Of a stretch of 64,000 bases of DNA, positions 1 through 64,000 are shown in pieces. The stretch comes from an uncultured Acidobacteriota bacterium (GTDB lineage: Bacteria > Actinomycetota > Acidimicrobiia > Spongiisociales > ZC4RG35). The translations under genes and the position numbers were made by a program. The DNA lies in assembly GCA_963780755.1 (NCBI GenBank), contig CAWACX010000001.1, forward strand, positions 351,278 to 415,277. Direction: 5' to 3'. Under the pieces are notes generated by a model, which saw nothing but the letters and a program-made list of their open reading frames with translations, was not told where the DNA came from and did not search any database. The first letter of the stretch is position 1, and every line of letters starts with the position of its first letter.

Positions 1-1
1 G

Positions 2-544
2 TTGCGAAAGGTCGGGGACACCATCGCCCGCCGCGAGTACGGCCGGTTCGTGGCGCGCCGCATCGGCGTCGACCTGGAGACGGTTGAGTCGGCGGTCGCC
101 GGCGACAAGCCGGTCCAGCCCCGCTCCGGCGCCTCGACCGAGCGCCCCTTCGACCGGATCGATGTCGAGTTGCTCCGCCTCATCCTCGCCAACGAAGGCG
201 GTCTTGGAGATGTGAGCACGGTGGACTTCACGGATGACCGCCTTCGCACTGCCTTCGCCGCGATCGCGCCCCAGGTGGAGGTGACGCCATCGGGGACGCC
301 AATCGACATCTCGAGCGTCGAGCCGCTGCTCCAGGGGATGCTGCTCTCTTTGGCATTGGACGATCGCCCACTGGCTTCGGTCGAAGAAATCGCGGGCCGG
401 ATCCGGGAGCGCCGCATCGACAGCCAGATGGCCGAGGTGCAGGCCGCGATGGCCCGGGAGACGCCCGGAAGTGAATCCCATTCCGACTACTTCCAACGCT
501 TGATAGCTTTACAGCGGGAGAAGCGGTCCCCACCGGAGCCGTGA
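2..544 (+). CDS. dnaG: DNA primase, C-terminal part (truncated by window edge)
   Basis: Helical C-terminal region directly upstream of and overlapping (GTGA) the primary sigma factor; typical dnaG-rpoD order. Confidence 0.7.
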
Positions 545-1669
545 GCGAAGAGATCAACGTGGTCGTTGCCGCCCTGATCAAACGGGGCAAGCATCGTGGC
601 TTCCTGACGATGGCCGAGGTCCAACAGGAGTTGGAGGACGCCGAAGCGTCGGGCGAGGCCTTCGAGAAGGTCGCCGACGCCCTACACGCCCAGGGGATCA
701 GGCTCACCGAGGAAGGTCCAGGGGTCACAGAGGAGTTCGCAGAGGTCGGCCAGATCTCAGTCTCCGACCCGGTTCGCCTCTATCTCAACGAGATCGGCCG
801 TTACCCGCTGCTCACCGCCCAACAGGAAGTCGAGCTGGCGATGCAGATGGAGGCCGGGCGCCGGGCGCAGTGTCGCCTCGACGAGGCCGACCTCACCGAG
901 GAGGATCGCTCTTTCCTCGATCATGAGTTGACGATGGGTGAGGCCGCCCACGACTCGTTGGTGCAGTCAAACCTCCGCCTGGTGGTCGCACTGGCCCGTC
1001 GCTACGTGGGGCGGGGCATGGCGCTTCTCGACCTGATCCAGGAGGGGAACGTCGGGCTGATGCGGGCCGTGGAACGCTTCGACTACAGGACGCGGCTTCA
1101 AGTTCTCCACCTATGCGACGTGGTGGATTCGCCAGGCGATATCGCGGGCCATTGCCGACCAGGGTCGGACTATTCGGATGCCGATCCATGTGCTCGACTC
1201 GGTGAACAAGCTGACCCGGGCGCAGCGGGAACTGACCCAGCAGATGGGTCGGGCACCGACCCTCGACGAGCTGGCGTTCGAGCTGGACATCGAGCCGAGC
1301 CGGGTGGCGGAGTTGCAGCGAATCGCCCAGGACACGGTTTCCCTGGAGACGCCGGTGGGGGAGGACGACGATGGGACTTTGGCCGACCTGGTCGAGGATC
1401 ACGACTCTGACCGGCCCGCCGACGCCGCGACGTTCGCCTCGCTCCAGGACCAGCTGGCTGAGGCCCTCGAAGGACTGAACGAGAGGGAGCGTGAGGTGCT
1501 GATCATGCGCTTCGGTCTCGCCGACGGGCGGATGCGGACCCTCGAGGAGGTGGGCTCGCATTTCAAGGTGACGCGGGAGCGGATCCGGCAGCTCGAGACC
1601 AAGGCGCTGGCCAAGCTGCGCCACCCCGACAAGTCACACAAATTGGAGGGTTTTCTCGAGGGGTCCTGA
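541..1669 (+). CDS. rpoD: Primary sigma-70 factor (region 1.1 to region 4); +1 frameshift near 1090
   Basis: [40 protein letters not shown]; continues in +1 frame with [39 protein letters not shown]. Confidence 0.95.
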
Positions 1670-1731
1670 GCGGCAGCGACTCTCTATATGCTCGCCTCCG
1701 GGACCTGCTCGGTGAGAATGATCCGCGAACA

Positions 1732-2043
1732 ATGATGGAGCTACTGCCGCCTGACTTCGAAGCCCTGGCCTCCAAGAAAGACATTGGCCGCGTCGAGACG
1801 GGGATGGGCCGATTCGAGGAGCGAATGGATCGCCTGGACACTCGGATGGACCACTTGGAGGAGCGGATGGACCGCTTCGAGCAGAGGTTGGATCGGTTCG
1901 AAACGTCTATGGAGAGGTTCGACGACCGCCTCCACGACTTCCATTCGGCTCTGCGAGAGCAAACCCGGATCTACATCTTGGCGTCGACGACTTCCGCCCT
2001 GACGGTGGGTGCAATGGCTTTCGCCGCCGCCAAACTGGTCTGA
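1732..2043 (+). CDS. Coiled-coil protein with C-terminal membrane anchor (DUF1640/CCDC90-like); may start upstream
   Basis: LASKKDI motif, about six heptads RMDRxxx, hydrophobic C-terminus. Confidence 0.65.
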   Translation: MMELLPPDFEALASKKDIGRVETGMGRFEERMDRLDTRMDHLEERMDRFEQRLDRFETSMERFDDRLHDFHSALREQTRIYILASTTSALTVGAMAFAAAKLV

Positions 2044-2103
2044 CCAGCCGAATCTGGCTACCCGGGGCGGCGTTGGTATCCTTCCCCTGCCAACCGGCAC
2101 CCT

Positions 2104-2176
2104 TCCGCGGTAGCTCAATTGGTAGAGCAGTGGACTGTTAATCCATTGGTTGTAGGTTCGAGTCCTACCCGCGGAG
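2104..2176 (+). tRNA. tRNA-Asn(GTT)
   Basis: Cloverleaf TCCGCGG/CCGCGGA acceptor, TAGCTCAATTGGTAGAGC D-arm, CTGTTAA anticodon loop, GGTTCGAGTCC T-arm; CCA not fully encoded. Confidence 0.97.
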
Positions 2177-2504
2177 CCGGATTTCTGCTGGTCGTGATTG
2201 AGAAATCAGTGCGGCGACGTGAGCGAAGACGTGTGACATGTGTAGCCACCGGGCACGGCCATCGGGCACGGGTGCACATTAAGAGACTGTGAAGGCCTCT
2301 TATCCCTTATCCGGGGAGTGAGGACAAGCAGGCGGGGCGTGCTACTCCCAACTAGAACTGCCCGAGCCGCTCTATATGCGCCGTTCCGAGCGGGTGGACT
2401 TCGGCTGAGCTCGAACATTCTGATCGGCTTGCGCGGTCCAGGAGTGGGTTGCCGTCCGAGGACAGATCGGCATTTGAAACGGGAGCGATACGTAGGCTCC
2501 GTGA

Positions 2505-3500
2505 ATGAGCGACGAGATGACGTACGGGCGTCTGGGGCGCTCCGGTCTGCTGGTGAGCCGAGTCGGGCTGGGGACGATGAGCTTCGGCTTCAACACCGAC
2601 GAGTCGAGCAGTTTCGCGGTGATGGACGCCGCGATCGATGCGGGTATTAACTTCTTCGACACCGCCGACGTGTACGGCGGTCCGCAGTCGCCGGACATGG
2701 ACAAGGGCTACGGCATCTCGGAGGAGATCATCGGGCGATGGCTGCAGCGCAGCGGACGCCGCGACGAGATTGTGTTGGCCTCGAAGGTGTACCAGCCGAT
2801 GGGTCTTGGGCCGAACGACCGCCGGTTGTCGGCGTATCACATTCGGCGTGCGTGCGAGGCGAGCTTGCGGCGACTGCAGACCGACCACATCGACCTGTAT
2901 CAGATGCATCACGTCGATCGGGCGACGCCGTGGGACGAGATCTGGCAGGCGATGGAGCAGTTGGTGCGCGACGGCAAGATCACCTACGTCGGCAGCAGCA
3001 ACTTTGCCGGGTGGGACGTGGCCCTCGCCCAATCAGCCGCTGCGACCCGTCACTTCGTGGGGCTGACTTCTGAGCAGAGCTTGTACAACCTCGCTGTGCG
3101 AACCGTGGAGCTGGAGTTGATCCCTGCGCTGCGTGCTCTCGGCATCGGCCTGATTCCGTACAGCCCGCTCCACGCTGGTCTGCTTACCGGTGTGTTAGCA
3201 GCGGCCAACGAGGGGCGGATCTCCGATGACGCGATGCGGCATCGCGTCGAGGCGCACCGCGATCAGCTCGAAGCGTATGAAGGTTTGTGCCGGGAGCTGG
3301 GGGCGAAGCCGGTCGATGTGGCGATCGCTTGGCTGTTGCGGAACCCGGTCGTGGCCACGACGGTGGTCGGACCGACGACGAGCGAGGAGTTGCGGGCCGA
3401 CCTCGGTGGGTTGTCCCTGCACTTGGATGACGAGGTTGTCGAACGACTCGATTCGATATGGCCGGGGCCGGGCGAAGCTCCGCAGGCATATGCCTGGTGA
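2505..3500 (+). CDS. Aldo/keto reductase
   Basis: LGRSGLLVSRVGLGTM, GINFFDTADVYG, SLRRLQTDHIDLYQMH, YSPLHAGLL. Confidence 0.95.
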   Translation: MSDEMTYGRLGRSGLLVSRVGLGTMSFGFNTDESSSFAVMDAAIDAGINFFDTADVYGGPQSPDMDKGYGISEEIIGRWLQRSGRRDEIVLASKVYQPMGLGPNDRRLSAYHIRRACEASLRRLQTDHIDLYQMHHVDRATPWDEIWQAMEQLVRDGKITYVGSSNFAGWDVALAQSAAATRHFVGLTSEQSLYNLAVRTVELELIPALRALGIGLIPYSPLHAGLLTGVLAAANEGRISDDAMRHRVEAHRDQLEAYEGLCRELGAKPVDVAIAWLLRNPVVATTVVGPTTSEELRADLGGLSLHLDDEVVERLDSIWPGPGEAPQAYAW

Positions 3501-3816
3501 GCTGTTCACGGCGATCACCACGTCAGGGAACGACGCTGGTGTCGGCGTAACGCCACGCATATCTGCCGATCTGCTCGCTACGACAACTGCTCAGCCACCG
3601 CCAGCTCGCTCAGAACAACGCCCGAAGGAGGACGCAGCACCCACGCGCTAACCGGCAATATCGCTCGGCTCAGACGGGCGCACCGCACTCGTGTGTAGCC
3701 ATTTGTGTAGCCGTACGTACCCGGACTGGACAGCACCAGACAACACGACTGGTCGAAATTCGTAGACAGGACAGCACCAAACGTCACCGACCGGGACTGG
3801 ACGGACGGGGTGGGCG

Positions 3817-3863
3817 GGACTGTTAATCCATTGGTTGTAGGTTCGAGTTCTACCCGCGGAGCC
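3817..3863 (+). repeat. att-site direct repeat (3' half of tRNA-Asn)
   Basis: GGACTGTTAATCCATTGGTTGTAGGTTCGAGTTCTACCCGCGGAGCC, 46/47 identical to 2132-2178. Confidence 0.95.
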
Positions 3864-3999
3864 CCACACTCGGGATGCATGCCCTCTATCCCGTTCAAAG
3901 GCCGCAAGCCGGTCTCTCCGTAGACAAGAAATTCCAAGGACTGGTCGTACGCGCTCTCTGATTTCAGCTTTCATCGGTTAGCAACATCGGAAGGCTGCC

Positions 4000-4467
4000 C
4001 TGGTTCAAGATCGGACCATCGTCGAAGGATTCACCGAGTTCGTCCTCGGCAACGAACAGCGGCTCCGTCACGCTTTGAGCGCAACCCTTGGATTGGAGAC
4101 CGGCCGTGAAGCGGCAGCCGAAGCCCTGGCTTATGGCTGGGAGCATTGGGAACGGATCAGGGAAATGGAGAACTCGGTCGGCTATCTCTATGTGGTGGGT
4201 CGGGACCGGGGGCGGAAGATGAGCCGGACCCGACATGTCGTCTACCCCGATGTCATCGAGGATCGCACCCCGTGGGTGGAGCCGGGACTGCCCCGGGCGC
4301 TGGCCGCCCTCCCCGAGAGGGAGCGCGTGGTGGTCCTCCTGGTTCATGCTTACGGATGGGCGATGAGTGAAGTGGCCGAATTGCTCGAAGTGACCAAGAG
4401 CACGGTGCAGACCCACTCTGAAAGAGGCGTCAAGAAGCTTCGTCGCAAGTTGGGGGTGAGCCTGTGA
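4000..4467 (+). CDS. ECF RNA polymerase sigma factor (start uncertain: CTG 4000 or TTG 4075)
   Basis: Region 2-like EALAYGWEHWERI..NSVGYLY; region 4 LAALPERERVVVLL..EVAELLEVTKSTVQTH. Confidence 0.85.
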   Translation: MVQDRTIVEGFTEFVLGNEQRLRHALSATLGLETGREAAAEALAYGWEHWERIREMENSVGYLYVVGRDRGRKMSRTRHVVYPDVIEDRTPWVEPGLPRALAALPERERVVVLLVHAYGWAMSEVAELLEVTKSTVQTHSERGVKKLRRKLGVSL

Positions 4468-5742
4468 GCCATGACTTGCTGAGCCAGATCCGGGAATACG
4501 GGTCGCAGATGGACGACTCACAAGCCCCACTCACCGTGTCTGAAGTCATCGACCGGGCCAGTGTGGTGCAGACCATCCCTCAGGACCTTCGTGGCATCCA
4601 CCCCCGACCATCGAGACGTGGACTCAAAGCCGTCGCAATTGCGGCCGGTCTCGTTGTCGTGGTGGCGCTCAGCATCGTCCTCGCCGCCACCCGCACCGAC
4701 GTTCCGCCCGCAGCCACCACAATCCCTACACCGAAGCTCCAGAATGAATGGGTCGCCTTCCCGATTGGCGACTCGGCTGGTGATCACGACATTTACTTGG
4801 TGAGTGTGGGTGAATCGGCGTTTCGGGTGGTCGGTTCGGATTCCGATGGTCTCGACCAGGAGTGCCCGGCTTTCTCGCCCGATGGTGGCCGGCTGGCGTA
4901 CGGGGAAGCCGAAGGAACCTTCGAGACTGACTATGCCAGTGGGGCTTTGGTGGTCGCCGATGTCGATCCCGATGGCACCTTGTCGGAGGCGATCAGGGTC
5001 GATACTGGGCCTAGCTCGGCCCACCCATGCCCCACGTGGTCCCCGGACGGGGAGAACATTGCCGTCGCTGTGAGGGAGAGCGGCGCTGGCGGCGATATCT
5101 GGATAGTCCCCACCGACACCCTATCGCCAACCGTGCTCGAGAGCTCCTACGTTTCTCCTGACCCACCGGCGTTTAACTTCGACTCGGATTTCGAGTTCTC
5201 TCCCAACGGGACCGAGATCGCCGTCACGGATGAGGGAGGCATCAGCCTCTATGTAGTCGCCACCCAACGGAGGCGGTCCCTGGAGGGCACAGCTGGGGCC
5301 AGGACTCTGACCTGGTCACCGGACGGCACCCAGATCGCCTACGAGTTCGATTTCGATGGCAGTCCGGACGAAATCCGCATAATCGAGGTCGACGGAACCG
5401 AGCACCATACGGTTGGTCGGCAACTACGAGGCGCTGCACGGGATCGGGCCGGCATGGTCCCCTAACGGGGATCAGATCCTCTATCAGCGGGTGTGTTGCG
5501 GCGGCGAACGGCATGAGGTAGTTCTGGTGACGTTGGACGGACAGGAGGTCATCCTTCCCCAACTGCAATTGCCGGGAATCGAGGGCACTTGGTGGCCTCG
5601 CAGTGTGACTTGGTCGCCCGATGGCAGCCAACTGCTGGTGAGGGCGTGGAATTATGAAAACGAAACAGGCCAGAACGCCCTGATTGCTGTGCCCGTCGAT
5701 CCAGAATCAGATCCGGTCATGCTGTATAGAGGGGATTTCTAG
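4464..5742 (+). CDS. Single-TM protein with TolB/PD40 beta-propeller, putative anti-sigma partner; +1 frameshift near 5413
   Basis: TM segment then repeated PxW/FSPDG motifs in both 4464..5465 and 5413..5742; GTGA overlap with ECF sigma. Confidence 0.75.
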
Positions 5743-5806
5743 CGGTCCCTGACGCGTGAACTGGGGCAGTCTGCGCTGAAGTGGTTCAGCCCATGATGGT
5801 GCGGAG

Positions 5807-6025
5807 CTATGCGGGGTAGTTGCGCCGGACGATCTCGGTAGCGGCCTCTCGATCTGCAGCGTGGACCAGCAGGTACGACGGCTCTAGAGCGGAGAGACCA
5901 CCAGTCTCTGGGTAGAGGTTCTTCATTAGACGCACTTCGAGCCCGACGTCTTTGCATGCAGCCTCGATGAGACTCGCACGGAAGAGGTCGTATCCAACCT
6001 CGATTCTCACCGTCTGATCGTCCAT
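5807..6025 (-). CDS. Small protein, DUF2007/putative signal-transducing family
   Basis: FRASLIEAACKDVGLEV...LLVHAADREAATEIV pattern; GAGAGGAG RBS before ATG. Confidence 0.55.
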   Translation of the reverse strand: MDDQTVRIEVGYDLFRASLIEAACKDVGLEVRLMKNLYPETGGLSALEPSYLLVHAADREAATEIVRRNYPA

Positions 6026-6041
6026 GAACTCCTCTCGGAGG

Positions 6042-6488
6042 TTAGACCTCGACCGCGATCGACCTGGTCCGGCGAAGTGCCTCATCGATGACTCCCGCCT
6101 CTTCGTCACTGATGTGCCTGCCGAATTCGCGCTCCATCACGTCGAGGACATGGGGATCGGACGCCCTTTGAATTGCCTTGCCTTCCTCGGTGAGAGCGAG
6201 TTGAAATACGCGGCGATCCGTGGGACACGACATTCGCGCCACCAGGCCAGCCTCCTCGAGGCGGTCGACGAACCGGGTAGCCCCACTCTTGGTGAGCGTG
6301 GTCTCGTCAGCGAACTGGCTCATCTGCATCGATCCACCGGCGAGAGCGATCTCGATCAGCGCCTCGTACCAGGCTCCCGAGATACCTACCTCGCGCCGAA
6401 GCGTCTCGTCTATGGCCGAGGTGACTCTGGAGTGAACGTGCATTATCTCGCGCCATGCACGGACCTTGTCAGAAGGGGCTCTGGGCAT
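6042..6488 (-). CDS. MarR family transcriptional regulator
   Basis: LTKSGATRFVDRLEEAGLVAR..CPTDRRVFQLALTEEG. Confidence 0.92.
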   Translation of the reverse strand: MPRAPSDKVRAWREIMHVHSRVTSAIDETLRREVGISGAWYEALIEIALAGGSMQMSQFADETTLTKSGATRFVDRLEEAGLVARMSCPTDRRVFQLALTEEGKAIQRASDPHVLDVMEREFGRHISDEEAGVIDEALRRTRSIAVEV

Positions 6489-6508
6489 AAGCCCATGATA
6501 CCGGGGAA

Positions 6509-6543
6509 TAGTTGCACGGCACAATGGTTGTAGTTAGCAACTA
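6509..6543. promoter_or_regulatory. Putative MarR operator
   Basis: Inverted repeat TAGTTGC...GCAACTA in the AT-richer divergent marR/yceI spacer. Confidence 0.5.
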
Positions 6544-6569
6544 AGTACAGATCGAACAAAGGAGACGCC

Positions 6570-7124
6570 GTGACAATTGAGACTTCTACCCGACCTCAGA
6601 TAGAGACTGGAACCTGGACCATCGACAAGGCCCACACCAGGATCGACTTCCTCGCCAAGCACCTGATGGTGACCAAAGTGCGGGGGCACTTCGCCGACTA
6701 CCAAGCGAATGTGGAGGTCGGAGACGACCTGAGCGACTCCAGAATCGACCTGACGTTCGAAGCTTCCAGCATCACAACGAGCGCAGCCGATCGTGACAAC
6801 CACCTTCGGTCGAGTGACTTCCTCGACATCGAAAACCACCCCGAGATCAGCTTCGTCTCCACTGACATCAAGAGTGAAGGCGACGTCTGGAAGATCACTG
6901 GCGACCTGACAATTCGGGGGACGACTCGACCCATCGTCCTCGACGCGACCTACGAGGGCTCCGCTACCGACCCGTGGGGACGCGAGCACGTGGGGTTCTC
7001 GGCGAGCACCCAGTTCAATCGTGAGGATTGGGGTCTCACCTGGAACGCTGCCCTCGAAGGCGGCGGTTGGCTGGTTTCGAAGGAGATCCGCATCGAGATC
7101 GAAGGCCAACTCGTCCGTCCCTGA
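6570..7124 (+). CDS. YceI family protein
   Basis: GTWTIDKAHTRIDF, HLMVTKVRG, RDNHLRSSDFLD, GDLTIRG, REDWGLTWN; GGAG RBS. Confidence 0.95.
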   Translation: MTIETSTRPQIETGTWTIDKAHTRIDFLAKHLMVTKVRGHFADYQANVEVGDDLSDSRIDLTFEASSITTSAADRDNHLRSSDFLDIENHPEISFVSTDIKSEGDVWKITGDLTIRGTTRPIVLDATYEGSATDPWGREHVGFSASTQFNREDWGLTWNAALEGGGWLVSKEIRIEIEGQLVRP

Positions 7125-7159
7125 CTCGTAGCTTCCCTCCCCAGGGATAGCTTGGCGGG

Positions 7160-7645
7160 GTGCCACCAGAAAGGTCGAAGCTCGATCTGACGGTTGCGGC
7201 GGTGGCGATCGCCTTGCTGCTCGTGTCGTGCAGCAGCTTCGCGGAACGCTCGTTCGAGACCGATTCGGGCTCATGGGTTGTCTTCACCCAGCCGGCACTG
7301 CTCATGGGTGGGCGGGAGGCGCAGGTCATAGGGTTCGTCGAGATGGACCGGGAGACGGGCTGCGTCTACCTCCATCAGCCTGAGTTTGAGATCACCTACC
7401 CGAGCGTTTGGCCCGCCGGCACCGTCGTCACCCAAAACGGGCTCCGGCTGGGCGATGGTCGGGCGGTGCCTGAAGGGGAGTGGGTCGCCGGAGGCGGCGG
7501 CTACGTCGACGTCGACACCAAGGAAAGCGGCGGGGTCGGCTCCGACGAAGCCCGTGTTCTGGAACGCTGCCCTGGGGTCAACAATCAGTACGGGGAGGTT
7601 GCTGTCTTCGACTCGTCAGCGGGCGATATCGAGATCGGCGATTGA
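7160..7645 (+). CDS. Putative lipoprotein
   Basis: Hydrophobic signal with LLVSC lipobox; GC..VWPAGT..GGG pattern. Confidence 0.6.
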   Translation: MPPERSKLDLTVAAVAIALLLVSCSSFAERSFETDSGSWVVFTQPALLMGGREAQVIGFVEMDRETGCVYLHQPEFEITYPSVWPAGTVVTQNGLRLGDGRAVPEGEWVAGGGGYVDVDTKESGGVGSDEARVLERCPGVNNQYGEVAVFDSSAGDIEIGD

Positions 7646-8246
7646 CCCGACGCAGGTCTCAGCGGCGGGGCTCGGTCCGCGTAACGGACCTCCCAACCCT
7701 GGGGCCACCGTGCGGACGGATGTAATCGACGTTAAGCAACGGCGGGCCTGGGCACTCTGAGTGGGCGGTGGATACCGCAGGTGAAGTCGGCACTCCCTTT
7801 GTGGCCCACCTCTCAGCGGTCCTGAAGACCGGCTCAGTATCTTCCGGGGCGCCAATCGTCGCGGCGAGCCTTCTCGACGCCCGAGCTATCGATCTATGGA
7901 GGACATACACCCAAGAGTTCGTCGAGGCAGTCCAGTAGTCCTCGCCCGAAGAGGACCTCGTGGCCCTCGGGCAAATCGTCGACTCGACGATGATCACACC
8001 TGATGGTGTCAGCCGGCTGGTCGCCGGGCGCGATCCGAGTAACGGACCTCCCAGCCCTGAGGCCAGCTTGCCGGGTCGATGGCCTCTTCCCAGACGTCGA
8101 GGAGCCCGAGCACGGCGTTCAACATGTTGTTTACTGCTTCACGAGCGTTGACTGCCGGGAGGGTGCCCGTGGCCGACCTTTGTATGAGGACCATGCCAGT
8201 ACTTTCCCCAGGCACGCTGAGTTCAACCGCCATCGGCGACTCGAGC

Positions 8247-8465
8247 TCAGTCGGGGTCGGAGGTGGAACCTTGGTCGCTGTTCGTCCGGCGCCCCGACCA
8301 GATCAGCCAGAGCCCGATCAGGACGGCCACGGCACCGAGGAGGACCCATGTCACGTCGCCGGTCATCCCGCTCTGTGGGGCAAAGGAGACGTCGAGACCC
8401 TGGAGGATCCAAACAATGCCGGCAAGGGTGAGGATGATCCCGAAGGCGAGACGGACCTTGTTCAC
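8247..8465 (-). CDS. Small two-TM membrane protein
   Basis: GIVWILQG...SGMTG...W motif with two hydrophobic helices. Confidence 0.65.
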   Translation of the reverse strand: MNKVRLAFGIILTLAGIVWILQGLDVSFAPQSGMTGDVTWVLLGAVAVLIGLWLIWSGRRTNSDQGSTSDPD

Positions 8466-8482
8466 CGTCGAGACGCTAGCTC

Positions 8483-8512
8483 TTGACAGCAGCGACCCCG
8501 CCTGTGGATAAT
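8483..8512 (+). promoter_or_regulatory. Sigma-A type promoter of leader peptide/pheA fusion
   Basis: TTGACA (8483-8488), 18-nt spacer ending TGTG, GATAAT (8507-8512); ATG 8 nt downstream. Confidence 0.7.
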
Positions 8513-8520
8513 CGCCGCAC

Positions 8521-8601
8521 ATGAAGGCGACCTTCAACCCGGCCGATTCCAGCGCTGCGCAGCGTTCGTTCGGGTTCGCCTACTTCTACTTCGGCGCCTA
8601 G
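8521..8601 (+). CDS. Phe/Tyr-rich leader peptide MKATFNPADSSAAQRSFGFAYFYFGA (pheL-like)
   Basis: 26-codon ORF, 6 Phe/Tyr codons within 8 positions near the stop, 73 nt upstream of the Phe/aromatic biosynthesis gene. Confidence 0.85.
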   Translation: MKATFNPADSSAAQRSFGFAYFYFGA

Positions 8602-8674
8602 CGCCGATTCACCCCACCCCCGCGCCACTCGAATCCACCTCTGACGCAACGCGTCCCATATACCGATTGATGAG

Positions 8675-10714
8675 ATGAGCACCAACAACCACCTCGAAGA
8701 AGACGACATCAACCAGATCCGAGACGACATAGACCGGGTCGACTCCGAGATCCTCAAGCTGCTGGCCGAGCGCAAGGCATTCAGCCTCCGCATGGCCCGG
8801 GAGAAGGGCCTGCACGCCCGGCCCTCCCGCGACATGTCCCGGGAAGAGGACCTGATCTCGGACCGGATAAGCGCCGGCATGAGCCACGACCTCGACTCGG
8901 GCCTGGTGAACCGGGTTTGGCGGGAGATCATCAACGACTCGGTGCGGGTCCAACAGGAGTTCCTGGGCCGGAGCGAGGCAGCGCCGGACCAGGTCACCGT
9001 GGCCATTCAGGGGATCGATGGCTCCTACAGCCATCTCGCCTCACGCCAGTTCTTCGACGGCAAGGGCTTGACCCCGAACTACGTGAAAGCTCACACCTTC
9101 GCCGATGCGGTCCGCGCAGTGCAGCAGGGAAATGCCGATGTCGCCGTGCTTCCGGTGGAAAACACCACATCTGGTGCCATCTCGGAGGTCTATGACCTGC
9201 TGTTGGACAGTCAGCTCCACTTCGTCGGTGACGTGCGGTTTCGGGTTCGACACTGTCTTCTCGGGGTGGCGGGGGCGTCGATCACCGGCCTTCGCCGGAT
9301 CTACTGCCATCCGCAAGCGGTCACCCAGTGCTCCGAGTTCCTGGCCGGCCTCGACCACTGCGAGATCGTCTACTTCTCCGACACCGCCCTCTCCGGGAAG
9401 GTGATCGGGGAGATGAACGACCCCACGGTGGCCGCGATCGCCAGTGAGGAAGCGGCACGCCTCTACGGGCTCGACATCCTCAAGTCCGGCATCGCCAACC
9501 AGTCAGAGAACTACACCAGGTTCGTCGTGGTCGCTCCCACTCCGATAGACGTGCCCGATGGGGTTCTCTCCAAGACTTCGATAGTGATGGCGGTTGGAAA
9601 CCATCCCGGTGCCTTGATGGACGCGCTGGCAGTGTTCCGGGAGGCGGACATCAACCTGGTGATGCTGGAGTCTCGGCCGATACCGAGCAATCCGAGGGAG
9701 GAGCTGTTTTACCTCGACTTCGACGGCAACCTCTCCGACCCCGCGGTTCAGGCGGTGTTCGATGCCCTCACCAAGCAGGTCCGGTTCCTCAAGGTGCTCG
9801 GCAGCTACCCGTCGCGTGATCTCCGCCCCCGGCCGGTGCGCCGGGAGTCGGAGCGGTTGGAGCCTCAGGGTCTCGAAGCGATCCCAGTGGCAGCAGCGCT
9901 GTCCAGTGGCCCCAAGGGAGTCAAGCTTGGGAGCAGGGTCCACAAGGAGAACAACACCGTCGTCGAGGTCCAGGGTGTGGAGATCGGCGGCGAGCAGATG
10001 GTGGTCATGGCCGGGCCGTGCGCTGTGGAATCGTGGGACCAGGTGATGGCCGCAGCCAAGGGAGTCAAAGAAGCCGGGGGCTCGGTGCTTCGCGGCGGTT
10101 GCTTCAAGCCCCGATCTTCGCCCTATTCCTTCCAGGGCCTGGGCTACGAGGGTCTGGAGATGCTGGTGGAGGCGGGCCGGGCTTACGGGCTCCCGGTGGT
10201 CACCGAGGTCCTCTCGCCGGAGGACGTCGAGGGCATTTCCCGCAAGGCCGACATCCTCCAGGTCGGCGCTCGGAATATGCAGAACTTCTCGCTGCTCAAT
10301 GCGGTAGGACGGGCCCATCGCCCGGTGCTGCTCAAGCGTGGGATGAGCTCGTCAATCGAAGAACTGCTCCAGGCGGCGGAGTACATCCTGGCCGGTGGCA
10401 ACCAGGAGGTGATTCTCTGTGAACGGGGGATTCGCACCTTTGAGACTGCCACCAGGAACACCCTCGATTTGAGCGCGGTCCCGGTGCTGCGCCGTCACAC
10501 CCACCTCCCGATCATCGTCGACCCGTCGCACGCGGCCGGGGACCGTGAGCTCGTGGCGCCGCTGGCCCTCGCGGCGCAGGCGATCGGTGCGGACGGCCTG
10601 ATCATCGAGGTCCATCCCAATCCCGACGAGGCTCTCAGCGATGGGCCGCAGTCACTGCGGCTCGAACAGTTCGGGACGCTGATGGGTGCTCTCGGCTTCA
10701 CACCCGCTCTTTAA
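8675..10714 (+). CDS. pheA: Trifunctional chorismate mutase / prephenate dehydratase (ACT) / DAHP synthase I-beta
   Basis: Aro[20 protein letters not shown]; [25 protein letters not shown]; [49 protein letters not shown]. Confidence 0.93.
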
Positions 10715-11328
10715 ACGGATTGGCTTCCGGCGGTGGTCGGGAGCCAGCCCGGCCGTTTCATCTCGTGGCGGGTGATCTCGTCCTCGTGGATGAGGGTGGT
10801 CCCGATCCGGTCCAGGCCGTGGAGGAGGCGGTCCTTGACCGACGGATCGAAGTCGAATCCGGTCTCGAACCCGTCGCCAGTGACCGTCTGTTGCTCGAGA
10901 TCGATGGTGACCGTCGCGTCGGGGTCCTGCGCCATCTCCATCAGTCGACGCACCTCGGCGTCGGGTAGCTCGACGATGAGCAGCCCGATGTTTGCCGAGT
11001 TGTTGCGGAAGATGTCGGCAGTCGAAGGGGCGATGACGGCATCGAATCCCCAGTCCTGAAGGGCCCACGGCGCGTGCTCCCGCGACGAGCCGCACCCAAA
11101 GTTGGAACCGGCGACGAGGACGCGTGCCCCTTCTCGCTCCGGGCGATTGGTTATGAAGTCCTTGATCTCGGACCCATCGTCGTGGTGGGCCCAGTTGTAG
11201 AAGAGGAACTCGCCGTAGCCGTCGCGCTCTATCCGCTTCAGGAATTGCTGGGGGATGATCTGGTCGGTGTCGACGTCAGCTCGGTCCAGGGGGACCATCG
11301 AACCGCGGACCACACGGACCGGCTTCAT
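10711..11328 (-). CDS. leuD: 3-isopropylmalate dehydratase small subunit
   Basis: [24 protein letters not shown]. Confidence 0.96.
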
Positions 11329-12728
11329 GCCTTGCCCCAATCCCTGACATCGACGAAGTGACCGGCAACCGCTGCCGCCGCGGCCATCGCGGGGCTCACC
11401 AGGTGGGTTCTCGCTCCCCGGCCCTGACGCCCCTCGTAGTTGCGGTTCGAGGTCGAGGCCACACGTTCCCCGGAGGGGATCACGTCCGGGTTCATCGCCA
11501 GACAGCTCGAGCAACCCGCATCGCGCCACTCGAAGCCGGCGGCGAGAAACACGGCGTCGAGGCCCTCCGCCTCGGCTTGGGCCTTCACCCGCATCGAGCC
11601 CGGCACCACGACAGCGCTCACTGTCGGAGCGACCTGGCGCCCTTCCACGACCTTGGCGGCAGCTCTCAGGTCCTCGATTCGGCCGTTGGTGCAGGAGCCA
11701 AGGAACACATGGTCGATGGTGATCTCACGGATCGCGGTGCCCGGCTCCAGTCCCATGTACTCCAGAGCGCGGGCGGTGGCGTCACGCTGCAGTGGGTCAT
11801 CGAAGCTGTCGGGTGATGGAACATGACCATCGACCGTTGTGGTCTGGGCCGGATTGACACCCCAACTGACGTGGGGCACGAGTGCAGAGGCGTCGATCTC
11901 GACGACCTTGTCGAAGACCGCGTCGGGGTCGGTGACTAGGGAGCTCCATTCATCGACCGCTTCATTCCATTTCTGGCCGGTCGGAGCGAATGGCCGACCC
12001 TCGATGAAGGTCAGAGTGGTGTCGTCGGGTGCGATCATCCCGGCCCTCGCCCCGCCTTCGATCGACATGTTGCAGATGGTCATCCTCTGCTCCATGGAGA
12101 GCATTCTGATGGCCTCCCCCCGATACTCGACCACGTGACGGGTGCCACCGGCGACTCCGATCTGGGCGATGATTCCCAGGATCAAGTCCTTGGCTGCGAC
12201 CCCCAGGGGTATGGCGCCGCTGACTTCGACGGCCATGGAGAGCGGTGTCGACTGCCACAACGTCTGGGTCGCCAGGACGTGCTCGACTTCGGAGGTCCCG
12301 ATGCCAAACGCCAGCGCCCCGAAAGCCCCGTGGGTCGAGGTGTGGCTGTCCCCGCAAACAATGAGCATCCCGGGTTGGGTCAGGCCTTGTTCCGGGCCCA
12401 CCACGTGGACGATCCCCTGTCGGGGGTCGTCGATCCCGTACATCGGGATCCCGTGCCGGGCGCAGTTGTCGCGAAGGGCTTCCACCTGGCGCTTTGACAT
12501 CGGGTCCAGGATCCCGAGGTGGCGGCCAGTGGTGGGAATGCCGTGATCGACTGTGGCGAACGTGAGGTCGGGGCGGCGCACTTTCCTGCCGGCCTGGGCC
12601 AGGCTCGAGAACGCCTGAGGAGAGGTCACTTCGTGGACCAGGTGCATGTCTGCGAACAGCAACGCCGGGTCGCCGGGGACAACGACATGGGTTTCCCAGA
12701 CCTTCTCGAAGAGAGTCTTCGCCGTCAT
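11325..12728 (-). CDS. leuC: 3-isopropylmalate dehydratase large subunit
   Basis: [53 protein letters not shown]. Confidence 0.97.
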
Positions 12729-13804
12729 GGGGTCGCCTCTAGTGGCACCGGACCGCTGACCAATGCGATCACCTGATCACCTACCTCGGATGTCGAGGCC
12801 TCCATCTTTCCCGCCCGCAGAGAAGGGAGGGACCCGGCGACGGACCCAACCGCTTGCTCCACAGCGCTGGCAGCATCGTGCTCACCGACGTGGTCGAGCA
12901 GCATCCCGGCGGCGCCGATGGCGGCGAGTGGGTTGATCTGACCGGTCCCTTCGAAACCGGGGGCGGTTCCGCCAATGGGCTCGAACATCGACACACCGTG
13001 TGGGTTGAGGTTGGCCCCCGAGGCTATGCCCATCCCACCCTGAATGGCGGCGGCGAGGTCGGTGATGATGTCGCCAAACATGTTGTCGGTGACGATGACA
13101 TCGAAGCGACCGGGATCTTCGACCATCCACAGGCAGGTGGCATCGACATGGGCGTAGCCCGTCGACACGTCGGGGTACTCGGTAGCGACCTCGGCGAACA
13201 CCCGGGCCCAAAGGTCCCAGGCATAGGTGAGGACGTTGGTCTTCCCGCAGAGGGTGAGGTGGCGCCGGGGCCGGGTGCGGGCGAGGTCGAAGGCGTAACG
13301 GATGCAGCGCTCCACCCCGAAGCGGCTGTTCACCGACTGCTGGACCGCGACTTCGAACGGCGAGCCCTTGGCGGTGAACTCGCCGGCACCGACGTACAGG
13401 CCCTCGCTGTTCTCCCTGACCACGATGAAGTCGACATCGGAGGGCTCGATGTCGCGGAGCGGGCTCCGAACTCCCGGGTGCAATTTGACGGGGCGCAGGT
13501 TGATATAGAGGTCGAGCTCGCGCCGCAGGCGTAGCAGGATGTCCTGTTCGAGGATGCCCGGTGGGACCTGGGGATGCCCGATTGCACCAAACAGGATTGC
13601 ATCCACCGAGGAGAGCGCCTCCAGGTCCGCTCCGGTAAGGGTGTCACCCGAGCGCAGGTAACGGCTGCCTCCGATGTCGTGGTGGGTGTATTCGACTTCG
13701 AAATCGAACACGGCAGAGGCGTGGTCGATGACCTTGACGGCCTCGGCGACCACTTCAGGCCCGGTCCCGTCACCGGGAATGACTGCGATGCGATGTGCCG
13801 TCAT
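12725..13804 (-). CDS. leuB: 3-isopropylmalate dehydrogenase (type 2)
   Basis: [35 protein letters not shown]; in leu operon. Confidence 0.93.
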
Positions 13805-13820
13805 CCTGGCGACGGTCGGG

Positions 13821-14330
13821 TCACGATGCGACCCCGGCGGTCGCCGTGGATGGGCTGAGCTCGGACTCGCGCCTCATGGCGATGCGCCCCGACTTCACGA
13901 GGTCGAGGACCCCATATCCCGACATGTGGTCGAGAAAGGTGCTGAGGTGGGCAGGGCTTCCCGCGACCTCGAATGTTATGGAACCGGTCCCGAGGTCGAT
14001 CACTTTCGCGTCGAAGAGAGAGGCGGTGTCACGGACTTCCCCACGATTCGACGCCTCGCAGCGGATCCGGGCGATCATCACCTCTCGTTCCAACGAGGCG
14101 CCTGCTTCGAGCTCTTGGACCTTGATCACGTTGACCAGCTTGTTCAGTTGCTTGGTCAGTTGCTCCAACTCGGGGGCGTCGACGACCAAGGTGATTCGGG
14201 ACCTCCCTTCGACGTGGGTGGGGCCGACCGCAAGGGAATGGATGTTGAAGCCGCGATTGGAGAACATGGCCGAGACTCGGGCCAGGACCCCGGGCTTGTT
14301 CTCGACCAGCACCGTCAAGGTGTGCTGCAT
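13821..14330 (-). CDS. ilvN: Acetolactate synthase small subunit
   Basis: LVENKPGVLARVSAMF..RGFNIHSLAVG, EQLTKQLNKLVNV. Confidence 0.96.
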   Translation of the reverse strand: MQHTLTVLVENKPGVLARVSAMFSNRGFNIHSLAVGPTHVEGRSRITLVVDAPELEQLTKQLNKLVNVIKVQELEAGASLEREVMIARIRCEASNRGEVRDTASLFDAKVIDLGTGSITFEVAGSPAHLSTFLDHMSGYGVLDLVKSGRIAMRRESELSPSTATAGVAS

Positions 14331-16048
14331 CAGAGGTCGTCCCGGCTCATCACGATCCGATCGTTGGATCCGCCGGCGGGGACCATTGGGAAGCACATCT
14401 CCTCGGTGTCGACCACGACTTCGAGCACCACGGGACGGTCGTTCACCGAGAGCGACTTCTCGATCGCGGGATCGACCTCGGAGGGATGATCGACCCGGAG
14501 GCCGACGCAGCCCATTGCCTCGGCGAGCATCGGGTAGTCGGGAGTGTGTGTCGTCAGATCGACGGCCGACAGTCGGCCACCGTAGAACAAGTTCTGCCAC
14601 TGCTTGACCATCCCGTATCCGCCGTTGTTGAACACGGCGATCTTCACCGGGATGTTCTCGGTGGACGCGGTGATCAACTCCTGGCAGGTCATCTGGAAGC
14701 ACCCGTCGCCGTCCAGCGCGTAGACCAGGTCATCGGGGCGAGCCGCCTTGGCGCCGATCGCCGCCGGCACGGCAAACCCCATGGTCCCCAGCCCACCGGA
14801 GTTGATCCAGGAACGAGGCTCTTCGAACCCCCAGAACTGGGAGGCCCACATCTGGTGCTGGCCCACACCGGCTGCAACCACGGCCTGGCCACCGGTGGCG
14901 GCGTGGAGGCGCTCGATGAAGTATTGGACCTTGATCGGGCCGTCCGGCTCCTGGTCGTATGCCAGCGGGTGGCTTTGCTTCCAGCTCCCGATCTGGCCGA
15001 GCCACTCGGCACGCGGCGGTGCTTGGGCCAGGTCTCTGCGTGCGGAGAGCTCCTCGATGAAATGGGTGAGCACCCATCGAGCGTCACCCACGATCGGGAC
15101 GTCCGCCTGGCGGACCTTGCCGATCTCCGCGGGGTCTACGTCGACGTGGATGATCTTGGCCGCAGGGGCGAAAGCCGCCGGATCGCCGGTGACCCGGTCA
15201 TCGAAGCGGGCTCCGAGACTGATAAGCACATCTGACTTCTGGATGGCGGTGGTCGCCGTGTATAGGCCGTGCATCCCGGGCATGCCCAACGCCAGGGGAT
15301 GGGTGTCGGGGAAAGCGCCACGAGCCATGAGAGTGGTGACGACAGGGACATTGGCCGCTTCGGCAAAGGCGAGCAGTTCGGGAGCGGCCCCGGCCTTGAT
15401 CACCCCACCCCCGACGTAGAGCACCGGTCGCTCGGCAGACTCGATCAGGTCGATCGCCGCCCTGATCTGGATGGGGTGGCCCTTCACCGTCGGCTTGTAA
15501 CCGGGGAGCTTGGTGTCGACCGGCTCGTGCCAGGTGGTTGCCTGGTTGAGGATGTCCTTGGGGAGGTCGACGAGGACGGGCCCGGGTCGCCCGGTGGAAG
15601 CGATGTGGAACGCCTGGTGAATGATGTCCGGGATCTCGTCGGCGTGGGTCACCAGATACGAATGCTTGGTGCAGTGCATGGCGAGGCCTGTGGTGTAGGC
15701 CTCCTGGAATGCGTCGGAGCCAATCGCCGTGGTCGGGACCTGGCCGGTGATGGCGACCAAGGGTGTCGAGTCCATCAGGGCGTTCTGCAACGGCGTTATC
15801 AGGTTGGTGGCGCCAGGCCCGGAGGTGGCCATGACGACGCCGACCCGCCCGCTGGCCTGGGCAAAGCCTTCCGCCATGTGCCCCGCACCCTGCTCGTGAC
15901 GGGCCAGGACGTGGCGGATCGGGCTATCGACCAAGGGGTCGTAGGCAGGGAGGATCGCCCCGCCGGGCACACCGAAGATCAGATCCACACCCTCGTGCTC
16001 GAGGCTGCGGAGCAGTGAATTGGACCCGGTGTATGTCTTTTCGCTCAT
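14330..16048 (-). CDS. ilvB: Acetolactate synthase large subunit
   Basis: RHEQGAGHMA, TSGPGATN, GMHG, RFDDRVTG, GQHQMW, GDGCFQM..NNG TPP motif. Confidence 0.97.
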   Translation of the reverse strand: MSEKTYTGSNSLLRSLEHEGVDLIFGVPGGAILPAYDPLVDSPIRHVLARHEQGAGHMAEGFAQASGRVGVVMATSGPGATNLITPLQNALMDSTPLVAITGQVPTTAIGSDAFQEAYTTGLAMHCTKHSYLVTHADEIPDIIHQAFHIASTGRPGPVLVDLPKDILNQATTWHEPVDTKLPGYKPTVKGHPIQIRAAIDLIESAERPVLYVGGGVIKAGAAPELLAFAEAANVPVVTTLMARGAFPDTHPLALGMPGMHGLYTATTAIQKSDVLISLGARFDDRVTGDPAAFAPAAKIIHVDVDPAEIGKVRQADVPIVGDARWVLTHFIEELSARRDLAQAPPRAEWLGQIGSWKQSHPLAYDQEPDGPIKVQYFIERLHAATGGQAVVAAGVGQHQMWASQFWGFEEPRSWINSGGLGTMGFAVPAAIGAKAARPDDLVYALDGDGCFQMTCQELITASTENIPVKIAVFNNGGYGMVKQWQNLFYGGRLSAVDLTTHTPDYPMLAEAMGCVGLRVDHPSEVDPAIEKSLSVNDRPVVLEVVVDTEEMCFPMVPAGGSNDRIVMSRDDL

Positions 16049-16058
16049 GAAATTCAAC

Positions 16059-16082
16059 AAAAAACCCTCCGGGCGGGAGGGT
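16059..16082 (-). terminator. Attenuator terminator upstream of ilvB
   Basis: Minus strand ACCCTCC-CGCCC-GGAGGGT followed by a T run, between leader ORF and ilvB start. Confidence 0.85.
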
Positions 16083-16108
16083 CGAGCGCACGCGGTGGAC
16101 AGCGCGCG

Positions 16109-16153
16109 CTACTCGATAAGGCTCAATACGTCGGCGGCGAAGTCCTGCTTCAT
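16109..16153 (-). CDS. ilv leader peptide MKQDFAADVLSLIE
   Basis: 14-codon ORF ending in Val-Leu-Ser-Leu-Ile (GTA TTG AGC CTT ATC), then terminator; TTGACA at 16191-16186. Confidence 0.8.
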   Translation of the reverse strand: MKQDFAADVLSLIE

Positions 16154-16240
16154 TGTCGTTCGAGTAAACACCCTGCTCAGCGGGATGTCAAGGTCACTTT
16201 AAGGGATCGGTGCCCTCCATCTCCCGCTTGAGCAGGTTGA

Positions 16241-17107
16241 ATGCCGGCCATGTTCGGAGTGGCGGAGCTCGGTGGCACCAAGGCCCTGGTTGGGTTCGGG
16301 GATCGGACCGGGGCGCTCTCCGATGTGGCGCGGGTCCCGACCACCAGCCCAACGGAGACCATGTCCCGGGTAATCGCCCATCTGGGCAGCCGGGACGACC
16401 TGACTGCGATCGGAATCGCCAGCTTCGGCCCGCTCGAATTGCGTGAGCATCACGACGAATTTGGTCACATCACCAACACCACCAAGCCCGGCTGGTCCCA
16501 GATCTCGGTGCTGGAGCAAGTCCAGGAGGCCTTCGACCTCCCCATCGGGCTGGACACCGACGTCAACGGAGCCGCGCTCGGGGAAGGTCGGTGGGGTGCG
16601 GCCCGCGGGCTCGAGGACTTCGTGTACCTGACGGTGGGAACCGGGATCGGTGGCGGCGCGGTGTCCGGAGGGCGCCTGGTTCGGGGCCTGTCCCATCCCG
16701 AGATGGGTCACGTCGTGGTCGAGCGGCGCGCCGGTGACCCATTCGAAGGGGTTTGTGACTATCACGGTGACTGTCTGGAGGGCATGGCCAGCGGTCCGGC
16801 GCTCGAGGCCAGGTTCGGGGAGAGCTCGGGGCATGACGCGGAGGAGGTGGTCGAGTTGGCGGCGTTCTACCTGGCACAGGGGATCAGAGACATCGTGTAC
16901 ATCCTGTCCCCGCAGCGGGTGGTGGTCGGCGGTGGGGTGGCGAGTCTCGCTGGGCTGGTCCCAACCATCGAGCGCCACCTCGCTTCACGCCTGGGCTCGT
17001 ATCCGGGCCTCGCCGAGCACGGCGCCGGATTCGTGGTCCCTGCCGGTCTGGGGGACCGGTCCGGCCTGGCTGGGGCGCTGATTCTCGCCGAGAATGCGCA
17101 GTCCTGA
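16241..17107 (+). CDS. ROK family sugar kinase (fructokinase-like)
   Basis: ELGGTK, SFGPL, DTDVNGAALGE, TVGTGIGGG, HPEMGH, C.YHGDCLEG. Confidence 0.9.
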   Translation: MPAMFGVAELGGTKALVGFGDRTGALSDVARVPTTSPTETMSRVIAHLGSRDDLTAIGIASFGPLELREHHDEFGHITNTTKPGWSQISVLEQVQEAFDLPIGLDTDVNGAALGEGRWGAARGLEDFVYLTVGTGIGGGAVSGGRLVRGLSHPEMGHVVVERRAGDPFEGVCDYHGDCLEGMASGPALEARFGESSGHDAEEVVELAAFYLAQGIRDIVYILSPQRVVVGGGVASLAGLVPTIERHLASRLGSYPGLAEHGAGFVVPAGLGDRSGLAGALILAENAQS

Positions 17108-18303
17108 TGGGCACTCCACATCTCCAGATCCGGCCTGGCAACCCCGATTTCCTCGATCTTCCCTGGGAGCACCCCCTCGACGACTGGGCCGTGGAGCGCA
17201 TCGTCGAGATGCCATCCGGGATTCACCGTCACCCGGTGCGGTTCGTGGCGTACGACGAAGGGGTCTACGCCATAAAGGAGCTACCCCGACGGCCGGCACG
17301 GTCCGAGTTCGCAGTGCTGCGGGCTCTCGAGGACCAGACCAAGCTGGCGGCGAATCCTGCGGGCCTGGTGTCCAGAGCCTGGCTCGACGAGCGATCCGAG
17401 CAGGCAGCCGCCGTCATCACCCGATTCGTCGATCATTCATTTCCCTACCGGAACCTGGTGAGCGGGCCCGGATTCGGGCGGCGCCGCGCCCAGTTGCTGG
17501 ACGCCATGGCCGGGCTCCTGGTCGACCTTCACCTCGCTGGCTGCTACTGGGGCGACTGTTCGCTCTCCAATGTCCTGTATCGATACGACGCGGGGGCGAT
17601 CGAGGCCATCATGATCGACGCCGAGACCTCCGAGCTCCACCCCTCACTGTCGGACGGGCAGCGTGCTCACGACCTGGGGATCATGAGGGAGAATCTGGCT
17701 GGGGAGATGGCCGACATCGCGGCTGAGCACGGTATCGAGATGGAAGATGCCGACCTCTCTCTGGGGGACGATGTCGAGAGGCGGTACCAGGGCCTGTGGG
17801 CCGAGCTGAACGACGACCTGATCGTGTCGACCACTGAGCGCTATCAGATACGAGAGCGGATCGCCCGGCTCAACGAGCTCGGTTTCTCGGTCGACGACGT
17901 GAACCTGGCGCCGGTGGGAGGCAGCGACCTGGTGAGGATGAGGGCCCGGGTCGGGGGCAGGACCTTCCACAGTCAACGGCTGCGAGAGCTGACCGGGATC
18001 GAGGCCTCCGAGAACCAGGCCCGGCACATCCTCAGTGACTTGAACTACTACATCGCCAAGTCGGGTCGGACCTCGGCGACCGGCAAGACGGTGTCCGTGA
18101 TGGCCTGGCTCACCTCCTGCTACGAGCCATTGGTAGCCCGGATCGGTGAATCGTGGGATGGGGACCCGATCCAGGGGCTCTGTGACCTCCTCCAGTTTCG
18201 ACTGGGCGTGGCCGGCGTCCGGGGGGCGGATGTCCCCAACGATGAGGCGTTCCAACTCTGGGCCGAGGCCGGCTATCCCGGGTTCGACCTGGCCGATTCC
18301 TAG
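17107..18303 (+). CDS. DUF4032 domain protein (kinase-like fold)
   Basis: LDLPW..PL, GIHRHPVRF, YWGDCSLSN, DAETSELH, RIARLNELGF. Confidence 0.85.
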   Translation: MGTPHLQIRPGNPDFLDLPWEHPLDDWAVERIVEMPSGIHRHPVRFVAYDEGVYAIKELPRRPARSEFAVLRALEDQTKLAANPAGLVSRAWLDERSEQAAAVITRFVDHSFPYRNLVSGPGFGRRRAQLLDAMAGLLVDLHLAGCYWGDCSLSNVLYRYDAGAIEAIMIDAETSELHPSLSDGQRAHDLGIMRENLAGEMADIAAEHGIEMEDADLSLGDDVERRYQGLWAELNDDLIVSTTERYQIRERIARLNELGFSVDDVNLAPVGGSDLVRMRARVGGRTFHSQRLRELTGIEASENQARHILSDLNYYIAKSGRTSATGKTVSVMAWLTSCYEPLVARIGESWDGDPIQGLCDLLQFRLGVAGVRGADVPNDEAFQLWAEAGYPGFDLADS

Positions 18304-19310
18304 GTGGTCCTGGTCACCTTGCTCAGGCCGCGGGGACGGTCAGGGTCGAGACCTCGGGCCACGGTCAGCCGGTGGGAGAAGACCTGAGCGGCGACGATCG
18401 CCGGTATCGGGGTCAGCCATTCCTCCAGCCCTTCCGGGATCGGGATCGATGACCCATTCGTGTCCCGGAGATCGGAGATGGTCAGGACCTGCGCTCCCAT
18501 GGCTGCTGCCTGTTCCAGGGCGGCGACCTGTTCGTCGTAGGTCGGTCCCTGGACGGTGATTGCCAACACCGGATAGCCGGGCTCGATGACCGCGATCGGC
18601 CCGTGCAGGAAGTCCGCAGTGGAGAAGGGCTGTGCTACCACGTAGGTGAGCTCCTGGAGCTTCAGCGCCCATTCGAAAGCGGTGGCGTGGTTGTAACCCC
18701 TGCCCAGGACAGCGCAGTGCTCCATGTCGGCGAGGGAGGTGGCAGCCGTCTCGGCGACGCCCTCATTGTCCAGCACCGCGGCCACCGCGGCGGGGATCGG
18801 GGAGAGAGAGTTGCCCCCACCGCTGATGGCGTCGGATATGAGACCGATCACTGCCAGCTCTGCGGTGTAGGTCTTGGTGGCTGCCACGGCTCGCTCCTCG
18901 CCGGCCATGAGGTCGACGACGACGTCCGCATTTGCGGCCAAAGGGGAGTTGGGCTCATTGGTGATTGCCACAGTGGGCCGCCCCTGCTCCCGCCCTTCCT
19001 CCAAGACCGCCACGATGTCGGGCGACTGACCGCTCTGGGAAATCCCCACCACCAAGGCATCGGTGAGGAGCGGCGGTCGGTCGTACAACGAGAAGAGCGA
19101 GGGTGTGGTCAGTCCCACCGATAGCTGATTCCGGGTGCCCCACACGTATTGGGCATATCGAGCCGCGTTGTCCGAGGTCCCCCGGGCGGCGACCACGCTG
19201 TGGGTGCACTCCGACGCCAGGCCGGCCACCCTCTGCGCGGGCTCGACGTTGCCCTCGATGACCCGCTCCAGAACCTGTGGCTGCTCACGGATCTCGTCGA
19301 TCAGGCCCAT
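18300..19310 (-). CDS. SIS-domain sugar-phosphate isomerase / glucosamine-6-P deaminase (GlmS-isomerase-like)
   Basis: EIREQP, ARGTSDNA, ISQSGQSPD, AVAATKTY, EWALKLQE, HGP, DRPRGLSKVT. Confidence 0.9.
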   Translation of the reverse strand: MGLIDEIREQPQVLERVIEGNVEPAQRVAGLASECTHSVVAARGTSDNAARYAQYVWGTRNQLSVGLTTPSLFSLYDRPPLLTDALVVGISQSGQSPDIVAVLEEGREQGRPTVAITNEPNSPLAANADVVVDLMAGEERAVAATKTYTAELAVIGLISDAISGGGNSLSPIPAAVAAVLDNEGVAETAATSLADMEHCAVLGRGYNHATAFEWALKLQELTYVVAQPFSTADFLHGPIAVIEPGYPVLAITVQGPTYDEQVAALEQAAAMGAQVLTISDLRDTNGSSIPIPEGLEEWLTPIPAIVAAQVFSHRLTVARGLDPDRPRGLSKVTRTT

Positions 19311-20440
19311 GCGTACGTCCCCGGGCGGCGATAGGCGCCCTTGCCGTCGACCATGGTGAAGACGACCTGAAGGTCGGCGTCGAGCACGGTCAGGTCGGCG
19401 CGGAGCCCGTCTTCGACCCGGCCCCGATCGTCGAGGCCGAGCAAGGAGGCCGGTGTCGAAGTCGCACACTGCACTGCTTCACCGAAGCTGGCATCGGTCC
19501 ACTGCGCCAGGTTGGTGACGGCCTGGATCATGGTGAGGACGCTTCCCGCGAGCCGGCCGTCCCTGGTCCGGGGCCCGGTGTCGCCGACCGTGACCTCCTG
19601 CCCACCGAGCATGTAGGTGCCCAGGCCGAGGCCCATGGCCGCCATGGCGTCGGTGACCAGGATCATGTGTTCCGCTCCCAGGCTCCGCCAGGCCAGCCGC
19701 ACCGCCGCCGGGTGGCTGTGGAGGCCATCGGCGATCAGCCCGCAAGGCCGCCCCGACTCCAGGGCTGCTCCGACGACGCCGGGCTCACGGTGTCGCATCG
19801 GGGTCATCTGGTTGTAGAGATGGGTCACCGACTTCCAATTTCCCCTGAGCGCGGCGCTCGCCGTCTCGTAGTCGGCGCCGCTGTGGCCTGCCGAGACCAC
19901 GACACCGGCGGCAGCGAGGACTGCCGCGGCCTCGGTCGCTCCTTCCAACTCGGGTGCGATGGTCACCATTCGAACCACACCAGAGGCTGCCCATGATCTG
20001 GCTGTTTCCGGGTCGGGGAGTCGAAGCAAGGCCGGGTCGTGCGCCCCGTTCCATTCCGGTGAGATCCAGGGCCCTTCGATGTGAAGCCCGAGCACGGCTG
20101 CCCCCTCGTAGCCGAGAGGAGGCCCTGCCTTCAGGACCTCGATCGCCCGGTCGACGACTTCGTAGGGGCTGGTGACGATGGTGGGCAGGAAGGAGGTGAC
20201 CCCGGTCTCGGGCAACCGGTTGCCTACCAGCCAGACCGACTCCGGGTCGGCGGTGAAGTCGTGGCCAAAGGCACCATTGACCTGGATGTCGATCAGGCCG
20301 GGAATCACGATCAGGCCTTCGACATCGATCGGGTCCGCTCCCGGTGAGGAGCGGAGGGCGAGGCCCTCCTCGGTGGTGGTGACGGCGGTCTCGACCAAAC
20401 CGTCGGAAGTGAGCACCCGGCCGCCGGTGAGCACCCTCAC
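19301..20440 (-). CDS. nagA: N-acetylglucosamine-6-phosphate deacetylase
   Basis: PGLIDIQVNG, GLHIEGPW, GAH, TIAPE, THLYNQM, IADGLH, LVTDAM, LAGS. Confidence 0.95.
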   Translation of the reverse strand: MRVLTGGRVLTSDGLVETAVTTTEEGLALRSSPGADPIDVEGLIVIPGLIDIQVNGAFGHDFTADPESVWLVGNRLPETGVTSFLPTIVTSPYEVVDRAIEVLKAGPPLGYEGAAVLGLHIEGPWISPEWNGAHDPALLRLPDPETARSWAASGVVRMVTIAPELEGATEAAAVLAAAGVVVSAGHSGADYETASAALRGNWKSVTHLYNQMTPMRHREPGVVGAALESGRPCGLIADGLHSHPAAVRLAWRSLGAEHMILVTDAMAAMGLGLGTYMLGGQEVTVGDTGPRTRDGRLAGSVLTMIQAVTNLAQWTDASFGEAVQCATSTPASLLGLDDRGRVEDGLRADLTVLDADLQVVFTMVDGKGAYRRPGTYAWA

Positions 20441-22035
20441 AGCGTCAATCCGTGGCCGAGGGGGTGGAGGCCGGGGATGGCGACCGGTAGGCGGCCGGAG
20501 CCACCCTTCCCTTCGAAGAGGAGGGCGGCCAGGGCCCGCATCGAGGGCTCGTGGCCCGAATAGGTGCAGAGATGGGTCCGGGCCTCGGGGTACGACATGA
20601 GGTCATAAGGGGCCCGCAGCGCGACCGTGACCACAGGCTTCCCGGCACCGAGCACGGCGGAAATCAGGTCGGCCTGCCCTGAGGCGGCGTTGACCGTTCC
20701 CACCACGACGAGATCGTGGCTCTCAGCCGCGGCAACAGCTCCGGCGATGTCGGGAGGGGCGGGATGGTGGGGGTAGACGATCTCGGTAACCGCGGGGTGA
20801 TGGGCCCTAAGCGACGAGGCCAGCGATGGCGGGTACAGGTCCATGGTGTCTGCCGGAGTGACCTTCGACGGCGCCGGCTCCAGGGAGAGCATCCGATCGG
20901 CGGGGCCGAGGCGAAGCGGGAGGACGGCATCGTCGTTGCGCACCAACGTCACCGACCGCTCGGCCAACTCGGTGGCGAGACTGACGTGCTCGGGCCGACC
21001 CACCATCTCTGGCTCCGACTTGGCTGTGCGCAATCCCTTTCGGAGGAGATCGACGCGGTCCCGGCTGGCGGCGAGGAGGTCGTTGGGAATCAGGTCTCTG
21101 GCATGTCCTCGCTCCACTGCCGCCCTCACCCTTGCCTGCAGGTCAGGGTCGGGCATGCACATCAAGAGGTCGACGCCTGCCCGCATCATGGCCACGACCT
21201 CGATGGCCTGGGTCGGTCCCTGGTCGACTGCGCCCATGTCGAGGGCGTCAGTGATCACCACCCCGTCGAAGCCCAGGTCACCGCGGATGAAACCTTCGAT
21301 GCCTCGATGTGAGGCGTAGATCGGAGTCTCCCTGCTTCCGGTCAGGGCTGGAACGAGGTAATGGCCGATCATCACCATCCCCACCCTGGCCTGCAACGCC
21401 GCCCGGAACGGTTGGAGCTCGACCGCGTCGAGGCGCTCTTGGTCGAAGTCCAGCGCCGGCAACTCGTAGTGAGGGTCGACTGCGATGTCGCCCTGGCCGG
21501 GGAAGTGTTTGACCGCGCTCAGCACCCCGGCATCGGTCAGGCCGCGGATCGTTGCCCCAGTGAGCCGAGCAACCACCTCCGGGTCCTCGCCGAAGCTGCG
21601 GATCCCTGTCGATGGGTTGTCGGCTCGCGTCGAGATGTCGGCGACCGGGGCGTAGTTGAGATTGATACCCACGGCCGCCGTCTCCGCGCCGATCGCCCGC
21701 GCCACGGCTTGGGCCAGGTCAGCATCGCCGGTGGCACCGATTGCCATGTTCCCGGCGAAAGGGGTGGCCCCGGTGATCCCGATGAGCTGCCCGCCCTCCT
21801 GGTCCACTGCTATCAGCAGAGGCTGATCGCCCGCGTTGAATTCCTGTAGTTGCGTGGTCAACTCGGCGGCCTGCTCGGGGGACTCCAGGTTCCACTCTCG
21901 GAAGAGGCTCACCCCGGCCGGTGGCGACTCCTGCAACCTGGATTTCAGCCAGTCAGGGACTTCGGTGCCCTCGAAGGCCAGCATCAGGTGGGGATCGGCG
22001 ACGCTCAATGTGCTGGCGATTGAACTACATGACAT
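20437..22035 (-). CDS. nagZ: GH3 beta-N-acetylhexosaminidase (start may be TTG 22008)
   Basis: AVDQEGG, APVAD, IRSFGEDP, KHFPGQGD...DPH, ITDALDM. Confidence 0.9.
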   Translation of the reverse strand: MSCSSIASTLSVADPHLMLAFEGTEVPDWLKSRLQESPPAGVSLFREWNLESPEQAAELTTQLQEFNAGDQPLLIAVDQEGGQLIGITGATPFAGNMAIGATGDADLAQAVARAIGAETAAVGINLNYAPVADISTRADNPSTGIRSFGEDPEVVARLTGATIRGLTDAGVLSAVKHFPGQGDIAVDPHYELPALDFDQERLDAVELQPFRAALQARVGMVMIGHYLVPALTGSRETPIYASHRGIEGFIRGDLGFDGVVITDALDMGAVDQGPTQAIEVVAMMRAGVDLLMCMPDPDLQARVRAAVERGHARDLIPNDLLAASRDRVDLLRKGLRTAKSEPEMVGRPEHVSLATELAERSVTLVRNDDAVLPLRLGPADRMLSLEPAPSKVTPADTMDLYPPSLASSLRAHHPAVTEIVYPHHPAPPDIAGAVAAAESHDLVVVGTVNAASGQADLISAVLGAGKPVVTVALRAPYDLMSYPEARTHLCTYSGHEPSMRALAALLFEGKGGSGRLPVAIPGLHPLGHGLTL

Positions 22036-22073
22036 CGGCCAAGGGCGAGAGCAGCACTAACTTGCCGCCCGGC

Positions 22074-23693
22074 ATGACTCGAACCCGTGAACGGCTGTGG
22101 TGGCAGGACGCAGTCTTCTATCAGATCTACCCGCTCAGCTTCGCCGACTCGAACGACGACGGATTCGGGGACCTGGACGGGATCATCGGGAGGCTGGACT
22201 ACCTGTCGGAGACCCTGGGCGTGGATGCGATATGGCTCTCTCCGTTCTTCAAGAGCCCGATGGAGGACTGGGGGTACGACGTTTCCGATCACACGGATGT
22301 CGACCCGGTGTTCGGCGATCTCGACTCGGCGCAACGCCTCATCGAGGCGATCCACGAGCGTGGGATGAGGGTGATCGTCGACTACCTGATGAACCACACC
22401 TCGAACCAACACCGATGGTTCGAAGAGTCGCGGTCCTCGCGGGACAACCCGAAGCGGGACTGGTACGTGTGGCGCGATCCCAAGGAAGACGGCTCCGAGC
22501 CCAACAACTGGGTCAGCGTCTTCAGCGGGCCGGCGTGGAGCCTCGACCCCTTGACTGGCCAGTACTACCGGCACACCTTCCTTCCCCATCAACCCGACCT
22601 CAACTGGCGGAACCCCGAGGTCAGGAAGGCGATGCTGGACGTTGCGCGGTTCTGGCTCGACCGTGGGGTGGACGGTTTCCGTGTCGATGCTGCACACCAG
22701 ATGATGAAAGATCCCCGCGAGCGGGACAACCCCCCGGCTCCCGACGAGCGGCCCCGCCCCTGGAAGGACATGGGCCAGTACGACTACTTCATCCACCTCT
22801 ACGACTTCGGGCACCCCGACGTCCACCAGGCCCATCGCGAGTTCCAGGCCGTGCTCGACGAGTACCCCCACCAGCCTTTCGCCATCGGGGAGATCCATAT
22901 CTTCGACCTCCCGGAGTGGGCTGCCTATTACGGGGAGAACCTGGACCAGATCGTGCCCTTCAACTTCCACCTGATGGTCACGCCCTGGGACGCGGCGAGC
23001 ATCCGGGCCACCGTCGAGTCGGTGCTGTGGCATGTCCCCGCGGGCGGGTGGACCAACTGGCTGCTGGGCAACCACGATGAGATCCGTATCGCCACCAGAC
23101 TGGGAAAGCTCGATGCCCGGCTCGCCGCCATGCTCCTCCTCACCCTGCGGGGAACGCCATTTCTCTACTACGGGGACGAGTTGGGCCTTCCCGAGACCCG
23201 GATCGCCCCCGAGGAGGGCCGTGACCCCTGGGGCGCCAACGTCCCGTATCTGAGTCGGGATGGGTGTCGCACCCCGATGCAGTGGGACGAGACCATCAAC
23301 GCCGGATTCTGCGCCACCGCCCCCTGGCTGCCGCTCGATCCCGAGCAGAAGGGCCTCAACGTGGCCGCCGAGGTCGAGGACCCCAACTCGATGCTCGCCC
23401 TCTACCAGCGGCTGATCGCATACCGAAAAGGATGCATCGCATTGAGGGAGGGGAGAATCTTGACGAGCCCGCTATCCAACGAAGATGTGTTCGTGTTCGA
23501 GCGCTTCACGGACGATGAGCGGGTCCTGGTCGCATTGAACATGAGCGATCAGTTGCAGTTGCTGGCCATCGAGGAGGGTCAGGTGGTGTTGTCGACCAAC
23601 CAGGCCTCGGGGCGCGCGGTGGGTCCGGAGGGCTTGTTCCTCGGCCGTCGCGAGGGCGTGATCCTGGAGGTAGCCGCTACCCCTTCCGGTTGA
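22074..23693 (+). CDS. GH13 alpha-glucosidase
   Basis: WWQDAVFYQIYP.SF.DSN.DG.GD, NHTS, QPDLNW, DGFRVDA, NHD, RDGCRTPMQW. Confidence 0.95.
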   Translation: MTRTRERLWWQDAVFYQIYPLSFADSNDDGFGDLDGIIGRLDYLSETLGVDAIWLSPFFKSPMEDWGYDVSDHTDVDPVFGDLDSAQRLIEAIHERGMRVIVDYLMNHTSNQHRWFEESRSSRDNPKRDWYVWRDPKEDGSEPNNWVSVFSGPAWSLDPLTGQYYRHTFLPHQPDLNWRNPEVRKAMLDVARFWLDRGVDGFRVDAAHQMMKDPRERDNPPAPDERPRPWKDMGQYDYFIHLYDFGHPDVHQAHREFQAVLDEYPHQPFAIGEIHIFDLPEWAAYYGENLDQIVPFNFHLMVTPWDAASIRATVESVLWHVPAGGWTNWLLGNHDEIRIATRLGKLDARLAAMLLLTLRGTPFLYYGDELGLPETRIAPEEGRDPWGANVPYLSRDGCRTPMQWDETINAGFCATAPWLPLDPEQKGLNVAAEVEDPNSMLALYQRLIAYRKGCIALREGRILTSPLSNEDVFVFERFTDDERVLVALNMSDQLQLLAIEEGQVVLSTNQASGRAVGPEGLFLGRREGVILEVAATPSG

Positions 23694-23735
23694 GACCGCT
23701 ATCTTCCCTTTCACATTTCCCCGGGAGGAGACGCC

Positions 23736-24968
23736 TTGGCTGAGATCAAGCTGGACCGAGTCGGAAAGGTGTACCCCGACGGCACCCGTGCAGTCGGTGA
23801 CCTGGATCTGACGATCGAGGACGGAGAGTTCCTCGTCCTCGTCGGACCGTCCGGATGTGGCAAAACGACGGCCCTCCGGATGATCGCCGGCCTCGAGGAG
23901 ATCACCGAGGGAACGATCACCATCGGCGACCGCGTGGTCAACGATGTTGCCCCCAAGGACAGGGACATCGCGATGGTTTTCCAGAACTATGCGCTGTATC
24001 CCCACATGTCGGTCTTCGACAACATGGCGTTCGGCCTCAAACTGAGGAAGTTCAAGAAAGAGGAGATCGAGCGGCGGGTCAAGGAAGCGGCCGACATCCT
24101 CGAGATCGGCGAATACCTGCAGCGCAAGCCGAAGGCCCTCTCGGGCGGGCAGCGGCAGAGAGTCGCCATGGGCCGCGCCATCGTCCGCGAGCCGGCAGCG
24201 TTCCTGATGGACGAGCCGCTCTCCAACCTGGACGCCAAGCTCAGGGTGCAGATGCGCGCCGAACTCGAGCGACTTCACTCCAAGCTGAGCACCACGACCG
24301 TGTACGTGACCCACGATCAGACCGAGGCCATGACCCTCGGTGACCGAGTGGCCGTTCTCCGACCGGTTTCCGCCGCCCGGCCCTTCAACCTGCAGCAGGT
24401 TGGTCCTCCAACTGAGCTCTTCGACAAGCCAGACAACCTCTTCGTCGCCGGCTTCATCGGCAGCCCGGCCATGAACCTCTCCTATGGCCACCTCGAGAAC
24501 GAGGGTGATGAGGTTTGGGCCGTGACCGCGGGAGGCTTCAGGGTCAAGGTCGATCCGCGCTCTCTGGCGTCCCACTCGGGCCTCGAGAGCAAGATGAATA
24601 AGGAGCTCGTCATCGGGATCCGCCCCAACTCGCTGGAGGCAGCCCAGGTGGCGGGCGCCGACCCGGACCGGACCATCACCGCCCAGGTCGAGGTCACGGA
24701 AATGCTGGGAGCCGAGACGTTTGTCCACTTCACAGTCAACCGCCCCCCGGTGGTGACTCCGGACATCGAAGAGCTCCTCGCCGACACCGGCCAGGACTCG
24801 ACGTCACTAGGTGACACCACCAACTTCATCGCCAGGGTCAGTCCCGACGCCCGGGTGGCCAAAGGGGACTCGATCGACCTCATCGTGGACTGCGCCAAGC
24901 TCCACTTCTTCGACCCCAAGACCGGGCTCCGAATCGGGTCCGAGCTACCGGTCCCGGTCGAGGCTTAG
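23736..24968 (+). CDS. Sugar ABC transporter ATP-binding protein (MsiK/UgpC-like)
   Basis: GPSGCGKTT, VFQNYALYPHM, LSGGQRQR, DEPLSNLDAKLR, VTHDQ, FIGSP. Confidence 0.95.
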   Translation: MAEIKLDRVGKVYPDGTRAVGDLDLTIEDGEFLVLVGPSGCGKTTALRMIAGLEEITEGTITIGDRVVNDVAPKDRDIAMVFQNYALYPHMSVFDNMAFGLKLRKFKKEEIERRVKEAADILEIGEYLQRKPKALSGGQRQRVAMGRAIVREPAAFLMDEPLSNLDAKLRVQMRAELERLHSKLSTTTVYVTHDQTEAMTLGDRVAVLRPVSAARPFNLQQVGPPTELFDKPDNLFVAGFIGSPAMNLSYGHLENEGDEVWAVTAGGFRVKVDPRSLASHSGLESKMNKELVIGIRPNSLEAAQVAGADPDRTITAQVEVTEMLGAETFVHFTVNRPPVVTPDIEELLADTGQDSTSLGDTTNFIARVSPDARVAKGDSIDLIVDCAKLHFFDPKTGLRIGSELPVPVEA

Positions 24969-24988
24969 GTCCCGAGGCGGGCTCCGGC

Positions 24989-25726
24989 GTGAGCCGGGTG
25001 TACGAGTGTGGCTGCGGGACGGCGGTCACTGGCAGCGACATCGATGACCTCGTCCCCTTCGTCCTGGAGCACTACGACCAAGAGCACCCCGAGCTGGAGC
25101 TCACACTTCCCGCGGTGCGTAACTACCTCGAGGCCGAGGACCGGCTCACCGGCCTCTCCGAGCCTCTGGAAAGCCTCGGAGAGGTCGAGATCCAACCCGT
25201 GGCTCCCGCGATCGTGGACGACATCCTCGCCTTCTTCGACCACGACGCGATGGTGGGCCGCCCGGAATGGGCGAGCTGTTATTGCATGTACTTCCTGCTC
25301 GGTGGACGATCCAACCCGGAATGGGGTGACCGGACCTGGCAGGAGAATCGCGCCGACCAGAAGGCGCGAATCGAAGCCGGGGAGACCAATGGTGTGGTCG
25401 CCTATGTCGATGGTCGGCTCGCCGGTTGGTGTCATGCCGGCGCACGGTCAGGTTTCCCGGGTCTTGCCACCGGCGACGACGAAGGTGTGGGCTCGGTCGT
25501 GTGCTTCGCCATCGCTCCTCCTTATCGAGGTCTCGGGTTGGCATCGCTGCTCCTGAGGGCGGTGACGGACCAACTCGAGCAGCAGGGCTTCACCCGGATC
25601 GAGGCGTATCCGGTGATGAATGCCGAGAACAACGACCGCGCCTTTCCCGGTCCGGTCGAGCTCTACCTCGGACATGGCTTCGACCTGGTGTCGGAGGATC
25701 CGCCCCTGGTGGTGACCACCCGATGA
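24989..25726 (+). CDS. GNAT acetyltransferase with N-terminal DUF1059-like module
   Basis: CGCG...EH..QEH N-terminus; CYCMY, VCFAIAPPYRGLGLAS, IEAYP. Confidence 0.75.
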   Translation: MSRVYECGCGTAVTGSDIDDLVPFVLEHYDQEHPELELTLPAVRNYLEAEDRLTGLSEPLESLGEVEIQPVAPAIVDDILAFFDHDAMVGRPEWASCYCMYFLLGGRSNPEWGDRTWQENRADQKARIEAGETNGVVAYVDGRLAGWCHAGARSGFPGLATGDDEGVGSVVCFAIAPPYRGLGLASLLLRAVTDQLEQQGFTRIEAYPVMNAENNDRAFPGPVELYLGHGFDLVSEDPPLVVTTR

Positions 25727-26079
25727 GCGAGCGGCTCGACGCTTGGATGGACGGGTACGTCTCCGCGTGGACTTCCAACGACCCTGCGGAGATCGCAGCC
25801 CTGTTCACTCCCGACGCGGTCTACGACCCGCAGACCGCGGTGGGGGAGTTGCACGGGACCGGTGAGATCATCGACTTCTGGCTCGAAGCCGGCGACGAAG
25901 AGGACAACTGGGACTTCGAATGGGTGCCCGTGGTCGAGACCGATGAGATCGCAATCATCACCGGTGCCACCTCCTACGTCGATCCTGCCGCCAGCTACCG
26001 CAATCTGTTCATCATCCGCTTCGCTCCCGACGGGCGCTGTCACGACTTCACGGAGTGGTACATCGAAGAGGAGCCCTGA
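25723..26079 (+). CDS. SnoaL/NTF2-like protein
   Basis: WMDGYVSAWTSNDPAEIAALFTPDAVY...YRNLFIIRF.PDGRC..FTEW. Confidence 0.85.
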   Translation: MSERLDAWMDGYVSAWTSNDPAEIAALFTPDAVYDPQTAVGELHGTGEIIDFWLEAGDEEDNWDFEWVPVVETDEIAIITGATSYVDPAASYRNLFIIRFAPDGRCHDFTEWYIEEEP

Positions 26080-26906
26080 TGACCACGGCGTTCGTCCTGG
26101 GTGGTGGGGGGCGATGGGGGGCGGTCGAGGTCGGGATGCTCAAGGCACTCGAGGAAGCGGGGATCCGTCCCGCGGTGGTCCTTGGAACCTCGATCGGGGC
26201 CTTCAACGGCTCGGTGGTCGCTGACCGACCCGGCCCCGACGGGGTGAAGCGACTGGGCGACCTCTGGTATGAGATCTCGCGGTCCGACCTGTTCTCGGGC
26301 GGGGCCTGGGAGCGGGTGAAGAACACAGCGACACTGAGGGCCGGGCTGCATGAGACGGACCGGCTGAGGAAGCTGCTGGAGATGGTCCACTCTCCGACCC
26401 GGCGCATAGAGGACCTTCAGATCCCGTTTCAGTGCGTCGCCGCGTCGATCGAGAGGGCAGCAGAGCACTGGTTCACCGAAGGCCCGCTCATCGACGCCAT
26501 CCTCGCCTCGGCTGCGGTGCCCGCCCTGTTCCCGCCCGTGGAGGTCGACGGCGAGCATTTCTACGACGGGGGCCTGGTCAACTCGGTGCCCCTCGCTCGA
26601 GCTCTGGAGCTGGGGGCAACCCGGGTCTTCGTGCTCCAGGTTGGGAGGCTGGAAGCACCACTCCGCCCGCCGAAGCGCCTCCACGAGGCCGCCCTGATCG
26701 CATTCGAGATCGCACGGCGTCACCGATACTCGACCACGGTCGAGAACCTCCCCGAGGGCATCGAATTGCATCTGCTGCCGTCGGGCAATCCGGTGGCGTT
26801 CGATGACAGTCGGCAACGGAAATGGCGCGACGTTTCCGCCACCGATGACCTCATTCAGGGCGCCTACGAGTCGTCGGCTGCCTATCTCACCGGCATCGCA
26901 AGTTGA
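26079..26906 (+). CDS. Patatin-like phospholipase
   Basis: VLGGGG, GTSIG, ASAAVP, DGG. Confidence 0.93.
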   Translation: MTTAFVLGGGGRWGAVEVGMLKALEEAGIRPAVVLGTSIGAFNGSVVADRPGPDGVKRLGDLWYEISRSDLFSGGAWERVKNTATLRAGLHETDRLRKLLEMVHSPTRRIEDLQIPFQCVAASIERAAEHWFTEGPLIDAILASAAVPALFPPVEVDGEHFYDGGLVNSVPLARALELGATRVFVLQVGRLEAPLRPPKRLHEAALIAFEIARRHRYSTTVENLPEGIELHLLPSGNPVAFDDSRQRKWRDVSATDDLIQGAYESSAAYLTGIAS

Positions 26907-27928
26907 GACTTCCTCCCCGTTGGCTGCGGAGGCTGCTCATCGACCCCGCGATCACGCTCCTGGTGGTCCTCGCCGCGGTGTCGCTCCCACTCTGGGCGAT
27001 CGCTGCCGCCTTCATCTCCAGATACGTCCCCGGGAAGTGGCGGATCCTCCGGCTCACCTGGTTTCTGTTCCTCTACCTCGCAGTGGAAGCGCTCGCTCTG
27101 ATCATCATGTTCGCCCTGTGGGTGGGGTCTGGGTTCGGTTGGAAGATGAGGTCGCCGGCGTTCCAGAGCGCCCACTACTGGCTGCTGGGATGGATCCTCC
27201 GCCTGGTCATCGGTTCGGCGAAGCGCAGCTTCAAGCTGGAAGTCGAGATCGATAGCCCGCCACCGGTCACCGCCGGCGACGCCGATCGCCGGCCGATCCT
27301 CGTCATGAGCCGGCACGCCGGGCCTGGCGACTCGATGCTGTTGATGGATGCGCTGTGCAACGGGTACCAGCGGCAGCCCCGGATCGTTCTCAAGGACTTC
27401 CTCCAGTGGGACCCCGCCGTGGATGTGATCCTCAACCGGCTTCCGGCGTCCTTCGTGCCGACGGCCAGGGGGGCAGACAAGGACCCGGTCGTGGAGGCGA
27501 TCGCCCACCTCGCCGGGACCATGGATGCCGATGACGCCTTCGTCATCTTCCCCGAGGGTGCCAACTTCACCCACAGGCGGCGGGAGCGGGCGATCCAGAA
27601 GCTGATCGAGATCGGCCGCCCCGACCTGGCGGAGCGGGCCTCAGACCTGAAGCTGACCCTTCCTCCGAAAGCGAAGGGCGTGATGACGGCGCTGTCCACT
27701 GCCCCCGCCGTTTCGGAGGCTTTCTTCGTAGGCCACGCCGGTCTGGAGTCGTTCATCACGGCGGCCGACATCTGGCGGGCGATGCCGATGGACACCACGG
27801 TCGCGGTGCGGATCTGGCACTACACCGCGGATGCGATCCCGCCGCCGGAGCAACAGGAAGCGTGGCTCTTCGACATCTGGGGCGAGATCGACGCCTGGAT
27901 CGAGGAGCGGCTCGCGGTCACCGGCTAG
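26903..27928 (+). CDS. Lysophospholipid acyltransferase (PlsC family)
   Basis: N-terminal TMs, RHAGPGD (HxxxxD), IFPEG. Confidence 0.85.
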   Translation: MRLPPRWLRRLLIDPAITLLVVLAAVSLPLWAIAAAFISRYVPGKWRILRLTWFLFLYLAVEALALIIMFALWVGSGFGWKMRSPAFQSAHYWLLGWILRLVIGSAKRSFKLEVEIDSPPPVTAGDADRRPILVMSRHAGPGDSMLLMDALCNGYQRQPRIVLKDFLQWDPAVDVILNRLPASFVPTARGADKDPVVEAIAHLAGTMDADDAFVIFPEGANFTHRRRERAIQKLIEIGRPDLAERASDLKLTLPPKAKGVMTALSTAPAVSEAFFVGHAGLESFITAADIWRAMPMDTTVAVRIWHYTADAIPPPEQQEAWLFDIWGEIDAWIEERLAVTG

Positions 27929-27930
27929 GA

Positions 27931-28936
27931 CTAGGGGGCGGTCTTCGGCTCCATGAACGGCATCATCGTTCGCAACTCCTTGCCCACCTCTTCGATCTGG
28001 TGGGCCCGGTTCTGTGCCCGCTGCTCGTGGAGGAAGGGGGCTCCCTCCCGTGCCTGGGCCATCCACTCGTGGGCGAACGCCCCGGACTGGATCTCGGCGA
28101 GCGTGTCCCGCATCGCCTGGCGGGTCTCTTCGGTGATGATCCGCTTCCCCCTGGTGTAATCGCCGTACTCGGCGGTGTCGGAGACCGAGTAGCGCATCCA
28201 GGAGAGGCCGCCTTCATAGAGGAGGTCGACGATCAGCTTCAGCTCGTGGAGGGTCTCGAAGTAGGCCGACTCCGGCTGGTAACCGGCGTCGACCAGAGTC
28301 TCGAACGACGCTTTGATCAGTTCCGAGACCCCGCCGCAGAGGATGACCTGCTCCCCGAAGAGATCGGTCTCGGTCTCCTCTTTGAAGGTGGTCTCCAGGA
28401 TCCCGGCCCTACCTCCGCCGATCGCCGAACCGTAGGAGAGGGCTAGGTCGTGGGCGGTGCCCGATGGGTCCTGATGGACGGCGATCAGGCAGGGCACACC
28501 CGACCCCTGCTCGTAGGTGCGTCGCACCAGGTGTCCCGGCCCTTTGGGGGCGATCATGGAGACATCGACACCATCGGGGGGGACGATCTCACCGAAGTGG
28601 ATGTTGAAGCCGTGGGCGAACATCAGGGTGTCGCCCGGGTCCAGGTTCGGGGCGATCGACTCCTTGTAGATGTCAGCCGCCACCTGGTCCGGGACCAGCA
28701 TCATGACCACGTCGGCCCACTTCGCCGCCTCAGCCGGGTCGAGCACCCGGAGTCCTGCAGCCTCTGCCTGGGCCACCCGATCCGAGCCCGACCGGAGGCC
28801 GACGACGACCTCGACGCCCGACTCCTTCAGATTGAGCGCATGGGCATGGCCCTGGCTCCCGTAGCCGATGACCGCGACCTTCTTCGATCGGATCAGGTCG
28901 GGGTTCGCGTCGAGAGTCGTAGTAGATGGTGGCCAT
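27931..28936 (-). CDS. ilvC: Ketol-acid reductoisomerase; +1 frameshift near 28912
   Basis: MATIYYD then shifted frame [44 protein letters not shown]. Confidence 0.95.
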
Positions 28937-28996
28937 TCGCGAATTGTGGTCGGTTTGATGCCACCGCCAAACCCGACCCCGTAGGATCTCGACCCA

Positions 28997-30665
28997 ATGA
29001 CCCAAAAGATCAGATCTCAGGACGTCTCCGAGGGTGTAACCAGTTCCGGTGCCCGTGCCATGTTGCGGGCGGTGGGCTTGACCGACGAGGACTTCACCAA
29101 GCCCCAGGTGGGCGTGGTCTCGGCGGGCAACGAGGTGACTCCGTGCAATCTCACCGGCCCCGAGCTCTCCCGGCAGGCCAAGTCAGGCGTTGCCGAAGCC
29201 GGGGGAGTGGGCCTGATGTTCACCACGATCGCAGTCTCGGACGGGATATCGATGGGCCACGAGGGAATGCGGGCCTCGCTCGTCTCCCGCGAGGTGATCG
29301 CCGATTCGGTGGAACTGGTGATGCACGCCGAGCGATTCGACGCCCTGGTCGCCATCGCCGGATGTGACAAGTCGCTGCCCGGGATGATGATGGCCGCGGC
29401 CCGACTCGACCTGCCCGCCGTCTTCCTCTACGGGGGGTCGAGCCTTCCCGGCCACTACCAGGGCCGCGACATCTCGATCATTGACGTGTTCGAGGGGATC
29501 GGCGCCGAATTCGAAGGGCGAATCACGGTCGAGGATCTCATGGAGATCGAGCGCGCCGCCTGTCCCGGGGCTGGCTCATGCGCCGGGATGTTCACCGCCA
29601 ACACCATGGCCTCGGTAGGTGAGGCTCTGGGCCTCTCCCTTCCCGGTTCGGCCGCGGTGCCCGCGGTCGATCCTCGGCTCAACGACTTCGGCCGACGATC
29701 CGGTGAGGCGGTCATGAGGTTGTTGGAGGCCGACATCCGGCCCCGGCAGATCATGACGAGACCAGCTTTCGAGAACGCGATCACAACGGTGATGGCACTG
29801 GGCGGCTCGACGAATGCGGTCCTCCACCTCCTCGCCATCGCCCGGGAGGCCAGGGTCCCTCTGGAACTCGACGACTTCGACCAGATCTCACGGAAGACGC
29901 CGCACATAGGTGACCTCAAGCCGTTCGGCCGCTACCACATGGTCGACCTGGACCGGATCGGGGGAGTCCCGGTCGTGCTCAGGGCCTTGCTCGACGAAGG
30001 CCTGCTCCATGGTGATGTGCTCACAGTGACTGGGTCGACGATGGCGGAGAACCTGGCCGACGTGACCTTCCCGACGGGGCAGGACGTGATCGCCCCTCCG
30101 ACGAGCCCGCTCGCCGAGGAAGGAGGGATCGCCGTGCTTCGGGGCAACCTGGCTCCCGACGGGGCGGTGGTGAAGGTGGCGGGCATCGACCTCGACGTGT
30201 TCGAGGGCCCTGCCCGGGTCTTCGATGGGGAGGGAGGAGCCCTCGAGGCGTTGGAGAACCATCAGATCCAGCACGGGGACGTGGTGGTAATCAGGACTGA
30301 AGGACCCAGAGGCGGGCCAGGGATGAAGGAGATGCTGCAGATCACCGCCGCCATCAAGGGTGCGGGGCTGGGCAAGGACGTGCTTCTCATCACCGACGGC
30401 AGGTTCTCGGGAGGTACTACCGGGCTTTGCATCGGCCACATCGCCCCGGAGTCGGAGGTCGGCGGGCCGATCGGCCTCGTCGCCGAGGGCGACCGGGTCA
30501 AGGTCGATGTCTCCGGGCGCCGGCTGGATGTTTTGGTCGATGACGACGAGTTGGAGCGACGCGCGGCGTCGTGGGCACCCCACCCGCCGCGCTACGAGAC
30601 CGGTGCCCTCGCCAAGTACGCCGCGCCTGGTGGGTTCGGCATCGTTTGGGGCGGTGACGGGCTGA
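28997..30665 (+). CDS. ilvD: Dihydroxy-acid dehydratase; +1 frameshift near 30623 (true end [12 protein letters not shown])
   Basis: [52 protein letters not shown]. Confidence 0.96.
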
Positions 30666-30705
30666 GGCTCGGCAGGGCGAGCATGTCACGGGTAGCTTTG
30701 CCCTG

Positions 30706-31848
30706 GTGACACAACCCGAACCCACCGTCGAGGCCGATGTCGAGACCGAACTCGACGCCGCCGTCGACGCGGTGATCGGTGATGTCGTCGGCGTCGAGCC
30801 CGACGCCGAGCATTTTGAGGAGCCCGTCGAGGAGCCTGAAGGGGAGCCGACGGAGCCGGAGTCGGACCGTGACGGGTTGTTCACCCGGATGGCGAGAGGG
30901 GCCAGCGAGCGGGTGCTGGACGTGGTCCAGCCCGACATGGTCCTCGACCACGTCGACATCAACGCTCTGCTCGATCGGGTCGACATCAATGCCCTACTGG
31001 AGAAGGTCGACCTCAACGCGGTGCTCGACAAGGTGGACATCGATGCCCTCCTCTCCCGGGCCGACATCGACGCCATCATCGCCAGGGTCGACGTGCGCGC
31101 CATCGTGGACCGGGCGGGTATCCCCGAGATCGTCGCGGAGAGCACCGGCCAACTCGGCACCTCGGCGCTGGACCTCTTCCGGAAGCCGCTGGTCGGGCTC
31201 GACGAGATCGTCTTCCGTGGCCTCAATCGGCTGATCGGGCGCGATGCGAATGAGTTCCCGGACGGGCCGGGGGATCTCACTGCCTGGGTCGACCATCAGA
31301 TCGAGGCCAGGGCGGAGGTCGTGGGCCGCGAGCTCGCCGTAGGCCCTGGATCGGGGAAGACCGGGCGCTATGGGGGCCCGGTGACCCGTTTGCTTTCCTT
31401 GATGCTGGACGCCTTCGTGGTGACCACCGGGTTCACGTTGATCGTGGCCGGGATGAACTTCCTCATCGACCTGCTGTCGAACGGTTCGGTCGTCATCGAC
31501 AACACCGGCCTCTGGTATGGCGTGGGCATCGTTGTGTTCGCCTTCCTCTATATGTGGCTCTCACTGGGCGTGTTCGGCAAGACCCTGGGGATGACGGTGC
31601 TCGGTCTTCGGGTGGTTGGCCACGATGGCTCGGTGCTCCAAGGCAAGAGAGCCTTCGTCCGCACGATCACCTTCCCGATCAGCTTCCTCGCGTTCGGGAT
31701 CGGCTTGCTCGGGATCGTCTTCGGCAGGGAGCGGAGAGCGTGGCACGACCATTTCGCCGGCTCGGCGGTCGTCTACGACTGGGGGAACCGCTCAGCCCAG
31801 ATGCCCACTCCGCTCGCCGACTGGCTGGAGCGTCGGGGAACTCCCTAG
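30706..31848 (+). CDS. RDD family membrane protein with N-terminal 9-aa tandem repeats
   Basis: [32 protein letters not shown]. Confidence 0.85.
30955..31116 (+). repeat. Intragenic 27-bp (9-aa) tandem repeat x6
   Basis: [54 protein letters not shown]. Confidence 0.85.
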
Positions 31849-34094
31849 CTATTTCTCCCCCCAGCCAACGTAGTGAGCGTTGGGGGGAGTACCGGCGAAG
31901 CCGGGGAGGGGGGCGCCGTCGAGAGAGTCACCACTGTCGACTTGAACGCCGGGGTCCGCGACTGAGGGTCGACCTCCCGCCCCACTAGGGCGTTGGCCTC
32001 GGGGTAGTACATGACCGCGTTCCCGGCACGGATGTCGATGGGGCGGACCAGGAGCCCGTGCATCGTCCCGGTCGCGCTGCTCACCATGACCCTCTGGTCT
32101 TGAGTCAGCCCGAGGCGGGTGATGTCCACCGGGCTCATCAGGATCACGTCACGCCGATCCTGGCCCCGGTATAGGTCCTCGTCCTCGTAGACCACGGTGT
32201 TGAATTGCCCTTCACTCCGCACGGTCATCAGGCGCAACTGCCCATCTCCTCCCGCCAGCGCCGGCACTTCGACGGGATGGAACCGAGCCTTCCCTGTGGC
32301 GGTGGCGAACACCCCCTTGTGGAAGGTTCGGCCCCCGATCTGGAATTCCTTTTTGGTCTGATCGATCTGGCCGATCGGCTCGTATCCGGGGATCACCTTG
32401 GCGATGGCTTCCCTGATCCGGCCATAACGGCGCATTGAGTCCCAGTCCAGGATCCGGTCACCAGTGAGTGACTTGCCGAGGTCAGCGATCACCGCGACCT
32501 CGGCCCGAGGCCCTTCGTGACGGGGCGGCCCGCCGTCGGAGAGCCGGACGTAGTTGAACATCGACTCCTGGGTGGTGGGCTGGGGCTCCTCGTCCCGGGC
32601 CAGCACTGGGAGAATGATCGTCTCCTTCCCTCGGCCGGAGACGTGCCCGGTGTTGAGGGTGGTGGACATGTAGACGACCAGGTCGATCGAGCCCATCGCC
32701 CGGGCAGCGAACTCAGAGTCGGGATTGGAGCCGAACAGGTTCCCCCCGAGGCAGAGTGCGAACCGGATGCCACCGTCCGCGGCTTCGACGACGGAGGCCA
32801 TGGTGTCGAGCCCAGGAGTCGTGGGCAGTTCGACTCCGAACTCGGTCTCGAGCGCCGTGAACACGCTGTCCCTCACCTTCGGGGACACCGCCATGGAGCC
32901 GATTCCTTGAACGTTGGAGTGGCCTCGAAGCGGGAGCAGCCCCTTGTGCCGCCCGCCCAACATCCCCCGGGTCATCGCCAGGTTGGCGATCGCCTGGACG
33001 TTCTGCACACCGTGCTCGTGGTGGGTGATCCCCATCGCCCAGCAGAAGACCGCATTGCCGGCCCGTGAATAGGTGTCGGCGATGCGATCGATTGTCTCCC
33101 GGGTGACCCCGGACTTCTCCACGATCTCTGTCCAGGACAGGCCCTCGATCGACTGGCGAAAGGCATCCCACTCCTCGGCCCGCTCCCGCACGAACTCTTC
33201 GTCGACGGCGCCGATCTCGATGATCCGCTTGGCGACTCCGGAGAGGAAGGCGATGTCCCCGCCGATGTGCGGTTGGACGTACTCGTCGGCGATCTTGCTC
33301 CCGAAGAAGAGGCTCCTCATGTCGGACGGCACCTTGAAGCGGACCAGGCCGGTCTCCAGCAACGGATTGACCACGATCACCTTGCCACCCCGCCTCTTGA
33401 AATGGGCCAGGGTCGTCATCAGCCGGGGGTGGTTGGAGGCAGGGTTGGCCCCGATGATGAAAACCACGTCGTCCTTGCCCAGGTCGGCGCAGTCGTCCAG
33501 TTCGACTGTGGCGGTGCCCGACCCGGTGACGCTGGCCAGGGCGACTCCCGATGCCTGGTGGCAGTAGAAGGAGCAGTTGTTGACGTTGTTGGTGCCATAG
33601 ATCCGGGCCAGCAGCTGGAGCAGGAACCCGGCCTCGTTCGATGATCGCCCGCTCGTGTAGAAGAACGACTGGTTGGGCTCGGTGGCGGTCATCTTCCGGG
33701 AGATCCGAGCCAGGGCCTCGTCCCAGGAGATCGGCCGGTAGCGGCGGTCGAGCGGGCCTGAGTAGAGCGGTTCGGTCAGGCGCCCCGATGCTTCCAGCTC
33801 TCGTGGGCTGAACGCCTTGAGCTGCTCGTTGTCGAAATGCCGGAAGAAGCTGGGCTTGATCGCGCCTTGCATGTCGGCGGCCATCGCCTGGATCGACTTC
33901 TTGCAGACCTCGGGGAAGTGGCCCCTCTCGTTGACCATGCCTCCGAGCTGGCCGCCCATCCCCAGCGCACAGGTCTTGCAAGCGTTCTTGGAGCGGAGCG
34001 CCCGATACAGGCTGCGATACCCGCCGCTCGCCCGCGCCTGGCGCAAGGTGTAGAAGATCGCAGGGAAACCGCCCCCGGCGGAGACCTGTCTCAT
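31845..34094 (-). CDS. FdhF/YdeP family molybdopterin oxidoreductase
   Basis: FYTSGRSSNEA, NNCSFYCH, NPASNHPR, CWAMGITHH, RGHSNVQG, TVRSEGQFNT, YYPEAN. Confidence 0.92.
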   Translation of the reverse strand: MRQVSAGGGFPAIFYTLRQARASGGYRSLYRALRSKNACKTCALGMGGQLGGMVNERGHFPEVCKKSIQAMAADMQGAIKPSFFRHFDNEQLKAFSPRELEASGRLTEPLYSGPLDRRYRPISWDEALARISRKMTATEPNQSFFYTSGRSSNEAGFLLQLLARIYGTNNVNNCSFYCHQASGVALASVTGSGTATVELDDCADLGKDDVVFIIGANPASNHPRLMTTLAHFKRRGGKVIVVNPLLETGLVRFKVPSDMRSLFFGSKIADEYVQPHIGGDIAFLSGVAKRIIEIGAVDEEFVRERAEEWDAFRQSIEGLSWTEIVEKSGVTRETIDRIADTYSRAGNAVFCWAMGITHHEHGVQNVQAIANLAMTRGMLGGRHKGLLPLRGHSNVQGIGSMAVSPKVRDSVFTALETEFGVELPTTPGLDTMASVVEAADGGIRFALCLGGNLFGSNPDSEFAARAMGSIDLVVYMSTTLNTGHVSGRGKETIILPVLARDEEPQPTTQESMFNYVRLSDGGPPRHEGPRAEVAVIADLGKSLTGDRILDWDSMRRYGRIREAIAKVIPGYEPIGQIDQTKKEFQIGGRTFHKGVFATATGKARFHPVEVPALAGGDGQLRLMTVRSEGQFNTVVYEDEDLYRGQDRRDVILMSPVDITRLGLTQDQRVMVSSATGTMHGLLVRPIDIRAGNAVMYYPEANALVGREVDPQSRTPAFKSTVVTLSTAPPSPASPVLPPTLTTLAGGRNS
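31852..31913 (+). repeat. REP-like palindromic element, copy A (inside 3' end of YdeP-like CDS)
   Basis: TTTCTCCCCCCAG...TGGGGGGAGTACCGGCGAAGCCGGGGAGGGGGG; inverted copy at 57440-57499. Confidence 0.85.
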
Positions 34095-34113
34095 GGGGGA
34101 GAGCCTAGGAAGG

Positions 34114-35229
34114 TCAAGCCCTGAAGCGGTCGGGGAGGGTGGTCGCCGGGTCGACGCCGGCCTCCACCAGGGTGGCGGGTAGAGGCAGCCCGACGACCTG
34201 GCTGGCGACCAGAGCTCCGTACCCCGGTGAGGTCATGATCCCGGTGCCACCCTGACCCACCAGCCAGAAGAAGCCGGGATGTTCGGGCTCCTCGCCGATG
34301 ACCATCTCCCGGTCGGGGGCGAATGTGCGCAGGCCGACCCATTCCGAGTTGACGGAGCGAATCCCGAGCGTGGTGGCGGCGTTGATCCGCTCGATGGCCA
34401 GGGCCACGTCTTCGGCCCGTGGCCTGGGATCTCCGGGGTCGTCCGGCACCTCTTCGGCGAGTGAGCACAGGATCTGGCTGCCGTCTGCCTTGAAATAGAA
34501 GTTGTCCTCGATCTCGTCGACCAGAGGCCAACGGGACCAGGCCTCGTTTCCGGGGACCATGAACGCGGTGCGCCGCATCGGGGTCAGGCCGACGGGTGCG
34601 ACGCCGGCCATCGCCGCGACCAGGTCACCCCAGGCACCGGAGGCGTTGACCACCGCGCCGCAGTCGATGACCCCGGTGGAAGTCGACACCCGCCAACCAC
34701 TGCCGGTCGGGCGCAGCTCGGTCACCGGGCTCGAGGTGAGGATCGTGGCCCCGTTTCGCCTCGCCAGGCGGACGAACGCTTGATGGAGGGCGGCGACGTC
34801 GAGGTCGCCCGCTCCCGGCTCAAAGAGGGCCCCGGCGAGTGCATCCGCTTTCAGCACCGGGACCAGGCCCAGGGCATCACCGGCATCGAGGACCTCCACG
34901 TTGGCCCCGAGTTGCCGACCCTGCTCGGCGAGCTGTTGCAAGAGCGACGCCTGCTCGGTCCGGGCGATCCACATGGCCCCGCGATCGGTGATGAGTGGGC
35001 CATCGGCAACTCCGTCCGGGGGACTTTCCAGGAAGGCCTGACTGGCCCGGGCCAGTGGCCGGGAAGCCTGGCCCCCGTAGCTGGCGGTGAACATCGCCGC
35101 CGAGCGTCCTGTGGTGTGGGAAGCGAGCGCCTTCTCCATCTCGACCAGGGTCACCGAGCCATGGGGGGCGAGGCTGGCGGCGGCTGCCACTCCGGCGATT
35201 CCGCCGCCGATGACCACGAAATCGGGCAT
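34114..35229 (-). CDS. FAD-dependent oxidoreductase (DAO/glycine oxidase family)
   Basis: VIGGGIAG, HTTGRSAA, VNASGAW, WVGLRTFAPD, GQGGTGI. Confidence 0.9.
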   Translation of the reverse strand: MPDFVVIGGGIAGVAAAASLAPHGSVTLVEMEKALASHTTGRSAAMFTASYGGQASRPLARASQAFLESPPDGVADGPLITDRGAMWIARTEQASLLQQLAEQGRQLGANVEVLDAGDALGLVPVLKADALAGALFEPGAGDLDVAALHQAFVRLARRNGATILTSSPVTELRPTGSGWRVSTSTGVIDCGAVVNASGAWGDLVAAMAGVAPVGLTPMRRTAFMVPGNEAWSRWPLVDEIEDNFYFKADGSQILCSLAEEVPDDPGDPRPRAEDVALAIERINAATTLGIRSVNSEWVGLRTFAPDREMVIGEEPEHPGFFWLVGQGGTGIMTSPGYGALVASQVVGLPLPATLVEAGVDPATTLPDRFRA

Positions 35230-35277
35230 CGAGCCAGCCTACGGACACCAGTGGCTCCACTCTGGGACAATCAGACG

Positions 35278-35958
35278 GTGGCCATCGACCCGATGCCGAG
35301 CCGGTTCGACTTTCCCGATCCCCGCTACGCCGAAGGCGATGTGGTGGCGGTGGGCGGGGACCTGAGCTCCGGCACGCTTCTCACCGCATACCGATCTGGC
35401 ATGTTCCCCATGGAGCTCCCCGATGGGCACCTGGGATGGTGGTCACCCATCGAGCGGGCGATCCTCCCGTTGAAGGGCCTCCACATCAGTCGCTCGCTTC
35501 GGCAGTCGACGAGGAGATACCGGGTCTCGGTGGATGCCGACTTCGAGGAAGTCATCGCCGGCTGCGCCGACCCGGAACGCCGCGGGGACAGCTGGATAAC
35601 CGAGGAGTTCGTCGACGCATACATCGACCTCCATCGTCTGGGCTGGGCGCACTCGGTCGAGGTATGGGACGATGAGGGCGAGCTCGCCGGTGGCCTCTAC
35701 GGGGTGGCGATCGGGGGGATGTTCGCCGGGGAGTCGATGTTCCACGATGCCAGGGACGCCTCCAAGGTGGCGCTGGTCCATCTGGTGGTGATCATGAACC
35801 AGGGTGGGGGCAAGCTCCTCGACGTGCAGTGGCAGACGCCCCACCTCGAATCCCTTGGGGCCCGGGTCATCGGCCGCGATGCGTATCTGGACCTACTTGG
35901 CGATGCCTTGCCCGGGCCTGACCCCTTCGCTTCTGCCTATGAGGTGGACAGTCTGTAG
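35278..35958 (+). CDS. aat: Leucyl/phenylalanyl-tRNA--protein transferase
   Basis: GGDL, AYRSGMFP, WWSP, LHISRSL, AHSVEVW, GGLYGV, FAGESMF, DASKVAL. Confidence 0.95.
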   Translation: MAIDPMPSRFDFPDPRYAEGDVVAVGGDLSSGTLLTAYRSGMFPMELPDGHLGWWSPIERAILPLKGLHISRSLRQSTRRYRVSVDADFEEVIAGCADPERRGDSWITEEFVDAYIDLHRLGWAHSVEVWDDEGELAGGLYGVAIGGMFAGESMFHDARDASKVALVHLVVIMNQGGGKLLDVQWQTPHLESLGARVIGRDAYLDLLGDALPGPDPFASAYEVDSL

Positions 35959-35987
35959 AGTCGCCGCACTTCGCCGGGAGGAGTGCT

Positions 35988-36842
35988 TTGCGGCCCGTGG
36001 TTGCGGGAGTCGATCTCACATCAATGGGCCGGCGTGTTGCCGACCGGGCCCGAATAATGGCGGAGGCCGGGGAGACCGAGCTTCATCTCCTGCACGTCCT
36101 CGAGCCACTCGGCGAGGCCCTCATCGAGCCGGGGCTGGCCAAGCTGATGCGCGATCACCAGACCAGCGAGGCCGGGAAACTCGCGGACTGGGTTCGCGAC
36201 CGCACCGAAGTCCCGGTCCACCTCGAGGTTGTCAAGGGCTCGCCTTCCTGGGAATTGGCGGCACGGGCCAAAGGCGCCGAGGTGGTCGTGGTTGGGTCCT
36301 CGTCGATTGACGCCTTCGCAGTCGGGCCGGTGGCGCGAAGGGTGGCCCGGAAGGCGACATCGGACACCCTGGTCGTACGTCGGCAACCGCGGGTCCCATA
36401 CCGTCGAATCATCGCGGCGGTCGACTTCTCCGAGCAGTCCCGCCTCGCGGTGAATCGGGCGCTGGAGCTATTTCCCAATGCCGAAGTGACCGCGCTGTTC
36501 TCTCTGCCGTCCCGGTTCGATCCCGTGCTCTCGGCCGCCGGTCTCTACCGGGAGGAGTTGGAGGAATCACGGGCCCGCCGCCTCGCGATGGCGGAAGAGC
36601 GAATGGAGAAGTTCACCTCGGTCTGGAACTCCGACATCGGGACCCTGGTGGTCGACGGACCTCCAACCGAGACCATCGAGGAGATCGTGCGCAAGCGAGG
36701 TGCCGACCTGGTCGTGGTGGCAAGTCGGGGAGGGTCGGCCACCCGCATGGTCCTGCTCGGCACCATCGCCGAGGGCCTGGTGTCAGAGGCACCCTGTGAC
36801 GTCTTGGTCGCCCGGGCCCGGACCGCATTCCGGCGCCCTTGA
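35988..36842 (+). CDS. Tandem universal stress protein
   Basis: VVAGVD, IIAAVDFS, ADLVVVASRG...LLGTIAE..V..APCDVLV. Confidence 0.9.
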   Translation: MRPVVAGVDLTSMGRRVADRARIMAEAGETELHLLHVLEPLGEALIEPGLAKLMRDHQTSEAGKLADWVRDRTEVPVHLEVVKGSPSWELAARAKGAEVVVVGSSSIDAFAVGPVARRVARKATSDTLVVRRQPRVPYRRIIAAVDFSEQSRLAVNRALELFPNAEVTALFSLPSRFDPVLSAAGLYREELEESRARRLAMAEERMEKFTSVWNSDIGTLVVDGPPTETIEEIVRKRGADLVVVASRGGSATRMVLLGTIAEGLVSEAPCDVLVARARTAFRRP

Positions 36843-36852
36843 CGTGACGCGA

Positions 36853-36878
36853 AAGAGGGCGGCCTGAGCCGCCCTCTT
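36853..36878. terminator. Hairpin terminator between convergent genes
   Basis: AAGAGGGCGGC-CTGA-GCCGCCCTCTT perfect 11-bp stem. Confidence 0.75.
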
Positions 36879-36898
36879 CCACCTCCGCCCGCCTCCCT

Positions 36899-37759
36899 TC
36901 AGCCGGCGTTGGCCAGCGCCTGCCGCAAAGCCCTAGCCGTGAACACCTTCGCCAGGTGGCCCTTGTACTCGACCGAGCCGTAGAGGTCCTCGAGCACGGT
37001 CACCCCTTCCAGGGCCTTCTCCGCCGCCGCCTTGATTGCATCGTCGGACCCGTCGGTGCCGATCAAGGCCTGGCCGACGCCTTCCGCCAGCATCGCCTTG
37101 GTGCCGACCCCGGTGAGAGCGACCCGGGCATCCTCTACGGTGCCATTGGACTTCTTCACCCAGGCCGCGGCTCCGGCCACCGCATAATCGGAATGGCCGC
37201 CACGTCGTCCCAACTTGTCATAGGCAGAGCCCTCACCAGGCCCGGCCTTGGGGATCCTGATCGAAGTCAGGATCTCGTCGGGACGGAGGTCCGAGGTGAG
37301 TGCATCGACGCAGAAGCTCTCGGAGTCGATCTCCCTGGTCCCCGAGGCTGACTGGGCGACCATCGTTCCCCTGCAGGCAATAACCGCTGCCGGCTGGTCG
37401 GCCGCCACATCGGCGTGGGCCAGCGACCCGCAGGTGGTCCCCCGGTTGCGCACCTGGACATCACCGGTCAACGAGGCCGCCATGGCCAGGGCGGCGGCAT
37501 TGGCCGCGATCAAGGGGTCGGACGCCGTTGTCGCATGACGCACCAGTGCCCCGATCGAGATGTGGTCTCCGCCGTCTTCGACAGAGTCGAGACCGGTGAT
37601 CCGGCCGATGTCCACCACCACACCAGGGGAGAACAGCCTCATTTTCATCAAGGGGAGAAGGCTCATGCCCCCAGCCATCACCTTGGCATCGTCACCGAGT
37701 GCGGTGAATGCCTCTTCGAGGCTGGCCGGTGCCACGTAGTCGAAGCTCCTTGGGTACAT
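36899..37759 (-). CDS. CoxM/CutM-like FAD subunit of xanthine dehydrogenase-family enzyme
   Basis: AGGMSLLPLMKMR, GDVQVRNRGT.CGS.AHAD. Confidence 0.9.
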   Translation of the reverse strand: MYPRSFDYVAPASLEEAFTALGDDAKVMAGGMSLLPLMKMRLFSPGVVVDIGRITGLDSVEDGGDHISIGALVRHATTASDPLIAANAAALAMAASLTGDVQVRNRGTTCGSLAHADVAADQPAAVIACRGTMVAQSASGTREIDSESFCVDALTSDLRPDEILTSIRIPKAGPGEGSAYDKLGRRGGHSDYAVAGAAAWVKKSNGTVEDARVALTGVGTKAMLAEGVGQALIGTDGSDDAIKAAAEKALEGVTVLEDLYGSVEYKGHLAKVFTARALRQALANAG

Positions 37760-37760
37760 G

Positions 37761-40135
<2,375 letters not shown>

Positions 40136-40136
<1 letters not shown>

Positions 40137-40633
40137 CAGTTCTCCCCCCAATCCGGCGCAGGTGGCTCTTCACCGCGCATCTTGGCCCCGGCGTACTCCA
40201 CGGCCCGCACGATGTTGTGATAGCCGGTGCAGCGGCAGAGGTTGCCTTCAATGCCGTGACGGATCTCGTCTTCGGATGGGTTGTTGTTCTCCTCGAGGAG
40301 CGCTGCCGCCGACATGATCATCCCCGGGGTGCAGAAGCCGCACTGGAGGCCGTGGCGCTCCCAAAAACCCTCCTGAACCGCATGAAGCTCGCCGTTGTTG
40401 GCGAGCCCCTCGATGGTGGTGATGTTGGTTCCGTCGGCTTGGACGGCGAGCATGGTGCATGACTTCACAGGCTTGCCGTCGAGATGGACGGTACAGGCGC
40501 CGCAGTATCCGGTTTCACAACCGACGTGCGTGCCGGTCAGGTGGAGATTCTCCCGGATCAGATGCACCAGGAGTGTCCTGGGCTCTACGTCTGCCGACAC
40601 CTCCCGTCCGTTGACAGTGAGGTTCACGTTCAC
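40136..40633 (-). CDS. CoxS-like [2Fe-2S] subunit
   Basis: [29 protein letters not shown]. Confidence 0.95.
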
Positions 40634-40717
40634 GAAGACCCCTTTCGGCCGCTTCGGATGGGACCGGGGGAACCTATCAAATCCAGGGGGCGCGTGCCGC
40701 CGGGAATTTGGCGGTTG

Positions 40718-41089
40718 TCAGAGTGAAGAGCCGAGGGCGAGGATGTTGCCTTCCGAGTCTTTGAACCAGGAGGTCTTCTCACCATCAGGGGAGTGGAGGA
40801 TTCCGTCAACGGTGCGGAAGTCGTCGCCAAGGTCATAGTCCTCGAAGACGACCCCACGGGAGAGAAGCTCCGCCCTGACCGTCTCGAAGTCGTCGACCAC
40901 AAGTCGCACGGCAGTTGCCTTGTTGGTGCCGGCGTTGTCCGACGGGTAGACCTGGAATTGGGCGGTACCGGTGTCGTAGAACAGCTCGTCGCCGGGCTCG
41001 GCCGGCTCCAGCCCGAGCTTCTCCGAGTACCACGCCTCCGCCCTTGCGATGTCAGAGGCGGGGAGCTGGGGGTACATCCTGAATTGCAT
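40718..41089 (-). CDS. VOC/glyoxalase family protein
   Basis: LPASDIARAEAWYSEKLGL, L.SRGVVFEDYD, WFKDSEGNIL; AAGGAG RBS. Confidence 0.9.
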   Translation of the reverse strand: MQFRMYPQLPASDIARAEAWYSEKLGLEPAEPGDELFYDTGTAQFQVYPSDNAGTNKATAVRLVVDDFETVRAELLSRGVVFEDYDLGDDFRTVDGILHSPDGEKTSWFKDSEGNILALGSSL

Positions 41090-41175
41090 GTGACTCCTTT
41101 CGAGAGCCGACCGTACAGCCGGACCGGCATCGCCGCACTGCCATTTCTGCGGAAGGGTCCAATGTCCGATCCCTA

Positions 41176-41203
41176 TCAACTTTTTCGCGGGATTGGCCGA
41201 TCT
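41176..41203 (+). promoter_or_regulatory. Possible sigma-28 (FliA/WhiG)-type promoter
   Basis: TCAA-N16-GCCGATCT, 6 nt before ATG at 41210. Confidence 0.35.
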
Positions 41204-41209
41204 TTTGAC

Positions 41210-42559
41210 ATGACTACAGGGCGCGCACCCGCGTCGACTCATCTCAAGAGCGCTTCGGTCAGAGAAGGATCGCCACCCCACGGGCCAGCCTCTGACGGCC
41301 CCATCGAAAGTGGCGGCTGGCTGCAGGACTGGATGAACCGAGTGTCCGACCTGGCGCGCCTGAAGGCAGCTCATCCCATGCTCGATGCTGTGATCGACGA
41401 GGTCGATGTGAGGCGAATCCGAGTGGGCGACCAGTGGCTCGCCGACTTTGCCTCGTGCAATTACCTCGGTTTGGACTGGAACCGGGAAGTCATCGACGCA
41501 ATACCGGGCTACCTTCGCCGCTGGGGAACCCACCCGAGTTGGTCGCGGCTCCTGGGTAGCCCTGCGATCTACGAGGAAATCGAGCACCGTCTGTCGACTC
41601 TCCTGGGCTCTGAGGATGTCCTTCTCTTGCCGACGATCACCCACATTCACATGTCGGTGATCCCCGTGTTGGCTGCATCGGGCGTGGTCTTTCTGGACCA
41701 AAGGGCGCACAAGACAATCTTCGACGGCTGCAGCGTTGCTCGGGGCAACGGGGCCACCATCCATCGTTTTCGGCATAACGACTACGAGCACCTAGAGCAA
41801 CTTCTGAAGTCGGATCGTCGCACTCCGCGGGTCATTGCAACCGATGGTGTCAACTCGATGACTGGAAACGCCCCGGACACTCATGAGTTGGCGCGCCTCG
41901 CTCGTGAGTACGACGCGTTGCTCTACATCGATGACGCTCATGGTTTCGGAGTGGTGGGCCATCGGGACCCACACGAGTTGAGTCATTACGGGGTGTCCGG
42001 TGATGGCCTGATCCGACATCACGGTGAGACCTACGAGAACGTGGTGTTCGTTGCCGGGATGTCCAAGGCGTATTCGTCACTGCTTGCGTTTCTGGCAGTT
42101 CCTACCCCGCTCAAGGACCTGCTCAAGGTGGCGGCACCCCCTTACCTGTTCTCAGGGCCTTCGCCAGTCGCCACGCTCGCCAGCGCGCTGGTCGGACTCG
42201 AGGTCAACGAGCGGAACGGTGACCGGTATCGCTACGAGATATTTCGAAAGACACGTGCTGTGCTCGAGTGCCTCGACGACCTGGGCATCTACACACCCAA
42301 CAGCTCGGGTTTCCCCATTGTCGAGATCCCGTTGGCCCGGCACGAAGATATCGACGGGGTGGGCCGCTTTCTATTCGAGCGAGGTATCTATGTGACCCTC
42401 GCCGCATACCCGCTGGTGCCCAAGCGTGAGGTCGGTTTCAGGGTTCAAATCACCAGTGCCAACGATGACGATCAGATTGAGCACCTGTGCGAGGTCATGG
42501 TCGATTTGGCGAGACGTTTCGCATTCCAGCCCTCAGACACCACGAGGCAAGCGAGCTGA
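41210..42559 (+). CDS. PLP-dependent alpha-oxoamine synthase family enzyme (BioF/Spt/CqsA superfamily); start uncertain
   Basis: FASCNYLGL, SRLLG, FRHND, DGVNSMTG, DDAHGFG, GMSKAY (PLP lysine), YLFSG. Confidence 0.88.
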   Translation: MTTGRAPASTHLKSASVREGSPPHGPASDGPIESGGWLQDWMNRVSDLARLKAAHPMLDAVIDEVDVRRIRVGDQWLADFASCNYLGLDWNREVIDAIPGYLRRWGTHPSWSRLLGSPAIYEEIEHRLSTLLGSEDVLLLPTITHIHMSVIPVLAASGVVFLDQRAHKTIFDGCSVARGNGATIHRFRHNDYEHLEQLLKSDRRTPRVIATDGVNSMTGNAPDTHELARLAREYDALLYIDDAHGFGVVGHRDPHELSHYGVSGDGLIRHHGETYENVVFVAGMSKAYSSLLAFLAVPTPLKDLLKVAAPPYLFSGPSPVATLASALVGLEVNERNGDRYRYEIFRKTRAVLECLDDLGIYTPNSSGFPIVEIPLARHEDIDGVGRFLFERGIYVTLAAYPLVPKREVGFRVQITSANDDDQIEHLCEVMVDLARRFAFQPSDTTRQAS

Positions 42560-42561
42560 TC

Positions 42562-44784
42562 ATGGCGACAGGTGAGCTGCAGCGACTCATGGCCAGACCG
42601 GAGTCGTTTGGGCCTCGCTTCACCCTCACGAGGGAGTCGGGGTGGAAGGTTTACCTACTGCTCGGCTCCCTGATACTGGCTGGATTCCTCCTGATCCCGA
42701 CGTTGCGGGTGGGGCCGCTGTTCAACATGATCGCGTTGTCGGGAGCGCTCGCCATCATCTTCACTCTGGGTCGCCACCGTCCCGAGCAGCGCATCCCCTG
42801 GCTGTTGGTTGCGGTAGGTCAGATCGTCTTCGTGGGCGGCGACATCATCACCTACAACTATGAGCGGTTCTTCGGAGTCGAGCCGCCTTTCCCCTCGCTG
42901 GGCGACCTCTTCTACCTGAGCGTCTACCCGTTCCTGATTGCGGGGATTCTCCTCATGATTCGCCGCCGGTCTCCGGGTCGAGATCGGGCGAGCCTCATCG
43001 ACTCGCTGATCATCGGATTCGGCGTCGGCACCTTGTCCTGGGTGTTCCTCATCGCGCCCTACCTCTACGACCCCACCCTGACCGTCTATCAGAAACTCGT
43101 CGCCATGGCCTATCCATTGATGGATCTGGTCTTGCTCACGGTGGCGGTTCGTCTCGGCATGGGGGCGGGTAAACGGTCCGTCGGTTTCTATCTGATGATG
43201 GCCTCGATCGGAGTCCTGTTCGTGACCGATGTCATCTACGGCTGGATCGTTCTCCATGGGGGTTACGACAACACCACGGGGTACCTCGAGGCGGGGTGGG
43301 GGATGTTCTACCTCCTCCTGGGGGCAGCCGCGCTTCACCTGACCACACCACTGATCGAAACACCCGAGCCCGAGCACGAGGCCACCCAGCCTCGGCTCCG
43401 GATCCTGCTTCTGGCATGTGCCGCCTTGATGGCTCCGACGGTGAACATCGTCCAATCGTTGCGCGGGGAAGCCATCGACGTGCCGATCGTCTCCGCCGCC
43501 GCTGCGTTGATGTTCATCTTCGTGCTGATGCGACTCAACGGACTGATGGTGGACATCAGTCAGTACCGAAGAACAGCTCGAGCGCTTACCGAAGCAGAGG
43601 CCAAGTACCGATCATTGGTTGAAGGGCTCCCCGCGGTGGTTTACGTCGCCGACTTCGGGGAGCAGGGCGACTTCACTTATGTCAGCCCCCAGATCGAGTC
43701 AGTGCTGGGCTTCACCCCTGATGAGTTCCAGACCGCCGCCTTCTGGAAGGAGCGCATCATCCCCGAGGACAGGGCTCGCGCCGTCGACGCCGAGCTACGC
43801 CTGGCGGGGGGGAACGCCCGACTCGAGGTCGAGTATCGGATGCTCGGGAAGGACGGGCAGGTTGTGTGGATCAGGGAGGATGCAGACGCGGTCCGCGACG
43901 AGAACGGCATTCCCCTCTATCTGCAGGGTGTGATGTATGACATCACCGAGCAGAAGACCATCGAACAGAAGTTGGTCAAGGCGCTGGCCGCCGAGAAGGA
44001 AACGAATCGCATTCGCTCTGAGTTCGTACTCATGATCAACCATGAGCTGCGCACGCCACTCACGAGTGTGGTCTCAGGCGCCGAGGTGCTCGCCGACTTC
44101 GGGCTGTCCGAGGATGACCGACAGATGATCATCGCCGACATGCTGCGTGATGGCCGAAGACTCGACGGGCTCATCTCCCAGATGCTGACTGTGGCTCGCA
44201 TCGAGAACAGCGGGCTCAACTTCAGCCTGACCAGGACAGAGGTGAGTCAGGTGCTCGAGCGAATCAGGCAGACGGCCGACAGCCGGCTCTACGCATTGGA
44301 CGACGCCTGGGCTGGCGATGCAGTGGTCCACACCGATCGCGAGGCCCTCGTCCAGCTGCTGACCTCGCTTGCCGACAACGCGTTCACTCACGGGGCATCG
44401 AAGGTGGCGATCCAGGTCACCCCAACCCTCCGCTTCAACCCCATACACACGGTGGGGACCCAACCCCAGCAGACGTTGTTCTTCCTGGTATTGGACAATG
44501 GGCCTGGAATCGACCACGAGTTCCTGCCTCGAGCCTTCGAAAAGTTCGAGAAGCACAGCCGGAGCTCTGGTACTGGGCTCGGCCTCTACCTGGCCCGGCT
44601 CATGGTCGAGGCAATGCAAGGCGCCATCTCGGTCCATACCGGGCCGAGTGGCACGATCATGGCCGTGGCGATACCACTGGTGTCGGTCGACGGGCCGCCC
44701 GCGGACGGCGATCCGAGCTTTAACGGCAACGGGCTCGAAACCACCCAGCTTTCCCAACGCCTGTCATCGGCACTGGCTGAATAA
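42562..44784 (+). CDS. Multi-TM sensor histidine kinase with PAS/PAC domain
   Basis: About 9-10 TMs (PFPSLGDLFYL), PAS YVSPQIESVLG..PEDR, HELRTPLT, DNGPGI, GTGLGL. Confidence 0.92.
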   Translation: MATGELQRLMARPESFGPRFTLTRESGWKVYLLLGSLILAGFLLIPTLRVGPLFNMIALSGALAIIFTLGRHRPEQRIPWLLVAVGQIVFVGGDIITYNYERFFGVEPPFPSLGDLFYLSVYPFLIAGILLMIRRRSPGRDRASLIDSLIIGFGVGTLSWVFLIAPYLYDPTLTVYQKLVAMAYPLMDLVLLTVAVRLGMGAGKRSVGFYLMMASIGVLFVTDVIYGWIVLHGGYDNTTGYLEAGWGMFYLLLGAAALHLTTPLIETPEPEHEATQPRLRILLLACAALMAPTVNIVQSLRGEAIDVPIVSAAAALMFIFVLMRLNGLMVDISQYRRTARALTEAEAKYRSLVEGLPAVVYVADFGEQGDFTYVSPQIESVLGFTPDEFQTAAFWKERIIPEDRARAVDAELRLAGGNARLEVEYRMLGKDGQVVWIREDADAVRDENGIPLYLQGVMYDITEQKTIEQKLVKALAAEKETNRIRSEFVLMINHELRTPLTSVVSGAEVLADFGLSEDDRQMIIADMLRDGRRLDGLISQMLTVARIENSGLNFSLTRTEVSQVLERIRQTADSRLYALDDAWAGDAVVHTDREALVQLLTSLADNAFTHGASKVAIQVTPTLRFNPIHTVGTQPQQTLFFLVLDNGPGIDHEFLPRAFEKFEKHSRSSGTGLGLYLARLMVEAMQGAISVHTGPSGTIMAVAIPLVSVDGPPADGDPSFNGNGLETTQLSQRLSSALAE

Positions 44785-46079
44785 TGGAGCACCGTTCGGT
44801 GCCTGAGGATGGGAGCGGCGCCTTCAGGCTCTTCCGACCGCTGCGGATCCGGGACTTCAGATTGTTGTGGTCCGGCCTCGTCGTCTCTCTGATCGGGGAT
44901 GGGATGTTCCTGATCGCCATGGCGTGGCAGGTATACGAGCTCTCCGATGCCCCGAGTGCCCTGGCAATGGTCGGGCTGTCAATGTCGATACCTCATGTCT
45001 TGTTTCTGCTGATCGGGGGGGTGGTCACCGATCGCGTTGATCGTAGGAAGGTGATGATCGGGGCCGATCTGGTGCGCGGGCTGGCGGTGGGTCTGCTTGG
45101 CCTCCTCGCAGTGAGCGGAAACATCGCTCTCTGGCACATCGTGGCCCTCGTGGCTGTCTACGGAGCCGGCAACGCATTCTTCGGCCCGGCGTTCGATGCC
45201 ATCGTCCCCGACGTCGTCCCACCCGAGCTCCTTACGCAGGCGAACTCAATGGACCAACTCGTCCGGCCTGCGGCATGGCAAATGGCGGGGCCCGCCATCG
45301 GGGGAGTGGTCGTCGGGGTGCTCGGAGCCGGCGCGGCATTCCTCATCGACGCCGGAACGTTTGCGATCTCGATCTGGGCACTCTCTCTGATCAGGTCGAA
45401 GGTCAGCGATGAGCCGGGCGAGACCGAGGGATCCCTCTTCGAAGAAGTAGCGGTGGGTCTTCGCTATGTCCGGCAGCGGGTCTGGCTCTGGGGCACTTTC
45501 CTCGCCGCGACCGTCGGCTACCTCATGTTCCTGGGACCGGTCGAGGTGCTCCTCCCTTACGTCGTCAAGAACGAGATGGGCGGCTCGGCTACCGACCTCG
45601 GGTTCATCCTTGCTGTCGGAGGGATTGGCGCCATCGGTGCCGCGATGTTCATGAGTGCTCGTGGGATTCCACGAAGGAACATGACATTCATCTACGTCAC
45701 CTGGACCATCTCCACCTTGGCGGTGGCCGGCTACGGGCTGGCCAACTATCCATGGCAGGCGATGGTCGCGGCGTTCATCTTCGGCTCATTCGAGGCCGCC
45801 GGTCTCATCGCGTGGATCACCACGAAACACCGGCTGGTGCCCCGTCATCTCCTGGGGCGGGTTTCGAGCCTGGATTGGTTCATCTCGATCGGTCTCCTCC
45901 CGGTCTCCTACGCGCTCACGGTTCCGGCGGCCGAGTACTTGGGTCCCCGTACCAGCTTGATCGCTGCTGGCGTCTTGGGAGCAGCCGGCACCCTCGCCTT
46001 CCTGTTTCTCCCCGGAATGCGTGATCCCGAGGAGATGCAGCCAGCTCTTTCCGGCCCGGTCGAACTGACCACTGCCTGA
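44784..46079 (+). CDS. MFS transporter (DHA3/EntS-like)
   Basis: DFRLLWSG..VSLIGD, GGVVTDRVDRRKVM, LLGRVSS; ~12 TMs; TAATG overlap with kinase. Confidence 0.92.
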   Translation: MEHRSVPEDGSGAFRLFRPLRIRDFRLLWSGLVVSLIGDGMFLIAMAWQVYELSDAPSALAMVGLSMSIPHVLFLLIGGVVTDRVDRRKVMIGADLVRGLAVGLLGLLAVSGNIALWHIVALVAVYGAGNAFFGPAFDAIVPDVVPPELLTQANSMDQLVRPAAWQMAGPAIGGVVVGVLGAGAAFLIDAGTFAISIWALSLIRSKVSDEPGETEGSLFEEVAVGLRYVRQRVWLWGTFLAATVGYLMFLGPVEVLLPYVVKNEMGGSATDLGFILAVGGIGAIGAAMFMSARGIPRRNMTFIYVTWTISTLAVAGYGLANYPWQAMVAAFIFGSFEAAGLIAWITTKHRLVPRHLLGRVSSLDWFISIGLLPVSYALTVPAAEYLGPRTSLIAAGVLGAAGTLAFLFLPGMRDPEEMQPALSGPVELTTA

Positions 46080-46254
46080 CCCTCCCCGAACGGTGTTCTA
46101 GCGACGCGGCCTCCCTGGCATAGGTCTGGTGCAGTCGCCGAACCGGGCGGCGCCGGTGTTGTGGAGGGTCGTCGGGCTCGACGGTGGCTTCCGGGCTCGA
46201 CGCGTCTGTTCCCGGACCGTTGAGGGCGTTCCTGCTTGTACCCTGCGAATTGGC

Positions 46255-46329
46255 GGGCCCGTAGCTCAATCCGGTCAGAGCAGCGGACTCATAATCCGTT
46301 GGTTGCAGGTTCAAGTCCTGCCGGGCCCA
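46255..46329 (+). tRNA. tRNA with CAT anticodon, probably tRNA-Ile2
   Basis: GGGCCCG/CGGGCCC acceptor, CTCATAA loop, GGTTCAAGTCC T-arm; lacks initiator C1:A72 mismatch and the three G:C anticodon-stem pairs. Confidence 0.92.
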
Positions 46330-46407
46330 CCCGACAAGGGTCGACGAAAGCGCGTATCAGGGACCTCGCTCAGGTCTCTATCCAACACATGCTGTGACAA
46401 GCGAAGA

Positions 46408-46485
46408 CGTTGGGCGAGAAGCGGTGGCTAACACGGCCTCTCGTTGGGCGAGGAGTTGTGGCTAACGCAACTTCTCGCAACAACG
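46408..46485. repeat. Direct + inverted repeat (REP-like) downstream of tRNA
   Basis: CGTTGGGCGAGRAGYKGTGGCTAAC at 46408-46432 and 46442-46466, then complementary arm GCAACTTCTCGCAACAACG. Confidence 0.6.
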
Positions 46486-46506
46486 CGTCTGACGAGAAAT
46501 GCCCGG

Positions 46507-46954
46507 TCAGCTGACCGCAGTCTTCACGAGGGCTGCGATTTTCTTTTCGACGGCCGGGGTCCATTCGCCGATCGCAAAGACAACGGGCCACATTGGCTGG
46601 TCGTCGAGATTCGCCGAGTCTTCGAATCCCAACATCGCATAGCGACCGTCGAACTTGGATGCGGCCTTGAAGAAGCAGATGAGCTTGCCGTCTGGTCTCG
46701 CGTAGGCAGGCATGCCGTACCAGGTCCGGGACAGAAGCTCCGGCACGTTCGCGGTGACGAGCGCGTGTATCCGTTCGGCGATGACCCGATCTGCCTTCGG
46801 CATCTCGGCGATTGCATCGAGCACGGCGCCGTTCGTTGTCGGCCTGTTTCTGGCCTCCGCGACCCTGCGCCTTCAACTCCTGGGCACGGGCCTTCATAGC
46901 CTCACGCTCCGCCGCCGAAAAGCCGTCCGAGCCGGATTTCTTCGTAGTGGTCAC
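46507..46954 (-). CDS. DUF1801 (YdhG-like) protein; +1 frameshift near 46826
   Basis: GFSAAEREAMKARAQELKA then VLDAIAEM, TWYGMPAYA, CFFK.ASKF..RY. Confidence 0.88.
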
Positions 46955-47047
46955 TCTTGTCCTCCTCTTGGGGTTCGTCAGTGACACTACGGGCGAAGCG
47001 GTGGGATCGCTTCTCGAATCCTGCTCGATCGGGCCGCGGACGACGGG

Positions 47048-47299
47048 TCAAGTGGCTGTATCGAATGACTCCTCAGATGCTTGGAGAAAAGCATTGTCGA
47101 TCGCCTTTGAAGGGTCGGGCCCGTTCCAGGTGATCTCGTCTTTGTAGCAACGCCATGACGGGTCGTCGCCGTAGATCACACATCCGCCGAGCACCACGAG
47201 CCCACGCTCGGCCGCGGCCCAAACGATGCCGCTCGGATAGCCGTACACGATGGGGACACCGGTCTCGCCACACACCGGGCAATTTCGACTGCGTCTCAC
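47048..47299 (-). CDS. Small Cys-containing hypothetical protein
   Basis: CPVCG...IVYGYP...LGGC....P.WRC pattern. Confidence 0.55.
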   Translation of the reverse strand: MRRSRNCPVCGETGVPIVYGYPSGIVWAAAERGLVVLGGCVIYGDDPSWRCYKDEITWNGPDPSKAIDNAFLQASEESFDTAT

Positions 47300-47372
47300 C
47301 CCCGACAACCTAAAGGCCGGCTGGGACAAATCCTGCCGTAATGTCTGGCGCACGGGTTCCGAGGAGGGCTGG

Positions 47373-47849
47373 ATGTCAGACGATCGTGAGCAAGCCCCTT
47401 CGCTGCCGCCAAGATGGTTCATCCGCCTCGCCTGGTACACCCACCGCGGCTTGTACCGCGTCACCGGTGGCCGATTCGGACTCCGACGTCCGGATACCAA
47501 CCGATGGGGCATGATGCGAATGACCACCATCGGGCGCCGCACCGGCCAGGAGCGAAGTGTCATCCTCGGCTACATCGAGGATGGACCGAACCTGGTCACC
47601 ATTGCGATGAACGGCTGGGCTGACCCCGAGCCCACGTGGTGGCTCAATCTCCAAGCACATCCGGATGCCAACGTGGTAGTGCCGAGCGGCCCGCTCGAGG
47701 TCAGAGGGCGGGCAGCCGAAGGGGAGGAGAGGTCGCGTCTCTGGTCGCTGTGGCTCGAGGTCGACGCCCGGCTGGGCGAATTCGCGCCGCTGCGGTCCGG
47801 GGAGACCGCCGTCGTTGTCCTGGAGCCACTGCCGCCGACGACTGGTTAG
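47373..47849 (+). CDS. Deazaflavin (F420)-dependent nitroreductase family protein
   Basis: TTIGRRTGQER, MNGW...PTWWLNLQAHP, VVVLEP. Confidence 0.88.
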   Translation: MSDDREQAPSLPPRWFIRLAWYTHRGLYRVTGGRFGLRRPDTNRWGMMRMTTIGRRTGQERSVILGYIEDGPNLVTIAMNGWADPEPTWWLNLQAHPDANVVVPSGPLEVRGRAAEGEERSRLWSLWLEVDARLGEFAPLRSGETAVVVLEPLPPTTG

Positions 47850-47858
47850 GTTGGGCCC

Positions 47859-48308
47859 ATGACCGAGACCTTGCTGGTGATCCACGTCCTATCGGCCGTC
47901 GCCTGGCTTGGTGGCGGGATGTTCAACGGCTTCGTTGGGCCGAGGATGGCGAAGGTCGGTGGCGAGACCGCCATCAACTGGATCCGGACGCTGATCGACG
48001 CCGCGTCCAAGTACTTCATCCCGGCTGGCTTCGCGACCCTGCTCTCCGGCATCGCGCTGGTGCTTTCCGATGAGGCCTACGACTTCTCGATGGCATTCGT
48101 CGGGATCGGTATCGCGGTGGCGGTGATCGCCCTGATCCTGGCCTTCAGCATCCTGCGGCCATCCGCGGTCAAGGCGCTGGCCGCGGCGGAGGCTGGAGAC
48201 TTCCCCTCGGTTGGCCTGCATGCGAAGCGTGCCGCGTTGACCGGGCGCATCGTCGTGGTTCTTCTTGTTCTTACCGAGATCTCGATGGTCCTTCGCATCG
48301 GCGCCTGA
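47859..48308 (+). CDS. Four-TM membrane protein (DUF2269-like)
   Basis: IHVLSAVAWLGG, LLSGI, C-terminal MVLR. Confidence 0.7.
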   Translation: MTETLLVIHVLSAVAWLGGGMFNGFVGPRMAKVGGETAINWIRTLIDAASKYFIPAGFATLLSGIALVLSDEAYDFSMAFVGIGIAVAVIALILAFSILRPSAVKALAAAEAGDFPSVGLHAKRAALTGRIVVVLLVLTEISMVLRIGA

Positions 48309-48319
48309 CCCGGGCAGCC

Positions 48320-48703
48320 TCAGACTGACAGGGCGACCACCGCGCAGCAGATAGCGATGGCGAGGGACACGAATCCCCACCACCGCTCCCGTTTCGAGCG
48401 GGACGCGAAGTTGGCCAAGGTGCCCAGGATGAAGACGCCGGTGAGGATCCACATTCCGAGTTTCCCTTTCCCGGGGACCCAGTTGGCGTCGATGACTCCG
48501 GCTGTCGCCAGGACGAAGATTATGAGCGCAGGGAAGACACCAAGGCCCACGACACCGCTGGCGAAACGCAAACGCCCGGGGAGGACACCCTCATGCCAGC
48601 CTCCCCAGGCTGCGAACCCGGCGGGTGCGCCCAGGGCGAGGGCGATGTGGAACACCGCCACCACGCCCATCAACACTGCGGCAATGATTGCGGCCGTTTC
48701 CAT
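48320..48703 (-). CDS. Membrane protein
   Basis: FHIALALGAP.G.AAWGG...LP..LR, N.ASRS..ER. Confidence 0.75.
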   Translation of the reverse strand: METAAIIAAVLMGVVAVFHIALALGAPAGFAAWGGWHEGVLPGRLRFASGVVGLGVFPALIIFVLATAGVIDANWVPGKGKLGMWILTGVFILGTLANFASRSKRERWWGFVSLAIAICCAVVALSV

Positions 48704-48788
48704 TTGCGGACGATAGCCCAGGGCCTCGTCGCTGCCCTGGCCGGGTGGAAGAATGCCCATCGTGAATTCCCCGCGCCCGGTGGGAAGG

Positions 48789-50000
48789 ATGAATCGAACC
48801 GTCGACAGGCTGTTGTCGATCGGCACCTACCCGGAGGAGCTGGAGGCACAGCGAGCCCGACGGCGCATCATGGTGGCCGCAATCTTCCTGGCGACTCTGT
48901 TGTCCATCGTTGGTATTGCCAGCGACGCAAATGCCGGGTTTGTCCTGTCGGTCTGGTTTGGCCTGGCGGTCGTCGTGATCACGGTCGGTGTGCTCGTCGC
49001 CCTGCACCTACGACCACTCTGGTTTGCAGCTCTGGTCAACGCATTATTTGTCGCAGTGACCCTTTCCCAGCTCGTGGAGGCCACGTTGTTTGGTGGATTC
49101 CTCGAGTCAGGGCTGGTCGTTATGTTCGGTCTGGTCATTGTGACCGGTGCCCTGGTCGCACTCGGCACCAAGGCGGCGTACTGGTGGTTTGCGGCTTTTG
49201 TCCTGTCGGTTGTCTATTCGGTCCTCATCCCCAACTGGGTGGACCCGGTCTATGTGATGACCGACCCGGGAGGCGACGCAGCATTCAACCTCGTAGCTGC
49301 AGGATCGGTGATATTTGCGGTGATGGTCTATTTCGTGCGACAACGCGACAGATTCCAGAAGCAGTCCGACGACCTGCTTCACAACATCCTGCCGGACGAG
49401 ATCGCCAAGCGACTCAAGGTGGACACCGCGATGATCGCCGATTCCTTCCCATCGGCCTCGGTGCTGTTCGCCGACGTGGTGGGATTCACCCCGATGTCAG
49501 CCGGAATGTCCGCCCCGGAGTTGGTTGGCCTGCTGAACAGCATTTTCACCACCTTCGATGGCTTCGTGGAAGAGCTGGGACTGGAGAAGATCAAGACCGT
49601 TGGAGATGCCTACATGGCCGCCGCAGGCGTACCGGAGACCCGGGTCGACCATGCCGAAGCAATCGCTGAGCTCGCCCTGCGCATCCGCGATCATGTGGCG
49701 GATCACGAGTTCGCGGGACACAAGATCGCGGTTCGGATCGGGATCAACTCCGGCCCGGTGATCGCCGGGATCATCGGCACCCACAAGTTCTCCTACGACC
49801 TCTGGGGAGATGTGGTGAACACGGCGAGCCGGATGGAGTCGGAGGGAGTGCCTGGGGCGATACAGGTGAGCGCCAGCACCTGCGAATTGATACGGAGCCG
49901 GTTCTTTTGCGAGCCGCGTGGCACTGTCTCGATCAAGGGAAAAGGCGAGATGGAGACCTACATCCTTCTTTCGCGTCGGGCTCCTGCCCCGGTTGATTAG
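48789..50000 (+). CDS. Membrane-bound class III adenylate cyclase
   Basis: About six TMs, LLHNILP, LFADVVGFT, EKIKTVGDAYM, YDLWGDVVNTASRME (K/D = ATP specificity). Confidence 0.93.
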   Translation: MNRTVDRLLSIGTYPEELEAQRARRRIMVAAIFLATLLSIVGIASDANAGFVLSVWFGLAVVVITVGVLVALHLRPLWFAALVNALFVAVTLSQLVEATLFGGFLESGLVVMFGLVIVTGALVALGTKAAYWWFAAFVLSVVYSVLIPNWVDPVYVMTDPGGDAAFNLVAAGSVIFAVMVYFVRQRDRFQKQSDDLLHNILPDEIAKRLKVDTAMIADSFPSASVLFADVVGFTPMSAGMSAPELVGLLNSIFTTFDGFVEELGLEKIKTVGDAYMAAAGVPETRVDHAEAIAELALRIRDHVADHEFAGHKIAVRIGINSGPVIAGIIGTHKFSYDLWGDVVNTASRMESEGVPGAIQVSASTCELIRSRFFCEPRGTVSIKGKGEMETYILLSRRAPAPVD

Positions 50001-50014
50001 CTAGTGAGCAAGGG

Positions 50015-50371
50015 TTGAAGTTCGAGGCCGTCGACCAGTACCTCGCCGCCCAGCCCGAGGAGGTCCGGGAGATCCTGGAGAGGATCCGGGAGCGGATGAG
50101 GGAATGGGTCCCCGACGGCGAGGAGGTCATCAGCTACCAGATCCCGACCATCAAGGTCGGTGGCAAGGCCGTGGTCTATTTCGCGGCTTGGAAGAGCCAC
50201 ATCTCGATCTATCCCGTCCACCCGCTCGACGAGCCGTTGGAGGCCGAAGTCTCCAGGTACCGCTCGGGCAAGGACACGTTGCGCTTCCCTCTCGACGAGC
50301 CGATTCCGTATGACTTGATCGGACAGGTAGTCGCAGCGATCCTCGCCAGACATCAGGGGAAGACGGGCTGA
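50015..50371 (+). CDS. DUF1801 (YdhG-like) protein
   Basis: VDQYLAAQP, EVISYQIPT, FAAWKSHISIYP, LRFPLDEPIP. Confidence 0.88.
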   Translation: MKFEAVDQYLAAQPEEVREILERIRERMREWVPDGEEVISYQIPTIKVGGKAVVYFAAWKSHISIYPVHPLDEPLEAEVSRYRSGKDTLRFPLDEPIPYDLIGQVVAAILARHQGKTG

Positions 50372-50377
50372 CCGTTC

Positions 50378-50719
50378 CTAGCGGCTGTCGAATTCCACGG
50401 CTTGGGCGATGTAGTAGCGGAGGGCGTCGGTGTCCATCGTGTCCACGCTCTTCATCCTGACGTTCTTCGACACGTGGCCAACTCCTTCGAGCAGCCCAAA
50501 CTCGTCGTCGAACTCGGCCCCCCGAGAGAAGGCGAGTGTGATGCCCTTCTTCGTCGGGCTGATCACGGCGATAATCCGTGTCAGCTTGTAACTCGGTATC
50601 CCGTAGCTGATGATCTCGTCGGCGTCGGGGGCGCACTCTCGCATCATCTCCCGGATCCTCTCGACCACAGGTCGGTACTCGGGGAGGACCTTGGTGGCGA
50701 CGAATTCATCGACGGTCAC
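50378..50719 (-). CDS. DUF1801 (YdhG-like) protein
   Basis: EIISYGIP, F.RGAEFDD.FGLLEG.G, LRYYI.QA. Confidence 0.8.
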   Translation of the reverse strand: MTVDEFVATKVLPEYRPVVERIREMMRECAPDADEIISYGIPSYKLTRIIAVISPTKKGITLAFSRGAEFDDEFGLLEGVGHVSKNVRMKSVDTMDTDALRYYIAQAVEFDSR

Positions 50720-50792
50720 GGCGCTGACGGTACCCGTTTACCCAGTCCGCGAAAACTGATCGTGAGTCGCGAAAAAAGGAAAGCATCCTGGC

Positions 50793-50821
50793 TTGCATCC
50801 CCGGAGCGGAGTCCCTACCTT
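50793..50821 (+). promoter_or_regulatory. Sigma-A type promoter of putative ncRNA
   Basis: TTGCAT-N17-TACCTT with upstream A-tract GAAAAAAGGAAA. Confidence 0.65.
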
Positions 50822-50828
50822 CCCATTT

Positions 50829-50980
50829 GTCGGTACGGGGGCAACCCCGAATCGACCCCAAAGTGACCGAGAGGCCACTATGGGACCCTCTGGGAGACCA
50901 GTCCTTCGGGGCCGGAGTCCGAGAAGGGTCGATAGCCCCGAGAGGGTGGAGGCTTCGGCCGAAACTCCCTCGGGGTTTTT
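50829..50980 (+). ncRNA. Putative stand-alone structured small RNA, family not recognised
   Basis: Five stems capped by GCAA, GAGA, GAGA, cUUCGg, cUUCGg; long-range ATCGACCC/GGGTCGAT; terminal CCCCGAG/CTCGGGG + T5; no credible downstream + strand gene. Confidence 0.7.
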
Positions 50981-50991
50981 CGCGTTCGGGG

Positions 50992-51561
50992 TCAGGGGGA
51001 CGCGACCCGACCCGTATCGACCGGATCGAGGCGAGGGGAGTGGGCGTAGGCCCATCCCAAACACACCAGTCCGGCACACATCGAGATCAGGCCGATCAAT
51101 GCGGCCCACCGTTCCAGCCCGACCGGCGGTCGGCTGTTCTCGTCACCGAGATGGGCGCCGGCGAGGAACACAGAGAGCCAGAGCAGGGCGCCCACGCCAA
51201 GGAGGAGGGGCACGAGGCGGCGTCGATGGACGCGGTATTCGAACAAGGCGATCAGCGCCATCCCGGCCGAGTACAAGGGATGGCTGACGGTGAGGCCGAG
51301 CGCTGTCGAACCCACGGCCAACCACCAAACGGCTGTCGACTCGCCTCGTCGAGCAAGCTCGAGCCCGATCAGCCACATCCCCCCGATGGTGAGCACGAGG
51401 GCAAGGGCGTGGAGCCCGAGCGCGGCGGGCCAGAACCCCGACAACGGATTGTCCCCGAACCACCCCGGGGCGAGGGTGGTCGGGCTCCACTGGAACAAGA
51501 AGTAGGCGAGTCCTCCCGCCGCCATCAGCCAGCCCCCGGCGCGTGACCCCAAGGGTGTCAT
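50992..51561 (-). CDS. Multi-TM hypothetical membrane protein
   Basis: About six hydrophobic segments; ATGA overlap with upstream phosphatase. Confidence 0.65.
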   Translation of the reverse strand: MTPLGSRAGGWLMAAGGLAYFLFQWSPTTLAPGWFGDNPLSGFWPAALGLHALALVLTIGGMWLIGLELARRGESTAVWWLAVGSTALGLTVSHPLYSAGMALIALFEYRVHRRRLVPLLLGVGALLWLSVFLAGAHLGDENSRPPVGLERWAALIGLISMCAGLVCLGWAYAHSPRLDPVDTGRVASP

Positions 51562-53862
51562 CGTTCCACCTCCGCAAGTACGGGCACCCTCGTCAGTGTG
51601 ACCATCGTGATGTCGTCTTCCTGTTCCCAGCCATTCCCCACGAACTCCTCATGGGCAGCGAGGGCCTCGGCCACCAGGTCGCCGCTCCCATCTACGGCAG
51701 CGATGGCCTCTCGGAGCCGATCGGTGCCGAACATCTCGCCATCAGGTGCATGTGCCTCGGCGAGGCCGTCACTGGTGAGGGTGAGGCTCTCGGTCGGCCG
51801 CAGCGCTCCTTCTACCTCCTCGTAATCCATGCCCGGCATCAGGCCGAGCGGCATGCCGCGAACCATGATCTCCGTCACCGAGTCGCTGGAGCTGACGTAG
51901 GGGAGGTTGTGGCCGGCGTTGGCGGCCACCATGGTTCCCAGGACCGGGTCGATCACTGTGAGCAGGCAGGTCACGAACATCCCGTCGGGTATGTCCGGCT
52001 CGAGGCGGTTGTTGACATCGGCCAGCACCCGACCCGGAGGCATGCCACTGCTGGCAGCCACCCGGAGCAGGGTCATGCAGGTGGCCATCACCAGGGCGGC
52101 AGGTATGCCCTTGTCGCTGACATCACCGATGACCACCGCCAATCGTCCGTCGGGCAGAGGTATCCAGTCGAAGAAGTCGCCACCCACCTCGCGGGCGGGG
52201 CGATAGACCGAATCGAAGGCCCAACCTTCGATGTTCGGGGGCTCATGGGGGAGAAGCCCCTGCTGGATTTTCCGGGCCAGCTCGAGCTCGTGGACCTCGC
52301 GCTCCCGGTTTCGGGCGTCTCGTTCCCGGGTGCGGACCTCGTATGTCAACTGCAACGCAGGCCCGGCGGCCTGGGCCAGCCGGTCGAGCAGGTCGAGGTC
52401 GAGGGCCGAGTACGCGCGACTCAGAGGAGCGCTTGCCGAGGTCAAGCACACCTGTCAGAGACCCGCCTGCAACCAGGGGGACCAACACTGCCGAGCCGTT
52501 CGATCGGAATGGGACGAGCCCGGGGCTCGGCGGGACTGATGAGAGGTCTACGGCGGTGCCCTCTCCCAGGTCTTCATGCGTCGCTGGGGAGAATGGCCCG
52601 GTGTGCAACTTCACAGACATCGGGTGCAGCGCCTGCTCGACGACAGTCACCAGCCTGGACTCGAGGGTGAGAGGATCGACGAGTCGAGATGCCTCGCCGG
52701 CGAACTGATCGATCACCAGGCGGGCGTCATACCGCTCCCGGTCGAAGCGGCGGTCCACCGACCGCTGCACCCTTCGGCGCAACGGGTTGAACACGAGCGC
52801 GATGCACGTTCCGAGGACAACACCGGCGGCGCCCGACCCCTCGAAAGCGAGATCGGGGAAGTAAGAAGTGAGGGCAGTGATCAACACGGTCAGGGCAAGA
52901 AACGCGAGTCCGACGACCGCGGTCACGGTCCCGTAGACCAGGGCCCGATTGACGATGAGGTCGAGGTCGAACATGCGGTGGCGGACAATGGCCACCGAGA
53001 CCGACACCGGGAACATGAACACCGCGATCGTGAGCAGGAAGAGGATGTTGAGGGCGTAGACCGCCTTGAGTCGGGGAGTCACCACCACCAGGTCGAGAAC
53101 GCCGGACGTCAGCTCCGGCTGAAGCGCCCAAAGCAGGAGGAAAGCGCCTAAGGCCGCGATCAGGGAGATCAAGACCGGCTTGGTGGCCGGTGCCAAAGGA
53201 GTCCGCAGCCGGCGCACCATCTGAGCAGCGATCGCGGCGATCGGGACTCCGACCAGCCAGAGCGCCTGAAGGGCGTAAGGCCAGGTCCGGGGATCGACGA
53301 AGGTGCTGGGCAGGAGCAGGGTGAGGAATCCGATGACCGCGGCCGTTGCCACCAGCCACCTCGTCCATAACGGTTCCCATCGCCCGTCGGGGAAGGTTGC
53401 GAGAAACGCAAGCGAGGCAACGCCGGCCAGGGAGCTCCAGAAGGTGAACAGCGACGTCGGGGTGATCGAGCCAAGGAGCGCCGCCAGGTCGAACGAGCCC
53501 GGGAGAAGGTACAGGGGCGCGAAGAGGCTGGTCCCCAGTGCGGCCAGGGTGACCGCGGCCAATGGCGCTCGATCGGAGGCGCCGCGCTTCGCTATCAGCA
53601 ACGTCGCCAAGCCCACGAATACTGCGATCCCGACGATGTGAAGGACGCGCTGGGTGACTCCGAGCGCCGGAAGCTCGAAGAGCACCGCCAGTTCGCTCTC
53701 CATGTGGCGGTCCACGGCAGCGGGGCCTTGGGGAAGCAGCCCACGGGCCGGGTTGCGGAGCAGCAGTCCCATCGAGGCAACCGACGCCATGGCCAGCAAC
53801 GTCACGACGAAGGCACCGATCCAGCGTGGCAGCAGCGCGGTCCTCGGGGAGAGCGTGGTCAC
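51558..53862 (-). CDS. Membrane-anchored GAF-like + SpoIIE/PP2C phosphatase (RsbU-like); +1 frameshift near 52413
   Basis: TM domain FPDGR, PLRRRVQRSVDRRF; then ARKIQQGLLP, VGGDFFD, GDVSDKG.PAAL, MFVT, NAGH, SDGLAEA, DDIT. Confidence 0.88.
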
Positions 53863-55071
53863 TCGCCGGGCCCCACAGAGGCGAGGGCGGCCATGTCGTC
53901 CGGCGCGAGGGGCACGATCGCCAACTCGGTTTCGGGGCGGAACGCGATCGGTTCGACGCCGACCTCGATCCGCTGTGTCGGGCCTCCGAGCTCGGGATCG
54001 ATCTGATGACATCCGGCGCAATCGGTGCGCCCACCCCAGCACAGGCCGTCTTCGCACTTCCGGTTCAACTCATGGGGGTGGTTGAGGCGCACCGGCGATC
54101 CGGGTGGCGTGACAGTCGAGGCAGGTCTGGGCGTCGACATCGGACGCCAGCAACTCCGGATGGTTGGGGTCTGGGCGGTGAGGGACGTTGGGCTGGTCGT
54201 CGTTGGCGAGCCATATGGCCGAAACGACGAACAGCACCGGAACGATCAGCACCCATTTGACCAGAGGAATCACCGTCGATCGACTCGGCGCCGGTGATGG
54301 GTTGTCGGCGAAGCGCAGGATCCCCAGCCAGGCCAGGCCCCAGAGGATGAGGCCGACTGAGTATCCGAAGCGGTGGGATGAGGCATCGAAGGGGAAGATC
54401 AGGCTCACGACGCCGTAGCCGATGGCCGCCCCGGCGATGCTGAAACCGGTCACCCGGTACCCCGTGATTCTGAAGGCGACCACCAGTCCCATCCCGAGCA
54501 GCGCCAGGCTGAACGCTGCCATCGCCGACCAATGTGTGGTGTGGTTCTGGGCTTCGTCGAGAGCGCGGGCAAGGAGTGCCGCGACCTCGGTCAGGAATGG
54601 GAGCAACGCGGCCAGGACCAGCACGATGGCCCACCCCCAGACCGGGCCGGACCTCAGCGGGATTCCCCGAGGTCGGAAGTAGATCACTGCAGCGAGTGGG
54701 ATCAATTGAAGGAGCAGGCCGAACTGCCAAGGCACGGTGAGGTTGGCGATCGCGAAGAGCGTCAACAGCGTGATCGCCATCTGAAAGAGGCCGGCTGTGC
54801 TCCGCTCGGGTCGCAACAGAAGCGAGATGGCCCCGACCAGAGCCAGGGCGAAGAACATCCCGAAGACGACTTCATGGAGCCGGTGGGACACGGCCGCGGC
54901 GTCGGTTGCCTCCTGATAACCATTGAGGAACCAACCGAACACGACGAGGAACGTCGGAGAGAGGAAGAGTAGGACCACCAACATGGTCCACACCGAGGCT
55001 CGGAAATAGCTCTCCCGGGTGAACGCCACGGGCCCGGGTGCCTGCACTTCGGTCTCGGGTCCGTTCGTCAC
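53859..55071 (-). CDS. Multi-TM protein with C-terminal di-heme c domain; +1 frameshift in C-run near 54074
   Basis: About nine TMs then PNVPH, CLDCH, GAPQPP(H), and CAGCH in the shifted frame. Confidence 0.7.
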
Positions 55072-55135
55072 TGACTAACGGACGATCAACGACCGCTGTC
55101 GGGTGACAGAGTCGCGACGGAGGCCTGACGCGAAG

Positions 55136-55163
55136 GGGCGGCGGATCGTGTGACCCGCCGCCC
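55136..55163 (-). terminator. Hairpin downstream of SLH gene
   Basis: GGGCGGCGG...CCGCCGCCC 9-bp stem, weak U tail. Confidence 0.55.
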
Positions 55164-55182
55164 GTGTTTCCGCCTTTTCAGA

Positions 55183-55854
55183 TCAGGAAGTCGGGACCCA
55201 TGAGGCCGTCAAACCCCTGGTGCCCGCAGTGGCAGCCGGCGAGGCGTCAACCGTCTCGGCCGCACAGAGCACATACGTCGTCGCTTCGGTGGCAACGTCA
55301 GTCGCCGTTATCGAGATCGTGTTCACCTCGGAGGTGGCCTCGGTGTTGATTGCGCCAAGCCAGGAGGCCGTTCCGACAACGGTCCCCGCGCAGCTGTCTC
55401 GAGCTATGGCCAGCTGGTAAGTGCCGTCAGCACTTGTTGGTTTCTGCAGCGTGGCATGGGCGTTGAGAGTGACCGCGGCTTCAGCCTTGGGTGTGGCCTC
55501 GATCGTCAACAACTCGACCATTGCCGTTCCGTTGGTGGCAACGGTGTCTGCGGAGTCGGTGACATTGGCGCCCGCGCTGCCCTGTGTCTGGGCAAAACGG
55601 CGCATGAACGACGCCATTTGCTCACGGGTCACGTTGTCGTCGGGGCAGAAGAGAGTGTTCTCCGGCGGGTTGCACCCGACGGTGATCCCGTTGTCATGCA
55701 GCCAGGTGATCGACCCGTGGAACTCATTCGAGTCCGGTACATCGTCGAACGAGTGGGCAGCGATAACCGAAAGCGGCAACGCGAGGACCAGCGCCACAAT
55801 CATGGCGACCGGCCAGGACAGTCGCTTGAAGCGACCAGATGGGGATTGGGACAT
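55183..55854 (-). CDS. Secreted S-layer homology (SLH) domain protein
   Basis: Signal peptide; FDDVP...FHGSITWL...GITVGC...FCPDDNVTREQMASF; GAAGGAGG RBS. Confidence 0.85.
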   Translation of the reverse strand: MSQSPSGRFKRLSWPVAMIVALVLALPLSVIAAHSFDDVPDSNEFHGSITWLHDNGITVGCNPPENTLFCPDDNVTREQMASFMRRFAQTQGSAGANVTDSADTVATNGTAMVELLTIEATPKAEAAVTLNAHATLQKPTSADGTYQLAIARDSCAGTVVGTASWLGAINTEATSEVNTISITATDVATEATTYVLCAAETVDASPAATAGTRGLTASWVPTS

Positions 55855-55989
55855 GAGTTCCTCCTTCAAATAGAAAGCCGGGTGGTTTGGCCACCCGGCT
55901 GGGACTCACTGAGTCCGTCTTACCCGGTCTCTCCGTTTTGATACCCACACCGACCCGCAGATCCGGCGCCCCCCGATAACCTTCGCCCC

Positions 55990-57426
55990 ATGATCGACTT
56001 CAAGCAGTACATCGGGGGCGAGTGGTCTGAAGCGGTTGGCGGGGGGACGTGGGACCTGATCAACCCGGCCGATGAGAGCGTGTTGCAGCAGATCCCGTTT
56101 GGGGACGAGTCCGATGCCGGTTCCGCGATCGATGCCGCATCCGAGGCCTTCGAGTCCTGGTCACACCTCACCGCCTATCAGCGAGGTGCGGTCCTGGAGA
56201 AGGCAGCCCTCTTCATCGAGAGCCATGCCGAGGAGTTCGCGCGCATCACCACAGAAGAGGCGGGCAAGCCACTGAAGGAGGCCTATGGCGAGTGGGTCAG
56301 TGCACCCAACTACTTCCGCTGGGCTGCAGAGGAGGCGCGCCGTGTCTATGGGCGATCGATCCCGGCCCGGGTCGCCGGGCGACGCATCGACGTCATCTAT
56401 CAACCGATCGGGGTGGTCGGGGTGATCACCGCCTGGAACTTCCCGGTGTACAACCAGACCAGGGCGGTCGCTGCGGCTCTGGCTGCAGGGTGCACCGTGG
56501 TGAGCCGGCCTTCGGAGTACACCCCGCGCTCGGCCATGCTCATCGCCCACGCCCTCGCCGAATCGGGTCTGCCGGCGGGGGTGCACAACGTGGTCAATGG
56601 CAAGCCACACGAGATCGGGCAGGCGATGCTCGACGACCCTCGGGTCCGCAAGATCCATTTCACCGGCTCGACCCGGGTGGGGAAGCTCCTCATGGATGGC
56701 GCCTCGCGCACTGTCACCCGCCTTTCCCTGGAACTGGGAGGAAACGCCCCGGTGATCGTCTTTCCCGATGCCGGGGACATTGCCGCGGTGGCAAAGAGCG
56801 GGTTGGTGGCCAAGATTCGGAACAACGGACAGGTCTGCGTCGCCCCTCAGCGCTTCTACGTCCACGAGGGAGTGGTCGACGAGTTCAGTGAGAGTGCCGT
56901 GGCCACGGCCAACGGCCAGGTCGTCGGCAACGGACTGGACAATGGGACCACTATCGGGCCGCTGATCAACGCGGTGCAGAGGGATCGGGTCGAAGAATTG
57001 GTGTCGACCAGCGTCGAGCAGGGCGCCACGGTGCTCACCGGTGGACATCGCCTCGACGGTGCCGGGTACTTCTATCAGCCCACCGTGCTCACCGACGTCA
57101 AGCCGGGGAGCCCGGTGCACGAGCAGGAGATCTTTGGCCCGGTGATGCCAATCGTGCCATTCTCCGATGTCGACGAGGTGATCGCTCTCGCCAATGCCAC
57201 CGACTACGGCCTGGCTTCCTACGTCTACACCCGGGACCTGGCCACCGCGTTCAAGGTGTCCGAAGAGCTGCAGTTCGGGATGGTCGGGATCAACGACTGG
57301 TATCTGGCGACGCCGGAGGCACCGTTCGGCGGGATGAAGCAGTCAGGGATGGGACGCGAGTCGGGGCCGGAAGGGGTCCACGAGTACCTGGAGCCCAAGA
57401 CGAGGTTCTTCGGAGGGATCGGTTAG
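55990..57426 (+). CDS. NAD-dependent succinate-semialdehyde dehydrogenase-like aldehyde dehydrogenase
   Basis: ITAWNFP, FTGST.VG, LELGGNAP, NNGQVC, EIFGP, PFGGMKQSG. Confidence 0.92.
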   Translation: MIDFKQYIGGEWSEAVGGGTWDLINPADESVLQQIPFGDESDAGSAIDAASEAFESWSHLTAYQRGAVLEKAALFIESHAEEFARITTEEAGKPLKEAYGEWVSAPNYFRWAAEEARRVYGRSIPARVAGRRIDVIYQPIGVVGVITAWNFPVYNQTRAVAAALAAGCTVVSRPSEYTPRSAMLIAHALAESGLPAGVHNVVNGKPHEIGQAMLDDPRVRKIHFTGSTRVGKLLMDGASRTVTRLSLELGGNAPVIVFPDAGDIAAVAKSGLVAKIRNNGQVCVAPQRFYVHEGVVDEFSESAVATANGQVVGNGLDNGTTIGPLINAVQRDRVEELVSTSVEQGATVLTGGHRLDGAGYFYQPTVLTDVKPGSPVHEQEIFGPVMPIVPFSDVDEVIALANATDYGLASYVYTRDLATAFKVSEELQFGMVGINDWYLATPEAPFGGMKQSGMGRESGPEGVHEYLEPKTRFFGGIG

Positions 57427-57439
57427 CGCGTCGAGGGGT

Positions 57440-57499
57440 CCCCCCTCCCCGGCTGCGCCGGTACTCCCCCCAGCGTCGCTGCGCTCCTGGGGGGAGAAA
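57440..57499 (-). repeat. REP-like palindromic element, copy B
   Basis: Reverse complement matches 31852-31913 (13/13 at 5' end; 32/33 at 3' end). Confidence 0.85.
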
Positions 57500-57648
57500 C
57501 GGGAGGGATCGGATAACAGCCAGAACCTGGTAGATTGCACATTGCCGCACCGTTCGGGAGGCCAGCGAAGACGCTCCACGGTGACCATCGGCTTCTCTCT
57601 CACCCGGTTTGATTGCCTCATCTGCCGACCCAACGACAGAAAGCAGTC

Positions 57649-59094
57649 ATGCCCAATTCCTTCGCCGAGCTCGGCCTGCCCGAGCCCCTGATCGCGACTC
57701 TCGAGAGCCGCGACATCAAATCACCCTTTCCGATACAGGCCGCAACGATCCCGGACATCCTTGCCGGACGTGACGTCTGTGGCCGCGCTCCCACCGGCTC
57801 GGGCAAGACCTTGGCCTTCGGGCTGCCCATCCTGGCTCGACTCGACCGCGGCCGGCCCCGTCGGCCCCGCGGCCTGATCCTGGCCCCCACCCGGGAGCTG
57901 GCAGAGCAGATCACGACCGCTCTGCGTCCCCTCGCCAAAGTCTCCGGCCGCTCGATGGTGGCCGTCTATGGGGGCGTCGGATATCGGGAGCAGAAAACGA
58001 AACTCCATCAGGGCGTCGACCTGGTGGTCGCCTGTCCCGGTCGGTTGGAGGACCTCATCGCCCAGGGCGACGTGCGGCTCGACGATGTCGACCTGGTCGT
58101 CATCGACGAGGCTGACCGCATGGCCGACATGGGGTTTCTCCCCTCGGTGAAACGCCTCCTGGAGCTGACTTCGAATTCGAGGCAGACCGTGCTCTTCTCC
58201 GCAACCCTCGATGGAGACGTTGCGGTTCTCACCCAGCGCTACCAGCGCGATCCGGTGCGTCACGAGTCCGAAGTTCAGGAGGACGCTCCCGGCGATGCCG
58301 AGCATGTGTTCTGGAAGGTCCAGCGGGCCGATCGCATGGCGCACGCAGCCGAGGTGATCTCCACGACCAATCCGAGCATCGTGTTCACCCGCACGCGCCA
58401 TGGTGCCGACCGCCTGGCTCGGCAGCTCGCGGGACATGGTGTGACCGCGGTGGCGATGCACGGCGGACGATCCCAGTCGCAGCGCACCCGCGCGCTCAAG
58501 GACTTTTCTACGGGTCGCGCCCAGGCTCTGGTGGCGACCGATGTCGCCGCCCGGGGGATCCACGTCGACGGCGTGGCCAGCGTCGTGCACTTCGACCCGC
58601 CGGAGGACGAGAAGGCCTACCTCCATCGCTCGGGGAGGACGGCTCGCGCCGGTGCGACCGGGCTCGTCGTCTCGCTGATCGACGGCTCACAGGTCGGGGG
58701 TACCAAGAGAATCCAGCGAGCGCTGGGCCTCGAGGGCCCGATCCTCGATCGTGGTGGAGCCGCCCGAATCGAGGTTGGCCCAGCGAGCGCACGCCCCGTG
58801 GAGAGACCGCAGTACGAGGAGAGGCCGCATCGGCAGCCGAATCGAGACGGGTCGACGCTCTACGTGGGCAACCTGCCGTACTCCGTCACCGAGACCGAGC
58901 TGATGTCGATCTTTGCCGATCACGGACCTGTCACCTCGGCGTCCATCGTCACTTACAAGGACTCGGGGCGCTCCCGAGGGTTTGGTTTCGTGGTCCTTTC
59001 CGAAGGGCAGGCGTCACGGGCGTTGACCGCAGTCGACGGTCGGAATGTCCGGGGTCGGAAGTTGAAAGTCACCAGCGCCCGCACCCGTCCTTGA
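57649..59094 (+). CDS. DEAD-box RNA helicase with C-terminal RRM
   Basis: PTGSGKT, PTRELA, DEAD, SAT, ARGIH, HRSGRTAR; RNP2 LYVGNL and RNP1 RGFGFV. Confidence 0.95.
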   Translation: MPNSFAELGLPEPLIATLESRDIKSPFPIQAATIPDILAGRDVCGRAPTGSGKTLAFGLPILARLDRGRPRRPRGLILAPTRELAEQITTALRPLAKVSGRSMVAVYGGVGYREQKTKLHQGVDLVVACPGRLEDLIAQGDVRLDDVDLVVIDEADRMADMGFLPSVKRLLELTSNSRQTVLFSATLDGDVAVLTQRYQRDPVRHESEVQEDAPGDAEHVFWKVQRADRMAHAAEVISTTNPSIVFTRTRHGADRLARQLAGHGVTAVAMHGGRSQSQRTRALKDFSTGRAQALVATDVAARGIHVDGVASVVHFDPPEDEKAYLHRSGRTARAGATGLVVSLIDGSQVGGTKRIQRALGLEGPILDRGGAARIEVGPASARPVERPQYEERPHRQPNRDGSTLYVGNLPYSVTETELMSIFADHGPVTSASIVTYKDSGRSRGFGFVVLSEGQASRALTAVDGRNVRGRKLKVTSARTRP

Positions 59095-59130
59095 CCTGAG
59101 TCCGGCCTGCCACCCATTTAGGGTGAGTCG

Positions 59131-59928
59131 GTGACGACCACGGCGCCACTCGCCGTCAAAGCCTGGAAACTGGGGCTTATCGGCCTGGCCGCCGGCCTCA
59201 TGTCCGGGGGATTCGGAATTGGCGGGGGGATCGTGATGGTCCCTCTACTGGTGGCGGTCGGAGTCGATCGGCATCGGGCCCATGCCACTTCCCTCGCAGC
59301 GATCATCCCCATCGCCATTGCCGGATCAGTGGCGTTTGGCCTATCGGGGGAAATCAACCTGAACCTCGGCCTCCTCATCGGAGCCGGGGGAGTGGTGGGC
59401 TCCACGATCGGCGCCTCGCTCATGAACCGAATGAGCTCCCGGTCGTTGAGCATCTTCTTTGGCATCGTGCTCCTGGTGGTCGCGATCCGGATGGTCGCGG
59501 GGGGAGACCCGCTGCCTGGCTCGAGTGACTTCAGTGATCCGCTGCAGGTGGCGATCGCGGTCGGTATCGGGCTCATTTCGGGGTTCTTCGCGGGTGTCGC
59601 CGGGATCGGTGGGGGAGTTGTCATCGTCCCGGCCACTGTCCTCCTCCTCGGGTTCACCCAGCATGAGGCTCAGGGCACTTCGCTGGTCGCGATCATTCTC
59701 ACCGCCATCGCCGGGACAGTGGTCAACGTCAGAAACAGACGAGTCCGCCTCGAGGACGGACTCGTCATCGGCCTGGTTGGTGTTGTCGGTTCGGTGGTGG
59801 GCGCTCAGATCGCTCTCGGTGTCGAGGGCCGCACCCTTTCTTTGGTCTTCGGTGTGCTGGTGATGATCCTGGCAATCCGGACGCTCTATCTGGCGTTCCG
59901 GGGTGCCGAGCCGGTCACTCAGCCCTGA
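59131..59928 (+). CDS. TauE/SafE family transporter
   Basis: Two GIGGG..VP repeats and A.A/GTSL motifs. Confidence 0.9.
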   Translation: MTTTAPLAVKAWKLGLIGLAAGLMSGGFGIGGGIVMVPLLVAVGVDRHRAHATSLAAIIPIAIAGSVAFGLSGEINLNLGLLIGAGGVVGSTIGASLMNRMSSRSLSIFFGIVLLVVAIRMVAGGDPLPGSSDFSDPLQVAIAVGIGLISGFFAGVAGIGGGVVIVPATVLLLGFTQHEAQGTSLVAIILTAIAGTVVNVRNRRVRLEDGLVIGLVGVVGSVVGAQIALGVEGRTLSLVFGVLVMILAIRTLYLAFRGAEPVTQP

Positions 59929-60149
59929 TCGCCGGCCTCGATCGCCTCCTGTTCCCTCTTCGGGAGCAGCGCCGGGATGATCACGGCGAGACCGATTGCG
60001 ACCAGGAGAAGCGGCCAGAACCATGCTCCTGAGTTGACAAGGAAATCGATCAGCTGCTGGGGCGTCTCCGGGATCAGGAACAGGAGCCCGATGCCGGTGA
60101 AGATGAGCCCTGCAATGAACGAGACGGCGTCGAATCTGTGTGTCTTCAT
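59919..60149 (-). CDS. Small membrane protein of pspC locus
   Basis: HRFDAVSFIAGLIF..IG; WPLLLVAIGL; GGAG RBS. Confidence 0.8.
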   Translation of the reverse strand: MKTHRFDAVSFIAGLIFTGIGLLFLIPETPQQLIDFLVNSGAWFWPLLLVAIGLAVIIPALLPKREQEAIEAGDQG

Positions 60150-60151
60150 GG

Positions 60152-61381
60152 TCAGTCTCCTAGAAAGATGCCGTGGGTGATTTCGATGTTGCCGATGTCG
60201 ACCTGGGCGTCGAGGTTGACCGTGCCTTCTGGCCCGGGGGAGTTGAAGTCGAGGCTCGGATCTCCGATCCCTGAGCTCTCCTGGCCGAGGGCCGAGACCC
60301 GGCCCACCGACACTTCAGCCGAACCGATGAGGCCCACGCCCGGGGGCAGGATGATCTCGACGTTGCCGGCGTCGACCTGTACGTCGAGCGCAATCTCACG
60401 GCCGTCCCACGGCAGGTCGGTGAGGTCCAGCTGCAGATTCCCGATGTCCAACTGGTACTCATCATTCAGTTCTTCGAATGTGTTCGGAGATGATGAGAGT
60501 TGGAACTCCTCTGAGTCCCACCGGTACTCGAACGCCTGCGACGAGACTGTGAGCGGGATCATGATCACGCCGACCACGATCAGCCAACGTGCTCGCCCGG
60601 CGAAGCCTCCGACCAGGAGCCCGATGCCGAGAATGGTGACGGCCAGCGCCAGGTAGTGCCGGGGCTCGGGTTCTAAAGCCAGTCCAGGCAGGTTGTCGAG
60701 GACCGCCAGGACCCCGATGCCGAGGAGCATGAACCCGATCGTGAGCCTGCCCAGCATCGAATGCTCGATTGGCTCATGGGAGCTCGGAGGCAGGACCGGC
60801 GGCGTGGGAGTCGGAGTCGGGGGAGGGCCGCCGCCGATCTCGCCCCCGGATGGGGGGGTCGCGGGTTGGGTCACCGGGTCAGTTCTAGTCGTCACCAGAG
60901 TGTCGCTTGTCATTTGTTGAACTCCCTCCTTGTCATCGGTGCCTTGCGTTCCTCCACCATTGAACAAGCGAGGGAGATCGCCCGTATAGAGGAGAAGGCC
61001 CACAATCAATAGGCCCACTGCCCACACCACTCCTCCGTCGAGAAACGTGAAGTTGTCGAGCAGGATCAATGCGGCGAGGAACACCAGGCCGATGCCGACC
61101 CAGGACCGGGTGCCGGTGGCATTTCCGAACACCCTCTGTGCGGCCGACTGGGCCTGGTCCTCGGAGCGGATCAGGAACCATCCTGCCGCGTAGAGAGCGA
61201 GTCCCACTCCGCCGGCGAAGGCGAGCAGGATGAACAGACCGCGGACCAGCCAGGGTGCCATCCCCGTTCGGTCCGACAGGCCCTGGGCGACGCCGCCGAA
61301 GACCCGACCCTCTTTGGGTCGGACCAATTCGTCGATCGACACCCGAGGCTCGGCGGCCTCTGTGGTTGTGTTGTCTTCCAT
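60152..61381 (-). CDS. PspC domain protein with C-terminal LiaF-like (toast-rack) domain
   Basis: LVRPKEGRVFGGVAQGL, LY.AGW.LI; IGNLQLDLT, GNVEIILP. Confidence 0.88.
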   Translation of the reverse strand: MEDNTTTEAAEPRVSIDELVRPKEGRVFGGVAQGLSDRTGMAPWLVRGLFILLAFAGGVGLALYAAGWFLIRSEDQAQSAAQRVFGNATGTRSWVGIGLVFLAALILLDNFTFLDGGVVWAVGLLIVGLLLYTGDLPRLFNGGGTQGTDDKEGVQQMTSDTLVTTRTDPVTQPATPPSGGEIGGGPPPTPTPTPPVLPPSSHEPIEHSMLGRLTIGFMLLGIGVLAVLDNLPGLALEPEPRHYLALAVTILGIGLLVGGFAGRARWLIVVGVIMIPLTVSSQAFEYRWDSEEFQLSSSPNTFEELNDEYQLDIGNLQLDLTDLPWDGREIALDVQVDAGNVEIILPPGVGLIGSAEVSVGRVSALGQESSGIGDPSLDFNSPGPEGTVNLDAQVDIGNIEITHGIFLGD

Positions 61382-61413
61382 GCCCCTATTGGCCCAGAAA
61401 CCGGTGATCACTG

Positions 61414-61467
61414 CAATCGGGTACTCCCCTGAGTCCCACCCTGATTCCTCAGGGTTGTCCCCGATTG
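61414..61467. promoter_or_regulatory. Inverted-repeat operator in divergent pspC/kinase spacer
   Basis: CAATCGGGTACTCCCCTGA / TCAGGGTTGTCCCCGATTG (16/19 complementary), extra CCCTGA half-site between. Confidence 0.65.
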
Positions 61468-61499
61468 AGGTTGGCCGGTCAGACCGCCATCATTTGCCT

Positions 61500-62666
61500 G
61501 TGCAGGAGCAACCTCGTTTCCAATTCAGCCGGAGACGGACCAGGCGCAGGCTCGCCGGGGTCGCCGGCGGGCTCGCCGACTCCATCGGTGTGCCTGACTC
61601 CTTCGTCCGCGCCGGATTCATCAGTCTGGGGACGGTGTGGGGGTTGGGCGCCTTGGTCTACCTCGGCCTATGGCTGTCGGCGATCGACCGTGTGCAGGAT
61701 GTTGAACCCCGGCGGATCGACACAGGGCAAGCCCTAGGCCTCGGTGTTGGTTTCGCCGGCCTGATGCTGCTCCTCGCGCAGTTCGGATGGTGGCCGTCCA
61801 ATGTCCTGGTGTTGACCGTCTCTGCGCTGGCCTTTGGGTTCGCGGCCCTCACCGGGAGGGACATGCCCGACTCGGTCGCCTCGTTCTTCGACCCCAATAG
61901 CGAGCAACCGGGGAGATGGAGGCTCCTGATCGGGATCGGCCTCGTGATCGGCGGCCTGGCAATCCTCTCGTCGAGCATCGGCCCCTTGCTCGAGGTGGGG
62001 CCGGTCCTGTTGGCGGTCGGCCTCACCCTGTTGGGGATCCTGGTCGCCTTTGGGCCATGGGTGAACAGGCTGGCCCGAGATCTCGGAGCCGAGCGCACCG
62101 AGCGGATCCGGCAGGAGGAGCGCGCCGAGATGGCAGCCCACCTCCACGACTCCGTGTTGCAGACCTTGGCCCTGATCCAGCGCAGTGACGACCCGGCGAG
62201 GATGTCGATGCTGGCCCGGCATCAGGAGGGCGAGTTGCGGGAGTGGCTCTTTGGCAACGCCCCGCTCGACGGGTCGGACCTGGTTTCGACCGCTCTCAAA
62301 GAGGCGGCGACCCGCATCGAGTCGGACCATCAAGTCCCTATCGACGTGGTCACCGTCGGCGACCAGGCCCTCGACGAGCCCTCCCGGGCTCTGGTGGGGG
62401 CGGCCAGCGAGGCCCTGGTCAATGCGGCCAAGCACTCGGGCTCGGATCGGCTCTCCCTCTACTTCGAGGCCGACGGCGAGGAGGTGTCGGTGTTCATCAC
62501 CGACCAGGGCAAGGGATTCGATGCCGACGCGGTCCCGGCTGACCGGAAGGGAATCGCCGATTCGATAAGGGGGCGCGTGGAGCGAGTCGGGGGCTCCGTC
62601 GAGATCAACAGCGAGCCGGGGGAGGGGACCGAGGTCGTGCTTCGGGTGCCGGTGTCCGGCAAATGA
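61500..62666 (+). CDS. PspC-domain sensor histidine kinase (HisKA_3 type)
   Basis: RLAGVAGGLA; ERAEMAAHLHDSVLQTLALIQ; EALVNAAKH; DQGKGFD; GEGTEV. Confidence 0.92.
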   Translation: MQEQPRFQFSRRRTRRRLAGVAGGLADSIGVPDSFVRAGFISLGTVWGLGALVYLGLWLSAIDRVQDVEPRRIDTGQALGLGVGFAGLMLLLAQFGWWPSNVLVLTVSALAFGFAALTGRDMPDSVASFFDPNSEQPGRWRLLIGIGLVIGGLAILSSSIGPLLEVGPVLLAVGLTLLGILVAFGPWVNRLARDLGAERTERIRQEERAEMAAHLHDSVLQTLALIQRSDDPARMSMLARHQEGELREWLFGNAPLDGSDLVSTALKEAATRIESDHQVPIDVVTVGDQALDEPSRALVGAASEALVNAAKHSGSDRLSLYFEADGEEVSVFITDQGKGFDADAVPADRKGIADSIRGRVERVGGSVEINSEPGEGTEVVLRVPVSGK

Positions 62667-63298
62667 GTACCCGGCTCTACCTCGTCGATGACCACCGGCT
62701 GTTCCTGGCCGGGGTCAAGGCCGAGTTGGAAGAGGAATTCGAGATCGTCGGATCGGCCAACGACGTGGACACTGCCATCGAGCAGATCCGCACCGCCAAG
62801 CCCGCCGTGGTGCTGATCGACGTCCACATGCCCGACGGTGGGGGTATCGCAGTCGTGGAGGGAGTGGCGGCCACCGATCCCGATGTGAAGTTCTTAGCGC
62901 TGTCGGTGTCGGACCAGGCGGAGGACGTGATCGCCATGATTCGGGCCGGGGCTCGGGGGTACGTGACCAAGACCATCGAGCCCGCCGAGCTGGCCGACGC
63001 GATCCGGCGTGTCGATTCGGGAGACGCAGTGTTCTCCCCGCGGCTCGCCGGGTTCGTTCTCGACGCCTTCGCGGGCGCCATGCCCTCGGACGAGGACCCG
63101 GAGCTGGACCAGCTCACCTCGCGGGAGAAAGACGTGCTCCGGCTGATCGCTCGGGGGTTCGCCTACAAGCAGGTGGCGCGCAAGCTCAACATCTCGATAA
63201 AGACGGTGGAGACCCATGTCTCCTCGGTGTTGCGCAAGCTGCAGCTCTCCAACCGCCACGAGCTGGCGAGGTGGGCGAGCAAGCGCCGGATCGTCTAG
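62663..63298 (+). CDS. NarL/LuxR family response regulator
   Basis: VDDH, LIDVHMPDG, GARGYVTK, LTSRE..VL, ISIKTVETH. Confidence 0.95.
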   Translation: MSTRLYLVDDHRLFLAGVKAELEEEFEIVGSANDVDTAIEQIRTAKPAVVLIDVHMPDGGGIAVVEGVAATDPDVKFLALSVSDQAEDVIAMIRAGARGYVTKTIEPAELADAIRRVDSGDAVFSPRLAGFVLDAFAGAMPSDEDPELDQLTSREKDVLRLIARGFAYKQVARKLNISIKTVETHVSSVLRKLQLSNRHELARWASKRRIV

Positions 63299-63307
63299 GC
63301 GCTCCGT

Positions 63308-63352
63308 AATTGGGGCGAAAACCATCCGCCACGAATGCTCTTCGCCTCAATT
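63308..63352. terminator. Imperfect hairpin between convergent genes (terminator or REP-like)
   Basis: AATTGGGGCGAA...TTCGCCTCAATT. Confidence 0.55.
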
Positions 63353-63362
63353 TGGTGAGGGT

Positions 63363-64000
63363 TCAGCCCTTGACGAGCTCTCCGCCTTTGAAGACGTGGG
63401 TCACGTTGTCCGGGTTGGCGAGGACGGCAACGTCGGCGCTCGGATCGCCGTTGACGCAGATCACGTCGGCGTCGTACCCCTCGATGAGCTGACCGCTCTG
63501 CGGTGCCTGCGGGCCCAGGGTGTCGGGCCCGTTGGCAGTGGCGCACTCGATCGCCTGCAACGGCGTCATCCCGGCCTCCACCATGAGTGGAAGCTCCTCC
63601 CCGTTGCGACCCCAGAGGCCGGTGGCCCAGATGTCGGTCCCGAGGGCGATCTTCACTCCTTTGTCAACCGCGATCGCCAGATTCTGGGCGTGGACCGCGG
63701 CCACCTTCTCTCCCTTGACCCGCGCGTAGTCCGGCAGGGTCTTCGATCCTTCTGCGAGCAGGTATTTCAGGATGAACCTGGTGGGGACCAGGATCGCCCC
63801 GCTCTCCACCATCGCGTCGGCAGCCTCCTCGTCGAGGATAGGTCCCATGCTCGATGGTCTTCACCCCTGCTTCGAGGGCCGCCATGATCCCGCGCTGGCC
63901 GTGACAGTGGGCTCCGACGAGGCGCTCCATCCGGGTCGCCTCATCGACGATCGCCTCCAACTCCGCCTTGGAGAACTGGGGGAGCTGCGGGTCGTCCAGC
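63363..64000 (-). CDS. Metal-dependent amidohydrolase (prolidase-like), 5' truncated; +1 frameshift near 63836
   Basis: AHCHG, GVKTIEHG, GVKIALGTD, GMTPLQAI..AT, G.DAD....GDP. Confidence 0.88.

Follow-up and report, generated by a model that had tools for sequence, protein, structure and literature searches.

What role does an enzyme of the alpha-oxoamine synthase (AOS) family play beside a membrane-bound sensor kinase and an efflux-type transporter? This arrangement lies in the window, the whole 64 000-nucleotide stretch of DNA analysed here, and a sequence-only reading had proposed that the three genes serve to make, perceive and export a signal. In CqsA/CqsS of Vibrio and LqsA/LqsS of Legionella an AOS-family PLP enzyme likewise sits beside a polytopic membrane histidine kinase, and in such alpha-hydroxyketone systems signal production can require no more than one enzyme. 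We asked whether the enzyme belongs to a known AOS type, and whether its association with the sensor is conserved.

Gene layout and upstream region

Three packed open reading frames on the same strand, with Pfam matches to an AOS, a kinase and an MFS transporter, were confirmed at the locus, and both junctions are as first described. The AOS gene closes with TGA at 42559 and the kinase gene opens with ATG at 42562, leaving a gap of 2 nt. In the TAATG overlap that follows the kinase, the last base of its stop codon (TAA, 44782-44784) is also the first base of the MFS start codon (ATG, 44784-44786). The features are as follows.

40634..41161, + strand: intergenic region of 528 nt between a divergent coxS-like gene and the AOS gene, presumed module promoter (from the sequence and the map of open reading frames)
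41162..42559, + strand: AOS gene, 465 aa, PLP-dependent, PF00155; member of a distinct sensor-linked clade
42562..44784, + strand: sensor histidine kinase gene, 740 aa; predicted 10-helix membrane domain, PAS, HisKA and HATPase_c, without a receiver domain
42562..43596, + strand: membrane sensor domain of the kinase, residues 1-345 (alignment and AF2 model), without a Pfam family
43675..44019, + strand: PAS domain of the kinase, approximately residues 372-486 (PAS_3 71.6 bits, PAS 38.9 bits); coordinates converted from a 765-aa translation of the kinase with an offset of 25 residues
44014..44679, + strand: HisKA phospho-acceptor (H in HELRTPL; 49 bits) and HATPase_c (60.9 bits) of the kinase
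44784..46079, + strand: MFS_3 transporter gene, 431 aa, EntS/Tet(V)-like H+ antiporter type, presumed exporter

The AOS start had previously been placed at 41176, a position that proved to be out of frame and not a start codon. In-frame ATG codons occur at 41162, 41210 and 41333. The first of these was chosen because 94 stand-alone homologues of at least 455 aa have a common N-terminal extension and begin with MStPe, which the MSDPYQ of the window protein resembles. The extension carries the motif PLRRExDxWLERWM in these homologues and GWLQDWM in the window enzyme, and a GAAGGG sequence lies 4 nt upstream of ATG 41162. An open reading frame on the opposite strand of the upstream region (40630-41130) gave no Pfam match and failed a GC3-based coding filter. 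A promoter scan upstream of the AOS gene detected no sigma-70-like site, a result that is uninformative, and apart from one tandem repeat the promoter, terminator and repeat searches around the module yielded nothing above chance.

The transporter is a member of the MFS_3 family (PF05977, 151.6 bits against a cut-off of 27), with a further match to MFS_1 (PF07690, 114 bits). Its NCBIfam scores fell below the cut-offs (TIGR00900, 234 bits), and assignment as Tet(V) was rejected at 252.6 bits against 640. An MFS_3 orthologue was present at 13 of the 37 fetched sample loci; orthologues scoring 406-567 bits were found in 12 other fetched sample loci and in L001 and L005, and the transporter was absent from about two thirds of the fetched AOS loci.

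Identity of the oxoamine synthase

The enzyme carries an Aminotran_1_2 domain (PF00155, 90.9 bits), and its AHKT His, DDAHG motif and SKAYSS Lys align with those of BioF, Kbl, SPT, ALAS and CqsA-type references, placing it within the AOS family. Both of the unusual motifs noted beforehand, AHKT in place of the HAS of BioF and Kbl, and DGVNSMTGN, were present in the alignment. The catalytic set, comprising the AHKT His, DDAHG, the SKAYSS Lys and the GFRVQIT Arg, is conserved, with each residue, including the carboxylate-binding Arg, at 95% or above; we take the Schiff-base Lys, the ring-stacking His and the Asp-x-x-His to have the roles described in the BioF/SPT literature. The enzyme as a whole is very conserved (mean column identity 74%).

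Forty-nine AOS-family sequences in the PDB matched the window enzyme at E<=1e-10, the closest being bifunctional AONS/KBL (PDB 7poa, 8s1y; 144 bits) and bacterial SPT (3a2b, 8guh; 130 bits), which aligned over nearly the whole catalytic domain. Fold type and PLP-binding residues are held in common with these enzymes. In contrast to them, the window clade has CNYLG where they have NDYLG, WGTHPSWSR in place of the Gly-rich loop, approximately 11 inserted residues after DDAHGFGxxGxR, the motif FSGPSP, the N-terminal extension, and other genomic partners.

The score of the enzyme lay below every NCBIfam cut-off, with bioF as the top match. Assignment as BioF was rejected at 186.6 bits against a cut-off of 426.45 (TIGR00858), as Kbl at 149.9 against 460 (NF005394) and 132.2 against 493 (TIGR01822), as serine palmitoyltransferase at 156.9/500, 149.7/640 and 109.8/670 (NF047599, NF047600 and NF047603), and as a CqsA/LqsA-type enzyme at 95.4 bits against 428 (NF005526). 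Phylogenetic analysis bore this out, as the window enzyme fell in a clade of its own (UFBoot/SH-aLRT 99/99), apart from the BioF, Kbl, SPT, ALAS and CqsA rows; two of the three alpha-type SPT references (L076, L077) were left out of this tree as probable wrong open reading frames with a long branch. Six CqsA-type reference enzymes exceeding the NF005526 cut-off formed a separate 100/100 clade, and it was the other AOS paralogue of the genome (L039), not the window gene, that clustered with E. coli Kbl (99/97). Biotin and sphingolipid genes, said to be missing nearby, were indeed not found among the Pfam-scanned neighbours, and in the whole assembly (89% complete) bioB and bioA reached at best 29 bits against 225 and 270 against 405, and bioD was not found.

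The alignment permits no inference as to the amino-acid substrate. The acyl substrate is probably a fatty acid, because the sister clade consists of an AMP-binding/PP-binding/AOS fusion (L044, L045), and because the AOS gene has an acyl-CoA synthetase beside it in both L046 and L048, the latter also having a KAS gene three genes away. This sister enzyme, with its fatty-acid activating domain and carrier, adjoins a hybrid kinase bearing the same membrane domain as the window kinase. Across the loci the AOS gene repeatedly has SDR and SAM methyltransferase genes as neighbours, an SDR adjoining it directly in L002, L003, L026 and L033; the window's own locus is without an acyl-activating or tailoring gene.

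The membrane domain and its linkage to the synthase

The kinase, with Pfam matches to PAS_3, HisKA (cut-off 26.9) and HATPase_c (cut-off 26.4) and with the HELRTPL motif in HisKA, is a two-component sensor histidine kinase. It had been described as lacking a response regulator, and this is true locally, since the nearest of the 16 receiver domains in the genome lies at 62681-63007 of the window, about 18 kb downstream. Among the loci with the same PAS-HisKA kinase type (L020, L029-L032) no clear receiver domain was found, the one match being weak (21 bits, in L029, 4.3 kb from the AOS gene).

Residues 1-345 gave no Pfam match at E<=0.01 and none to named sensor families in Pfam or NCBIfam. An AF2 model of this membrane domain (pLDDT 88.2, pTM 0.85) has 10 predicted helices, and an alignment of 37 sequences revealed invariant residues at W80, G93, D115, R136, D147, G154, W160, P166, P185, R197, D223, L258, H259, R280, F318 and R324. 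The invariant Asp, Arg and His residues are placed within predicted helices (D188, D223) or at helix ends, where, judging from the model, they could bind an amine. MASE3, MASE4 and HisKA_7TM are likewise N-terminal integral-membrane input domains with kinase, GGDEF and EAL outputs, but in a language-model atlas their similarity to the window domain was just 0.80-0.83, against 0.94 for unnamed Actinomycetota clusters. At E<=1e-10 the family of this membrane domain numbers 10,056 cluster representatives. Foldseek returned no PDB match to the model at E<=0.001, and superposition of residues 44-264 on generic 7TM bundles by VIA-align (Z 11.5, rmsd 4.3 A over 194 residues) was in the range of unrelated helical bundles. 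A predicted complex between the AOS and residues 1-500 of the kinase scored 0.00 against a mark of 0.32, which is uninformative either way.

Linkage was assessed in 401 genomes, an even sample of the phylum Actinomycetota. AOS orthologues were detected in 35 (38 in a wider set at E<=1e-60). The system occurs in about 9% of the genomes and 22 of 249 genera, and is very abundant in soil metagenomes. Thirty-four of the 38 orthologous AOS genes lay within 2.6 kb of a match to the membrane domain of the window kinase (approximately 340 residues), one of them (G120) being judged by coordinates only. Of the 38 genomes with an AOS match, 37 had the membrane domain, compared with 113 of the 363 without; the domain is far commoner than the enzyme (150 against 38 genomes). 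Kinship among the sampled genomes inflates these counts. The arrangement is far beyond chance. One part of the domain tree (47-row set, SH-aLRT 86) contained 35 of the 37 AOS-linked membrane domains.

It is the membrane domain that is the constant partner of the AOS, and the output domains vary between loci. A PAS-HisKA kinase is found in the window, L020 and L029-L032, and a HisKA_3 kinase with REC or REC-GerE at seven loci; other outputs are GAF-PAS-GGDEF-EAL and a hybrid kinase with REC-REC-Hpt. Fusions of the AOS with the membrane domain, which the sequence-only reading had suggested looking for, occur in four genomes (L037, L038, L042, L043) as single proteins of the order TM-PAS-GGDEF-EAL-AOS. 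Among the best 120 homologues of at least 815 aa, 119 contain GGDEF, EAL and PF00155 and 116 have the N-terminal membrane domain. The conserved Trp-rich N-terminal motif of the stand-alone enzymes is lacking in L037, the sole fused form aligned.

Presence of the AOS varies within a genus, next to a resident sensor gene, as is expected of an accessory signal gene. Five genomes of family f27 (G299, G332, G196, G183, G074) retain TM-GGDEF-EAL orthologues and have no AOS match at E<=1e-60; the sensor is therefore not dependent on the enzyme. Conversely, one genome of 93% completeness (G274) encodes an AOS and gave no membrane-domain match, and none was found within 16 kb at one AOS locus (G176 C244).

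A polytopic membrane histidine kinase was encoded next to the enzyme at all six fetched CqsA-type loci. When the membrane domain alignment was compared with the membrane regions of these six kinases, which are assigned to CqsS/LqsS by position only, hhalign returned a probability of 0.3% over 11 columns and phmmer no match. The putative receptor of the window further differs from CqsS/LqsS in having 10 predicted helices as opposed to about six, in that c-di-GMP enzymes are among the outputs of its family, in that fusions of synthase and receptor exist, and in belonging to the phylum Actinomycetota.

Readings of the module and its origin

Conservation of the enzyme-sensor pair suggests small-molecule signalling of an undescribed kind. 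On balance we favour a lipid-like amino ketone as the signal, with the MFS protein as its exporter and the membrane domain as its sensor, in a system that would work like CqsA/CqsS with neither part belonging to those families. The PLP enzyme would form a lipid-like alpha-amino ketone by condensing a fatty acyl thioester and an amino acid, and the MFS_3 pump would carry this product out of the cell; the 10-helix domain of the adjacent kinase would perceive it and set autophosphorylation via PAS. In other lineages the same domain would drive c-di-GMP synthesis and breakdown, or be fused to the synthase, and the window genome would have the kinase form only, with a response regulator encoded elsewhere. 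The proposed signalling module is supported by the separate AOS clade, the conserved sensor linkage and the fusions; neither a grouping with BioF or Kbl nor a loss of linkage, either of which would have spoken against it, was seen. Its presumed exporter is shared by just 13 of 37 loci, and the system belongs to neither the CqsA nor the CqsS family.

An ordinary BioF or Kbl lying by chance beside an unrelated kinase and transporter is hardly credible. Source databases do label homologues '8-amino-7-oxononanoate synthase', in keeping with the top bioF match, but the low scores, the separate clade, the want of bioB, bioA and bioD at cut-off, the Kbl-like paralogue elsewhere, the 34/38 linkage and the existence of fusions all argue otherwise. 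A more serious objection is that the AOS may be a regulated output, its product a secondary metabolite or protective lipid, with the membrane domain sensing an unrelated cue (membrane state or an external compound) and the kinase or c-di-GMP protein controlling the enzyme. In all fused forms the AOS comes last, after EAL, where one would normally find an output and not a signal source, and the kinase-regulator-AOS order of family f19 also has the look of a two-component system controlling its target gene; both count against a signal. The retention of the sensor gene where the AOS is missing, and the much wider distribution of the membrane domain, fit the same view. Yet the regulators of a mere target should vary, and instead the sensing domain is constant and its outputs change (HisKA, HisKA_3, hybrid kinase, GGDEF-EAL); the AOS-linked domains gather in one part of the tree, and the window kinase is without a nearby regulator to act on the operon. 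We consider control of the AOS as an output unlikely.

It seems distinctly unlikely that the enzyme produces, as serine palmitoyltransferase does, an aminolipid resembling a long-chain base, which would remain in the membrane and have its level monitored by the domain. Such a role would suit an integral membrane sensor, the serine palmitoyltransferases that follow the two AONS/KBL entries among the closest solved relatives, the activating domain and carrier of the sister clade, and the SDR genes, placed like a ketosphinganine reductase. However, all three SPT models score far below cut-off and the enzyme lies outside the SPT clades; a gene for a structural lipid would hardly be expected to be patchy within a genus, a third of the loci have a linked MFS of the efflux type, and no ceramide synthase or reductase set is conserved. 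Highly improbable, too, is a PLP-dependent co-sensor akin to the aminotransferase-like domain of MocR/GabR, reporting an amino acid or acyl-CoA level by direct contact. The covalent fusions would agree with this, and the Trp-rich motif of the stand-alone forms, missing in fused L037, could be a docking element; against it stand the high conservation of every catalytic residue, the carboxylate-binding Arg included, the plainly biosynthetic FAAL-ACP-AOS sister, and the linked tailoring enzymes and exporter.

As a wider and rather doubtful extension of the amino-ketone signal, the module may represent a widespread, undescribed form of chemical communication in Actinomycetota, in which the AOS clade would make a cationic lipid amine and a new 10-helix receptor domain would feed a phosphorelay or, in other lineages, c-di-GMP directly. 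Synthase, presumed receptor and second-messenger enzymes are united in one polypeptide in genomes of the Solirubrobacterales type and in one genus with large genomes, so that autoinduction could close without a transcription step; relatives with the receptor only would be eavesdroppers. Small-molecule signalling in Actinomycetota has been described mainly for butyrolactone-type signals read by cytoplasmic repressors; if our reading is true, a membrane receptor paired with an amino-ketone synthase would add a second, mechanistically different channel, and a candidate ligand class would be at hand for the large orphan sensor domain. The fusions would provide a direct biochemical handle, with enzyme, receptor and read-out in one protein.

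Literature searches on oxoamine synthases with GGDEF/EAL, diguanylate cyclases, Streptomyces signalling or actinobacterial alpha-hydroxyketones found no description of the module, and an alkyloxazole signal is, from the available part of its report, an NRPS product unrelated to it (PMC13367870). In Streptomyces venezuelae, CdgF and CdgC are composite enzymes of c-di-GMP metabolism that are bound to the membrane; 10 helices are predicted for them, their input signals are unknown, and the accessible portion of that paper makes no mention of an AOS partner (PMC6205966). In architecture, their 10TM-PAS-GGDEF-EAL order matches that of the GGDEF-EAL partners seen here; if homology were confirmed, the candidate ligand class might extend to such enzymes.

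As to the origin of the window's module, two relatives (G017 and G047) match the window through DAO..Usp-coxMLS and diverge directly after coxS, and the region is therefore variable. The downstream genes of the window were not found in the fetched stretches of either relative, and no clean insertion site was seen. Since the module lies in this variable region of lower G+C, it was probably acquired.

Gene order and genomic setting of the module

The ORF map of the window places three genes end to end on the forward strand, where G+C content (0.60-0.62 over 41-46.5 kb) lies below that of the left flank (0.66-0.69) in a window that is G+C-rich overall. These genes and the operon upstream of them are listed here.

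36899-40633, reverse strand: operon for a CoxM/CoxL/CoxS-type molybdenum hydroxylase (FAD_binding_5, MoCoBD, Fer2_2), divergently oriented to the module
41162-42559, forward strand: alpha-oxoamine synthase (AOS), 465 aa, Pfam Aminotran_1_2
42562-44784, forward strand: histidine kinase, 740 aa, Pfam PAS_3/HisKA/HATPase_c
44784-46079, forward strand: MFS transporter, 431 aa, Pfam MFS_3/MFS_1

The sequence-only reading had described a 2-nt gap between AOS and kinase and a TAATG overlap between kinase and transporter, both of which agree with the ORF coordinates; the AOS start that it gave, 41176, is out of frame. The ATG at 41162 was taken instead, since 94 stand-alone homologues (of at least 455 aa) have like N-termini and carry PLRRExDxWLERWM before the catalytic core. 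Kinase residues 1-345, hereafter the membrane domain (TM), matched no Pfam family. The genome holds 16 receiver domains, the closest about 18 kb from the module.

The window and two relatives of its family are syntenic up to and including coxMLS; the shared order stops exactly at the module, after coxS. AOS was found neither in the 3 further genomes of the window's family nor in the searched genomes of its order and class. Taken with the reduced G+C and the lack of the module in relatives, this break suggests, without proving, that the module was acquired.

On the 3' side lie small ORFs without assignment, an F420H2-dependent reductase and an adenylate cyclase. The non-coding stretch 46408-46475, 3' of the MFS gene, holds a 34-nt unit twice in tandem (79% alike); a terminator-like hairpin comes next, at 46516-46537. 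In other genomes, three features of this downstream side showed no link with the module.

48753-50000: class III adenylate cyclase
50015-50719: DUF1801 convergent gene pair
51558-52451: SpoIIE-type phosphatase

Family placement of the synthase

Alignment with references identified the AHKT His, DDAHG, the SKAYSS Lys and the C-terminal GFRVQIT Arg in AOS, all conserved at 95% or more in its clade; from the BioF/SPT literature we take the His to be the ring-stacking residue and the Lys to form the Schiff base. Judged by these residues, AOS is an intact alpha-oxoamine synthase. It reached no NCBIfam cut-off, whether as bioF (186.6 against 426), SPT (157 against 500, 150 against 640 and 110 against 670 in three models), Kbl (150 against 460) or CqsA-type enzyme (95 against 428). 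The nearest solved sequences were a bifunctional AONS/KBL (144 bits) and an SPT (130 bits), and that of CqsA gave 61 bits.

A tree of 49 rows (IQ-TREE, LG+G4) was built with E. coli BioF and Kbl, BioF-like and ALAS rows assigned by NCBIfam class, and SPT rows and six CqsA-type rows over cut-off as references. The sequence-only reading had proposed a phylogeny of the enzyme against BioF, Spt, Kbl and CqsA; in the tree the sensor-linked enzymes form a single clade (UFBoot/SH-aLRT 99/99) apart from all of these. A few f24 enzymes make up its sister clade (100/100), and a branch of 1.09 changes per column separates the two from all references; a quick 65-row tree agrees. The genome also encodes a second paralogue, which groups with E. 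coli Kbl.

Contig 2, 317762-318820: second AOS paralogue (L039), Kbl 304 bits and BioF 301 bits, both below cut-off

In the 89%-complete assembly no bioB or bioA was found over cut-off and no bioD was found, so that, on the missing bioB and bioD, the organism may be a biotin auxotroph. By the scores below cut-off, the separate clade, the Kbl-like paralogue elsewhere and the biotin genes not found, AOS is therefore not a BioF, Kbl, SPT, ALAS or CqsA. Its clade is set apart by CNYLG, WGTHPSWSR, DGxNSMxGN, FSGPSP and an insert of about 11 residues following DDAHGFGxxGxR. The family is highly conserved (mean column identity 74% over 44 cluster representatives) and abundant in metagenomes, under the source names Actinomycetota, Acidimicrobiales or Solirubrobacterales.

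Linkage of the synthase to the membrane domain

AOS and the membrane domain were searched separately in 401 genomes spread evenly over the window's phylum, the tallies taking in the unpublished G120, G148, G018 and G239. AOS (E<=1e-60) was present in 38 genomes, from 22 of the 249 genera. They fall in families f14 (5/26), f19 (13/21), f27 (11/22) and f24 (3/31), and the five that remain are G249 and four members of genus g47. At E<=1e-5 the membrane domain was found in 150 of the 401, often in several copies, and occurred in 37 of 38 AOS-bearing genomes as against 113 of 363 lacking AOS.

From 39 of 41 AOS loci, fetched with the window itself and G120 left out, AOS, membrane domain and MFS were located by phmmer. 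The membrane domain lay within 2.6 kb of 34 of the 38 orthologous-clade AOS genes, a count inflated by kinship among genomes, in which G120 was judged from coordinates only and the L047 match is weak (59 bits); by chance, with a handful of copies per 3-6 Mb, we estimate that it would lie within 6 kb of AOS in about 1% of genomes. As to the four misses, two AOS genes stand at contig ends, one of which (L058) shows the catalytic half of the same HisKA_3 kinase family; in G274 the domain was matched nowhere in the genome, and on contig C244 of G176 it was not found within 16 kb of AOS. Of 5 close loci in a separate collection, 4 likewise carry it. Split genes were seen in L021 of G092 (7850-8819, membrane-domain gene over two frames) and in one G215 locus, L055 (7466-8661, AOS over three frames), possibly through decay or assembly error.

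Gene order differs between lineages: AOS, a TM-PAS-HisKA kinase as in the window, MFS and TM-GAF-PAS-GGDEF-EAL in f27; AOS, TM-GGDEF-EAL and MFS in f14; and, in f19, a TM-HisKA_3 kinase followed by AOS, as a rule with a REC or REC-GerE regulator between the two (7 loci). In g47 (genomes of 7-10 Mb) AOS lies within a single ORF of 1434-1635 aa, TM-PAS-GGDEF-EAL-AOS by Pfam on two of the four (L037, L038). As the arrangement differs in this way from lineage to lineage, the linkage has outlived rearrangement, even with the inflation by kinship. Since outputs vary while the membrane domain stays, the constant partner of AOS is the membrane domain. The f24 sister enzymes are fused differently, and have a divergent membrane-domain neighbour in 2 of 3 loci, in L044 reading TM-HisKA-HATPase-REC-REC-Hpt.

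L044, 7309-10806: AMP-binding (FAAL-like)/PP-binding/AOS fusion
L045, 5939-9295: AMP-binding (FAAL-like)/PP-binding/AOS fusion

AOS is matched at E<=1e-50 by 521 proteins of at least 815 aa. Among the best 120, GGDEF, EAL and PF00155 occur together in 119 and the N-terminal membrane domain, weakly (30-41 bits), in 116; 14 of 15 inspected carry it, those with 7-9 hydrophobic segments. In two metagenomic representatives, P0278 and P0313, a fragment of AOS is combined differently with the membrane domain, preceding it in one and following it, with no GGDEF/EAL, in the other; these may represent additional kinds of fusion or else errors of gene calling.

Accessory genes recur nearby. Orthologous MFS_3 transporters occur in 13 of the 37 sample loci that were fetched, as well as in L001 and L005; an SDR immediately adjoins AOS in L002, L003, L026 and L033 and lies 0.3-0.9 kb away in L047 and L048; an acyl-CoA synthetase flanks AOS in both L046 and L048, and L048 also has a KAS three genes off. 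SAM methyltransferases occur in six f19 loci, and in each of the four g47 loci one stands directly after the fusion gene, the g47 enzymes bearing a weak likeness, below cut-off (E about 3e-5 to 6e-5), to NNMT/PNMT/TEMT amine N-methyltransferases. The window has no SDR, SAM methyltransferase, acyl-CoA synthetase or KAS beside AOS.

L037, 7262-8161: methyltransferase
L038, 12362-13072: methyltransferase
L042, 7295-8029: methyltransferase
L043, 12038-12763: methyltransferase

The membrane domain and the proposed role of the pair

An alignment of 37 linked copies gave 16 invariant positions, many charged or polar (D115, R136, D147, R197, D223, H259, R280), with D94, D141 and D188 near-invariant. 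The AlphaFold model, a confident one (pLDDT 88.2, pTM 0.85), has ten long helices. By the positive-inside rule both termini would lie inside, placing the conserved NYxxF...PFPSxxD loop outward and D188 and D223 within helices. Foldseek found no solved relative of the model, and VIA-align gave a generic 7TM-bundle likeness only (Z 11.5, the noise range for helical bundles); a protein atlas grouped the domain with unnamed Actinomycetota clusters (0.94), weakly near MASE3, MASE4 and HisKA_7TM. Its profile matched 15,830 of 1.84 billion representatives at E<=0.001, and 10,056 remain when the threshold is tightened to 1e-10. A Pfam scan of 58 of the best 150 showed the domain joined to kinases of HisKA, HisKA_3 or hybrid type, to GGDEF or GGDEF-EAL, and in AOS fusions (11 of the 58 had no match at E<=1e-8), a spread that gives this unnamed domain the signature of an input domain. 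In a 63-copy tree a single set of 47 rows (SH-aLRT 86) took in 35 of the 37 linked copies, together with six copies from AOS-less genomes and six unlinked ones; other unlinked copies were basal. All unlinked rows had been drawn from lower-scoring matches and so do not form an unbiased sample.

We consider it somewhat probable that AOS and the membrane domain are a synthase-receptor pair, because the sensing domain is invariant while outputs change, AOS-sensor fusions exist, and the genes linked to them suggest that a fatty acid is activated and its product tailored and exported. Its main rival, that AOS is a controlled output of a sensor reading another cue, has in its favour that AOS stands C-terminally when fused and that sensors persist where AOS is lacking, but we think it rather unlikely. 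Such persistence is seen in five f27 genomes that keep the TM-GGDEF-EAL gene with no AOS match; in G183 and G074 this gene occupies the same slot, flanked by genes for a class-III aminotransferase and an S13 peptidase, in which their congeners G222 and G116 additionally have SDR and AOS. Since the sensor slot is kept without it, AOS is an accessory gene gained or lost beside a resident sensor. A part in membrane-aminolipid homeostasis seems improbable, and a role of AOS as PLP co-sensor more doubtful still. A housekeeping BioF or Kbl adjacent by chance is effectively excluded.

No description of an AOS-membrane sensor module was found in the literature searched. CdgF and CdgC of S. venezuelae are reported as 10TM-PAS-GGDEF-EAL proteins with signals not known (PMC6205966), an architecture like that of the GGDEF-EAL partners seen here. 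The CqsA/CqsS comparison made in the sequence-only reading holds as a likeness on paper in working mode, a synthase with a membrane kinase, but neither AOS nor the membrane domain belongs to these families: the membrane regions of the CqsA-linked kinases gave a profile-profile probability of 0.3% against the membrane domain. Those kinases, of 428-623 aa, stood next door in all six CqsA-type loci fetched.

What the first reader, a model, noticed from the sequence alone, without database searches (positions are those of the whole stretch)
50793..50980. Stand-alone, tetraloop-rich structured RNA of unrecognised family
Seen: promoter TTGCAT-N17-TACCTT, then CGGGG-GCAA-CCCCG (50836-49), GTG.CC-GAGA-GG.CAC (50863-78), CTGG-GAGA-CCAG (50890-901), CC-TTCG-GG (50903-10), enclosed by GGAC/GTCC and ATCGACCC/GGGTCGAT (50851-58/50926-33), and a terminal stem carrying GGC-TTCG-GCC followed by T5. 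Both flanking genes are on the minus strand, so it leads no mRNA. Five canonical stable tetraloops in ~150 nt on one strand imply selection on RNA structure. I cannot match it to tRNA, SRP, RNase P, tmRNA, 6C or common riboswitches. Inference: novel ncRNA, possibly an RNA-polymerase-binding Ms1/6S analogue or protein-scaffold RNA.
Basis: partly seen in the sequence, partly recalled or inferred. Interest (0 to 1): 0.85.

Follow-up and report, generated by a model that had tools for sequence, protein, structure and literature searches.

The report
New small RNA family in Acidimicrobiia
This is a real, stand-alone gene for a folded RNA of about 150 bases, one of three related RNA genes in this soil actinobacterium, and the family matches no catalogued RNA family and its job is still unknown.

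Summary
The + strand folds far better than shuffles (z -4.3).

The region is an independent sRNA gene of about 152 nt (window ~50829-50980, + strand). Rfam 15 has no match.

The genome holds exactly three such units. All three share:
- two upstream TCGCGAAA repeats, 20 nt apart;
- a TTGnnn-N17-TAnnnT promoter at a fixed distance;
- a 5' hairpin;
- a nearly invariant terminator hairpin.

A covariance model of the window RNA, which also detects the two paralogue types, matches 112 of 121 sampled genomes of the window's order of Acidimicrobiia. Structure is supported by covariation: 25 of 48 pairs carry compensatory double changes in a MAFFT alignment, and 36 of 48 across 60 distinct sequences.

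Contigs identical to the window occur in metatranscriptome libraries and end in adapter sequence just after the T-run.

The RNA is four hairpins in a row, not a 6S/Ms1-like rod.

The same upstream repeat pair also precedes dnaA and class II ribonucleotide reductase genes in related genomes. This suggests a replication-linked regulon.

Function is inferred, not shown. I favour a protein-binding RNA.

The parts
50748..50755 (+). Upstream repeat 1, CGCGAAAA (distal copy of the direct repeat)
   Evidence: The pair CGCGAAA-N13-CGCGAAA occurs exactly 3 times in the 2.2-Mb genome, each time upstream of one of the three RNA units. Start-to-start spacing is 20 nt in 83 and 21 nt in 44 of 129 non-redundant units.
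50767..50775 (+). Upstream repeat 2, TCGCGAAAA (proximal copy). Its CGCG starts 25 nt before the -35 TTG.
   Evidence: T precedes the core in 64-65% of units, and TTG stands at offset +25 in 86-90% of 129 units; the whole architecture is found in 71 of 76 sampled genomes of the order, with a reversed-pattern control of 0 there.
50793..50798 (+). -35 hexamer TTGCAT
   Evidence: 112 of 129 non-redundant units have TTGnnn-N16-19-TAnnnT at the expected place. TTGCAT occurs in 15 of them and TTGACG in 27.
50816..50821 (+). -10 hexamer TACCTT (17-nt spacer)
   Evidence: the spacer is 17 nt in 65 units and 18 nt in 45. The -10 variants are TACTTT 23, TACCTT 16, TACGTT 16, TACATT 16. The spacer sequence itself is not conserved.
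50829..50980 (+). The sRNA itself (type A), about 152 nt. The 5' end is predicted (G, 8 nt after the -10). The 3' end is at the end of the T5 run.
   Evidence: Model R1 matches window 50828-50984 at 168.8 bits. Contigs identical to the window cover 50838-50982 in RNA libraries X14 and X19/X20, with Illumina adapter letters directly behind 50981. The 5' end was not determined.
50829..50856 (+). P1: 5' hairpin. GUCGGU/AUCGAC lower stem, CGGGG/CCCCG upper stem, GCAA loop.
   Evidence: In one search the upper stem has 5 of 5 pairs with compensatory changes and 96.9% of cells paired. The loop is GYAA in nearly all rows.
50857..50884 (+). P2: hairpin with an invariant GAGA tetraloop (50869-72) closed by C-G
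   Evidence: G43 A44 G45 A46 are invariant in 33 of 33 rows; 7 of 8 pairs show double changes; all 8 pairs of the two sub-helices show double changes.
50885..50929 (+). P3: long irregular hairpin. Base ACCC/GGGU; invariant internal loop GGGAGAC (50893-99) facing GGAGU (50914-18); apical CCAGUCC-UUCG-GGGCCGG.
   Evidence: G66-C72 and G88-T92 are invariant; helices 4-6 pair in 93-99% of cells, with covariation. The alternative small hairpin CTGG-GAGA-CCAG (50890-901) is compatible but less well supported.
50930..50980 (+). Linker CGAUAG plus P4, the terminator hairpin: CCCCGAG-A-GGGU ... GGC-UUCG-GCC ... ACUC-C-CUCGGGG. It ends in the T5 run (50976-80). Shared with paralogues B and C.
   Evidence: The outer stem CCCCGAGAGGG/CTCCCTCGGGG is invariant in 33 of 33 type-A rows. 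It contains a conserved A.C mismatch and a G.U pair. The inner pair 129-146 covaries (UA 22, CG 4, UG 3).
50976..50984 (+). TTTTTCGCG: T-run plus a downstream CGCG, the reverse complement of the upstream CGCGAAAAA motif
   Evidence: 94 of 141 units have CGCG starting 3-8 nt after the stem. TTTCTCGCG occurs 29 times and TTTTTCGCG 27 times. The adapter junction at 50981 suggests most of the CGCG is not in the RNA, so this would be a DNA-level feature. That is inference.

Best explanation
Window ~50829-50980 (+) is an independent gene for a stable, highly structured small RNA of about 152 nt ('type A'). It belongs to a previously undescribed family found throughout one order of Acidimicrobiia.

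Shown:
- It has its own sigma-A-type promoter and an intrinsic terminator.
- It folds into four consecutive hairpins (P1-P4) capped by GCAA, GAGA, UUCG and UUCG loops.
- The genome has two paralogues, B (~140 nt) and C (~350 nt), in tandem 550 kb away. They share the promoter architecture, a 5' hairpin and an almost invariant 3' hairpin, but have different bodies.

Inferred, about 0.7: transcription is driven by a DNA-binding factor that recognises the two TCGCGAAA repeats centred near -61 and -82. The same factor would also act at dnaA and class II ribonucleotide reductase promoters in related genomes. That would tie the RNAs to a replication or growth regulon.

Inferred, about 0.4: the RNA acts in trans by binding a protein, as a titrating or scaffolding RNA. 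The sequence-invariant 3' hairpin, with its A.C mismatch and G.U pair, together with the GAGA-type elements (CGAGAGG, GGGAGAC/GGAGU, GAGAR linker), would be the common recognition module. The variable body would give each paralogue its specificity. The partner is unknown. RNA polymerase is one candidate among others.
For: Gene and family:
- Exactly 3 repeat pairs and 3 terminators occur in the genome, always paired.
- 141 of 174 terminators in 146 loci have the strict repeat pair within 700 nt upstream. 9 of the other 33 lie at locus edges.
- 112 of 129 units have a promoter at a fixed offset.
- R1 matches 112 of 121 genomes of the order.
- The exact terminator pattern is in 42 of 301 genomes of the class, all 42 in the window's order.
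- There are at least 119 stretches in public genomes, and nearly all record titles name Acidimicrobiia MAGs.

Structure:
- z -4.3.
- 25 of 48 pairs show double changes and 96.4% of cells pair, against 34-57% for slid controls.
- 36 of 48 pairs and 95.6% on 60 distinct sequences (this alignment is fitted to the model).

Strand: many conserved G.U pairs, tetraloops that are stable only on +, the T-run, and the promoter.

RNA libraries:
- Contigs with 0 differences cover 50838-50982 in X14 and X19/X20.
- Adapter letters directly follow 50981 in all three runs.
- A paralogue-type contig carries a poly(A) tail on the + sense.

Not coding: the ATG at 50880 is not conserved, and indels are not in threes.

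Protein-binding reading:
- The outer terminator stem is invariant while other helices covary freely.
- All hairpin loops are structural caps, and there is no long conserved single strand.
- Gene copies are amplified to 5-7 model matches per genome, in tandem arrays, in family f6.
- No Hfq was found.

Regulon:
- The repeat pair stands 188 nt upstream of dnaA in 5 of 5 hits in family f16.
- It stands upstream of class II RNR in 4 of 4 fetched non-sRNA sites in family f2.
Against: - No protein partner is identified. CsrA, Hfq and Ro60 (TROVE) were not found in the genome, which is 89% complete.
- Invariance of the terminator stem could instead reflect a DNA-level site, or a special termination or stability need.
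- The expression evidence is from assembled contigs only. The tool warns that presence in an RNA library does not prove transcription, and that depth is no measure of expression.
- The 5' end is not mapped. One adapter junction lies at 50838, inside P1.
- In the window's own genome the regulon link is weak. The dnaA site has one mismatch, and a reversed-genome control gives as many one-mismatch hits (4 against 4). The dnaB site is a single repeat.
- A2 is fitted to the model, so its pair counts lean towards the structure.
Confidence: 0.4

Rival explanations
1. It is a base-pairing riboregulator. One conserved segment pairs with mRNAs, as in paralogous sRNA families elsewhere. Candidates are GGGAGAC in P3, or the CUCCCUC anti-Shine-Dalgarno-like arm of the terminator. 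The shared promoter sites would make the three RNAs one regulon output.
For: Multi-copy, co-regulated paralogues with conserved ends resemble known base-pairing families such as OmrA/B, Qrr and csRNAs (recalled, not tested here). The invariant 7-mer GGGAGAC and 5-mer GGAGU lie in an internal loop. CUCCCUC is complementary to purine-rich ribosome-binding sites (read from the sequence).
Against: There is no extended conserved single-stranded stretch. The invariant bases face each other in an internal loop, or are locked in an 11-bp G+C-rich stem. All loops are GNRA or UUCG caps of 4 nt. No Hfq was found. No target search was done.
Confidence: 0.25
2. It is a 6S/Ms1/CoRP-type RNA that binds RNA polymerase. 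This is a special case of the protein-binding reading.
For: Actinobacteria use lineage-specific, abundant, weakly conserved RNAP-binding RNAs: Ms1 (PMC4191392, passages; PMC9130861, sections 7 and 22) and CoRP (PMC11077062, section 27). No 6S match was found in this genome. It is a single-gene unit with a sigma-A-like promoter and an intrinsic terminator, like Ms1. The longer paralogue C lies upstream of a bPH_2 gene, and 'PH' is one of the Ms1 synteny words in PMC9130861 Table 3.
Against: Type A is 152 nt and folds into four separate hairpins. It has no long rod, no central bubble and no 5'-3' closing stem. Paralogue C also folds as beads on a string in a single-sequence MFE. Rfam finds nothing for A, B or C. 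The window locus has no Ms1-type neighbours.
Confidence: 0.12
3. It is a structured RNA with another role. Examples are a component of a ribonucleoprotein, a ligand-binding RNA, or a self-associating RNA that uses the GNRA loops and the conserved internal loop as tertiary contacts.
For: There are two invariant GNRA-type loops (GYAA, GAGA) and an invariant asymmetric internal loop that could act as a receptor. The family is near-universal in the order. Sequence conservation of unpaired bases is high.
Against: There is no evidence for any ligand, partner or tertiary contact. The three paralogues have different bodies, which fits poorly with one fixed tertiary fold. The RNA is small.
Confidence: 0.15
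4. It is not a trans-acting RNA gene. It is a cis element of the neighbouring genes (leader, attenuator, bidirectional terminator) or a repeated or mobile DNA element.
For: It sits between two genes. The hairpin-plus-T-run could end transcription. The 3' module is repeated in the genome. The flanking motifs are in inverted orientation (CGCGAAAA ... TTTTCGCG).
Against: Both neighbours are on the other strand and no + strand gene follows. Neighbours differ between clades. There are only three copies per genome, each with its own conserved promoter. Covariation and G.U pairs are strand-specific for +. No transposase or target duplication was seen.
Confidence: 0.03

Closest known systems
Ms1 RNA of Mycobacterium/Streptomyces, and 6S RNA (RF00013)
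   Same: Actinobacterial. A stand-alone gene with a sigma-A-like promoter and an intrinsic terminator. Highly structured, with short hairpins at both ends. Present in RNA libraries. Weak sequence conservation outside the clade, as reported for Ms1 (PMC9130861).
   Different: Half the length. Four independent hairpins instead of a long hairpin with a central bubble (against the description in PMC4191392). No Rfam match. Different gene neighbours. Comes as three paralogues with a shared upstream DNA motif. RNAP binding is untested.
Paralogous co-regulated sRNA families with shared ends and shared activator sites: OmrA/OmrB, Qrr1-5, streptococcal csRNAs, RsmX/Y/Z (recalled from general knowledge, not from any call)
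   Same: Several paralogous genes per genome, often in tandem. A common upstream binding-site architecture. Conserved terminator region with a variable body. Copy number varies between lineages.
   Different: No sequence or structure relation. No Hfq or CsrA was found in the genome. No GGA-loop repeats or single-stranded seed. The loops are GNRA or UUCG caps.
CoRP RNA of Corynebacterium glutamicum (PMC11077062, section 27)
   Same: A lineage-specific structured actinobacterial RNA from an intergenic region, without 6S or Ms1 homology.
   Different: CoRP is 516 nt, lies between tRNA genes and is cleaved into two fragments. No similarity was tested or seen. Its RNAP binding is experimental, whereas nothing is known here.
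Orphan structured ncRNA classes found by comparative genomics, such as the raiA motif (PMC10861870; seen only in search listings)
   Same: Defined by covariation and conserved loops, with no known function. Found in Actinobacteria.
   Different: Not matched by any Rfam 15 model, including those classes. Much smaller than the large classes. Restricted to one order.

Membership tests
6S RNA (RF00013) | Match to the covariance model | tested here: not met
   No match in the window at gathering, none at E<=10 in 50650-51100, and none in the whole genome at E<=1. The control genomes rang in 5 of 14.
6S RNA (RF00013) | Rod of about 180 nt closed by the 5' and 3' ends, with a large central bubble | tested here: not met
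   The MFE and the consensus structure are four consecutive hairpins, with no closing stem.
6S RNA (RF00013) | Binds the sigma-70-type holoenzyme and templates pRNA | not testable with these tools
   Needs biochemistry.
Ms1 RNA | About 300 nt; a long hairpin with a central bubble and two short hairpins near the ends (PMC4191392, passages read) | tested here: not met
   152 nt, with short end hairpins present but two separate middle hairpins and no bubble. Paralogue C (358 nt) also folds as many hairpins (single-sequence MFE only).
Ms1 RNA | Conserved synteny with HAD hydrolase, oxidoreductase, CpaE, PH and similar genes (PMC9130861, Tables 1-3) | tested here: not met
   The window neighbours are DUF1801 and an unannotated hydrophobic protein. 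For paralogue C only, a bPH_2/SHOCT gene lies downstream in 35-44 of 85 loci. That is a one-sided and inconclusive resemblance.
Ms1 RNA | Binds RNAP core; accumulates in stationary phase | not testable with these tools
   No cultured material, and only contigs of metatranscriptomes.
6C RNA | Two hairpins with C-rich loops; Rfam model (features recalled) | tested here: not met
   The loops are GCAA, GAGA, UUCG and UUCG. No Rfam match.
Riboswitch / cis-acting leader | Lies upstream of, and on the same strand as, the regulated gene | tested here: not met
   Both neighbours are on the minus strand, and no credible + strand ORF follows the terminator. Neighbours differ between clades.
CsrB/RsmZ-type sponge | Many GGA motifs in hairpin loops; CsrA/RsmA encoded in the genome (features recalled) | tested here: not met
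   CsrA (PF02599) was not found in the 89%-complete genome. The loops are 4-nt GNRA or UUCG caps.
Hfq-dependent base-pairing sRNA | Hfq present; single-stranded seed plus U-tail | tested here: not met
   Hfq (PF17209) was not found. A U-tail is present, but there is no single-stranded conserved seed.
Bacterial Y RNA | Ro60 (TROVE) encoded; stem formed by the 5' and 3' ends (features recalled) | tested here: not met
   TROVE (PF05731) was not found. There is no 5'-3' stem.
The family defined here (Acidimicrobiia 'TCGCGAAA-promoter' sRNAs, type A) | Repeat pair 20-21 nt apart, with the -35 TTG 25 nt after the second repeat | tested here: met
   Window 50748/50768, then TTG at 50793.
The family defined here (Acidimicrobiia 'TCGCGAAA-promoter' sRNAs, type A) | Terminator CCCCGAGAGGG-N15-19-CTCCCTCGGGG plus a T-rich tail | tested here: met
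   Window 50936-50980.
The family defined here (Acidimicrobiia 'TCGCGAAA-promoter' sRNAs, type A) | Type-A body: P1 with a GYAA loop, P2 with a GAGA loop, P3 with GGGAGAC/GGAGU and a UUCG apex | tested here: met
   168.8 bits to R1. The invariant columns are listed. The window was part of the seed alignment, so its own score is by construction. The independent support is the 79 other matches.

The most novel reading that the evidence does not exclude
An order of Acidimicrobiia carries a so-far undescribed regulatory module. One DNA-binding factor recognises tandem TCGCGAAA repeats and drives the replication genes (dnaA, class II ribonucleotide reductase, perhaps dnaB). It also drives two to seven paralogous structured sRNAs that share an invariant 3' hairpin. 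These RNAs would be a new class of protein-binding riboregulators that couple DNA replication or dNTP supply to another global process. One possibility is that they are the clade's functional counterpart of 6S/Ms1, acting on the transcription machinery through a different fold.
Probability: 0.25. Interest if true: 0.8.

Novelty: new variant of a known kind. Interest (0 to 1): 0.62.

Why it matters
Acidimicrobiia are common in soils, rhizospheres and mine waters. They are almost entirely uncultured, and in four library searches I found no paper describing small RNAs in them.

This finding gives:
- a covariation-supported RNA family present in 112 of 121 sampled genomes of one order;
- precise gene boundaries;
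- three paralogue types;
- a matching cis-regulatory DNA motif that also marks replication genes.

It therefore offers a concrete entry point to gene regulation in this class. There is a motif with which to fish for the transcription factor. There is an invariant RNA hairpin with which to fish for a binding protein. There is also a ready covariance model for annotating these RNAs in metagenomes and metatranscriptomes.

If the RNAs turn out to bind RNA polymerase, they would add a third structural solution, beside 6S and Ms1, to the same problem.

Tried and rejected
- The consensus promoter/terminator scan found 0 sites in 50300-51500. The -35 matches only 3 of 6 consensus bases, so that scan is blind to this promoter.
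- Rfam at permissive thresholds gave only chance-level hits: ilvH, mir-9791 and sR46 at E 0.37-1.9, and F6, RT-13 and others for paralogues B and C at E >= 0.4.
- Weak BLAST hits of the RNA elsewhere in the genome (E 0.1-5) lie in coding sequence. I checked C2:732 kb.
- Read laying: the flanks 50300-50837 and 50997-51500 had no cover in X14, X19 and X20. X12 gave only a 572-nt, 94%-identical, depth-3 contig across the locus, from a relative, which is uninformative. X19 and X20 gave identical tables and are counted as one data set. Depths are not used to rank expression.
- Stop-to-stop ORF clustering of flanks was dominated by shadow ORFs of this G+C-rich DNA and by 'proteins' translated from the conserved RNA. 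Only the bPH_2, acyl-CoA-ligase-like and PD-(D/E)XK clusters were kept.
- A direct test against Ms1 sequences was not possible. I could not name the Rfam accession, and no named Ms1 sequence was available from a tool.
- The relaxed repeat-pair scan of the genome (at most 1 mismatch) gave 4 hits against 4 in the reversed control. The dnaA site of this genome is therefore not significant on its own.
- The phylum-wide repeat-pair scan found 3 matches in about 368 genomes outside the class. They are dissimilar to each other and taken as chance. The f26 hit (L183) lies inside a coding region.
- An anti-terminator pairing between CCCUCU (P3) and AGAGGG (terminator arm) was considered. It was dropped because the P3 strand is not conserved in homologues.
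- A small-ORF reading was rejected because the ATG at 50880 is not conserved.
- No supplements of papers were opened. The Ms1 candidate tables of PMC9130861 could list Acidimicrobiia-like records that I could not see.
Full report
1. WHAT IS IN THE SEQUENCE

The 272-nt gap 50720-50991 lies between two minus-strand ORFs. One is a DUF1801 protein (50378-50719). The other is a 189-aa hydrophobic protein without a Pfam family (50992-51561).

The + strand of 50825-50985 folds to -87.8 kcal/mol. Dinucleotide shuffles average -66.8 +/- 4.9, giving z -4.3, and 0 of 200 shuffles fold as well. The minus strand is weaker, z -3.3.

The simple consensus scan reports no promoter and no terminator. Those two calls therefore rest on the comparative evidence below.

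2. NOT A KNOWN FAMILY

Rfam 15 at gathering thresholds finds only two tRNAs in the whole window. A permissive search of 50650-51100 gives three chance-level hits, E 0.37-1.9, all far below their gathering scores. The 6S model finds nothing in the whole genome, which is 89% complete.

Four literature searches returned no paper that describes sRNAs of Acidimicrobiia. The Ms1 survey contains no word beginning 'Acidimicrobi' (PMC9130861). I read its sections 7 and 22 but did not see its supplements.

3. ONE OF THREE PARALOGOUS GENES

The 3' third of the element recurs twice more in the same genome, at C1:950.3-951.0 kb on the minus strand.

Read side by side, the three units share five features:
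a) an upstream direct repeat (T)CGCGAAA(A/T), with copies 20 nt apart;
b) a TTGnnn-N17-TACnTT promoter whose -35 begins 25 nt after the second repeat;
c) a 5' hairpin that starts at about the predicted start site;
d) a body full of G+C-rich hairpins;
e) the hairpin CCCCGAGAGGG...GGC-UUCG-GCC...CUCCCUCGGGG followed by a T-rich tail and, usually, CGCG.

In the 2.2-Mb genome the repeat pair occurs exactly three times and the terminator exactly three times, always together.

- Unit A is the window RNA, about 152 nt.
- Unit B is about 140 nt.
- Unit C is about 350 nt.

B and C are in tandem. A DUF2306 membrane gene and a PD-(D/E)XK nuclease gene lie upstream, and a bPH_2/SHOCT gene lies downstream.

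4. DISTRIBUTION

- A BLAST of the 201-nt region hits 33 of 41 relatives.
Nearly all record titles name Acidimicrobiia MAGs.
- Among 301 genomes sampled from the class, 42 have the exact terminator pattern. All 42 are in the window's order: f1 27/35, f2 5/16, f6 3/3, f9 3/9, f12 3/7, f5 0/3, f11 0/2, f10 0/1, plus G000. None of the 224 genomes in other orders has it.
- A covariance model of type A (R1) matches 112 of 121 genomes of the order at E <= 0.001, and 81 of 89 among high-quality genomes.
- R1 also detects B and C through the shared modules. In G000 it scores A 168.8, C 59.8 and B 57.5 bits.
- Matches of 100 bits or more, which are clear type A, are in 21 genomes of 6 families.
- Family f6 carries tandem arrays with up to 5-7 matches per genome. 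Each unit has its own repeats, promoter and terminator.

In 146 fetched loci, 141 of 174 terminators have the strict repeat pair within 700 nt upstream, and 9 of the other 33 are at locus edges. The distance from repeat to terminator falls into two groups. A short group of 218-237 nt has 58 units, which are types A and B. A long group of 272-681 nt is type C.

Four genomes flagged unpublished were among those counted: G011 (row L013 in A1 and A2), G027, G281 and G239. No claim depends on them.

5. STRUCTURE

Of the 51 non-redundant short units, 33 are type A, 15 are type B and 3 are another type. A MAFFT alignment of the 33 type-A RNAs is A1.

RNAalifold on A1 gives 48 pairs, of which 25 carry compensatory double changes. 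On that structure 96.4% of cells pair, against 34-57% when partners are slid by 1-3 columns. None of 500 column shuffles reaches the observed values.

A larger alignment fitted to the model (A2: 80 matches, 60 distinct) gives 36 of 48 pairs with double changes and 95.6% of cells paired. Because it is fitted to the model, it leans towards the structure.

The fold is four hairpins in a row:
- P1, 50829-56, with a GYAA loop.
- P2, 50857-84, with a GAGA loop invariant in 33 of 33 rows.
- P3, 50885-929, with an invariant internal loop GGGAGAC facing GGAGU and a UUCG apex.
- P4, the terminator.

Frequent conserved G.U pairs would be A.C mismatches on the other strand. One example is G.U in 58 of 60 rows at one terminator pair. 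This fixes the + strand.

- The two enclosing helices are poorly kept: ATCGACCC/GGGTCGAT pairs in 60.6% of cells and GGAC/GTCC in 75%.
- CTGG-GAGA-CCAG pairs in 91%, but it competes with the nested hairpin. The nested form has the covarying pair 79-94, while the rival pair 67-79 is broken in 7 of 29 rows.
Its 8% value is therefore meaningless.

The outer 11 positions of the terminator stem are invariant in all 33 type-A rows, including an A.C mismatch and a G.U pair. The next pair inward covaries (UA 22, CG 4, UG 3). In an f6 array one copy shows a compensated U-A at the outermost pair.

The region is not coding. The only ATG, at 50880, is lost in homologues, and indels are not multiples of three.

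6. PROMOTER AND DNA MOTIF

In 129 non-redundant units:
- the repeat cores are 20 nt (83 units) or 21 nt (44 units) apart;
- T precedes the core in 64-65%;
- TTG stands 25 nt after the second core in 86-90%;
- 112 of 129 have TTGnnn-N16-19-TAnnnT at that place, with the spacer 17 nt in 65 and 18 nt in 45.

The spacer sequence itself is free, as expected for a promoter. With a start near 50829, the repeats are centred near -61 and -82. Those are classical positions for an activator. That reading is inference.

94 of 141 units carry CGCG 3-8 nt after the stem. The tail TTTTTCGCG is therefore an inverted copy of the upstream motif.

7. RNA LIBRARIES

Six runs on record as metatranscriptomes hold half or more of the sampled words. 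Four were laid on window 50300-51500.

- In X14 and in X19/X20, contigs with no difference from the window cover 50838-50950 and 50921-50981. X19 and X20 give identical tables and are counted as one data set.
- In all three runs Illumina adapter letters directly follow 50981, one base after the T5 run.
- In X14 adapter letters directly precede 50838.
- X14 also holds a paralogue-type contig that ends ...CCTTCTCGC followed by poly(A) on the + sense.

These are assembled contigs. The tool warns that presence in an RNA library does not prove transcription and that depth is no measure of level. I take the reproducible insert end at the predicted termination point as moderate support for a discrete + strand RNA. 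The 5' end remains unmapped.

8. A WIDER REGULON (noticed while testing the motif)

The pattern 'repeat pair then TTG' is in 71 of 76 sampled genomes of the order, and the reversed-pattern control gives 0 there.

- It is also in 5 of 65 genomes of a distant, A+T-rich family with ~1-Mb genomes (f16). In all 5 it lies 188 nt upstream of dnaA (Pfam on one).
- In family f2, 4 of 4 fetched sites away from the sRNA loci form a distal promoter upstream of a class II B12-dependent ribonucleotide reductase gene. Sequences there resemble NrdR boxes by eye (Pfam on one).
- In the window's genome a one-mismatch pair lies about 300 nt upstream of the DnaA-box cluster and dnaA. The reversed-genome control gives as many such hits, 4 against 4.
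- A single repeat with TTG at +25 precedes dnaB.
- Outside the class, only 3 of about 368 genomes have a match, and those matches are dissimilar.

One DNA-binding factor that controls replication and dNTP genes together with these sRNAs is the simplest reading. The factor itself is unknown.

9. HOW IT MOST LIKELY WORKS

Shown: it is an independent gene with conserved cis elements, a conserved fold, a + strand orientation and order-wide conservation with paralogues.

Inferred: it acts in trans.

I favour protein binding (about 0.4) for five reasons:
- The terminator stem is conserved in sequence, while all other helices drift by compensation.
- The conserved unpaired bases sit in tetraloops and in one internal loop, not in a free seed.
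- The paralogues keep the ends and vary the body.
- Copy number is amplified in some lineages.
- No Hfq was found.

CsrA and Ro60 were also not found, so the partner would be new.

Rivals:
- Base pairing, 0.25.
- A 6S/Ms1/CoRP-like RNAP binder, 0.12. This is a special case of protein binding. The anatomy does not fit, but function is untested.
- Another structural role, 0.15.
- A cis or mobile element, 0.03. This is contradicted by strand, context and promoter.

10. COMPARISON AND NOVELTY

It works like other stand-alone bacterial sRNA genes. In organisation it resembles co-regulated paralogous families such as OmrA/B, Qrr, csRNAs and Rsm (recalled, not tested). It is not a member of 6S, Ms1, 6C, Y RNA, Csr/Rsm or any riboswitch class: the defining features I could test were not met (see the membership table).

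I file it as a new variant of a known kind: a new sRNA family with an unusual invariant 3' module and a replication-linked promoter motif.

Interest is 0.62. The family is solid and order-wide, in a poorly known clade, and gives testable handles, but its function is still open.

Noticed in passing
L178-L182 (family f16, about 188 nt upstream of dnaA); L191-L194 (family f2, upstream of class II ribonucleotide reductase); G000:C2:494435-494462 (upstream of dnaA); G000:C2:~465418 minus strand (upstream of dnaB, locus L147): The TCGCGAAA repeat pair with TTG about 25 nt downstream is not limited to the sRNA genes. It also precedes dnaA, class II RNR and perhaps dnaB, which suggests a replication or dNTP regulon with an unknown DNA-binding factor. 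The sites in the window's own genome are weak on their own: one has a mismatch and one is a single repeat.
   Followed up: partly
G000:C1:950288-951006, minus strand (L002 about 1013-1740): Paralogues B (~140 nt, with an invariant CCGGGGGCCCGCUUUCCCGG hairpin) and C (~350 nt, many UUCG/GNRA-capped hairpins) lie in tandem. The long type sits in a conserved slot upstream of a bPH_2/SHOCT gene in 35-44 of 85 loci. Neither has an Rfam match.
   Followed up: partly
L151, L159, L153, L157 (family f6 genomes G368, G363, G359, G337): Tandem arrays of three to five type-A-like and long units within 3 kb. Each unit has its own repeats, promoter and terminator. Some copies are identical, which points to recent duplication.
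   Followed up: partly
L190 1102-2531 (G000:C2, dnaA): The dnaA reading frame is split into two overlapping ORFs (1102..2124 and 1935..2531). This is a frameshift or an assembly error in this MAG. Typical TGTGGACA-type DnaA boxes lie just upstream.
   Followed up: no
window 50015-50371 (+) and 50378-50719 (-): Two convergent DUF1801 genes sit end to end, 6 nt apart (Pfam).
   Followed up: partly
window 48753-50000 (+) and 51558-52451 (-): By eye only, with no family search run. The 415-aa ORF looks like a membrane-anchored class III nucleotide cyclase. The 297-aa ORF looks like a PP2C/SpoIIE-type phosphatase.
   Followed up: no
window 2104-2176 (+) and 46255-46329 (+): Two tRNA genes are the only Rfam matches in the window.
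   Followed up: no
run X14, contig ending at the family terminator (table 7): A paralogue-type contig ends ...CCTTCTCGC followed by a run of at least 21 A. This is either 3' polyadenylation of the RNA or A-tailing during library preparation.
   Followed up: no
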